Source: an uncultured Bacilli bacterium | Lineage (GTDB): Bacteria; Bacillota_I; Bacilli_A; RF39; UBA660 | Reading direction: 5' to 3' | NCBI GenBank assembly: GCA_944363675.1 | Contig: CALVUT010000035.1 | Location: forward strand, 1 to 47,303 | DNA length: 47,303 nucleotides | Shown: piece by piece, positions 1 through 47,303 of the stretch | How the letters are laid out: each line of letters begins with the position of its first letter | Numbering within the stretch: position 1 is the stretch's first letter | Notes under the pieces: model-generated | Told to the model about the DNA's origin: nothing | The model's input: only the letters and a program-made list of their open reading frames with translations | The model's database searches: none | Position numbers and translations under genes: made by a program

Positions 1-40
1 CTTCAAAAGTCAATCTTTAATTGATTTTTCCACTAATTCA

Positions 41-334
41 GTGTTAAAACGGCATTATATGTGCATAACTTTTATGATTATTGGAAAGTATTTTAACTAT
101 TTTTTATAAATTGTTTATAACTATTCATATTATATGAATTAATTTATAATGATTTTAAAGGACTTTGTTTTCTTTTTTCCACATATTCACATTATTGTGG
201 ATAATTTTATACACCATTTCAACTTAATCACATTTTTCTGAAAATAAAAATGTTGATAGTGTGGATAACTGCTTTTTTTCTTTTAAATACGGCATTTATT
301 TTGTTGATAACTTGTGAATAGTGTGTTAGGATAA
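41..334. promoter_or_regulatory. oriC left half: DnaA-box cluster and dnaA promoter region
   Basis: Perfect TGTGGATAA (reverse complement of TTATCCACA) at 196-204 and 260-268. TGTGCATAA (TTATNCACA class) at 60-68. One-mismatch boxes at 175-183 (TTTTCCACA) and 302-310 (TGTTGATAA). Lies directly upstream of dnaA. Confidence 0.8.
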
Positions 335-401
335 ATTTTGTTCTTTTAAATAGAACAAAAAAAGTGTAGAATATTGGTTATAAAGCGAGCGGGGTGGTGA
401 A

Positions 402-1787
402 ATGGAGCAAAAAGATCTTTGGCAATCTGTATTAGATGAAATCTATCCTGAAGTAAATTCGGCTTCATTTCATGCTTGGTTTCACGATTTAAAACTAATT
501 AAAATTCAAGATAATAAAGTGTATATTCAAGTGCCAATGGAAATTCACAAACGTATTTTAACAACAAATTACTATAGCTTGATCGATGATGCTTTTTATA
601 AAGTAACAAATCACAATTATGAATTTGAATTTCTCTTAAAAGAGGAAATAGGGGATGAGCTTTTACAACTTGAACCTATTGTGGATAATGTGGATAACTT
701 TGTTGTGGAAAAAAAGGAAGAGCCTTTAAATGATGAAAAGTGGGAAACGAATCTTAATCCTGAATTAAATTTTGATAATTATATTGTGGGTGATTCTAAT
801 CGATTGGCTAAGATTGCTGGGATGATTGTGGCTGAGCAACCGGGTAAAGTGCATAACCCTTTATTTATTTATGGAAAGAGTGGTCTAGGTAAAACACATT
901 TAATGCATGCGATAGGCAACTACATTGTTAGCCATTCTAAAAAAAAGGTTTTATACACAACAAGTGAAATGTTTAAAGATGATTATATAAGTATTACTAA
1001 TACCGAAAATGGAACTAGCAACATTCAAATTATGGCGAATTTTAAGAGAAAATATCGGGATGTAGACGTGCTTATTATTGATGATATCCAATATTTAGTA
1101 GGTGCCGAGAAAACGCAGCAAGAGTTTTTCCATACTTTTAATGCACTGCATCAAGCCAATAAGCAGATTATTATCAGTTCTGATCGAAGTCCTGATGATT
1201 TGAAACTGTTAGAAGAAAGACTTCGAAGTCGATTTATGTGGGGACTACCTGTGGATATTTATCCACCTGATTTTGAACTTCGGTGTGAAATAATTCGCGC
1301 AAAACTTAAGAACATGTCTATCTCAACTAAAATAGATGAAAATGTTATTGAGTATATTGCTAATAGTTGTCAAAATGATGTTCGTTTTCTGGAAGGAGCT
1401 TTAAACCGTTTAATGGCTTATACAGCAATGATTGTTCCCCCTAAAATTGATTTAAATTTTGCTATTGAAGCCTTAGCTGATTTTGTTAATAAAAATATTT
1501 ATAAGACTGATAGTATTGAATCTATTCAAAAAGCCGTAGCTGATTATTTTCATATACGGGTAGAGGATTTAAAAGGAAAAAGGCGTAGCGCGGATATTGC
1601 TTATCCACGGCAAATTGCCATGTATTTGTCACGTATTTTAACTGAAGAAAATTTAAACCGAATAGGGTTGGAATTTGGTGGAAGGGATCACTCGACAGTT
1701 ATTCACGCTTGTGATAAAATTGTAGAGGAACTTAAGGTGAATAAAACCTTAGAAAAACAAATTAAAGAAATTCAAAATAAGATGTAA
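402..1787 (+). CDS. dnaA: Chromosomal replication initiator DnaA
   Basis: 461-aa ORF. AAA+ Walker A GKSGLGKTHL, Walker B LIIDDIQ, C-terminal DNA-binding region RQIAMYLSR...GGRDHSTV. RBS GGGGTGGTG upstream. Confidence 0.98.
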   Translation: MEQKDLWQSVLDEIYPEVNSASFHAWFHDLKLIKIQDNKVYIQVPMEIHKRILTTNYYSLIDDAFYKVTNHNYEFEFLLKEEIGDELLQLEPIVDNVDNFVVEKKEEPLNDEKWETNLNPELNFDNYIVGDSNRLAKIAGMIVAEQPGKVHNPLFIYGKSGLGKTHLMHAIGNYIVSHSKKKVLYTTSEMFKDDYISITNTENGTSNIQIMANFKRKYRDVDVLIIDDIQYLVGAEKTQQEFFHTFNALHQANKQIIISSDRSPDDLKLLEERLRSRFMWGLPVDIYPPDFELRCEIIRAKLKNMSISTKIDENVIEYIANSCQNDVRFLEGALNRLMAYTAMIVPPKIDLNFAIEALADFVNKNIYKTDSIESIQKAVADYFHIRVEDLKGKRRSADIAYPRQIAMYLSRILTEENLNRIGLEFGGRDHSTVIHACDKIVEELKVNKTLEKQIKEIQNKM

Positions 1788-1925
1788 TGTGGATAAAAAA
1801 TTGCTAATGTGAATAACTATGCACATTAAAATTAGGTTGTAAAGCTAGTATTTATCGTCATTTTGAAAGTTATTCACATTATTCACATCATTATTATTAT
1901 GAATATATATTAATAAAATAAGAAA
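1788..1925. promoter_or_regulatory. oriC right half: DnaA boxes plus AT-rich candidate unwinding region (dnaA-dnaN intergenic)
   Basis: Perfect TGTGGATAA at 1788-1796. TGTGAATAA at 1808-1816. Two head-to-tail TTATTCACA boxes at 1870-1878 and 1879-1887, followed by TCATTATTATTAT (1888-1900) and an almost pure A/T tract up to the dnaN RBS. Confidence 0.7.
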
Positions 1926-1941
1926 GAGGGAAGGATGTTTT

Positions 1942-3060
1942 ATGAAATTTGCAATTGAAAAAAGTATTTTATTAGAAAATCTAAATAATGTAGTAAGAGG
2001 TATATCTACTAAAAATGTTATTCCAGTTTTAAATGGAATTAAATTTGAATTAAAAAGTGATGGTTTAACCTTAATGGCTAGTGATAGTGAATTAACTGTA
2101 GAAACTTTTATTGAAAGTAAGCTTATTAAAAATATAGAAAGTACAGGCACTATTATTATTAGTAGTAAGTATATTCTAGAAATTATTCGAAAAATGCCTA
2201 GTGATATTATTAATTTTGAAATGATGGATAGTTTAAAGATTAAGATTTATTCTGATTTTAATCAATACAATTTAAATTGTTTAGATCCAAGTGAGTATCC
2301 TAGCATCAAGTTATTAACACAAAAAGATCCTATTGTTATGAAAGCTAATATCTTAAAAGAACTTATTAATCAAACTAGTTTTGCAATTTCAACTCAAGAG
2401 TTGAGACCAATTTTGACTGGATTAAATTTAAAAATTAATGGGGATTTACTAGAATGTATCGCAACGGATTCTTATCGTTTAGCTAAAAAGAATATTCGGC
2501 TTGATAGTCCTGCTTCTAGTGATGTTAATATAGTTATTCCTGGTAAAAATATTATTGAATTAGAGCATATTTTAGTTGATGATGAGGATGTTTATATTCA
2601 TGTTTTCAATAATAGAGTGTTGTTTCAATATAAAAATATTAAATTTCAGACGAATATTTTAAGTGGAAGTTACCCTAATACATCTAATTTAATTCCTACT
2701 GAATTCGAAATTATTGTTCAAACCAAAAAGAACGACTTTATGGGAGCTGTAGATCGGGCTGCATTGTTAACTCAAGGTAAGGATAAAAATATTATTAAAA
2801 TGAAAATTGAAAATAGAGAGATGATTATTCATTCTTTTGCTTCTGAAATAGGTAAAACTGAAGAAAAAATAAAAATTGATACTAGTGAGTCTGCTAATAT
2901 TGATATTTCTTTTAGTTCTAAGTATATGTTAGAAGCTTTAAAGACTATTAAAGACGAGGATATATTAATTTTATTAAATAATGATGTTAAACCTTTAGTT
3001 ATTAAATCTTTAACAGATGAATCTTTGATTCAGCTTATTTTACCAATAAAAACTTATTAA
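1942..3060 (+). CDS. dnaN: DNA polymerase III beta sliding clamp
   Basis: 372-aa ORF directly after dnaA. Length and position are typical of the beta clamp. RBS AGGGAAGGA. Confidence 0.95.
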   Translation: MKFAIEKSILLENLNNVVRGISTKNVIPVLNGIKFELKSDGLTLMASDSELTVETFIESKLIKNIESTGTIIISSKYILEIIRKMPSDIINFEMMDSLKIKIYSDFNQYNLNCLDPSEYPSIKLLTQKDPIVMKANILKELINQTSFAISTQELRPILTGLNLKINGDLLECIATDSYRLAKKNIRLDSPASSDVNIVIPGKNIIELEHILVDDEDVYIHVFNNRVLFQYKNIKFQTNILSGSYPNTSNLIPTEFEIIVQTKKNDFMGAVDRAALLTQGKDKNIIKMKIENREMIIHSFASEIGKTEEKIKIDTSESANIDISFSSKYMLEALKTIKDEDILILLNNDVKPLVIKSLTDESLIQLILPIKTY

Positions 3061-3089
3061 AACTGTCTATTGAAAAGACAGTTTTTTTA
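3061..3089 (+). terminator. Rho-independent terminator after dnaN
   Basis: ACTGTCT / AGACAGT stem with a 7-nt loop, followed by a T-run. Confidence 0.8.
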
Positions 3090-3168
3090 AATAATTCTTT
3101 TTTCGACATTTTTTTCTATCTTTTTTTGTTATTCTAAAGACAATTTTCATTTTTAAGGGGGAAAATTA

Positions 3169-3636
3169 ATGGAAAATTATGAAATTAATAACGAAACAAT
3201 GGCTTTGATTCCTTTGTCGAAAGGAAAAGTTAAAGTATTAGAGTATGATGAGGAGTTCATTTTGGATACAAATGCTACTCAAATTATGGAGGATAGCTGT
3301 CAATATTTTGGAAGTAGTTTGGAAGGAAGACGTAAGGGCACTGAAGTTATGATTGGAGTTAGTTATAAAGCACCTATTATTGTAGAGGAGACTTTTGAGT
3401 TAATTTTTTTTCCTCTTTCTTCTTCTCGTTATCACGATACACCTTGGATTAGTTTAAAATATGTGGATAAGTACTATAAAGAAGGAAAAAATGTTGTTTT
3501 GGAGTTTTTAAATGGCCGAAAAATTTTATTGGATGTTACTTTTGGTATTTTTGACAATCAACTTTTAAGAGCTACTCGGTTAGAAAGCGCTTTAAGAGGT
3601 CGAAAAGTACAAAAAAAACATTTTAACAGGCATTAA
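3169..3636 (+). CDS. ComK-family (competence transcription factor-like) protein
   Basis: 155 aa. By eye it aligns with B. subtilis ComK: SCQYFGSSLEGRRKGT vs SCRFFGSSYAGRKAGT; KAPIIVEETFELIFFPLSSSRYHDTPWIS vs KPPIMVDPSNQIFLFPTLSSTRPQCGWIS; FDNQLLRATRL vs FENQVYRTAWL. RBS AAGGGGG. Confidence 0.7.
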   Translation: MENYEINNETMALIPLSKGKVKVLEYDEEFILDTNATQIMEDSCQYFGSSLEGRRKGTEVMIGVSYKAPIIVEETFELIFFPLSSSRYHDTPWISLKYVDKYYKEGKNVVLEFLNGRKILLDVTFGIFDNQLLRATRLESALRGRKVQKKHFNRH

Positions 3637-3715
3637 AATGTGATATAATGTTTGTAGGTATGGGAGTATTATTATACCTATTATTTTTCTTAAAATTAAA
3701 ATTAAGAGGTATTTT

Positions 3716-4825
3716 ATGAGAATTGAGTCTTTGAAATTGTTAAATTTTAGAAATTATGAACATTTAGATGTAAAATTCCATCCTAATCTTAATTTGATTT
3801 ATGGAAAGAATGGTTCTGGTAAAACAAATCTGGTTGAAGCTATTTATGTTTTGTTTTTAACTAGGAGTTTTCGCATGACTCAGGAAAAAACATTAATATT
3901 AGATGGTAAAGAGGCTTCACGTATTGAGGGTAATGTTTATCGAAAATCTTTAATTAATTATCGTGTTTATCTTTCTAAAGAAGGAAAAAAAGTTAGGATT
4001 AATCAGCAAAACATTACTAAAATTAGTGATTATATCTCTAATATGGCTATAGTTCTTTTTCATCCAGATGATTTACGTTTTATCAAAGATGCTCCAAGTA
4101 CCCGGCGAAAAACTTTAAATATTTCTATTTCTTTAATTTATTTTCAGTATTTGCAATATTTGAATTATTACCAAAATGTTTTAAAGCAAAGAAATGCATA
4201 TTTAAAACAAATGATTATAAATGCAAATCAATCGGGAGAGTATTTGAATATTTTAACGGAAAAACTAATTGAATATGGGTATTATATTTATCAAAAACGT
4301 GCTGAATTTATTCAATTAATAAATCCTTATTTGACTAATTATTATGAAAAAATTACAGGGTCTTTTGGATTACAGCTTGAGTATATTTCTTCTTATCAAG
4401 GTGTTTCTAAAGAAAATTTGATAAAATTATATGAAAAAGGATTGGAGAAAGATTTGAAATTTGGTAAGACTCATCTTGGTATTCATATGGATGACTTGCG
4501 CTTTTTATTGGATGGTAAAGATTTAAAAGATTATGGTAGCGAAGGTCAACAAAAGAATGCTATTATTGCTTATAAGTTTAGTGAGTTAGAAATATTTAAA
4601 GTAAGTACAGGAAATTATCCTATTTTAATATTAGATGACTTATTTAGTGAGTTGGATCAAGGAAAAATAAAAAATATCTTAGAATTGTTAAAGCCTGAAG
4701 TTCAGACTTTTATTACAACGACTGAGTTAGATCATTTTCATTTTTTAGATCAGTTTAACTATAAGAAATTTCATATTGATCTAGGAAATATAGTGGAGGA
4801 GAGTGAACATGAAACAAGAAGATAG
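3716..4825 (+). CDS. recF: DNA replication and repair protein RecF
   Basis: 369 aa. N-terminal Walker [13 protein letters not shown]-like C-terminal [12 protein letters not shown]. Conserved position before gyrB. Confidence 0.95.
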
Positions 4826-6725
4826 TCATTATAATGATAGTGATATCCAGGTTCTTGAAGGGTTGGAAGCTGTTCGGAAAAGACCTGGTATGTATATTGG
4901 AAACACAAATGAAGCTGGACTTCATCATTTAGTATGGGAAATTGTTGATAATGCTGTTGATGAAGCTTTAGCCGGTTATTGCGATGATATTGAGGTTGAA
5001 ATTGGTAAAGGCAATGTTATAACGGTTAAAGACGATGGGCGTGGTATGCCTACGGGAATGAATGCCAAGACTGGTCTTTCAACTATTGAAACGATTTTTA
5101 CTGTTTTGCATGCTGGTGGAAAGTTTGGGGGCGGTGGCTATAAAGTTTCTGGTGGTCTACATGGTGTCGGAGCAAGTGTTGTTAATGCCCTTTCTGATTG
5201 GCTAGAAGTTCGCGTTTATCGTGATGGTAACGTGTATTATCAAAAATTTGAAAATGGTGGTCATCCAGTTGAACCTTTGAAAATTATTGATAAATGTAGT
5301 GAAGATAGAACCGGTACAACTGTTACGTTCCATGCAGATCCTACTTGTTTTGAAACGACTATTTATAATTGGGATATTCTTTATAAAAGATTACAAGAAA
5401 TAGCTTTTTTGAATAAAGGTATTCGGATTACTTTAATTGATCATCGTGAGGATGAAAAGAAAGAAATTTTTCATTATAATGGTGGGATTATTGAATATGT
5501 TCAAATGCTTAATAAATCTAAGCAGCCTTTGTTTGATGATGTTGTTTATGTTGAAGGACGCGAAAATGATGTTTTGATTGAAGTTGCTATGCAATACAAT
5601 GATTCTTATAATTCGCAAATTTATTCTTTTACGAATAATATTCATACGACTGAAGGCGGCACGCATGAAGATGGAGTAAAGCAAGCTTTAACAAGAGTTA
5701 TTAACAATTATGCTAAACAAAACAAGCTATTAAAAGATAATGACGATAGTTTGACAGGGGAAGATGTTCGGGAAGGTTTGGTAATGATTGTTTCTTGCAA
5801 ACATCCTAATCCTCAGTTTGAGGGTCAAACGAAAACTAAATTAGGAAATAGTGAAGTAAAAAAGATTGCCAGTGATGTTTTTGGAAATGGATTGGAAAGA
5901 TTTTTATTGGAAAATCCAGATGCTGCTCGGGCAATTATTGAAAAAAGTATGACGGCTTCTAGAGCTCGTTTAGCTGCTAAGAAAGCTCGGGAATTGACGC
6001 GGAGAAAAGGCGATTTAGATATTACTAATTTTTATGGTAAATTATCTGATTGTAAGAGCAAAGATCCTTCTGAATGTGAAATTTTCTTAGTCGAGGGTGA
6101 TAGTGCTGGTGGTTCTGCTAAAAAGGGTCGTAATAGTATGACACAAGCCATTCTTCCATTACGTGGAAAAATATTAAATGTGGAGAAGGCCAGACTTGAT
6201 CGTGCTTTATCTAACGAAGAAATTCGAACAATTATTACAGCATTTGGAACAGGTATTGGTGAAGAATTTGATTTGTCTAAACTTCGGTATAATAAAATTA
6301 TTATTATGACCGATGCCGATGTTGATGGAGCTCATATTCGAGTACTTTTATTGACGTTATTTTATCGTTTCTTTAAGCCAATTGTGGAAGCTGGTCATGT
6401 TTATGCCGCTCAACCACCTTTGTATAGTATTAAACATGGTAAAACTATTAAGTATGTTTTAACGGATGAGGAAAAAGATGAATATATTGCATCTTTATCT
6501 CCTAATACAAAATATGAGATTGGTCGAATGAAGGGTTTAGGTGAAATGGATGCTGATGAACTTTATGAGACTACTATGGACATTGAAAAAAGGACATTGA
6601 GACAAATTACAGTTGATGATACAATTGCAGCGGATGAGATATTTTCAACGCTTATGGGTGAAGAAGTTGAACCAAGGCGTAAGTTTATTGAAGATAATGC
6701 TCGTTATGCTGATTTGGATATTTAG
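4809..6725 (+). CDS. gyrB: DNA gyrase subunit B
   Basis: GHKL ATPase N-terminus ([13 protein letters not shown]). TOPRIM motifs EGDSAGG and [12 protein letters not shown] 4809 sits 7 nt after GGAGGAG; the ORF-track start at 4803 is GTG. Confidence 0.98.
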
Positions 6726-6735
6726 GAGGTAGTGT

Positions 6736-9186
6736 ATGGATAAGCTTGAACAAAATAATATTGTCAGTGAAGTTAGTAAGTCTTTTGTTGACTACTCTGT
6801 AAGTGTTATTACTTCGCGTGCTTTGCCAGATTTAAGAGATGGCTTGAAACCTGTTCATCGTCGTATTTTATTTTCTATGTATCAATCTGGTTATACTTCT
6901 GATAAACAACATAAAAAATGTGCTCGTATTGTTGGAGATGTAATGGGTAAATTTCATCCACATGGTGATTCTTCTATTTATGAAGCGTTAGTACGCATGG
7001 CACAAGATTTTAGTTACCGTTGTCCTTTGATTGATGGACATGGAAATTTTGGTAATATGGATGGTGATGGCGCGGCTGCAATGCGTTATACTGAGGCTAG
7101 ATTGTCTAAAATTTCTGGTGAATTGTTAAGGGATATTGGAAAAGATACGGTGAATATGATTCCAAACTTTGATGAGTCAGAGAAAGAACCTGAGGTTTTA
7201 CCTAGTCGTTTTCCAAATATTTTGGTTAATGGAACAATGGGTATTGCTGTAGGTATGGCTACCAATATTCCGCCACATAATTTAGGTGAAGTGATTGACG
7301 GGTGCGTTGCCTATATTGATAATCCTGATATAGATACGCTTGGATTGATGCAATATATTAAAGGACCTGATTTTCCAACGGGAGCAACTATTTTAGGAAA
7401 TAGTGGTATAAAAAAGGCTTATGAAACCGGACGGGGAACAATTACTATTCGGAGTAAAGCAAGTATTGAAGAAAAGAATGGACGTTACCAAATTGTATTT
7501 GACGAAGTTCCTTATGGAGTTAATACGTTAGAGTTAAAGAATAAAGTTGCTGAACTTGTTCACAATAAAGTTATTGATGGTATTTCTGACTATCATTCCG
7601 ATTTAAAAGATGGAATAAAAATTACTATTACATTAAAGCGGGATGCAAATCCACAAGTTGTATTAAATAATTTATATAAACATACTTCTTTTCAAACTAC
7701 CTATGGTATAATTTTATTAATGATCGATCAAAAAGTTCCAAAAGTTTTGGGATTAAAAGAGATTATTAGTAAATATATTGATTTTCAAAAAGAGGTTATT
7801 ATTCGGAGAACTCGTTATGATTTGAAGAAGGCTGAAGATCGAGTTCATATTTTGGAAGGATTAAAAATTGCGCTAGATCATATTGATGAGGTCATTAAAA
7901 TTATTCGAGGTAGCAGAACTGATACTGATGCCAAACAGGCTTTGATGAGTCGTTTCGGACTTTCTGAAATTCAAAGTGATGCTATTCTTGAAATGAGATT
8001 GCGTCGTTTAACGGGGTTAGAAAAAGATAAAATCGAAGCTGAATTAGCTGAATTATTGAAAAAAATAGAAGAATATAAAGCAATTTTAGCAAGCGAGCAA
8101 TTGGTATTAGATATTATTAAACAGGAATTGTTAGAAATTAAGGATAAATATGCTGATGAACGTCGTACTAATATTGATATGACTGCTGTTGAGTATATTG
8201 AAGATGAGTCCTTAATTCCAGAGGAAAGTATCATGATTGCACTTACAAACAAAGGATATATTAAACGAACTGCTGTTGATACTTTTAAATCTCAAAATCG
8301 TGGAGGTGTTGGGGTTAAAGGTATGGGAACAAATGAAGAAGATTTTGTAGAACATTTATTGACTTTATCAACGCATGATTATGTTTTATTCTTTACAAAC
8401 AAAGGTAAAGTTTACCGTTTGAAAGGATATGAAGTTCCGGAATTTAGTCGTCAATCTAAAGGTATACCTGTTATCAACTTATTACAAATCGATAAAGATG
8501 AATCCGTTAACTCAATGATCAAGATAACCAGAGATGATCCTGCAAAATACTTATTGTTTGCTACTCGCAAAGGAATCGTCAAGAAAACGGCGATAGAAGA
8601 ATTTGAGAATATTCGTACGAACGGTAAAATATGTATTTCGCTTCGTGATTCAGATGAACTTATTAGTGTACGTAAAACTTCTGGTAATGATATGATTTTA
8701 TTAGGTTCTAGTGCTGGACGAATGGTAAAATTTAATGAAGATGCTGTTCGGGTTATGGGACGCACCGCTAGTGGAGTTCGCGGAATTCATTTAGATAATC
8801 AAGAGTGTATTGGGGCAGAAATTGCTACGGATGATGATAAAATTCTTATTGTAACTAAAAAGGGTTACGGAAAACAAACATTTGTTCGTGAATATAGACA
8901 AACAAGTCGCGGTAGCAAAGGTGTAAAGGCTTTAAATATTACTGATAAAAATGGTAGTATCGCAGCATTTAAACTTGTTGAAGACAATTCGGATGTCGTT
9001 ATTATTACAAATACAGGAATGTTAATTCGTTTACCTTTGCAACAAATATCTACTCTTGGAAGAGCTACTCAAGGAGTTAGACTTATTCATTTAAAAGATG
9101 AACAAACTGTATCTACTATAAGTATTGTTGTTCATGAGGAATCTAATTCAACGGATGAGGGCATTAGTATAAAAAAAGAAGATTAG
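6736..9186 (+). CDS. gyrA: DNA gyrase subunit A
   Basis: 816 aa. Active-site region [14 protein letters not shown]-like [17 protein letters not shown], repeated C-terminal beta-pinwheel blades. Confidence 0.98.
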
Positions 9187-9204
9187 TAAATCTTCTTTTT
9201 TTTT
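9176..9204 (+). terminator. Rho-independent terminator overlapping the gyrA stop
   Basis: AAGAAGATT (9176-9184) / AATCTTCTT (9189-9197) stem, 4-nt loop, then a T-run (9198-9204). Confidence 0.75.
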
Positions 9205-9222
9205 ATGTTTCACGTGAAACAT
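9205..9222. promoter_or_regulatory. parS site 1 (ParB/Spo0J binding consensus)
   Basis: The core 16 nt, TGTTTCACGTGAAACA, is the perfect palindromic parS consensus. Lies directly after the gyrA terminator. Confidence 0.85.
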
Positions 9223-9367
9223 TGTTTCTTTAAAATGCCTTTCTTAATAATAAAGCAAACAATTTAAACATAATTCTAATCTAATTTGTTTTATTGTATT
9301 TTTTAAATATTATATTAAAACGATATCACGAAACTTATAATAGGTTATATGCCTAAATGTTTATAAC

Positions 9368-9385
9368 ATGTTTCACGTGAAACAT
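9368..9385. promoter_or_regulatory. parS site 2
   Basis: Exact ATGTTTCACGTGAAACAT. Preceded by TGTTTATAA (9358-9366), a 2-mismatch DnaA-box-like motif. Confidence 0.85.
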
Positions 9386-9626
9386 ACAAATATAGATTTT
9401 TATGTAAGATTTATTGCTAATTAAAATGATGAAAAAAATTAAAGAGTTATTTTAAAAACAATTTGTATTAAAGTTTTTTTACATGATCTTATGTAAACAT
9501 TTATAACATGTTTGAGTGAAAATAAAGTCAATTATATAATTCAACAAAATTTTTACTTATTAAAAAACAGATGTATTTTATATTAAAACTATAATTTTAT
9601 GGATAAAAGCCCAATTGTGCATAACA

Positions 9627-9644
9627 ATGTTTCACGTGAAACAT
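9627..9644. promoter_or_regulatory. parS site 3
   Basis: Exact copy. TGTGCATAA (9616-9624, TTATNCACA class) ends 2 nt upstream. TATGGATAA at 9598-9606. Confidence 0.85.
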
Positions 9645-9813
9645 TGCAAGATTTTTATTTAAAAAACATTAAAATGTATAATCAGGATTTTGATCGATTA
9701 AAAATAAGCTATTTTTGATAAATATGAGCAATTTTTTTGATTATTATTATAAATTATTAATGTATTTTTTTTTAGAATGCATTTTATGGATAAATGCCTA
9801 TATGTGTATAACT

Positions 9814-9831
9814 ATGTTTCACGTGAAACAT
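9814..9831. promoter_or_regulatory. parS site 4
   Basis: Exact copy. TGTGTATAA (9803-9811) ends 2 nt upstream. TATGGATAA at 9785-9793. Confidence 0.85.
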
Positions 9832-9997
9832 AGTTATTGATCATTTTATTTTTTATTAAAAAAAATTAGAAATATAATCATATTTAAAAAATATATATTT
9901 TTATATTATAATTTATAAAATTTTGATATTTATCAATGTTTACTATAAAAAAAACATTTTGATTCTTTTGGGCTATTATCTTGGAAATGTGTATAAG

Positions 9998-10015
9998 ATG
10001 TTTCACGTGAAACAT
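9998..10015. promoter_or_regulatory. parS site 5
   Basis: Exact copy. TGTGTATAA (9988-9996) ends 1 nt upstream. Confidence 0.85.
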
Positions 10016-10271
10016 ACAAATATAGATTTTTATGTAAGATTTATTGCTAATTAAAATGATGAAAAAAATTAAAGAGTTATTTTAAAAACAATTTGTATTA
10101 AAATTTTTTACTATGATCTTATATAAACCAATATTATGTAAACGTTTATAACATGTTTGAGTGAAATATAAAGTCAATTATATAATTTAACAAAATTTTT
10201 ACTAATTAAAAACAGATGTATTTTATATTAAAACTATAATTTTATGGATAAATGCCTAATTGTGCATAACA

Positions 10272-10289
10272 ATGTTTCACGTGAAACAT
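10272..10289. promoter_or_regulatory. parS site 6
   Basis: Exact copy. TGTGCATAA (10261-10269) ends 2 nt upstream. TATGGATAA at 10243-10251. Confidence 0.85.
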
Positions 10290-10434
10290 TGTCATTGATT
10301 ATTTTACTTTTTCTTAAAAAAAATTAGAAATATAATCATATTTAAAGAATTTTAGATATATTTTTATATTATATTTTGTAAAATTTCGATATTTATCAAT
10401 ATTTACTATAAAAAATCTTGGAAATGTGTATAAG

Positions 10435-10452
10435 ATGTTTCACGTGAAACAT
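10435..10452. promoter_or_regulatory. parS site 7
   Basis: Exact copy. TGTGTATAA (10425-10433) ends 1 nt upstream. Confidence 0.85.
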
Positions 10453-10460
10453 TAGAGAGA

Positions 10461-10489
10461 TTGATTTTTTATTTAATCTTTGATATCAT
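10461..10489 (+). promoter_or_regulatory. Candidate sigma-A promoter of the SRP RNA gene
   Basis: -35 TTGATT (10461-10466), 17-nt spacer, extended -10 TGaTATCAT (10481-10489). The predicted transcription start is near 10496. Confidence 0.55.
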
Positions 10490-10495
10490 GTATTT

Positions 10496-10573
10496 GTGCA
10501 ACAAATATAATGTAATTTGGTCAGGATCGGAAGATAGCAGCCACGTCATTCCCTGTTTGTGTGCACTTTTTTT
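10496..10573 (+). ncRNA. ffs: Small (4.5S-type) signal recognition particle RNA
   Basis: GGTCAGGATCGGAAGATAGCAGCC matches the universally conserved SRP domain IV (E. coli GGUCAGGUCCGGAAGGAAGCAGCC) with a GGAA tetraloop. The 5' GTGCAACAAA pairs with the 3' TTTGTGTGCAC. A T7 run follows (10567-10573). In B. subtilis scr lies in the same tadA-dnaX neighbourhood. Confidence 0.75.
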
Positions 10574-10586
10574 ATGGGAGTTTATT

Positions 10587-10997
10587 ATGAAGAACTATTT
10601 TGATGTATGTATTGAAGAAGCAAAAAAAAGTTTGGATACAGGGGATGTTCCTATTGGCGCAATACTTGTGAAAGATAAAAAAATTATAGCATTTGGTCAT
10701 AATACACGTGAAAAAGAGCATAACATTTTAGGACATGCTGAAATTAATGTTATCAAGGATGCTTCTAAAATTTTAAGTCGTTGGAATTTGGCAGATTGTG
10801 AGCTTTATGTAACTTTGGAGCCATGTAGTATGTGTAAGGAAGTTATTAAGCAAGCTAGAATAAAAAAAGTTTACTATTTGTTAACAAAATTATCTTTCAA
10901 AAAAGAATATGATCGAACTAATTTTGAAAAAATAGACGGAGAAAACGAACTTATGTACGCTAAAATTCTTGCTGATTTTTTTAAGCAATTTCGTTAG
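10587..10997 (+). CDS. tadA: tRNA-specific adenosine deaminase TadA
   Basis: CDA-fold zinc motifs GHAEINVI and LEPCSMCKE. ATG 10587 sits 7 nt after GGGAG. The longer ORF-track start (10461) would overlap the SRP RNA. Confidence 0.9.
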   Translation: MKNYFDVCIEEAKKSLDTGDVPIGAILVKDKKIIAFGHNTREKEHNILGHAEINVIKDASKILSRWNLADCELYVTLEPCSMCKEVIKQARIKKVYYLLTKLSFKKEYDRTNFEKIDGENELMYAKILADFFKQFR

Positions 10998-11040
10998 TAT
11001 ATGTTATAATAAATAATATTGATAGATTGTGGTGAATTAT

Positions 11041-12651
11041 ATGAATTATAAGGTGTTATATCGTAAATATCGTCCTGATAAATTTTCAAATATTGTAGGG
11101 CAAGATTATTCTATTCAAATGTTGAAAAATGCTATTATTCATCAAAAAATTTCTCACGCTTATTTGTTTACTGGTCCGAGAGGAACCGGTAAAACTTCGA
11201 CTGCAAAGGTTTTTGCAAAGACTATTAATTGTTTGAATCCTATTGATGGTGAGGCATGTGGAAAATGCGCCAATTGCTTATCTTTTGCTACTAGTCCAGA
11301 TATTATTGAAATTGATGCGGCTTCAAATAATGGGGTTGATGATATAAGAGAACTAATTAACAATGTAAAGATTGCTCCATCGACAGGCAAGTATAAGATT
11401 TATATTATTGATGAGGTTCATATGATGACTACAAGTGCTTTTAATGCTTTATTACTTACTTTAGAAGAGCCTCCTAAACATGCTGTTTTTATTATGGCAA
11501 CTACCAATGTTGAAAGTGTACCTATTACCATTTTATCTCGTTGTCAACGATTTAATTTTCAAAAAATTTCACTAGAAAATTTGGAAAAACAAATAAAGTA
11601 TGTTTGTGAAGAAGAAAATATTAAAATTACAGATGATGCTGTAACTGAAATTGCTTCTTTGTCCGAAGGTGGTATGAGAGATGCTCTAAGTTTGTTAGAT
11701 CAACTATCTAGTAATGAAGAAGAAATTACTTTAGATAAGATATTAGAAAATTATGGTTCCATTTCTTCTAAATTTATTAAGGATTTGTTAGAATTTGTTT
11801 CTAATAATGAAGTTTTAAAGGTGGTTGAAGCTATTCAAAATTTAGAAAATACTTCAAGCGATTATAAGGTCTTTATAAAAAAGGTTGTTCAAGAATTGTC
11901 TCATATTGCTGTTTTAATTAAAACAGGTAGTTATAATGGAAATTTTTCTTTTCAACAGGTACGAGATATGATTTTTAAGTTTAATGATATTTTGAATAAG
12001 ATCAATATCAATATGAATCCATTTTCTTTAATTCTTTTGGTTTTTTTGGGAGATATTCAAAATATATCTTCTCAGATTGAGTCAAATGATGTGAATAACT
12101 CATTTTTGGATTCTTCGGATAAATCTTCTGATGAGATTCAAGAAAAAAAAGTTGAAGAAAAAGAGAATGACGCAGATCAAGTCAATGTGTATCTAAAAAA
12201 ATTGCGAGAAATACGTGTTAATAACTGTTTTTATGGTGCAAAAAAGGATTATTTAGTTCAGTACCAGACTGTTTGGAAGAAAGTTTTAGATGATGCTATG
12301 AGTGATCCAAACATTGCTTCTTATGTTTTAGATTTTTCAATTGTTGCAGCTTCATCTGATTATATTTTAATTACTTCTAAGTTAGAAAGTACAGCTAATA
12401 TATTGAATTTAAAATTAGATCAAATGGAAGAGTTGTTAGGACATTATTTCGATAAACCTGTTCATTTTTTTGCATTAAGTGAACAAGATTGGCGAAAAGA
12501 AAAAGAAGAATACATTTTAAAATTAAAGCAAAAATATGAATATTCATTTATAAATGAGTCTATTTTAGATGATATGAAGCCAGAAAAAAATTCTGAACTA
12601 GAAGAAATTACGATAAATGTTTTTAATCGTGATAAAATAGAGATTGTTTAG
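11041..12651 (+). CDS. dnaX: DNA polymerase III subunit tau (DnaX)
   Basis: LYRKYRP N-terminus, Walker A GPRGTGKTS, Zn module CGKCANC, sensor SRCQRF. Low-complexity linker followed by a C-terminal tau-specific region. Confidence 0.95.
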   Translation: MNYKVLYRKYRPDKFSNIVGQDYSIQMLKNAIIHQKISHAYLFTGPRGTGKTSTAKVFAKTINCLNPIDGEACGKCANCLSFATSPDIIEIDAASNNGVDDIRELINNVKIAPSTGKYKIYIIDEVHMMTTSAFNALLLTLEEPPKHAVFIMATTNVESVPITILSRCQRFNFQKISLENLEKQIKYVCEEENIKITDDAVTEIASLSEGGMRDALSLLDQLSSNEEEITLDKILENYGSISSKFIKDLLEFVSNNEVLKVVEAIQNLENTSSDYKVFIKKVVQELSHIAVLIKTGSYNGNFSFQQVRDMIFKFNDILNKININMNPFSLILLVFLGDIQNISSQIESNDVNNSFLDSSDKSSDEIQEKKVEEKENDADQVNVYLKKLREIRVNNCFYGAKKDYLVQYQTVWKKVLDDAMSDPNIASYVLDFSIVAASSDYILITSKLESTANILNLKLDQMEELLGHYFDKPVHFFALSEQDWRKEKEEYILKLKQKYEYSFINESILDDMKPEKNSELEEITINVFNRDKIEIV

Positions 12652-12671
12652 ATAGAAAGAAGGAAATTATT

Positions 12672-12968
12672 ATGAATATGCAGAGTATAATGGCTCAAGC
12701 ACAAAGAATGCAAAGAGATTTACAAAAAAAGAAAGAAGAAATTAATGCTCAATTATTTCCCGGGAAATATGAATTTGTTGAAGTGACTTTGAATGGTAAA
12801 AAAGAATTAGTTAAAATTTCTATTCAAAAAGATTCTTTAGATAAAGAAGATATTGAAATGTTAGAGGATTTTATAGTTTTGGCTCAAAAAGATGCATTAG
12901 CTAAAGTAGATAAGGAATTTCAAGCAAAGATGGGGCAGTATGCTGGTATGCTTGATGGATTAATGTAA
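12672..12968 (+). CDS. ybaB: Nucleoid-associated protein YbaB/EbfC
   Basis: 98 aa. MQ-rich N-terminus (AQAQRMQRDLQKKKEE). Conserved dnaX-ybaB-recR synteny. Confidence 0.9.
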   Translation: MNMQSIMAQAQRMQRDLQKKKEEINAQLFPGKYEFVEVTLNGKKELVKISIQKDSLDKEDIEMLEDFIVLAQKDALAKVDKEFQAKMGQYAGMLDGLM

Positions 12969-12969
12969 A

Positions 12970-13578
12970 ATGAATTCGGTTTATCCTGAAAGTTTGGATC
13001 AAATCATTGAATTTTATAAAAAATTACCTGGTGTTGGTGAAAAGAGCGCAGAGCGTATGGCTTTAGCAACGTTAAATTTGGCTACTGATGATATAGAACT
13101 TTTTAGTAATGTGTTGATTAAAGCTAAAAAGAATTTACATCCGTGTTCTGTTTGTGGAAATTTGACAGATAATGATGTTTGCTCTATTTGTGCCAATGTG
13201 AATCGGGATCATAATTTGATTTGCGTTATTGAGGATTATAAAAGCGCTTTTGCTTTTGAAAAAGCTGGTAATTTTAAAGGAGTGTATCACGTTTTAAATG
13301 GCTTGATTTCTCCTATTGATGATATTGGTGCTGAGGATATTAATTTGTCGTCATTAGTTAAGCGAGTTGATGCTTTAGAATCTCCAGAGTTAATTTTGGC
13401 TTTGAAAAGTTCCATTGAAGGTGAGACTACAACATTATATATTAAAAAAGTTTTTGAACAGAAAAATGTGAAAATATCTAGATTATCTTATGGTTTACCA
13501 ATCGGAGCAGAAATTGATTATCTTGATATGACTACTTTAGATAAAGCATTAAGTGATCGAAAAGTAATTTCAGAATAA
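12970..13578 (+). CDS. recR: Recombination protein RecR
   Basis: LPGVGEKSAERMA helix-hairpin-helix, C4 zinc finger CSVCGNLTDNDVCSIC, Toprim domain. Confidence 0.95.
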   Translation: MNSVYPESLDQIIEFYKKLPGVGEKSAERMALATLNLATDDIELFSNVLIKAKKNLHPCSVCGNLTDNDVCSICANVNRDHNLICVIEDYKSAFAFEKAGNFKGVYHVLNGLISPIDDIGAEDINLSSLVKRVDALESPELILALKSSIEGETTTLYIKKVFEQKNVKISRLSYGLPIGAEIDYLDMTTLDKALSDRKVISE

Positions 13579-13592
13579 TTCTGAAATTTTTT
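13569..13592 (+). terminator. Candidate terminator overlapping the recR stop
   Basis: TTCAGAA / TTCTGAA stem, 3-nt loop, then ATTTTTT. Confidence 0.5.
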
Positions 13593-13616
13593 CATATATT
13601 ACAATGAGGAATGCCT

Positions 13617-13805
13617 ATGCTTAAAAAGATCATTGCTGTATTAAGAAAAATTGTAGTAGCATTTTTATTGTTGTATGGATTAAATTATTTTATTTCCTCT
13701 TTGCATGTTTATATTCCAATTAATGTTATTACTGTTGGAGTAGTTACTTTACTTGGGATACCAGGTCTTTCATCTTTAATTATTTTGTTTTTTATAGTAA
13801 AATAA
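13617..13805 (+). CDS. bofA: BofA-family small membrane protein (pro-sigma-K processing inhibitor-like)
   Basis: Two hydrophobic helices. INVITVGVVTLLGIPGLSSLIIL resembles the BofA C-terminal LG(V/I)PG motif. B. subtilis bofA also lies after recR. Confidence 0.6.
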   Translation: MLKKIIAVLRKIVVAFLLLYGLNYFISSLHVYIPINVITVGVVTLLGIPGLSSLIILFFIVK

Positions 13806-13821
13806 TGATGGGTGAGAAAAA

Positions 13822-14658
13822 GTGCAAAAAAGTAAAGGAATTCAAGAACTTTATCATGAATTTCATGAGAATAAGCTATCTCATGCTTTTTTGCTTGAAA
13901 CAAATGATACTGAGCAGTGTTTAGAAAATTTGTTGCTTTTCTTGGCTAAAATTAATGAAACGGATGATGAACAAGAGAATGCTAAATTACAACGTCTTAT
14001 TACATCTTTAAATCTTCCTAGTTTAATTGTCATTCGACCTGATGGACTTAATATAAAAAAAGAACAGGTTTTAGAGATGATGCAGTCTTTTCAGACGAAG
14101 CCTACATTTTCTAAATATAATATGTATGTGTTTATGAATGCTGAGGCTTTGAATGCATCAAGTGCAAATACAATTTTAAAGTTTTTGGAGGAGCCTGAGG
14201 ATAATATATTGGGATTTTTTATAACAAATAATAAAGAAAATGTCATTGATACTATTCGTAGTCGTTGTCAGATTATTTTAGATTATTATGAAGGAGTTGT
14301 ATCTTATTCGGTACCTAAAGTATGGCATTCAATTGCTATAAATTATATTAAAGAATATGAATCTGTAGGTGATGAAGCCGTTTTATACAATCGAAGTGTA
14401 TTATTACCACTTATTCATGATCGAAAAGAATTGCTTTATTTGTTTCAAAGTTTATTTAAAATTTATGCGGAATTATATCAAGTTAAAATTATGAATTCTG
14501 AACTATCTCAAGAATATGAAAATTTAAGGTTTCTTTTGAAGAAAAATACAGAGTATTTTTTGAAGCAAATGAATTATTTATCTGAATTATTAGATGAATT
14601 AAATTATAATTTAAATATTCAATTTTTACTAGATCGATTTGTTTTAGAAAGTAGGTGA
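13822..14658 (+). CDS. holB: DNA polymerase III subunit delta prime
   Basis: LSHAFLLE, LKFLEEP and TIRSRCQ motifs. GTG start after GGGTGAG. Confidence 0.85.
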   Translation: MQKSKGIQELYHEFHENKLSHAFLLETNDTEQCLENLLLFLAKINETDDEQENAKLQRLITSLNLPSLIVIRPDGLNIKKEQVLEMMQSFQTKPTFSKYNMYVFMNAEALNASSANTILKFLEEPEDNILGFFITNNKENVIDTIRSRCQIILDYYEGVVSYSVPKVWHSIAINYIKEYESVGDEAVLYNRSVLLPLIHDRKELLYLFQSLFKIYAELYQVKIMNSELSQEYENLRFLLKKNTEYFLKQMNYLSELLDELNYNLNIQFLLDRFVLESR

Positions 14659-14663
14659 AGTTG

Positions 14664-15449
14664 ATGAATATTTATGAAGTTCTATTTCACGATAAAGGCA
14701 AAGGGTATTATTTTAATGGGGGACGTTTAAAGATTCCTAATCGAGTGACGGTTATTGTTGAGACTGAAAGAGGATTACAATTTGGTCGTGTTATACGCAA
14801 AATCGACTTATCAACAGTTGATGTTTCTACTTTAAAAAGGATTATTCGCATTGCGACAAAAAAGGATTATGAGCAATATTTAAAAAATTTACGTGATGCT
14901 GAAGAAGCTTTGAAACTTGCTAAGAAGGAAAATGAAAATTTAAATTTAGGTATGAACTTTTTAGATGCAGAGTTTACTTTTGATCGTAAGCAGTTATTTT
15001 TTAATTTTTATGCTGATCAACGGGTTGATTTTCGAGAGATGGCTAAACGTTTGGCTCAAGTTTACAAAACGAGGATTGAGTTAAGACAAATTGGTGCTCG
15101 TGATAAAGCTAGTGATATTGGCGGAATAGGTATGTGCGGACGTGTTCTTTGCTGTAGGGGGTGTCATAAGGTTTCTCAATCTATTACGATGAATATGGCT
15201 AAAAATCAAAATTTAGCATTGAATCCCTCTAAAATTAATGGTGCTTGTGGGCGTCTGCTTTGCTGTTTATCTTATGAAGATTCAGAGTATGTTCGCTGTT
15301 CTTATGGATTACCTAGTATAGGTGATGAGGTAGATACTCCTCATGGTAAAGGTAAAGTTATGCAGATAGATATATTAAATCGTCGAGGAAAAGTTCTTAT
15401 CGATAATCAATTGGAAGAGGTTGTTTGGAATGATGAACAAGACTCTTAA
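14664..15449 (+). CDS. yaaT: PSP1-domain protein YaaT/RicT
   Basis: PSP1-like core with Cys clusters CGRVLCCRGC and CGRLLCCLSYE. Conserved position after holB. Confidence 0.85.
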   Translation: MNIYEVLFHDKGKGYYFNGGRLKIPNRVTVIVETERGLQFGRVIRKIDLSTVDVSTLKRIIRIATKKDYEQYLKNLRDAEEALKLAKKENENLNLGMNFLDAEFTFDRKQLFFNFYADQRVDFREMAKRLAQVYKTRIELRQIGARDKASDIGGIGMCGRVLCCRGCHKVSQSITMNMAKNQNLALNPSKINGACGRLLCCLSYEDSEYVRCSYGLPSIGDEVDTPHGKGKVMQIDILNRRGKVLIDNQLEEVVWNDEQDS

Positions 15450-16143
15450 TTGGCTTTTTGATTATCCCAATTTAAAAGTGTTTCAGTATGAAGAAGGTTT
15501 TAAATTTTCATTAGATTCTATTTTATTATTTGAGTTTGCACAGATAAAAAAAGATGACTATCAAATTATTGATTTTTGTACGGGTAATGCCGTTATACCT
15601 ATTTTGATTCAAAATAAATATAATAAATCTGTTATTGGTGTAGAATACCAAGAAAAAATATATCAATTAGCAAAAGAGTCCGTGCAATATAATCATATGG
15701 AAAAAGAGATAACACTTATTCAAGATAATGTAAAAGATCTAAAAAATTATTTCCCGGGAAATAATTTTGATGTTATTTTATGCAATCCACCCTATTTTAA
15801 ATATGTGGAATCTAGTAATATTAATAAAAATCTTATTAAAAGTATTGCGCGTCATGAGATCTGTATAACATTAAAAGATATTTTTGAAGTAGCAAGTTTT
15901 TTCTTAAAAGATAAAGGAAGATTTTATTTAGTGCATATTCCTGACCGTATTGATGAAATCTTTGTTTATGCTAATCATTGTGGTTTAGCTGTAAAAGAGC
16001 TACAATTCGTTTATTCTAAGGCCGATGAAAAGCCTGTAATGGTTTTAGTTACTTGCGTTAAGGGAGGACGTTTTGGAACTCGAGTTTATCCACCAGTAAA
16101 TATTGGAGGGTTACAAAGTTACCAGGGAATTTTTAGAAAGTAA
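15430..16143 (+). CDS. SAM-dependent N6-adenine methyltransferase (YabB/TrmN6-like)
   Basis: DFCTGNAV SAM-binding motif I and catalytic CNPPYF motif. Confidence 0.75.
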   Translation: MMNKTLNWLFDYPNLKVFQYEEGFKFSLDSILLFEFAQIKKDDYQIIDFCTGNAVIPILIQNKYNKSVIGVEYQEKIYQLAKESVQYNHMEKEITLIQDNVKDLKNYFPGNNFDVILCNPPYFKYVESSNINKNLIKSIARHEICITLKDIFEVASFFLKDKGRFYLVHIPDRIDEIFVYANHCGLAVKELQFVYSKADEKPVMVLVTCVKGGRFGTRVYPPVNIGGLQSYQGIFRK

Positions 16144-16153
16144 GGGATTTTAT

Positions 16154-16705
16154 ATGAAAATGATTGTTGGTTTGGGAAATATTGGCAAGGAATATGCTAG
16201 AACGCGTCATAATGTTGGATTTATGGTTTTAGATTCTTTTGGGAAAGAGTTTACTTTGGAAAAAAAGTTTCAAGCTTATGTTCGAGTAGAATGTATTCAA
16301 GGTGAAAAGTGTCTTTTTGTTAAACCGACTACTTTTATGAATTTAAGTGGTTTAGCTGTTGCTAAGCTTAGTCGCTATTATAATATTGACCCTAGTGATA
16401 TTTTGGTTATACAGGATGATATGGATTTGAATTTTGGACGTCAGAGGTTAAAGATTGATAGTTCTTCAGGGGGACATAATGGAATTAAATCAATTATTGA
16501 TTCTTTAGGGACAACTCATTTTGCGCGATTGAAAATAGGAATTTCTCATGATTTAAAGGGAGATACTGTACAGTATGTTTTAGGAAATTTTTCTAAAGAA
16601 GAGATGGCGTTTTTAAGTCAACATTTTTCTTTTTACCAAGAAATTATTTATTTTTTTATTGAAAACGGAATTGAAAAGACTATGAATCGTTATAATAGTA
16701 AGTAG
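16154..16705 (+). CDS. pth: Peptidyl-tRNA hydrolase
   Basis: MKMIVGLGNIGKEYARTRHNVGF is the canonical Pth N-terminus. GGHNGIK motif. RBS AAGGGA. Confidence 0.95.
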   Translation: MKMIVGLGNIGKEYARTRHNVGFMVLDSFGKEFTLEKKFQAYVRVECIQGEKCLFVKPTTFMNLSGLAVAKLSRYYNIDPSDILVIQDDMDLNFGRQRLKIDSSSGGHNGIKSIIDSLGTTHFARLKIGISHDLKGDTVQYVLGNFSKEEMAFLSQHFSFYQEIIYFFIENGIEKTMNRYNSK

Positions 16706-16714
16706 GGGATTTTG

Positions 16715-19700
16715 ATGGAAAAGTTTAAAGAGTTTAGATTTGAAAATGGAACAATTAATGAAGGATTAACGAGCGAGTTATCTCTTTTTTACGTGTTGGA
16801 GTATTTTAAACAGCATAATGTATCTGTGCTTTTGGTGACAAGTAATTTGTATGATGCTAATAAACTTTATCAAGCTATGCAAACTTATACGGATCAAGTC
16901 TTTTTGTTTCCAATGGATGATTTTTTTACTTCAGTTGCTTTAGCGGTCTCTCCTGAATTAAAACTTAAACGTTTGGAAACTTTAGAGAAGGTTCAAGAAA
17001 AGTGCATTGTTATTACTAATTTGATGGGTTATTTAAGAATACTTCCTCAAAAAAGTATTCAGGACTCTTTGAAAACCACTTTAAAAAAAGATTTAGAAAT
17101 TTCTCGAGACGATTTAATTACTACTTTAGAAAATTTAGGTTATCAACGTGATTCTATGGTTACTTCAACTGGGGAATATGCTGTACGTGGATTTGTTTTG
17201 GATGTATTTTTAATTGATGAAAATCATCCAATACGTGTTGAGTTTTTTGGAGATACTATTGAATCTATTCGTTATTTTGATGAGGAGACGCAACGTACTG
17301 TTAGTGAGATTTCGTCTATAACTTGTCGTCCTGTTGATGAAGTGAAAACTGATGGATATAGTTCGTTACTTGAATATATGGGGGATGCTACTGTTGTTTA
17401 TTTTGATTATCCTCAGATTGAGGCTAGTTATGTGCATTTGGTTGAGGAGAGTTTAGCTTATCAAAAAGAGCAAGACTTAGAGAATCAAAAGTTTTTTATT
17501 TCTTTTGAAGAAATTTGCCCTAATTATATTTTATATGTGAATCATGTTGTTAATGATTTAAGGAGTAGAAATGTCTGTCATTTTCAAACTAAGGAAATTG
17601 ATAATTTTAAAGGGAATTTTACTCGATTAAAAGAGGTTGTACAAGGTTTTATTTATCAAAAAAAGACTGTTGTTTTTGCTTTGTCTACTTCTAATCAAAT
17701 AAGTGAAATACGGGATTTGTTTGATCAAAATGTTGTATTAGTAAAAGATAGGCATTTTCATGAAAATGCAATTAATATCATACATTTTAAAATAAATAAA
17801 GGTTTTATTTGGGATGATCTTGTTGTTATTTCTGAATTTGATATTGAAGAGATTAAACAGGAAGTTAAATATAAAAATAATTTGCATATTGGTAAAAAAG
17901 TTCGAGATTTAAACGCTTTACAGACTGGAGATTATGTTGTTCATCGAGCACATGGTATTGGTATTTATTGTGGAGTTGTCACTTTAAATGTGCAAGGGTT
18001 GAAAAAAGATTATTTACAAATAGCGTATTTAGGTAATGATAAGGTTTATGTCCCTGTTGAAAAGATTTCTACTATATATAAATATAGTGATAAAGATGGG
18101 ATGAAGCCTCAAATTAATAAACTGAATTCTCCTGTATGGCAGAGAAAAAAACAAGCTGTTCAGAAAAAAATTCGTGATATTTCAGGAGAACTTATTAAGT
18201 TATATGCCAAACGTAATAGTGTAGTTGGTGAAGCATATCAAGATTTTCCTGAAGAAGATTTGTTTGCAAATGATTTTCCTTATGAGGAAACGAAGGATCA
18301 AATTCGGGCTATTAAAGATGTTTTTCATGATTTAGATTCGGTTGTACCTATGGATCGATTATTATGTGGCGATGTTGGCTTTGGAAAAACCGAGGTTGCT
18401 TTTCGTGGTATGTTTAAGGCTGTTTGCAATAATAGACAGGTTCTTTATTTGTGCCCTACAACCATTTTATCTAAACAGCAGTATGAATCTGCATTGGAAA
18501 GATTTCGTAATTTTGCAGTAGAAATTCGTTTGTTTAATCGTTTTACGACAAAGAAGGAAGCTACAGAAATTTTAGAAGGCTTAAAGTCTGGAAAGATTGA
18601 TATTGTTTTCGGAACACATCGTCTTCTTTCAAAAGAGATTCAACCTAAGCGATTAGGTTTATTAGTTATTGATGAAGAGCAGCGGTTTGGAGTAACTCAT
18701 AAAGAGAAAATTAAAGAATTAAAAAATGATGTTAATGTTTTAACTTTATCTGCTACACCAATTCCTAGAACTTTAAAAATGAGCTTATCTGGACTTCGTG
18801 ATTTATCGATTATCGACACTCCGCCTATTAATCGTTATCCGATCCAAACTTATGTTGTTTCAGATAGTGATATGTTAGTTAAAGATGCTATTTATAAAGA
18901 ATTAGCGCGCAATGGGCAAGTTTTTGTTTTATATAATCGTGTGGAGACGATTGAAGAAAAGGTTTCTCAATTGCAAAAATTAGTTCCTGAAGCTAGGATT
19001 CGTTTTGCTCATGGGCGAATGACTAAGATAGAGTTAGATGATATTATGGGTAGCTTTATTGCAAATGATTTTGATATTTTGGTTAGTACAACTATTATTG
19101 AGACGGGTATAGATATTCCCAATGCTAATACATTAATCATTTATGATGCAGATCGTTTTGGTTTAAGTCAGCTTTATCAACTTAGGGGACGTGTTGGACG
19201 TAGTAATAAAATTGCTTATGCATATCTTTTATATCAAAAAAATAAGATGCTTAATGATGTGGCAGTGAAAAGGTTACAGGCTATACGTGATTTTACGGAG
19301 CTTGGCAGTGGTTATAAAATTGCTATGCGAGATTTATCTATTCGTGGCGCTGGAGATATTTTAGGTAGTGAGCAAGCTGGTTTTGTTGATACGGTTGGAA
19401 TTAGTTTATATATGAAAATGATTGAGGATGAGATGAAACGGTTAAAAGGAGAGTATGTTGAAGAAGATGAGGATAAAGAATCTCTTATTCGGGTAGAAAC
19501 ACATATTGATGATGCTTATGTTTCAGATGAGTCGGTTAAAATTGAAATTCATCAATTAATTAATGAAATCGATTCTTATCAAAAGTTAGAAGATGTTAAA
19601 AATACTTTGATTGATCGCTTTGGAACTATAACAGAAAATATGGAAATTTATATGTACGAAGAATGGTTTGAAAAATTAGCTAATCGTTTAAATATTACTA

Positions 19701-19930
19701 AAGTTGTTCAAAATAATCGCCTTATTCAGTTTTGGTTATCTGAAAAGACTTCTACTAAGATTAAAGGAGATAAGTTATTTTTGGAAGCCTATAGTATTAA
19801 TCCAAAATTTCAAATTAAATATGAAAATAAGCAAATTAGTATTTTGTTACCTATTTTATATCAAGAAAAACATTTTATTTATGATGTAGTAGCACTAGTT
19901 CAAAAGATTTGTGATGATTTAGAAGTATAA
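16715..19930 (+). CDS. mfd: Transcription-repair coupling factor Mfd
   Basis: ~1070 aa. UvrB-homology N-terminus, CarD-like region (GDYVVHRAHGIG), superfamily-2 helicase motifs GDVGFGKTEVA, DEEQRFG, QLRGRVGR. Confidence 0.97.
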   Translation: MEKFKEFRFENGTINEGLTSELSLFYVLEYFKQHNVSVLLVTSNLYDANKLYQAMQTYTDQVFLFPMDDFFTSVALAVSPELKLKRLETLEKVQEKCIVITNLMGYLRILPQKSIQDSLKTTLKKDLEISRDDLITTLENLGYQRDSMVTSTGEYAVRGFVLDVFLIDENHPIRVEFFGDTIESIRYFDEETQRTVSEISSITCRPVDEVKTDGYSSLLEYMGDATVVYFDYPQIEASYVHLVEESLAYQKEQDLENQKFFISFEEICPNYILYVNHVVNDLRSRNVCHFQTKEIDNFKGNFTRLKEVVQGFIYQKKTVVFALSTSNQISEIRDLFDQNVVLVKDRHFHENAINIIHFKINKGFIWDDLVVISEFDIEEIKQEVKYKNNLHIGKKVRDLNALQTGDYVVHRAHGIGIYCGVVTLNVQGLKKDYLQIAYLGNDKVYVPVEKISTIYKYSDKDGMKPQINKLNSPVWQRKKQAVQKKIRDISGELIKLYAKRNSVVGEAYQDFPEEDLFANDFPYEETKDQIRAIKDVFHDLDSVVPMDRLLCGDVGFGKTEVAFRGMFKAVCNNRQVLYLCPTTILSKQQYESALERFRNFAVEIRLFNRFTTKKEATEILEGLKSGKIDIVFGTHRLLSKEIQPKRLGLLVIDEEQRFGVTHKEKIKELKNDVNVLTLSATPIPRTLKMSLSGLRDLSIIDTPPINRYPIQTYVVSDSDMLVKDAIYKELARNGQVFVLYNRVETIEEKVSQLQKLVPEARIRFAHGRMTKIELDDIMGSFIANDFDILVSTTIIETGIDIPNANTLIIYDADRFGLSQLYQLRGRVGRSNKIAYAYLLYQKNKMLNDVAVKRLQAIRDFTELGSGYKIAMRDLSIRGAGDILGSEQAGFVDTVGISLYMKMIEDEMKRLKGEYVEEDEDKESLIRVETHIDDAYVSDESVKIEIHQLINEIDSYQKLEDVKNTLIDRFGTITENMEIYMYEEWFEKLANRLNITKVVQNNRLIQFWLSEKTSTKIKGDKLFLEAYSINPKFQIKYENKQISILLPILYQEKHFIYDVVALVQKICDDLEV

Positions 19931-19976
19931 ATTTTAAAGCTCCGTTCACAATAGTTGTAGAATGGAGTGTATTTCT

Positions 19977-20483
19977 TTGAAAGAGACTGGAATTATTCGA
20001 AAAATTGATGAACTGGGAAGAATTGTTTTGCCTAAAGAAATTCGAAAAAGTTTAGGTATAAAAGATGGAGAGGATTTAGAAATATTTGTAAGGGATAGAG
20101 GAGTTTATCTTCAAAAGTATTCTCATTTGCTCAATATGACAGATATTCTAGAACCGCTTTGTTGTTTAGCTTATGAAGTAATGGGATTAAAATTTATCGT
20201 TACTGATCGTGAAAAAGTTATTACAGCATTTGATTCATCTTTAGTTAATTTATCTATTTCTTCTTCTTTAGAAGAATTTATCCTGAATCGTGAAAGTTAT
20301 ACGGCTCATCAACCTGTACAATATTTTGATTTAAATGGGTATTTTTATATTGAGCCTATAAATGTTTCGGGGGATATTATGGGGTTAATCCTTTTATATC
20401 AAGAGCAACCTTTTCTTTCCTATATGATAGATTTTACGCATTTTCTTGCTAAAATTATTGTAAATAAAATTGACATTCTTTAA
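19977..20483 (+). CDS. spoVT: Stage V sporulation regulator SpoVT-like (AbrB-type N-terminus plus GAF-like C-terminus)
   Basis: From TTG 19977 the product reads MKETGIIRKIDELGRIVLPKEIRKSLGIKDGEDLEIF, against B. subtilis SpoVT MKATGIVRRIDDLGRVVIPKEIRRTL. ~170 aa. Lies directly after mfd, as in B. subtilis. Confidence 0.75.
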   Translation: MKETGIIRKIDELGRIVLPKEIRKSLGIKDGEDLEIFVRDRGVYLQKYSHLLNMTDILEPLCCLAYEVMGLKFIVTDREKVITAFDSSLVNLSISSSLEEFILNRESYTAHQPVQYFDLNGYFYIEPINVSGDIMGLILLYQEQPFLSYMIDFTHFLAKIIVNKIDIL

Positions 20484-20496
20484 TTTTATGTTAGAA

Positions 20497-20702
20497 TTAG
20501 GGTATTCAATGGTGAAGGAAAGAGTATATAGTAATTCTTTTTTTAGAGAGCTTATGATTGGTGAAAATAAGTAAAGGGTTATTATGGAAGATGGTTCTGG
20601 AGTTGAAACGTATTTCTGCGTTAGAGAGAGAGTGCATGAGACAATCATGAAATAAGGTGGTACCACGGGTTTTAACTCGTCCTTATATTCATGATTTTTT
20701 TA
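20497..20702 (+). promoter_or_regulatory. T-box leader (Met specifier candidate) controlling metG
   Basis: AGAGAG bulge and GGTGAAA distal-loop motifs. AUG at 20584-20586 lies on the 3' side of stem I. Conserved T-box GGTGGTACCACG at 20656-20667. Terminator arms 20645-20658 / 20681-20695 plus a T-run. Confidence 0.85.
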
Positions 20703-20746
20703 TTTAAATTATTTCCCGGGAAATAATTTGGAGAGGATGGATATAT

Positions 20747-22300
20747 ATGGAAAAATTTTATATTGCAACGGCAATTGCTTATGCTTCTGGAAAACCTCAT
20801 ATTGGGAATACTTATGAGATTGTTCTAGCTGATGCGATTGCGCGTTTTAAAAGAAATCGTGGATTTGATGTTTATTTTCAAACTGGTACAGATGAACATG
20901 GAGAAAAGATTGAACAAAAAGCTTTGGCCGCGTCTCAAACGCCTCAGGAATATGTTGATCATATTTCTAAAGAGATTCAGAAAATATGGGATATTATGAA
21001 TACAAGTTATGATAAGTTTGTTCGAACTACGGATGCTCATCATAAAGAAATTGTTCAACATATTTTTCAAAAGTTATATGATCAAGGAGATATTTATTTA
21101 GATCAATATGAAGGATGGTATTGTACTCCTTGTGAATCATTTTGGACAGAAAGTCAGCTTGTGGATGGTAAATGTCCTGATTGTGGACGTGATGTTTCTA
21201 AACGCAGCGAAGAATCTTATTTTTTCCGGATGTCTAAATATCAAGATCGGTTAATAGATTATATCGAGAATCATCCTAATTTTATTCAACCAGAGGCACG
21301 TAAGAATGAAATGATTAATAATTTTTTAAAGCCTGGTTTACAGGATTTATGCGTTTCTAGAACTTCTTTTGATTGGGGAGTGCGGGTTCCATTTAATGAT
21401 AAGCATGTTGTTTATGTTTGGATTGATGCATTATCTAATTATATTACAAATATTGGATACGATGTTGATGGAGGAAATGAAACGTTTAAAAAATGGTGGC
21501 CTTGTGATTTACATTTGATTGGTAAAGATATTTTGCGTTTTCATACGATTTATTGGCCTATTTTGTTAATGGCTCTTGATCTGCCTTTACCTAAACAAAT
21601 TTTTGGACATCCTTGGCTTATGATGAATAACGATAAAATGAGTAAAAGTAAAGGAAATGTTATGTATGCCGATGATTTAGTTAAGTTGTTTGGTGTAGAT
21701 GCCATTCGTTACTATCTGCTTCATGAAATTCCTTTTCAAAATGATGGAAATATTACTTATGAGCTTATTATGGAAAGAATTAATAGTGATTTAGCTAATG
21801 TTTTAGGTAATTTAGTTAATCGAACGATTGCTATGGCTAAAAAGTATTTTGGTAGTCATATTGATAATAAGGAAGTTTTAGAATCAATTGATGAAAATTT
21901 TTTGCAGAGTATATCTGTGATGCCTAAAAAAGTTGATGAGTGCATGGATAAATTAGAAATTGGTCGGGCAATTGATGAAATTTTTGAGGTTTTACGGAAG
22001 TCAAATAAATATATTGACGATACAACTCCATGGGCAATGGCAAAGGATGAGGCTATGAAAGATCGTTTGGAAACAGTTCTTTATCATCTTCTTGAAAGTA
22101 TTCGAATTTGTGCTTTTGAACTTTCGCCTTTTATACCAGAAACAAGTGAAAAAATTTTTGAGCAATTACATTCGAATGTTCGAAATAATGAGTTTAATGT
22201 GAAGGGTTCATACGAGCTTGGCGAACCTGTACCTCTTTTTTTGCGGATGGATATAGCTAAGAAATTAGAAGAGATTCAAGGTAACAATGAGGTAGCGTAA
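20747..22300 (+). CDS. metG: Methionyl-tRNA synthetase
   Basis: Class I motifs PHIGN (HIGH) and KMSKS. Zn knuckle CTPCESF...CPDCG. Confidence 0.97.
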   Translation: MEKFYIATAIAYASGKPHIGNTYEIVLADAIARFKRNRGFDVYFQTGTDEHGEKIEQKALAASQTPQEYVDHISKEIQKIWDIMNTSYDKFVRTTDAHHKEIVQHIFQKLYDQGDIYLDQYEGWYCTPCESFWTESQLVDGKCPDCGRDVSKRSEESYFFRMSKYQDRLIDYIENHPNFIQPEARKNEMINNFLKPGLQDLCVSRTSFDWGVRVPFNDKHVVYVWIDALSNYITNIGYDVDGGNETFKKWWPCDLHLIGKDILRFHTIYWPILLMALDLPLPKQIFGHPWLMMNNDKMSKSKGNVMYADDLVKLFGVDAIRYYLLHEIPFQNDGNITYELIMERINSDLANVLGNLVNRTIAMAKKYFGSHIDNKEVLESIDENFLQSISVMPKKVDECMDKLEIGRAIDEIFEVLRKSNKYIDDTTPWAMAKDEAMKDRLETVLYHLLESIRICAFELSPFIPETSEKIFEQLHSNVRNNEFNVKGSYELGEPVPLFLRMDIAKKLEEIQGNNEVA

Positions 22301-23052
22301 TGTTTGTTGATACGCATTGTCATTTATATCAAGAGTATTATGATTCTGTTGATGAAATTATTAAACGGGCTCAAGAAAACCATATAAAATCTTTTTTTGT
22401 TGCGGGTTGTGATCAAAAAAGTAATGAAGAGGTCTTGGCTTTGTGTCATCAATATGATTCTATATATGCTTGTGTTGGTATTCATCCGGAGAATGTCGAG
22501 ACTTATGCATCTAAAGATATTGAATTTTTAAAGCAATGTATTTGTTGTCCTAAAGTTATTGCTCTTGGCGAGATTGGACTTGATTATCATTATACGAAAG
22601 AAAACAAAGAAAAGCAGTGGCTCTTATTTGAAATTCAATTGCAAATTGCTCAAGAAAACGGTCTTCCTGTTGTTATTCATTCTCGGGAAGCAACTCAAGA
22701 CACCATTGATCTATTAAAAAGATATCCAAATGTTAAGGGTGTGATTCATTCTTTTTCTGGCAGTTTAGAAGTTGCTAAAATCTACATACAAATGGGATAT
22801 AAGTTGGGAATTAATGGCGTGGTTACTTTTAAAAACAGTCATTTAAAGGAAATTCTTCCTGAAATTTTAGATTTTATTATTTTAGAAACAGATAGTCCGT
22901 ATTTGACTCCTCATCCATATCGTGGGACAAAAAATGAACCAAAGTATGTTTTGGATATAGCTGAGTTTATTGCAGATTACTGTGGTATATCTTTGGAAGA
23001 ATTGGCAAAAATTACGAATAAAAATATTAAAGAAGTATTTAAAAGATATTAA
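22300..23052 (+). CDS. tatD: TatD-family metal-dependent DNase/hydrolase
   Basis: DTHCHL N-terminus, GEIGLDYHY, VIHSREA. Start overlaps the metG stop. Confidence 0.9.
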   Translation: MFVDTHCHLYQEYYDSVDEIIKRAQENHIKSFFVAGCDQKSNEEVLALCHQYDSIYACVGIHPENVETYASKDIEFLKQCICCPKVIALGEIGLDYHYTKENKEKQWLLFEIQLQIAQENGLPVVIHSREATQDTIDLLKRYPNVKGVIHSFSGSLEVAKIYIQMGYKLGINGVVTFKNSHLKEILPEILDFIILETDSPYLTPHPYRGTKNEPKYVLDIAEFIADYCGISLEELAKITNKNIKEVFKRY

Positions 23053-23085
23053 ATGTCAAATTGTGTCAAATTATTTTAAATCTTT

Positions 23086-23114
23086 TTGATGATATTATAT
23101 ATGTGTGCTATGAT
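23086..23114 (+). promoter_or_regulatory. Candidate sigma-A promoter of the T7SS locus
   Basis: -35 TTGATG (23086-23091), 17-nt spacer, extended -10 TGcTATGAT (23106-23114). Confidence 0.45.
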
Positions 23115-23148
23115 GAGTTTGTAAATAGAGAGAGGAGTTAAAAATACA

Positions 23149-23802
23149 ATGTCATTAGTTTATGAACCTACTGCAGCTAAAAATTGGGCAAATGCAGTAG
23201 TAGAATGTTTGAATGGAGGCCCTGCTAGTGTTAAAGGTTGTTCAATGAAGTTTAATGAACAAATTGAAAAGTTAGTTCAACCTAATGTTTGGACCGGTGC
23301 TGCAGCTGCACAAAACTTTCAAAATTTTATGGATACTCACAACGCATTAATTCATTTTGCAAATGAATTTGGATCATCTTTTTCACAAGCTATGATGGAT
23401 GTTGCTAAAAGTATAGCTGATTTAGAGGTGGCTAATTTAGGAGCAGATACAACTGTTTCTTCAAATTTTGGACAATTAAATTATTCCCAAATTACGGAAA
23501 TGAGTGCTGCTAATATAAATAAGGAAGTTGTTACTTACGATTATGGTGTTATTAGCGAGATTGGTTCTGCTTTAGCTTCTATTAAAGGCAATTTGGAAGA
23601 TGTTAAGACCAAATTGGATTCAGAACTTTCTAAACTTAATAGTGGTTCAGGCATTTGGGATGGTAATGCTGCAGAAGGCGCTAAAGAGACTTTGACTAAT
23701 GTTTTAAATACAAATATGAGTCAAATCTTTGAAGCTTTAAATACGTGTATAAGTAATATTTCTGCTGCTGCTGAAGCCGCACAAATGGCAGATCAAGGTT
23801 AG
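23149..23802 (+). CDS. Fused tandem WXG100-like protein (two WXG modules in one chain)
   Basis: 217 aa, all-helical composition. First motif VWTGAAAAQNF, second IWDGNAAEGAKE, about 110 residues apart. Strong RBS GAGAGGAG. Its own terminator follows. Confidence 0.75.
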   Translation: MSLVYEPTAAKNWANAVVECLNGGPASVKGCSMKFNEQIEKLVQPNVWTGAAAAQNFQNFMDTHNALIHFANEFGSSFSQAMMDVAKSIADLEVANLGADTTVSSNFGQLNYSQITEMSAANINKEVVTYDYGVISEIGSALASIKGNLEDVKTKLDSELSKLNSGSGIWDGNAAEGAKETLTNVLNTNMSQIFEALNTCISNISAAAEAAQMADQG

Positions 23803-23812
23803 TTGTATGATT

Positions 23813-23837
23813 AAGTAGCTTTTTAGCTACTTTTTTC
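23813..23837 (+). terminator. Rho-independent terminator after the double-WXG gene
   Basis: AAGTAGCT / AGCTACTT 8-bp stem, TTTT loop, T-run. Confidence 0.8.
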
Positions 23838-23891
23838 TTTGTCTAAAATTAAAGTCGTGATATAATTGTTTTAGAATAAGGAAGTGGGTAA

Positions 23892-26800
23892 ATGAAAATT
23901 GTTATATTTTTTGATGATTCGAAAACTTTTCAAATTTACAATCTTCCGAAGATTATTGACGGTAATTACTGGGTGACTTATCAAGATGAAGATGGAAATA
24001 AGAAAAATTTTTTAAATGTTTATGCGTATAATAATCAATGGGTTTATGAGGATGATTATAAGCAAATTGTAATTCTTCCTTTTCGATACTATAAGGTAAA
24101 AGAAACCTTTTTTTATACTATACCTTTGTATGATGAATCTTTAAAGTTGTATTCTGTGCAAGGATTGGATACGTTATCTTTTGGAAAAAGTAAAGGAGAT
24201 ATTCAAGCTGATTGTTTTGGTGAAGCGACAATTACTTTAAATAAGAAAGGTAATCGCTGGTTGATTCAGTGTGATAAGGCAAATTTTCGAATGTATATTA
24301 ATCAAAAAATTGTTACTGGTAAACTTTTAGAACCAACAGATAGTATTTTTTTAAATGGGATGACTTTATATGTTTTAGCAGAGTATTTAATTTTTAATAA
24401 TCCTCAGAATATTGTTCATATTGAAAATAGTAAAATCGTTTTGAAAGAAATTCCTTCTATAGAAGAGACGACAGAAACTTTAGATGATAAAAGTATTTAC
24501 GAGAAAAAAGATTATTTTTATCGTTCGCCAAGATTTCGAAATGTTATTGAGGAGGTACAAATTAAAATTGATTCGCCACCCGCATCGCCAGTAAAAGAAG
24601 AAATGCCTCTTTTACTTCAAATGGGCGGCATGCTTACTATGGGTATGAGTTCGATGGTTACACTTTTTGTTTCAGTTAGTGGTCTTGCTAGTGGTGAAAG
24701 AGATTTTATGAGCGTATTACCTTCTTTAGTTATTGGGGTAAGTATGCTTGTAGGTATGCTTTTAATTCCGACTTTGTCTAGACGTTATCAAAAGAAAAAA
24801 TCGCTTGAACAAGAGAAACTTAGACAAGAAAAGTATTTGGAATACTTAGCTGCCAAGAAAAAAGAAATTCATCAAGTTATAGAGGATCAACAAACTAGAT
24901 TGAATGATAATAGTGTTTCTTTGGAAACTTGTGAGGATATCATTCTTCATCGTCGAAGAAATTTATGGGAAAGAAAAATAGAACATGATGATTTTTTATC
25001 TGTTCATATCGGTATTGGGGAAATACCAGCTAAGATAAAAATAAGTTTTCCAGAAGAGCATTTTTCTTTAGAAGATGATAGTTTAAAAAATGAATTGTTT
25101 AAAATGGCTGATGAACCTCGTAACTTAAAGAATGTACCTATTAATGTTTCTTTTGTTGAAAAAAATATTTGTGCTATTTTAGGTAATATTCAATTAATTC
25201 CATCTTTTTTAAATTCTATTTTATTGCAATTTATTACTTTTCATAGTTATGAAGATGTAAAATTTGTTCTTTTGACTTCTGAAGCTACGTCTTCAAAATG
25301 GGAGGACATGAAAGAAATTCCTTATTTATGGAATAATGATCGAACTATGCGTTATTATGGGGAAACAAAAGAAGATAAGTTTGCTATTTTGAATACTTTA
25401 TTTGAGGTGTATAAAAATAGACGCTATGCAGATGAAGATTATTCTAAAGAATCTGGAAATGATTATAGATCTTTTTTGCCTTATTATGCTATTATTACAG
25501 ATGATTTTGAATCTATTCGAGACTCTGATTTTGTTCGAGCTGTCATGAAGAATAAAACGAATTTTGGGTTTAGCTTTTTGATTATAACACATCGATTAAT
25601 GGGGCTTCCTAATGAATGCAATTCGTTTATTAACGTAGATGCAAATCAATCTGGAATGATAGAAAATGAATTATCTTCAGATAAACAGTTGGTATTTCAA
25701 GCAGAATTTTTAAACAAACCATTGACAGATTGTTACCGAATGATCAGTAATATTCCTATTCCTTTGGCTTCGGCGAAAGGACGTTTGCCTGATACTATTA
25801 GTTTTTTAGAAATGTATAATGTTGGTAGGGTTGAGCAGCTTAATGCACTTAATCGTTGGAATACGAATCATCCTTATGATACTTTGGAAGCGCCTGTTGG
25901 TGTAGACAGTAATGGTAGTTTGTTTATGCTTGATTTACATGAAAAAGCTCATGGTCCGCATGGATTGGTTGCTGGTATGACTGGTTCTGGTAAAAGTGAA
26001 TTTATTATCACTTATATTTTGTCTATGGCAGTTAATTATCATCCGGATATGGTTTCGTTTGTTTTAATCGATTATAAAGGTGGAGGTTTAGCAGGAGCGT
26101 TTTATAATCCTGATACTGGAGTTCGGCTTCCTCATTTAGCAGGAACAATTACAAATTTGGATACCGTCGAAATTAAGCGTAGTTTAGCTTCTATTGAAAG
26201 TGAACTTAAACGTCGTCAAAGGTTGTTTAATGAGGCACGTCAACAAACAAATGAAAGTACAATGAATATTTATAAATATCAAAAGTTATATCAGGAGGGT
26301 GTTGTTAAAGAACCTATTCCACATTTGTTTATTATTAGTGATGAGTTTGCTGAACTTAAGAGTCAGCAGCCAGAGTTTATGGCTCAATTAATTTCTACTG
26401 CGCGTATTGGACGTTCTTTAGGCGTGCATCTTATTTTGGCTACACAGAAACCTAGTGGTGTTGTTGATGCACAGATTTGGAGTAATTCAAAGTTTCGTGT
26501 TTGTTTAAAGGTTCAAGATCGCAGTGATTCTATGGATATGATAAAGGTTCCGGATGCTGCAGCATTGACTGATGTAGGAAGATTTTACTTGCAAGTCGGG
26601 TATAATGAATTTTTTGCTTTAGGGCAATCAGCGTGGTGCGGAGCTCCGTATTATGAAATGGACGAACGCAAGTCTAAAGTTAATTCGTCTTTAGATTATA
26701 TTAACAATGTTGGTAAAGTTTTAAAATCTATTGAACAAGAAGATGTTTCTAAGAAATTACAGTATAAAGGTGAGGAATTGCCTGCTATATTGAAATATCT

Positions 26801-28439
26801 TTCTGATTTGGCTGATAAATTGCATTTAAAGCCTTCCACTCTTTGGCTTCCTAGTATTCCAGAAGTCATTTATGTAGATAATTTAGCATCAAAATATCAT
26901 TATGAAGTAAAACCTTATGTTTTAGATGAGATTGTAGGAGAGTATGATTCACCATCAACGCAGTCGCAAGGCTTACTTACTTTACCTATTTCTGCGGAGG
27001 GAAATGTTTTAATTTATGGTTCTGCTGGTTCTGGTAAGGAAAATTTTTTGACGACTTTCTTATATACGGCTATGGCTCATCATAGTTCTTTAGAAGTTAA
27101 TTTTTATATCTTAGACTTTGGGGCTGAAACACTTAATATTTTTGCTCGTGCTCCTCATGTTGGTGATGTAATTTTATCTGATCAGGATGATAAAATTGTT
27201 AATTTGTTTAAGATGCTCAATCAAATGATTGATGACCGTAAAAAGAAATTTATGCAATTTGGTGGTAACTATAATTCATATATTCTTAAAAGTGAGGAAA
27301 AGTTGCCCAATGTTGTTGTTATTATTAATAACTATGATAATTTTAAAGAGTTGTATCCAGATTATGATGAGGAATTAGTTTCTATTACTAGAGAAGCTTC
27401 GAAGTTTGGTATTTACTTTATTTTGTCCGTTGTTGGTTCAAATAGTGTACGATTAAAATTGCAACAAAACTTTAAGCAGTTACTTACTTTACAAATGAAT
27501 AATGTCGATGATTATAATACTGTTTTAGGAAATGTTCGAAAAATGACTCCTTCTAAGAAGTTTGGTCGTGGCCTTATCCGATTAAACGGAAATATTTATG
27601 AGTTTCAAACAGCCTATGCTTTGGAAAAAGATAATTTATCTTCTTTGTTAAGTGATTTTGTTGATCGTTTAATTGAAAAAGAAAAAACGAAAGCTTTGAA
27701 AGTTCCAGTGTTACCTGATCATGTTTATTATAAGAATCTGGGTGTTTTATCTACTTTGAGACAAGTTGTTGTTGGTGTAGAGAAAAATTCATTGGATGTG
27801 GCTACTTATAATTATGAAAGTAGACCAATTCATGTCATAACGGGATTAGAACTGGAAAAAATGTTACCTTTTTTGAAAGGAATGATGGAATCGTTTTCTT
27901 CAATTCATAATCAATTACTTTTTGTTCTTGATGGTGAAAAGCTTTTTGCTAAAACTGATGTTAAGACAAATTATTTTTATCAAAAGAATTTTGATAAAGT
28001 TTTGAAAAGTGCTAGTGAGTATATATTAAAACTAGATGAGGATTATCAAAAGTATAAAGATGATGAGCGAGTAAAAAGTTATACTCATTTAACTTTATTT
28101 ATTATCGGTGTTGACTCTTTTTTAAGTCAAATTAATGCCTCTTTACAGTCTTTTGAGGAAATGATTGAGAAGGGAAGTGCTTTGGATAAGATTTCTGTAA
28201 TTCTTGTTGATGCTGCCGATGTAATTAAGAAACATGATTTTGATTCTTGGTATAAACGATTTAATTCAAATAGCCAGGGCATTTGGGTTGGATATGGACT
28301 TACGGATCAATATGTGATTAAGTTATCTAGAACACCTAAATTCTGTTATGAAGAAATTTCAAATAAATTTGGCTATGTTGTTCGAAATGGTATTCCAATT
28401 CAGATTAAGTTGCTAGAAGGAGAAGATAATCATGAATAA
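23892..28439 (+). CDS. essC: Type VII secretion FtsK/SpoIIIE-family ATPase EssC
   Basis: 1515 aa. Soluble N-terminus, then two hydrophobic helices (LLLQMGGMLTMGMSSMVTLFV; VLPSLVIGVSMLVGMLLIPTL). D1 has an intact Walker A GMTGSGKSE and Walker B FIISDEFAE. D2 P-loop is GSAGSGKEN (Lys followed by Glu). No recognisable P-loop in D3. Confidence 0.95.
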   Translation: MKIVIFFDDSKTFQIYNLPKIIDGNYWVTYQDEDGNKKNFLNVYAYNNQWVYEDDYKQIVILPFRYYKVKETFFYTIPLYDESLKLYSVQGLDTLSFGKSKGDIQADCFGEATITLNKKGNRWLIQCDKANFRMYINQKIVTGKLLEPTDSIFLNGMTLYVLAEYLIFNNPQNIVHIENSKIVLKEIPSIEETTETLDDKSIYEKKDYFYRSPRFRNVIEEVQIKIDSPPASPVKEEMPLLLQMGGMLTMGMSSMVTLFVSVSGLASGERDFMSVLPSLVIGVSMLVGMLLIPTLSRRYQKKKSLEQEKLRQEKYLEYLAAKKKEIHQVIEDQQTRLNDNSVSLETCEDIILHRRRNLWERKIEHDDFLSVHIGIGEIPAKIKISFPEEHFSLEDDSLKNELFKMADEPRNLKNVPINVSFVEKNICAILGNIQLIPSFLNSILLQFITFHSYEDVKFVLLTSEATSSKWEDMKEIPYLWNNDRTMRYYGETKEDKFAILNTLFEVYKNRRYADEDYSKESGNDYRSFLPYYAIITDDFESIRDSDFVRAVMKNKTNFGFSFLIITHRLMGLPNECNSFINVDANQSGMIENELSSDKQLVFQAEFLNKPLTDCYRMISNIPIPLASAKGRLPDTISFLEMYNVGRVEQLNALNRWNTNHPYDTLEAPVGVDSNGSLFMLDLHEKAHGPHGLVAGMTGSGKSEFIITYILSMAVNYHPDMVSFVLIDYKGGGLAGAFYNPDTGVRLPHLAGTITNLDTVEIKRSLASIESELKRRQRLFNEARQQTNESTMNIYKYQKLYQEGVVKEPIPHLFIISDEFAELKSQQPEFMAQLISTARIGRSLGVHLILATQKPSGVVDAQIWSNSKFRVCLKVQDRSDSMDMIKVPDAAALTDVGRFYLQVGYNEFFALGQSAWCGAPYYEMDERKSKVNSSLDYINNVGKVLKSIEQEDVSKKLQYKGEELPAILKYLSDLADKLHLKPSTLWLPSIPEVIYVDNLASKYHYEVKPYVLDEIVGEYDSPSTQSQGLLTLPISAEGNVLIYGSAGSGKENFLTTFLYTAMAHHSSLEVNFYILDFGAETLNIFARAPHVGDVILSDQDDKIVNLFKMLNQMIDDRKKKFMQFGGNYNSYILKSEEKLPNVVVIINNYDNFKELYPDYDEELVSITREASKFGIYFILSVVGSNSVRLKLQQNFKQLLTLQMNNVDDYNTVLGNVRKMTPSKKFGRGLIRLNGNIYEFQTAYALEKDNLSSLLSDFVDRLIEKEKTKALKVPVLPDHVYYKNLGVLSTLRQVVVGVEKNSLDVATYNYESRPIHVITGLELEKMLPFLKGMMESFSSIHNQLLFVLDGEKLFAKTDVKTNYFYQKNFDKVLKSASEYILKLDEDYQKYKDDERVKSYTHLTLFIIGVDSFLSQINASLQSFEEMIEKGSALDKISVILVDAADVIKKHDFDSWYKRFNSNSQGIWVGYGLTDQYVIKLSRTPKFCYEEISNKFGYVVRNGIPIQIKLLEGEDNHE

Positions 28440-28683
28440 GGTTTTAGTGACTATTAAGGTATTACGTTTAAATGAAGAATTTGAAGTATTTTTACCTGTA
28501 AACAAAAAAATTGTAGATATTATCTGCATGTTGGTTAAATCTTTAAACGAGCTTACTAATGGAGTTTTTCCATTAACTTATAGTAATCTTTTGTATGATA
28601 TTGATCAAGGTATTTTTTATGATACTTCTTTGTCACTTAAAGATGCTGGGATTGACAATGGAAAAAAGTTGATTTTGATTTAA
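28432..28683 (+). CDS. esaB: YukD/EsaB-like ubiquitin-fold T7SS protein
   Basis: 83 aa. The ATG overlaps the essC stop. C-terminal LKDAGIDNGKKLILI is typical of YukD-like proteins. Confidence 0.75.
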   Translation: MNKVLVTIKVLRLNEEFEVFLPVNKKIVDIICMLVKSLNELTNGVFPLTYSNLLYDIDQGIFYDTSLSLKDAGIDNGKKLILI

Positions 28684-28722
28684 TTTAATGCTATCCTTTA
28701 TATAGGATAGTAGATGATAAGA

Positions 28723-28750
28723 CTCTCTATCTTTTTAGGGAGTTTTTTTT
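28723..28750 (+). terminator. Candidate terminator between esaB and the effector module
   Basis: CTCTCT / AGGGAG stem (one G-U pair), 8-nt loop, T8 run 28743-28750. Confidence 0.5.
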
Positions 28751-28759
28751 AAAAGGTAG

Positions 28760-29062
28760 ATGATTTTTGTGGAGGTTTATGTTTGTAAAAGTAAAATGAA
28801 GAAAGCTAGTTTTCAAATTAAAGAAAGTGCTTCTGCGATAGATAAGATTGTTTCGGAACTTATGGAAACTACAAATGTTCTTGGAAATGCTTGGCAGGGT
28901 AGTGATTATGAATTTTTTAAGCAAAAAATTACACAAGAATATCAAAATAACTTAACTGAATTTACTCAGAGATTAAAAGAATATGCGGTGTATTTAGAGA
29001 ATGCTTCTAATGCTTATCAAAAACTTGAAGATATTTTTAAGGATAAAGAAATTGAGGTGTAA
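28760..29062 (+). CDS. WXG100-like small helical protein
   Basis: AWQGSDYEFF central WXG motif in a ~90-100 aa helical protein. The start is ambiguous: ATG 28760, GTG 28769 or ATG 28796. Confidence 0.75.
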   Translation: MIFVEVYVCKSKMKKASFQIKESASAIDKIVSELMETTNVLGNAWQGSDYEFFKQKITQEYQNNLTEFTQRLKEYAVYLENASNAYQKLEDIFKDKEIEV

Positions 29063-29065
29063 TAA

Positions 29066-29356
29066 ATGAACAAGTTTGATTATGTTCAAGTGGATACAGC
29101 AATATTAGAATATCGTTCTTTAAGTAATCGCATGGATGCTGAGTTGGCAGCGTTAAATGAAGTTTTAAAAGTATTGCAAGGGGAATCCGTTTGGGCAGGT
29201 GAAGCACATGATTATTTTGAAGAATCTTATTATAAATTAATGAGTGTCTCTGATGATTTATCTATTGCTATGAAAAATATTGCTTTATATGTTCAAAAAA
29301 TATCGGATAATTATAAAAAATTAGAAGAAGGTATTTCTTTGAGAATGGAAGGTTGA
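29066..29356 (+). CDS. WXG100-like small helical protein
   Basis: 96 aa with a central VWAGEAHDYF motif. Tightly packed with its neighbours. Confidence 0.75.
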   Translation: MNKFDYVQVDTAILEYRSLSNRMDAELAALNEVLKVLQGESVWAGEAHDYFEESYYKLMSVSDDLSIAMKNIALYVQKISDNYKKLEEGISLRMEG

Positions 29357-29357
29357 A

Positions 29358-29759
29358 ATGGCATTTGAAAATGTTGATGTTCAAAGAGTTCGTTTGTCTT
29401 TAAAAGCACTTAAAAATTCTTTAATAATTAATGAAGAACAAATGATATTTGATTCAATTTGTAGTGAAAATAATTTTAAGACTTTGGCTAACGATCCTTT
29501 AAAAAAAGGATTGAAAAAGTTGCTTGATGAACGTTATGGCGAGTTGTCTTCTTTGATAGATATTTATCAAAAAATTGTTGATTATGTTGAGGAGTATCAA
29601 AAGTTAGATAAGGAGGTTTCACGTTTAGAAAGAGAAATTGATGATGAATACGATGATGAAGATCCTAGTTATTCTAAAATTCGAAGATTAAAACGAGAAA
29701 AAGCTAATTGTTTAAATCGAATGGATGAAATTGTTAGTACTGTAGATAGTATGATTTAG
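29358..29759 (+). CDS. Small helical protein with an acidic tail (candidate effector partner or chaperone)
   Basis: 133 aa, no WXG motif, coiled-coil-like with EREIDDEYDDEDPSY. Starts 1 nt after the preceding stop, directly upstream of the giant ORF. Confidence 0.6.
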   Translation: MAFENVDVQRVRLSLKALKNSLIINEEQMIFDSICSENNFKTLANDPLKKGLKKLLDERYGELSSLIDIYQKIVDYVEEYQKLDKEVSRLEREIDDEYDDEDPSYSKIRRLKREKANCLNRMDEIVSTVDSMI

Positions 29760-29774
29760 TAAGGAGGTACTTTG

Positions 29775-32700
29775 ATGGACATTAACAAAATTAAAATTAT
29801 GATGTTGGAAACTAAGTGTCAAGATTTTTTGAATTGTTCGTCAAAGTTTCTTACGGATAAATATGAATTGTTTTTAAATAGCTATCTTACAAAATGTGAA
29901 GATTCACGGATTAAACGCATGGCTTCTAAATTAGATGAAAAGTATCTTCTTATAAAAAAAGGTTATCAAAATATAAGTGAATGGTGGAATAATTATTTAG
30001 AAAATGTAAAAGGACTTGAACAGTCTTTAGCGCAAAATAGAAACGAGACGATGACTGAGGGAGATCTTATTACTTATGTTTCTAAAAATATTGAGTCTTT
30101 AAATTCTTTTGAAGAAAATATTTCTACTTTATTATCTCCAGCATTGATTAAAGATGTTTCGCCTATAGTAGATACTTTTCAAGGACATATGAGCAATTTT
30201 CAAACTATGTCGACATCTGTTTTAGGCACTAATTTAGGTTTAAATGCATTTTCTTTTGGAGCCATTGCTGGGGTTTCTACAAATCATGAAAAAACAGCTA
30301 AAAATAGTGATAGTGATCCTATTACTAATCAAGCCTTTGTTCATTCTTTTAATATGGCCGCTACAAATGCTAATTTTTCTAGTAATGCGAATTCTGTTTT
30401 AAATTTAAAAAGTGTATCTAATTCGGCCATTGCTTCTGACTCAGCTATTTCTTCTACATTGAATTTATCTTTTAGTAAAGAAGGAGAAAAATCTTTAAAT
30501 TCTAGTGAATTAAATGATCAGATTTTATTTCAAAGTATGGGTGGTTTTTCTTTGGCGGCATCTTCAGCAGCGTTTAGTTTTCGTTCAGCATTAGCATCTC
30601 AATCTAGTCCAGCTACTCGTGATAGTGAGAAAAAAGATTCGTTTTCAAAAACGTCTTCACCAACTGCGACAGATGATAAGAAAAAAAATGTTTCAAGTGA
30701 TTCTGGTGATATGGCAACAGTTATTGATGATTCTTCATTGGCAGGTATTGTTCGTCAGAGTTTTAGTGGTGAAGATTGGGAAAGTGCTTTTGAAAGAAAT
30801 CTTGAGAGCGCTAAGATAATGAGTAAGGCGTGTGATGTAACGATCAAAGATCTCAAAAAGCAGCAAGATGAGTTACAAAAAAGTCTTGATTCGTTTCTTC
30901 TTGGTCATGGATATATTCTTCGGACAGAATTTTATAGGCCAGATGATAGTATTGATAGTGTGAAAGCTTTGACTCCAGAGGAGTATGAGAAAAGGTTGCT
31001 TAATAGTATTGATTATGATATTCCTGATTCAGATCCTGAAATTGGATATAATGTAATTAAGCGACAAGAAAAAGCCAAAAAGAAAGCTTTAGAGTACGCT
31101 ATTAAATTTAATGAAGCTTTTGAAAAAAGAATGGGAATAAGTTATAACGACTATTTAGAACAACTTCAGTCTATAGAAAATGATATAGCGACGATTAAGT
31201 TTTCTAAATATAGTTTTGATCAACAAGTTAAAATGTCACCATATTTATCGATTATGTATTCAGAAACATTTCAAGAATATAAGGATGGTTATAATCCTTT
31301 GGGTGAGTATGAACTGGATAAAGTTGGTCTTTTTAAAAAGCAAAATCCAATACGGTATTGTGAAAAGCTTGATACAAAGTTTGTTTCAGTTAATGAAGAT
31401 ATGGTGGATTCTGTTTTAGCTAATTCAAATCTTGAAAGTTATGAAAGATTTACTTTGTTATCTGAAGATGAAAAGGCTTTATATAGTTTTTTATATGATG
31501 AGAAAGGTTATAAGGAAGCAGAAAATTATTTGAAAGCAATGGAAGATACGTTGAATAATAGGCAAGGGCTTAAAGAAGCCGTAGATTTTATTAATGGTAT
31601 CTCGGATGTAAAAATTTCTGTTGATTACATAAGCCCAACGGCGCAGCAAGATTTTTTAAAGGCATTAGATGGTGTTGATGTTGGTGATAAATGGTATTCT
31701 TTCTTTTCTACTGTAGGCAAAGGTTTTGGTGATGGACTTCAAACTTTTGGTGAGGGTTTTAGTTCTATTTTGAGTAGCAAAGGTATGATTTCGACAAATC
31801 AATATGCTCAAATGTATATTTTGGAAGGTTTTAGTAAAGATTGGTTTTTAACTGGTACATATGAAGTAAGCACAAGTGCAGGAAATATGGCTCCGTCTAT
31901 TGCTCTTTCGGCAGCTGCTACGGCTGCGGCAGGTCCAGCGGGGTTAGGATTAAGTGCCGAAACGGCTGCAACAGTTGGAAGTACGATGGGGTATATTAGT
32001 ACTGGATTTTCTGTTTTTGGCAATGCTAAAAATCAAGCTTTGGTTAATGGTAATTCTTTAGCTTCTTCAACTTTGTATGCTACTTGTAGTGGTGTATCGG
32101 AAGTCGCGTTAGGTAAATTGTTAGGTAATATTGGTATTTTAAATGAGAATGCTAAATTTGCTTTACAAGAAATACTTAATGAAGGTATCGAAGAGGGTCT
32201 GCAGGAATTTGTGGATGCTGGTTTGCGAACGGCATTTTTGAATGAAGATGTTGATATTAATCAATTAGTTGGTGATTCTGGAAAATCGTTTTTATATGGT
32301 GTTATTATGTCTACAATTACAACTGGTGGCCAACAAGCTATTCGAATTGTTGCTGGAGGAAAGGCGCATACGATTAGTTCTTCAGATGCGGTTGAGTTAT
32401 TAGAGTTATTAAATAATGTCGAGGAAGCTAATCAAAAAGATGCTGTTTTAGAGTATCTTACGAATGTAAAAAATAAAGGGAATGTTGAAATAAGTTCGCC
32501 AGCGACCACAGTTGTAGAAAAGGTGTCTTTTGCAGATAAAGTGAAAAATTTGAGCTTAAATTTGTTCGATTCTTTAGGACAGACTGCTTCTACAGTTTTT
32601 AATGGTGTGGTTTCAGTTAATCATAAAATAAACGATCTTCGAACAAAAGTTGCAGATAATATGGTTGATACTGGTGCAAAAGTAGTAAATGGTGTTAAAA

Positions 32701-35700
32701 GTGTATTTGCTAAGACTAGTAATGTAGCTGAATCTGTTTTTGATACTTATATGAATTTTCGATCTGATGTTCAAGATTCTGTAAAAGATGTAACTTTAGA
32801 TGTCATAGATTCTGTAGTTGATACTAAAGTTAGTGAGTTTGAACAAGTAACTACTTTGCTTGATACGACAAAAGGTTCAGTGGCTAATTTGTTGCAAGTA
32901 GATGTTCAACCTGAAGATAGTATTGGTACGACTTTTGATACTTTTTTTGAAAATGTTAATACAAATATTAGCGAAATATTACATTCTAGAATTAGTCTTC
33001 CTAAGATGTTTATAGGAATGTTTTATAGTTCTTTCGGAGTGCTATCTAAACTAGTTTATACTCCTGTTAAAAATAATGGGGAAATGAGTAAAACAATATT
33101 AGAAGATGGTATTTATCATATAACAAGTCTTGAAAATGCTCAGAAAATTTTAGAATCTGGATATGTTAAAGCTTCTAATATTATTAGTAGCTATGGTAGT
33201 AAAAAAGCTTTCTTTTTTGCTGGATTTCCTAATTTTGAAAATGTTGCTGTGAATATTCCTTCTTTTTTAGAAAAGGCTGTGGCAATTAAGTTTGACATTG
33301 ATGAAGCTGATTTGGATAATTTTCGTTATAGATCTCTGGCTGATCAAGCGGTGGCTACGATTGGAGATTATGTTTTTGATCCAGCTAAAGCAAGTCTTGT
33401 TTATTTGGGATTGATGAATGACAATGGGAAGCTAGTTTATAAGGAAATTTCTGGAGATACTTATAATGGATATCATACGGATGTTTCTGCAGATTTTTTA
33501 GGAAAACGAATCGTTAATTTAGAAAAAAATTTAGTTGCCTTTGCTCGCGAGGGTGGTAATGTTATTCATAATGTTGAAAATTTGGTGCAGATTATTCGTA
33601 AAGGTGATGTAACCAAGACTGCTGCCAAAATTGTCGTTGGTGCTAAAAATGTTGTTTCATCAAATCTTAGTGATTTAGAAGGCCGTATTACATCGCTTAT
33701 TCACGATTATCAGGAAAAGGTTTCATCTATTGATCAACTAGGTCCAACTTATGAACAATTAGAAAAAAAGAAAATTTTTGATTTACTGAATAACGCTATT
33801 GAAAAACAAGTAAATGAACCAATTAAAGTTTTAATGGATGAGTATAATAATCTTTTGGATTCTGATAGTCGATTATCTGAGCTTATTACAAAGGGAAATA
33901 ATGGAGAGGTAATTCGTATTCCTGAGGAATTAGTCGAATCTTATCTTCATTTACGTGATTTAGAGTATAGAATGCTTCATCCTGAGATAAGTCCAAAAAT
34001 GGAAGTTAAAAGCTTTTTACTTAATCAAATTAAAGTTAAATTTAATGAGACTTTTGCTAAAATTTCCGAAAAACCTTTATCAGCTTGGAATAATTTGAAA
34101 GATATTAAGGTCAGTAATTTATTTGATGTTTTAAAACAAACTTTTCTAAGTAATATTGATCGGAATTCTCAAAGTTATATTAATCAATTGAATCAAGTGA
34201 ATCGTGAGAATAATCCTATTAATGTCGGAGAATTAAAAACGGGTATTATTGAAAATATGCCTCAAGGACTTAGTGAGTTAGAACAAGCTCGTTATGTTTA
34301 TTTGGAATTAGGTAAAAAACTTAATTTTAATAAAAATTTTAATATGAATGACGTAGAGAATTATGCCTATATGAAAGGACTTTATGATTTAGAAATTACA
34401 AATGATACTAACTTTGATTCTGGTGTTATTTGTGCTAACTGGGCAGTTGTTTATGCTGATATGCTAAATTCTTTAGGTATTTCTTCTCATGTGGCTGGAG
34501 AGCACAGGTCTTTAAGTCATCAATGGGTAGAATTTGAAATTGATGGACATTATTTTGCAGCTGATGCGACTAGAGGTTCTTTAACGGATTTGGCTCGTAT
34601 TTCTGTGGGGGAACAAACACAAGAATTTTATGAGATATATGATTATTCTACAACTAGTTACCCGGTTGCAAAGCCACTTGAAAATTTTGATGGGTATCTT
34701 CGAAATGTTGATGCAAAATTAAATTATCTTCATGACTTTAATTATCCTAATGTTGTGGAAAGTGTTCAAAGTTCTTCTAATAGTATTGATGAAGGTTTAC
34801 TACTTTTATCCGATACTGTTTTAAGTAAATTAGGATTTATCGAGGCAAAAAGTTATCTGCTTAAATATGTTCGTTCTTTAGATACAGATAAAGTTTCTGG
34901 AACAGATTTGACTAAATTTTTCAAAAATGGTCAAAAGGATATTGTAAATATTACAAGTGTTTTGCAAGAAGATGGTACATATAAATATTATGCTTTACAC
35001 GAAGGATTGGGGTTGCAAGAAGTTACAACTAATGATTTAAATGCCTTGATTTATAGTGGGTATAATTTAGAAAATGGTAAAAGTATAAAAGGATACGAAT
35101 ATAGTTCTATTCATGGAATTGCAAGTCGCTTAAACTCTTTGAGAAATTCTATTAATGGAAAAGTTGCTTCTGTTGTTTCCAATCGCTTTCGAGATTTTAG
35201 TAATACTATAATGCCTTTTGTTCTTTTAAAAGATAGCCAAGATGTTGGTGATTTAGCAACAGGAACTCATGTGACAAATAAATCATATAGTTCGTTAGTA
35301 GATGAGTTTAATCAATTAATTGATTCCGATAGTCGATTATCATGGCTATTAGAAGAGCATGATGCTGGAAAAACAGTTCAAGTTCCTGCCGAGTTAAGTG
35401 AGACTTATCAACGATTGATACAACTAAAAACTCTAATTGAAAATAGTGTCGGTGCTTCTGAGGTAGAAGAAAAGTTGCCAAATATTGATTTGAATGAAGT
35501 TCCGGATAATTTGGCTGATTTTAATAAGTATATGTATTATATACGTAGTTTGACTGATAAAAATGTTCCAGAAGGATTTTCTACTATTGAGGAATATAAA
35601 AGAGCTTTTGCTCGATCAATTCGTGATAGTGGAAAACTTGATCAATATGCAAATATAAACTATGTTTTACATTTAACATATGATCCGATTATTTTAAGTG

Positions 35701-47303: not shown

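Follow-up and report, generated by a model that had tools for sequence, protein, structure and literature searches.

What function do seven identical palindromes serve in the non-coding DNA between gyrA and the small SRP RNA gene of an uncultured member of the Bacilli? An initial annotation of the stretch of DNA analysed here (47.3 kb, called the window) took them for parS sites and proposed that they form the main ParB platform of the chromosome.

The palindrome ATGTTTCACGTGAAACAT occurs seven times without mismatch in the window (Table 1), with start-to-start spacings of 163, 259, 187, 184, 274 and 163 bp. It was never found in 100 dinucleotide-preserving shuffles (0 expected, 7 observed). 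All seven sites are perfect matches to the 16-bp inverted repeat of chromosomal parS, TGTTNCACGTGAAACA, and all lie within 1.25 kb, a density of 5.6 sites per kb. The longest ORF in the 1.3-kb spacer that holds them is at most 43 aa, and the DNA between the sites is 16% GC, compared with 30% for the whole window. An Rfam search of the spacer matched no family except the SRP RNA downstream of the array, so an ncRNA inside the spacer was rejected. A separate promoter for each parS site was also rejected, as promoter-like matches number 17 where 17.9 are expected by chance. The gene context is chromosomal (dnaA–dnaN–recF–gyrBA). Placement of oriC at dnaA is supported because the GC skew switches sign there and perfect DnaA boxes flank the gene (196, 260 and 1788); measured from these boxes and the skew switch, the array lies 7.4–8.7 kb to the right of oriC. 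The initial description of seven exact copies of canonical chromosomal parS, densely packed in intergenic DNA about 7.4 kb from oriC, thus holds in number, position, spacing and sequence.

Table 1. Positions of the features discussed, counted from the first nucleotide of the window; a strand is given where the feature has one.
Feature	Position	Strand	Basis
oriC region; perfect DnaA boxes beside or inside dnaA at 196, 260, 680, 689 and 1788; change of GC-skew sign at dnaA	196..1796		
gyrA, left boundary of the array	6736..9186	+	
gyrA intrinsic terminator, 14-bp hairpin and U9, −12.2 kcal/mol, z = −5.2	9171..9204	+	
Non-coding gyrA–SRP RNA spacer holding the whole array	9187..10484		ORF scan, Rfam, composition
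parS-1, perfect 18-bp palindrome ATGTTTCACGTGAAACAT, directly after the gyrA terminator	9205..9222		
Duplicated unit 'A' (parS-2 to parS-3); paralogue at 9985–10289 (parS-5 to parS-6)	9355..9644	+	
parS-2	9368..9385		exact match
Decayed parS copy ATGTTTGAGTGAAAAT in the long S2–S3 spacer, upstream flank of parS-2 kept	9508..9523		
One-mismatch DnaA box TTATCCATA, 18 bp upstream of the 9616 box; paralogues at 9785–9793 and 10243–10251	9598..9606	-	
Consensus DnaA box TTATGCACA (TTATNCACA), 2 bp from parS-3	9616..9624	-	
parS-3	9627..9644		exact match
Consensus DnaA box TTATACACA adjoining parS-4	9803..9811	-	
parS-4	9814..9831		exact match
Consensus DnaA box TTATACACA adjoining parS-5	9988..9996	-	
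parS-5	9998..10015		exact match
Decayed parS copy in the long spacer between parS-5 and parS-6, paralogous to that at 9508–9523	10153..10167		
Consensus DnaA box TTATGCACA adjoining parS-6	10261..10269	-	
parS-6	10272..10289		exact match
Consensus DnaA box TTATACACA adjoining parS-7	10425..10433	-	
parS-7, followed after 9 bp by the putative promoter of the SRP RNA gene	10435..10452		
Promoter-like site before the SRP RNA gene: TTGATT, 17-nt spacer, TATCAT with preceding TG	10461..10489	+	consensus match only
Gene for the small SRP RNA (RF00169, 54.5 bits), bounding the array on the right	10485..10583	+	Rfam
tadA, deaminase domain at residues 3–136 counted from this ATG	10587..10997	+	domain match
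Perfect Noc-binding site TATTTCCCGGGAAATA, outside the array; copies at 15748–15763 and 20710–20725	12754..12769		

The array is built from two types of unit in the order B-A-B-B-A-B. The spacers of the two 'A' units are 91% identical, and the short 'B' spacers (S1–S2, S3–S4, S4–S5 and S6–S7) are 62–78% identical. Nested duplications and two decayed parS copies are visible within it. Repeat units are probably subject to birth and death, being gained and lost by segmental duplication, unequal exchange and the decay of single sites, with selection probably confined to the 18-bp palindromes.

The sites are restricted to this locus. A search with TGTTTCACGTGAAACA allowing up to two mismatches found none outside the array in the window, and none in some 20 kb left of dnaA on sister contigs of the same species, so that about 67 kb are covered in all. 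A census was made of 81 related uncultured gut Bacilli genomes, 50 of which have a complete locus. Between the gyrA stop codon and dnaX there are 341 parS sites in 83 kb (4.10 per kb), versus five in the other 1.32 Mb (0.0038 per kb), a difference of about 1000-fold. All 50 complete loci have at least one parS, 39 have three or more and 10 have seven or more; the median is 4 and the maximum 14, with spacings from 37 to about 800 bp. Some species carry the variant TGTTCCACGTGGAACA, which a single-variant scan at up to one mismatch misses; the final counts include these species. Variation among sites is nearly all T/C at the known degenerate position 5, and in 96% of the clade's sites a conserved additional A/T pair gives an 18-bp palindrome. 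In the nearest species gyrA and tadA are 86–88% identical at the DNA level and the array is unalignable, yet perfect parS sites are still present; between species the spacers turn over completely and the sites stay perfect. In sequence, in origin-proximal non-random placement and in conservation under purifying selection, these are chromosomal parS sites. Both the suspected concentration of sites at this position and the comparison of the gyrA-downstream region in relatives therefore favor the initial annotation.

In B. subtilis, parS sites are mostly found inside genes. Its four strongest sites are 5–39 kb apart (PMC5815017), whereas here seven share 1.25 kb of non-coding DNA. The sites themselves resemble those of B. 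subtilis and other Firmicutes: the 16-bp palindrome is identical, position 5 varies between T and C, and the location is origin-proximal. Unlike in B. subtilis, there are no further parS sites in the surrounding 67 kb, spo0J and soj are not nearby, and most clade sites have the 18-bp form. In the Caulobacter crescentus cluster, too, several strong sites are grouped about 8 kb from ori; there ParB spreads only about 2 kb per site, and a proposed benefit of clustering is a higher local ParB level when spreading is short (PMC5815017). The Caulobacter sites, however, occur at about one per kb in or near essential genes beside parAB, and ParA is essential, whereas the present sites all lie between genes and the region has no parAB. 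Plasmid F sopC (12 × 43 bp) is likewise a direct-repeat array with one palindromic ParB-type site per repeat. Unlike sopC, which belongs to a mobile replicon, the present array is chromosomal in sequence and context, and there is no parAB operon beside it, neither ParA nor ParB having been found nearby. Its two unit types and irregular spacing of 163–274 bp also differ from regular head-to-tail repeats, which do occur in relatives (periods of 37–41 bp; for example 14 sites at a regular 40-bp period in L013). S. aureus and S. pneumoniae are Firmicutes that also have origin-proximal parS and no ParA (here, none in the origin region), but their ParB is identified and their 4–5 sites are dispersed; here the sites make up one array, and ParB was not located in the origin region.

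The initial annotation likened the layout to a plasmid-type centromere; a wider search shows that such a layout is not exceptional. At least 120 metagenome contigs carry three or more perfect parS sites at spacings of 64 bp or less, and among the matches listed most arrays lie about 140 bp upstream of a chromosomal-type soj-spo0J. Dense parS arrays are thus not exotic, and their position beside soj-spo0J links tight arrays of perfect parS to canonical ParB. One such locus (L181, 30% GC), in a gene context that is presumably clostridial, has a canonical ParB. None of the 120 listed loci belongs to the clade, as judged by matching clade proteins against them.

The locus is best read as a hypervariable chromosomal centromere at which ParB loading is predicted. 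We consider it likely that the array is the centromere of this organism, where a canonical, CTP-dependent ParB clamp of the Spo0J type would nucleate and load at seven sites. The array is flanked by the strong gyrA terminator and a promoter-like site, and would be set in a transcriptionally quiet AT-rich island between them. By established ParB biochemistry, each parS would open and close ParB dimers around the DNA, and the clamps would slide a kilobase or two; seven such gates in 1.25 kb would multiply the loading rate and could produce one very dense ParB complex. Since no ParA is visible in the origin region, the array would probably serve mainly to load SMC condensin site-specifically and to organise the origin, as happens in S. 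aureus and S. pneumoniae; ParB without ParA mainly loads SMC, which is its principal role in S. aureus, where Noc is also present (PMC12479847). ParB binding, SMC loading and a canonical ParB encoded elsewhere in the genome are what we infer from the sites. Wherever the locus is complete in a related species it carries parS sites, as would be expected of the main ParB loading site. The proposal of a main ParB platform therefore stands as far as exclusivity and conservation are concerned, but its cognate ParB was an assumption, and 'main' or 'only' extrapolates from about 67 kb of the genome.

DnaA boxes, which had gone unnoticed earlier, abut five of the seven parS sites. The predicted TTATNCACA boxes share a single orientation and belong to the repeat units (TGTGNATAA–parS), each separated by 1–3 bp from its parS site (parS-3 to parS-7). 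Together with three one-mismatch boxes 18 bp further out, the five consensus boxes form an above-chance cluster within 850 bp. Among 247 parS sites from 65 species of the clade, 31 consensus boxes were counted at distances of up to 40 bp, spread over 14 species; shuffled sequences gave on average 1.7 boxes and 1.6 species, with a maximum of 7 for each. Fixed geometries recur, such as a perfect TTATCCACA abutting parS in L037 and L056. The Caulobacter centromere is bound by DnaA. It is conceivable, at some distance behind the centromere reading and compatible with it, that the array additionally or mainly serves replication control as a parS-coupled DnaA-box cluster that titrates or positions DnaA near oriC, perhaps with mutual influence between DnaA and ParB. 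DnaA-box clusters near oriC of B. subtilis restrain initiation and interact genetically with spo0J (PMC3245932). Those clusters are similar in having several one-orientation consensus boxes in intergenic DNA a few kb from oriC, but here each predicted box abuts parS and belongs to a repeat unit. Against such a role, the pairing is found in only about one-fifth of the species, so the boxes are unnecessary for an array; duplicated units and related species are non-independent observations, and predicted 9-mers in 16% GC DNA are weak evidence.

The cognate ParB presumed in the initial annotation was not recovered from the sequence covered. A single kind of ParB-family gene, the Noc type, is present in the approximately 67 kb around oriC and in the 1.73 Mb covered for the clade, and no ParA was found in either. 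The product in this species (P0120) is encoded next to gidB, with a HipA-like gene as neighbor. It has Q-K-N-R at the four specificity positions, and Noc is the closest profile: it scores 278 bits with TIGR04285, below the cut-off of 315, and 180 with the generic ParB domain, and its best PDB match is Noc 7ng0. Clade homologs are 400–700 aa long, with a long low-complexity insert and an intact GERR box. Q-K-N-R occupies these positions in all 120 clade proteins examined. Q, K and R are found at positions 173, 179 and 201 in 142 of the 150 best family representatives, R173 in none of them; across the 270 family members examined, position 173 carries Q or, failing that, a residue other than R. 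Known parS binders all have R173 and G201, and Noc follows the rule Q173, K179/K184 and R201; deep mutational scanning found R173 in every parS binder, and T or S at 201 in most dual binders (PMC7383237). These residues predict that the protein is specific for Noc-binding sites (NBS) and does not bind parS. A canonical ParB (R173/G201) was not found in the window or the 20 kb left of dnaA, in ±10 kb around gyrA in 80 species, in seven loci around the Noc-type gene in five clade members, or among the 150 best representatives in a search with P0120. Around noc in the divergent members L320 and L321, soj/spo0J are absent; a HipA-like homolog (P0010) lies in a non-syntenic region without ParB. A 253-aa ORF of Soj-like size beside noc in L035 proved to be a short-chain dehydrogenase. 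The literature searched contained nothing on ParB in RF39-like bacteria.

Perfect NBS 16-mers are found near the array, another feature not remarked on earlier. The array sites are parS and not NBS TATTTCCCGGGAAATA, from which they differ at 4 of 16 positions (G at 2, A at 7). NBS are enriched 19-fold in the gyrA-downstream spacer of the clade and alternate with parS in several species: an NBS–TTATCCACA–parS unit is repeated three times in CAG-710, and the two alternate with a 66-bp period in L049. No description of NBS co-arrayed with parS in one spacer was found in the literature searched. The origin region thus resembles the Noc–NBS nucleoid occlusion system in having a Noc-type protein (Q-K-x-R, GERR box) and perfect NBS, and differs from it in that the array sites are parS, the Noc homolog is 400–700 aa long and relatives co-array NBS with parS. 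A speculative extension is that the spacer could be a fast-evolving origin organiser combining parS, NBS and DnaA boxes in common repeat units, where, in a lineage whose origin-proximal sequence, as far as examined, shows no ParA, ParB and membrane-binding Noc clamps loaded next to each other might tether the origin, shape its organisation and couple it to DnaA; in an extreme version canonical ParB would be absent and the Noc-type protein would have taken over the centromere.

That the clade has no canonical ParB at all seems unlikely. The long Noc-type protein, with dual or shifted specificity, or an unrelated protein would then bind the array, and the spacer would be a landing pad where one ParB-family protein serves both centromere and nucleoid occlusion. 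In keeping with this, only the Noc-type gene of the ancestral gidB–noc–soj–spo0J locus is kept in every clade member examined, and the failure to find a second ParB-family gene or ParA in 1.73 Mb from the clade and the shared location of NBS and parS point the same way. The non-R residue at position 173 speaks against it, however, as do the half-sites of the clade: 570 are parS-type, 226 NBS-type and 6 hybrids, and the types are never mixed within a site. Two discrete classes argue for two separate readers. In addition, the search covered origin-proximal sequence, and the parB gene of S. aureus reportedly lies away from noc. That species has both ParB and Noc and no ParA (PMC12479847).

It is very improbable that the palindromes are RNA or DNA hairpins (terminators or insulators) or REP/MITE-like repeats and not protein-binding sites. 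Three sites score as terminator-like owing to a T-rich run after the palindrome, and the units are repeated, but the hairpin formed by parS is weak (−5.5 kcal/mol, z = −1.75), and gyrA is already followed by a strong terminator of its own. About 80 species keep the exact sequence whereas the flanking DNA is not conserved, and the repeats are confined to one fixed locus with no dispersal. An assembly artefact of a repeat-rich region can be dismissed: arrays do break short-read assemblies right after gyrA, as shown by 31 of 81 related contigs, which stop inside the spacer, but an independent assembly from another sample (L002) reproduces the seven sites at 99.7% identity, a third (L001) has eight, and arrays are present in all complete loci, which confirms the seven-site array as a real observation and shows that strains of one species have seven or eight copies.

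Read as a chromosomal centromere, the locus offers in this clade a natural series at one position, from 1 to 14 sites with copy-number polymorphism within a species, so that effects of dosage and spacing on ParB loading become directly testable. How bacterial centromeres expand, and why the number and spacing of sites differ between species, is an open question (PMC5815017). A practical effect is that the arrays break the short-read assembly immediately downstream of gyrA in about 40% of the examined MAGs. The physical coupling of parS to DnaA boxes and, in relatives, to NBS was not anticipated from model organisms, nor was an origin region with a Noc-type ParB paralog alone and without ParA. 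Together these features suggest cross-talk between segregation, nucleoid occlusion and initiation.

The 18-mer ATGTTTCACGTGAAACAT occurs seven times in the window, every copy exact, and has no match in dinucleotide-preserving shuffles, which bears out the initial annotation's report of seven perfect parS (ParB/Spo0J) sites in a non-coding array. A scan with TGTTNCACGTGAAACA at up to 3 mismatches finds four extra window loci, all unrelated and with 3 mismatches each. The inter-site spacers have a GC content of 16 %. No ORF longer than 43 aa lies between gyrA and the small SRP RNA gene, there is no Rfam match besides the SRP RNA even at E ≤ 1, and the 17 promoter-like sites in the array are at chance level (17.9 expected). 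The strong gyrA terminator, a hairpin of 14 bp followed by U9 (−12.2 kcal/mol, z = −5.2), reaches right up to parS-1; past parS-7 it is 9 bp to a promoter-like site that would serve the SRP RNA. Because coding and RNA genes are absent, promoters are at chance and these two elements form its borders, the array is a transcriptionally quiet island. The tadA start chosen by gene callers, 10488 (window 10461–10997), overlaps the SRP RNA gene; the ATG at 10587 is the likelier start and gives a 136-aa protein covered entirely by the deaminase domain.

Features of the window and of related contigs (window positions unless a contig is named)
Feature	Position	Strand	Remarks
ComK-family gene	3169–3636		PF06338, E = 2e-38; between dnaN and recF
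gyrA	6736–9186		left neighbour of array spacer
parS-1 to parS-7, starts	9205, 9368, 9627, 9814, 9998, 10272, 10435		exact ATGTTTCACGTGAAACAT
Decayed parS	9508–9523, 10153–10167		one in each type A spacer
Consensus DnaA boxes, TTATNCACA	9616, 9803, 9988, 10261, 10425	minus	region 9598–10433
One-mismatch DnaA boxes	9598, 9785, 10243		18 bp further out than consensus boxes
Small SRP RNA gene	10485–10583		RF00169, 54.5 bits; right neighbour of spacer, then tadA, dnaX
NBS, TATTTCCCGGGAAATA	12754–12769, 15748–15763, 20710–20725		perfect
T-box leader	20503–20687		RF00230, 113.7 bits; upstream of metG
Type VII secretion cluster	23149–39000		ESX/Ess-like
Sporulation genes	19962–20483, 40375–42389; L095:18868–19374		spoVT-like, yabG, spoVG, yabP, yabQ, spoIIR
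Noc-type protein, window's species (P0120)	L095:10001–11272		423 aa
Noc-type protein, sister species	L089:1048–2280		410 aa
Noc-type protein, further member	L035:1033–2637

The gene order at the origin is dnaA–dnaN–comK-like–recF–gyrB–gyrA. On the sister contig L001 the GC skew changes sign at dnaA, and the gene has perfect DnaA boxes on either side, in agreement with the earlier placement of the array about 7.4 kb from oriC. Further sister contigs, assembled from other samples and encoding a DnaA identical to that of the window, reach some 20 kb further left of dnaA and have no parS-like site there; all parS within about 67 kb around oriC lie in one spacer. The ComK-family gene occupies the place where B. 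subtilis has a small S4-like gene. The type VII cluster comprises WXG100 proteins, a 1515-aa EssC-like FtsK/SpoIIIE ATPase, YukD, DUF4176 and a 2713-aa protein with no Pfam match. The lineage is usually called genome-reduced and Mollicutes-like, but it has sporulation genes nonetheless, and a relative (L092) carries SASP and spoIVA.

A GyrA search brought up 80 species representatives. All are uncultured gut MAGs, which we take to belong to the GTDB order RF39. They are labelled 'Bacilli', 'Tenericutes' or 'Erysipelotrichaceae' and include CAG-710, CAG-884, CAG-877, Ca. Fimihabitans (Mycoplasmatota incertae sedis in NCBI) and Ca. Faecimonas. The synteny gyrA – spacer – SRP RNA – tadA – dnaX is kept across the clade. 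With parS defined as TGTT[T/C]CACGTG[A/G]AACA at ≤1 mismatch, the stretch from the gyrA stop to dnaX (83 kb altogether) contains 341 sites and the other 1.32 Mb contains 5, or 4.10 versus 0.0038 per kb. Comparison of the gyrA–tadA intergenic region among relatives, a course the initial annotation had pointed to, found at least one parS in all 50 complete loci; 48 have at least two, 39 at least three, 22 at least five and 10 at least seven (median 4, maximum 14). Its seven sites place the window in the upper fifth of the clade without making it unique. Spacings vary between 34 and about 800 bp and peak sharply at 37–41 bp, and the 14 sites of one contig (L013), with their 40-bp period, resemble sopC. 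An A at position −1 in 96 % of clade parS indicates that the conserved palindrome is 18 bp long. Between the window and its nearest species (L007, 11 sites), gyrA is 88 % and tadA 86 % identical in DNA, whereas the arrays are unalignable (best HSP 103 bp at 76 %). The sites are kept all the same, so it is they that are under selection, not the spacers.

Each of parS-3 to parS-7 has one of the five consensus DnaA boxes at a distance of 1–3 bp. Across the clade, 31 consensus boxes fall within 40 bp of 247 parS, spread over 14 of 65 species. In shuffled sequence the mean is 1.7 boxes and 1.6 species, with a maximum of 7 for each; relatedness and duplicated units are ignored in this comparison. 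Box–parS geometries are fixed. A DnaA function coupled to the array is a tentative proposal, and one compatible with a centromere.

Perfect Noc-binding site (NBS) 16-mers number three in the window, where 0.24 would be expected even if 2 mismatches were allowed. Two are within genes (ybaB-like, methyltransferase), one is between the T-box leader and metG, and none is within the array. In this 30 % GC genome they show what appears to be an active Noc–NBS system. The clade loci contain 115 perfect NBS 14-mers. NBS density is 0.87 per kb in gyrA–dnaX and 0.045 elsewhere, a 19-fold difference that ignores relatedness and duplicated units. In gyrA–dnaX, NBS occur in 23 of the 50 complete loci, with parS present in every one. 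A CAG-710 contig (L037:12470–13360) has three copies of the unit NBS – TTATCCACA – parS; NBS adjoin parS in L056, L072 and L082, and the two alternate in L049 (12500–12694, 66-bp period) and L067. Judged from these motifs, the array is built from composite units of DnaA boxes and parS, to which NBS are added in relatives. No description of NBS–parS co-arraying was found in the literature searched.

Sister contigs carry a ParB_N + HTH_ParB gene close to gidB. Among solved structures its product matches Geobacillus Noc best (196 bits), with Thermus Spo0J at 177 and B. subtilis Spo0J at 165; the NCBIfam Noc model gives it 278 bits, short of the cut-off of 315 yet well clear of the 180 reached by the generic ParB domain. 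In sequence the protein resembles Noc more than Spo0J. Four residues determine specificity (Jalal et al. 2020, PMC7383237): Noc has Q173, K179, K184 and R201, a single lysine at 179 or 184 sufficing as permissive residue, and in a mutational scan every parS-specific variant kept R173 while dual binders mostly had T/S at 201. Q-K-N-R at these positions and an intact GERR box are found in 120 of 120 clade proteins. Among the best 150 representatives of an exhaustive search none has R at 173; Q173, K179 and R201 are all present in 142, while eight deviate at one of these positions. Because of its Q-K-N-R residues the protein is predicted to read NBS, not parS, and the window's NBS are consistent with this. 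Noc-type proteins here are 400–700 aa long, and an insert of 150–300 aa, low in complexity, separates the HTH from a conserved C-terminal domain. At 50 % identity the family splits into 150 or more clusters, of which nearly all are Q-K-x-R. The apparent start MNT(D/E)QK of most members makes a Noc-like N-terminal membrane helix uncertain.

No second ParB-family gene or ParA was found in the window, in the 10 kb past noc (GH3, PBP, argS, prfA, prmC, spoIIR, mntP, murA), in L035, L320 and L321, or in the 1.73 Mb of clade sequence overall; the origin region of the lineage encodes only the Noc-type ParB paralogue. The array might have been taken over by this protein or by another binder, but such a takeover is improbable: half-sites divide into 570 of parS type, 226 of NBS type and 6 hybrids, and the classes are never combined in one site, which argues for two separate readers. 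Separate readers, together with a protein predicted to be NBS-specific, lead us to infer a canonical ParB gene in another part of the genome. S. aureus, too, has ParB and Noc and lacks ParA (PMC12479847). The suggestion that the array is a platform for ParB nucleation and SMC loading is partly supported, the locus being conserved and exclusive within about 67 kb; against it stands an origin region whose only ParB paralogue is of Noc type.

The arrays are hypervariable. L001 has eight sites, with an additional unit close to the gyrA end. The spacers of the window's array are laid out B-A-B-B-A-B; type A spacers (241 and 256 bp) are 91 % identical and type B spacers (145–169 bp) 62–78 %. The two spacer types and the decayed copies mark repeats that are born by segmental duplication and die by decay. 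Four more contigs of the window's species end within the array, and in 31 of 81 genomes a contig end falls within the gyrA-downstream spacer (among L007–L086). The arrays therefore break short-read assemblies systematically, and MAG site counts are lower bounds. An assembly artefact is effectively excluded by L002, an independent assembly from another sample whose array is 99.7 % identical, and by the arrays in all complete loci; a hairpin or REP-like role of the palindromes is effectively excluded as well.

The plasmid-like layout noted in the initial annotation loses most of its oddity when metagenomes are scanned for three perfect parS spaced ≤64 bp apart, as at least 120 contigs carry them. 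Among the matches listed GC ranges from 26 to 73 %, several contigs have 10–17 sites (L102, L118, L196), and a soj and/or spo0J homologue is on the same stretch in 84 of 120, the array typically lying about 140 bp upstream of soj. None of the 120 listed belongs to the window's clade. A very common layout among them, especially in gut contigs of 50–57 % GC, packs three perfect parS into 94 bp, some 140 bp upstream of soj-spo0J and roughly 5.3 kb from dnaA. Tight tandem chromosomal parS arrays are therefore widespread and normally coupled to canonical parAB, which supports the array being a ParB loading site. Distinctive here are the gyrA–SRP RNA position, the lack of adjoining parAB, the extreme turnover and the co-packed elements. 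Perfect chromosomal parS doublets 34–64 bp apart also occur in 101 IMG/VR viral-collection contigs (L219–L319), and just one of these has a ParB homologue close by. The contigs may be mobile elements that borrow host ParB.

The array is probably the organism's centromere, where a canonical ParB–CTP clamp would nucleate on every palindrome and then slide outwards. Seven gates in 1.25 kb, shielded from transcription between a terminator and a promoter, would multiply loading and give one dense partition complex beside oriC. In Caulobacter, parS clustering compensates for short spreading (PMC5815017). Since the origin region has no ParA, SMC loading and origin organisation would likely be the main output; the main role of ParB in S. 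aureus is to load SMC, and there the arm-alignment signal is sharper with a single parS locus (PMC12479847). Dense arrays as such are common, and this one is of a known kind, the chromosomal parS cluster; what is new is that the array keeps to one position, is hypervariable and has no coupling to parAB. The array hints at cross-talk among ParB, Noc and DnaA, and the clade is a natural series for studies of centromere expansion.

Follow-up and report, generated by a model that had tools for sequence, protein, structure and literature searches.

In a low-GC clade of uncultured gut Bacilli, most of the parS sites that follow gyrA are accompanied at very short range by a motif resembling the DnaA box. 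This pairing is real, non-random and specific to the clade, and it has been kept while the rest of the spacer was randomised; its occurrence across relatives points to a built-in link between the start of replication and chromosome segregation. The best explanation, which we see as evenly balanced between right and wrong, is that the array is an origin-proximal centromere whose unit, a sub-consensus DnaA box beside a parS, would provide for crosstalk of initiation and segregation in cis.

The window (the whole stretch of DNA that was analysed, 47,303 nucleotides) contains seven perfect parS sites, TGTTTCACGTGAAACA, in the 1.3-kb spacer from gyrA to the SRP RNA gene (starting at 9206, 9369, 9628, 9815, 9999, 10273 and 10436), where 0.31 would be expected; all seven are perfect copies of the 16-bp palindrome TGTTNCACGTGAAACA. 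The array is origin-proximal, 7.4-8.7 kb from dnaA. TGTG(C/T)ATAA precedes five of the seven sites and TGTTTATAA a sixth, all on one strand, and a box next to a ParB site is thus found in six of the seven repeated units. The preliminary description had placed the five boxes exactly and in a single orientation (TTATNCACA on the minus strand at 9616-9624, 9803-9811, 9988-9996, 10261-10269 and 10425-10433) and had rightly given parS2 a weaker motif (TGTTTATAA at 9358-9366); its statement that each parS carries a box goes too far, parS1 being without one. The gap between box and parS is 2-3 nt when measured to the 16-bp core, which is the same as the 1-2 nt originally given, measured to the 18-bp palindrome ATGTTTCACGTGAAACAT. 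The features of the array are the following.

9175-9204, plus strand: gyrA terminator hairpin and T-run, as read from the sequence; overlaps the gyrA stop codon (9184-9186) and directly precedes parS1
9206-9221: parS1, perfect 16-mer, without a box
9358-9366, minus strand: weak DnaA-box-like TTATAAACA (TGTTTATAA on the plus strand), 2 nt before parS2
9369-9384: parS2
9509-9521: degenerate parS (TGTTTGAGTGAAA) with a decayed box (CATTTATAA) before it
9598-9606, minus strand: second box-like TTATCCATA, kept in neither strains nor relatives
9616-9624, minus strand: DnaA-box-like TTATGCACA, 3 nt before parS3
9628-9643: parS3
9785-9793, minus strand: second box-like TTATCCATA, not conserved
9803-9811, minus strand: DnaA-box-like TTATACACA, 3 nt before parS4
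9815-9830: parS4, at the centre of a 30-bp palindrome (9808-9837)
9988-9996, minus strand: DnaA-box-like TTATACACA, 2 nt before parS5
9999-10014: parS5
10154-10166: degenerate parS, duplicate of the one at 9509
10243-10251, minus strand: second box-like TTATCCATA, not conserved
10261-10269, minus strand: DnaA-box-like TTATGCACA, 3 nt before parS6
10273-10288: parS6
10425-10433, minus strand: DnaA-box-like TTATACACA, 2 nt before parS7
10436-10451: parS7, a short way upstream of the SRP RNA gene's promoter-like site
10485-10583, plus strand: small SRP RNA gene (Rfam RF00169, 54.5 bits), right-hand boundary of the array

The central observation of the preliminary description, that boxes and parS sites form composites, is correct and far above chance: with shuffled spacers, the control it had proposed, 0.0006 composites are expected against the five observed. 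Matches to TTATNCACA number 17 in the window, against 3.5 expected; beyond the array, 11 lie in or beside dnaA. The architecture of the array is one of nested duplications, and the upstream parS flanks sort into about three types; because the array grew in this way, the five boxed units are not independent and the window holds about three independent ones. Even if just two composites among four sites counted as independent, p would be 2e-7. At the position of parS1, an additional boxed unit is present in other assemblies of this organism, so that parS1 looks like a parS1/parS2 recombinant. The second box-like motif, TATGGATAA, is present at three units as described at the outset (at 9598, 9785 and 10243, each time 9 nt ahead of the main box); it is not conserved, since another assembly of the same organism has TATGGGTAA and the nearest species lacks it. 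Beside the degenerate parS lie TTATGTAAAC / TTATATAAAC, which are direct repeats; a dif-like reading of them was rejected on this ground and because the left arm is a poor match to B. subtilis dif.

The order of gyrA followed by a parS array recurs in nearly all of the 49 related genomes of the comparative set, which together with the window supplied 352 parS flanks. Because the gap varies, sequence logos anchored on parS came out blurred and uninformative, and flanks, dereplicated to below 75% identity, were therefore scored by their minimum Hamming distance to a 9-mer. In the closest group, the dereplicated upstream flanks lie within one mismatch of TGTGGATAA in 22/43 cases and within two in 34/43, against 1/44 and 2/44 for the downstream flanks and 17/817 and 41/817 for control windows inside the same arrays (upstream flanks against control windows, Fisher: 1e-21 and 9e-32, respectively); in the next group (group B), 13/19 compare with 24/299 controls. 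TGT[GT]NATAA ends 2-6 nt before parS in 60/352 flanks and almost never 9-31 nt away, the box is on the gyrA-proximal side in 62/62 boxed sites, and 62/72 array boxes are at most 8 nt from a parS. The register, which had been thought fixed, is tight, and the pairing itself is kept in relatives; the spacing, however, ranges over 2-6 nt within the closest group, and either side of parS may carry the box in group B.

The composite unit is thus kept across related species in spacers that have otherwise diverged beyond recognition. Boxed arrays are found in two sister-level groups as well as in a number of deeper branches, and the motif is shared by groups with 76-93% identity between their GyrA C-terminal domains. 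There is one nested loss: in the lineage L008-L013, composite units have been replaced by box-less tandem parS arrays of 40-41 bp, and the box is therefore dispensable for parS function. The oriC of this lineage has many more consensus boxes. Among the matches listed in a metagenome pattern scan, which is ascertainment-biased and whose counts exclude the ascertained parS site, composite parS amount to 16/100 in low-GC contigs and 1/107 in contigs of at least 31% GC, and no box-parS association was found among these matches outside the low-GC clade. An extended ParB recognition site was considered as a reading of the composite and rejected: the gap varies over 2-6 nt, the box falls on either side in group B, a sister lineage has box-less parS arrays and the scan matches outside the clade gave no association. 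Between the close species L002 and L003, substitutions affect 0/45 box positions against 56/1256 spacer positions, a difference that is not significant and of low power; more distant pairs are not alignable, even the parS columns being misaligned.

The array boxes were compared with those of the window's own oriC, which is predicted at dnaA and is of the canonical bipartite form, tandem boxes followed by TTA repeats.

1-401: dnaA-upstream half of oriC, whose boxes belong to the same family (TGTGCATAA at 60, TGTTTATAA at 112, TGTGGATAA at 196 and 260, TGTTGATAA at 302)
1788-1941: oriC half between dnaA and dnaN, with, in this order, two minus-oriented boxes, two tandem plus-oriented boxes, TTA repeats and an AT-rich stretch

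The box variants of this oriC include TGTTGATAA and TGTGAATAA, and the flank likeness noted earlier is indeed present (CGGCATTATATGTGCATAAC at 50-69), concerning the type I flank. The 9-mer family has a density of 15-22 per kb in the DNA flanking dnaA (oriC), whereas coding DNA holds 0.6-0.85 per kb. Array and oriC boxes share the invariant positions G2, T3, A6, T7, A8 and A9; their mismatches fall alike on positions 4 and 5 (and 1), a distribution not seen in the coding background, and each array variant is also found at oriC. Domain IV of DnaA retains the base-contacting FGGRDH(S/T)TV(I/L)HAC, as in the E. coli and B. subtilis structures. These considerations support the prediction that the array motif, which follows the pattern of the DnaA boxes at the oriC of the clade itself, is a DnaA site.

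The motif might nevertheless be read by another protein, such as a further factor acting in the origin region or the clade's unusually long ParB/Noc-family protein through an accessory surface, in which case the likeness would be partial; we consider this unlikely. What speaks for it is that array boxes avoid the perfect consensus, being biased to non-consensus variants: it occurs in 5/76 of them (2/49 when dereplicated), whereas oriC is dominated by it (105/209; dereplicated 18/114). About half of the array boxes across relatives are TTATNAACA, which falls outside the classical TTATNCACA; T stands at box position 4 in 53% of array boxes against 24% at oriC, and C directly after ATAA in 67% against 23%. 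The C preference could reflect either common descent or a different reader. A candidate exists in the one ParB-family gene found near the origin, about 10 kb upstream of dnaA, whose product has about 200 extra residues and whose homologue in a relative scores nearer to Noc than to Spo0J; the extra segment is, however, acidic and of low complexity, with no recognised DNA-binding domain. This gene is followed by a PBP gene and has no ParA gene adjacent; the sequence covered, which extends upstream of dnaA as far as these genes, yielded neither a parS-binding ParB nor any ParA. The invariant positions shared with oriC and the presence there of all array variants argue against a different reader, and the variable spacing and either-side placement in group B against one rigid extended site.

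The array might, alternatively, be a stand-alone DnaA reservoir, comparable to the DnaA-box clusters (DBCs) of B. subtilis or to datA of E. coli, that titrates or inactivates DnaA directly after origin firing and merely shares a landing pad with parS (in relatives, with Noc sites); this seems to us distinctly unlikely. The location would suit it, since the array lies between genes near the origin and has several boxes in one orientation, and the gyrA spacer of relatives also contains Noc-site-like motifs. In B. subtilis, DBCs and Spo0J jointly and synergistically restrain initiation, and one DnaA-bound region, ywcI-vpr, also holds a parS and binds Spo0J (Ishikawa 2007, PMC2533591; Okumura 2012, PMC3245932); that the lineage lacking array boxes has so many more consensus boxes at oriC would likewise fit a reservoir. 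The box density, however, is far below what such clusters have: in B. subtilis, DnaA is stably bound where the Ishikawa value A exceeds 0.3 (PMC2533591), whereas the array has A = 0.03-0.08 and oriC up to 0.66, and a cluster of the DBC or datA type was rejected on these values. Weak variants predominate among the boxes, and, despite 150-270 bp of free spacer between units, boxes are not clustered together, nearly all of them lying within 8 nt of a parS. The role in DnaA titration suggested by the preliminary description is weakened accordingly.

It is also possible, if quite improbable, that the motif is a functionless passenger, part of an ancestral repeat unit that was perhaps seeded from the leftmost oriC box and has been copied with parS through tandem duplication and gene conversion. 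Such a history is suggested by the build of the array through nested duplication, by the likeness of the type I flank to window positions 50-69 within oriC, and by the strain comparison, in which copy number varies through parS-parS recombination and one unit has apparently been converted to the box-plus-linker of another; the constant strand orientation is explicable by descent through tandem duplication, which predicts it, and the lineage that lost its boxes has kept parS. Descent does not readily explain, however, why the motif is present in 34/43 flanks that are less than 75% identical, when the downstream flank, equally close to parS and equally exposed to conversion, has it in 2/44. Differences between units are moreover confined to the positions that vary at oriC, the box persists while the linker changes from 2 to 6 nt, and the motif has been retained over the GyrA divergence given above and in some deeper branches. 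Very improbable, lastly, is a promoter or operator role in which the motif would belong to array promoters (for SRP RNA, tadA, dnaX or unit-internal transcripts) silenced by ParB: TTGATA within TGTTGATAA is a near-consensus -35, minus-strand TGCACA or TATACA with TAAAAT gives weak promoter-like matches and the promoter-like site of the SRP RNA gene adjoins parS7, but a consensus scan finds 17 promoter-like sites against 17.7 in shuffles, the -35 likeness is limited to one box variant without a conserved -10 at 16-18 nt, and the Rfam matches are to the SRP RNA and a distant T-box only, with no Rfam RNA inside the array.

If, as we prefer, an initiator site is built into the centromere unit, the spacer from gyrA to the SRP RNA gene, 1.3 kb long and some 7.4 kb away from oriC, would form an origin-proximal centromere array. 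Its functional unit would be a sub-consensus DnaA box, TTATN[C/A]ACA when read on the minus strand, separated by 2-3 bp from a perfect parS for ParB loading, always on the oriC-proximal side and on a constant strand. DnaA is predicted to bind these boxes, mainly in its ATP form and at high concentration, since they are non-consensus and isolated; and because box and parS are only 2-6 bp apart, DnaA occupancy and the loading or release of ParB clamps would be expected to affect one another, whether through contact or through steric hindrance. On this view, the array would serve in cis as a site of crosstalk, linking initiation potential with the assembly of the segregation complex, rather than as a high-capacity DnaA sink, and control might run in either direction, with DnaA gating ParB or ParB gating DnaA. 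The isolation of the array boxes, at roughly one per 200 bp, counts against this reading. A more far-reaching form of it, which we hold to be doubtful, is a hard-wired centromere in this clade of gut Bacilli with reduced genomes, in which each ParB-loading site has a low-affinity DnaA-ATP sensor 2-6 bp away, so that initiator status would gate ParB clamp loading or escape (or ParB would gate DnaA access) at every unit; such a modular cis switch might even replace the Soj/ParA route to DnaA.

Composite centromeres have precedents. In plasmid P1, parS combines ParB sites with a site for a second protein, IHF, at a fixed short range, and is in this respect like the unit described here; the second protein is, however, an architectural bender between the arms of ParB boxes, not a replication initiator. 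Initiator sites at centromeres are known as well, and the earlier belief that no juxtaposition of the two sites had been described was too strong, given Caulobacter parS, Deinococcus cisII/cisMP and B. subtilis ywcI-vpr. In Caulobacter crescentus, according to reviews, a DnaA site lies within the parS region (Mera, Kalogeraki and Shapiro 2014, via PMC6399470, PMC4468827); as in the present case, a DnaA box occurs in or next to a centromere that binds ParB and is a few kb away from the origin, and in Caulobacter it links the initiator to segregation. The system of this alphaproteobacterium is polar and ParA-dependent, with a single parS region, whereas the arrays of the low-GC Bacilli, as far as their sequence tells, consist of 6-11 modular box-plus-parS units with a gap of 2-6 bp and constant polarity. 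The cisII/cisMP elements of Deinococcus radiodurans are bound in vitro by DnaA as well as by their cognate ParB (Maurya and Misra 2020, PMC7671480) and are arrays too, the units of which have non-canonical DnaA boxes that begin a short way upstream of parS-like iterons and overlap them; they belong to secondary replicons, have 18-bp non-palindromic iterons and confer replication (ori function), whereas here the parS is canonical, the box abuts it without overlap and a canonical bipartite oriC is predicted 7 kb away.

The best mechanistic precedent for interference between neighbouring sites is rctA/parS2-B of Vibrio cholerae chromosome II, where, as reviewed, the regulatory locus that binds the initiator next to the origin includes a ParB site, and where the binding or spreading of ParB alters initiator occupancy (Yamaichi 2011; Venkova-Canova 2013; via PMC4468827, PMC6399470). 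It differs in being a single locus of a plasmid-derived replicon, with ParB2 acting against the initiator RctB. The B. subtilis DBCs are origin-proximal, intergenic DnaA sites outside oriC in a Firmicute, as is predicted here, but they are dense (A > 0.3), in contrast to one weak box per parS and A of at most 0.08; a tight box-parS register has not been reported for B. subtilis. With these partial precedents, the tight, modular box-parS array of low-GC Bacilli would be a variant of such initiator-at-centromere sites.

How the start of replication is coordinated with that of segregation has been worked out in only a few model species, where protein-protein links, Soj-DnaA among them, mostly account for it. 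A conserved, repeated module joining an initiator site to a ParB site at the DNA level would be a simple and testable cis architecture, for which one 30-bp unit is enough, and would carry the Caulobacter, Vibrio and Deinococcus precedents to a Firmicute lineage and to common uncultured gut bacteria. The arrays also illustrate that parS arrays evolve fast, by copy-number change, conversion and replacement by tandem arrays, and yet keep specific neighbours; this matters for the prediction of origins and centromeres in metagenome-assembled genomes, in which contigs are often broken at arrays of this kind.

The chromosomal replication origin lies at the start of the window, in the gene order dnaA, dnaN, a small ComK-family ORF, recF, gyrB, gyrA, a 1.3-kb AT-rich spacer, the SRP RNA gene, tadA and dnaX; the features located are:

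402-1787: dnaA
1942-3060: dnaN
6736-9186: gyrA
10485-10583: small SRP RNA gene (Rfam)
20503-20687: T-box leader (Rfam RF00230, 113.7 bits)

The spacer holds seven perfect copies of parS (TGTTTCACGTGAAACA; 0.31 expected per window). Five are accompanied by the minus-strand DnaA-box-like 9-mer TTATNCACA (9616-9624, 9803-9811, 9988-9996, 10261-10269 and 10425-10433), exactly where the preliminary description had placed it, and a sixth, parS2, carries TGTTTATAA; 2 or 3 nt separate the box from the 16-bp core of parS. The enrichment over shuffled sequence implied by that description is likewise found, as shuffled spacers yield 0.0006 such box-parS composites per trial against 5 observed. The array arose by nested segmental duplications, with about three upstream-flank types (9628, 10273 and 9815; 9999 and 10436; 9369), so that the independent events number two or three, not five; two independent composites among four sites are still very unlikely to arise by chance (p = 2e-7). 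Despite this low probability, the window alone does not separate function from hitch-hiking. The spacer also contains two copies of a degenerate parS with one base deleted (TGTTTGAGTGAAA; 9509-9521 and 10154-10166), each downstream of a decayed box, [AC][AG]TTTATAAC, and direct repeats TTATGTAAAC / TTATATAAAC, as well as a 30-bp near-perfect palindrome centred on parS4 (9808-9837; ATAACTA-parS-TAGTTAT) that a scan rates as terminator-like.

The 49 loci of species-level representatives fetched with the GyrA C-terminal domain as query (identity 93% down to 58%) all keep the dnaA-gyrA-spacer-dnaX synteny, with several parS in almost every spacer; the nearest relatives in the databases are genomes assembled from human, rabbit, mouse and goat gut metagenomes, under the labels uncultured Bacilli, Tenericutes or Erysipelotrichaceae. 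Of 352 parS flanks, 60 show TGT[GT]NATAA with its end 2-6 nt short of parS, against almost none at 9-31 nt, and in 62/62 boxed sites the box lies on the gyrA side of parS, in a single strand orientation. For the comparison between relatives, flanks were dereplicated to below 75% identity and scored solely by their distance to the canonical TGTGGATAA, with 20-nt windows inside the same arrays as controls; group A comprises the window and loci L001-L007, L010 and L014, group B L015-L023, and group C the loci at about 60% identity.

Matches to the canonical DnaA box in parS flanks and control windows (within 1 mismatch; within 2 mismatches)
Group A, upstream: 22/43; 34/43
Group A, downstream: 1/44; 2/44
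Group A, control windows: 17/817; 41/817
Group B, upstream: 5/19; 5/19
Group B, downstream: 7/19; 13/19
Group B, control windows: 8/299; 24/299
Group C, upstream: 5/55; 11/55
Group C, control windows: 8/2046; 113/2046

The upstream flanks of group A differ from their controls with Fisher p of 1e-21 (1 mismatch) and 9e-32 (2 mismatches). The downstream flank of this group is the key internal control, being as near to parS and as exposed to duplication and conversion, with nothing kept in it. In group B the box occurs on either side of parS with its strand unchanged, and group C shows a weak excess only. The window, L001 and L007/L010 have two types of unit in common, ...GCCTAnnTGTGNATAA-CAA-parS and ...ATCTTnnAATGTKNATAA-GA-parS; in both, species differ in their box variants and have unrelated upstream sequence. 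Of the fixed register proposed at the outset, conservation of the box beside parS thus holds in group A, but the gap ranges from 2 to 6 nt and the side varies in group B.

Metagenome contigs were scanned for the box-parS composite, giving at least 120 stretches that range widely in habitat and GC content, and the ascertained site was removed from each contig before counting. Among the matches listed, composites make up 1/107 of the remaining parS where contig GC is at least 31%, and 16/100 in low-GC contigs, many of which carry GyrA or DnaX homologues of the clade; this split, within those matches, marks the pairing as particular to this lineage and not as something that parS have in general. 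A four-parS array (spacings ~346, 272 and 127 nt), whose first parS is preceded by a box and whose fourth is sometimes followed by another, recurs among the matches listed in gut contigs of 40-46% GC (L053, L061, L066, L082, L085, L088, L098, L116, L138, L157, L158 and L166), apparently from one common taxon.

At the origin, dnaA is flanked by perfect and near-perfect DnaA boxes, and the dnaA-dnaN spacer contains two tandem boxes and, after them, TTA repeats and an AT-rich stretch. In these genomes the 9-mer family has a density of 15-22 per kb in the flanks of dnaA, against 0.6-0.85 per kb in coding DNA. Mismatches to consensus fall at box positions 4, 5 (and 1), or 6, 5 and 9 when counted along TTATCCACA in canonical orientation, in the array and oriC sets alike, and elsewhere in the coding background; domain IV of DnaA is canonical. 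Few array boxes have the perfect consensus (2/49, dereplicated), which is common at oriC (18/114); TTATNAACA accounts for half of the array boxes, and the base after ATAA is C in 67% of boxes in the array versus 23% at oriC. By the B. subtilis rule, in which stable DnaA binding corresponds to A > 0.3 (PMC2533591), the array scores 0.03-0.08 and oriC up to 0.66. We conclude from these sequence features that the array boxes would be weak, isolated DnaA-type boxes, not a DnaA-box cluster. Two perfect boxes abut within the dnaA coding sequence of the window (680-697; TGTGGATAATGTGGATAA), and TGTGGATAA occurs 22 times inside dnaA in 19 loci of relatives.

Four further assemblies belong to the same organism as the window, since their DnaA is identical, and their arrays (L170-L173, compared with window 9187-9370) show a copy number of seven or eight parS. 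Three of the four have an extra boxed unit after parS1; its box is TGTTTATAA in one assembly and TGTGCATAA in the other two, as though another unit had converted it. The parS1 of the window resembles a recombinant between the first two units of the longer form. The second box-like motif TATGGATAA, reported earlier upstream of some units, is discounted, as strain L170 has TATGGGTAA in its place and L001 lacks it. In a neighbor-joining tree of DnaA, DnaN and GyrA, group A and the box-less loci L008-L013 are sisters and group B branches outside them, so that boxes were most likely lost in L008-L013; boxes beside parS also occur in some deep branches (L032, L033 and L043). The box-less lineage has tight 40-41-bp tandem parS arrays (L008 11213-11750, at least 14 copies), which break assemblies, as several contigs end within them (L009, L011, L012 and L013). 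In the 500 nt upstream of dnaA plus the dnaA-dnaN spacer, this lineage (L008 and L012) has 17-19 boxes, mostly consensus, about twice the 7-10 of boxed lineages, and a second copy of the dnaA-dnaN box module lies upstream of dnaA. The extra oriC boxes may be compensation for the lost array boxes, as a single event.

Box and parS form a non-random, conserved and polar module, in which a weak DnaA-type box stands 2-6 bp from the ParB-loading site. DNase footprints of DnaA-box and ParB-parS complexes at this spacing would abut or overlap, so that if DnaA binds the parS-adjacent box, as we infer, occupancy by each protein should affect the other. A reservoir for DnaA, part of the first interpretation, fits poorly with A values of 0.03-0.08, and since the boxes shun each other and hug parS despite plentiful free spacer, an element for crosstalk is favoured. 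A centromere array of box-parS units mediating crosstalk between initiation and segregation is our best explanation, held at about even odds. On this reading the loading and sliding of the ParB clamp could be blocked or directed by DnaA, or the box could be masked by ParB. The first interpretation is supported in part, for the conserved module, with crosstalk as its putative role, and not for the reservoir or the second motif.

Precedents for initiator sites at centromeres exist, so that the juxtaposition is less novel than was first supposed. Passages of PMC6399470 and PMC4468827 describe a DnaA site within the Caulobacter parS, needed for DnaA-driven centromere movement, and RctB-ParB2 interplay at rctA/parS2 of Vibrio chromosome II; the parS-like iterons of Deinococcus cisII/cisMP share sequence with DnaA boxes, and both proteins bind the DNA (PMC7671480); and in B. 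subtilis, DnaA and Spo0J both bind the ywcI-vpr region (PMC2533591) and DnaA-box clusters are synergistic with Spo0J (PMC3245932). A text search of the literature found no modular array conserved in a Firmicute clade in which each canonical parS has a single weak box 2-6 bp away in constant polarity, and to this extent the claim stands.

The 155-aa ORF between dnaN and recF (3169-3636) has no match in NCBIfam, and its same-organism counterparts carry a precomputed Pfam ComK match (PF06338). The ParB-family gene beside gidB (L170 1-91; L175 1048-2280, minus strand), the only one in the sequence covered, is longer than usual at 410-423 aa and carries a low-complexity, acidic insert ahead of the C-terminal domain; its product scores nearer Noc than Spo0J, and its downstream neighbour is a PBP gene, not parA or soj/spo0J. 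Outside the array, the window has three perfect palindromes resembling Noc-binding sites (TTTCCCGGGAAA; 12756-12767, 15750-15761 and 20712-20723). In relatives (e.g. L007 ~11210-11255 and 13000-13047, L031, L034 and L035) such a motif adjoins parS or forms a triple with box and parS, tatttcccgggaaataatt-TGTGAATAA-caa-parS, and in group C a putative Noc-binding site 7-9 nt from parS seems to replace the box.
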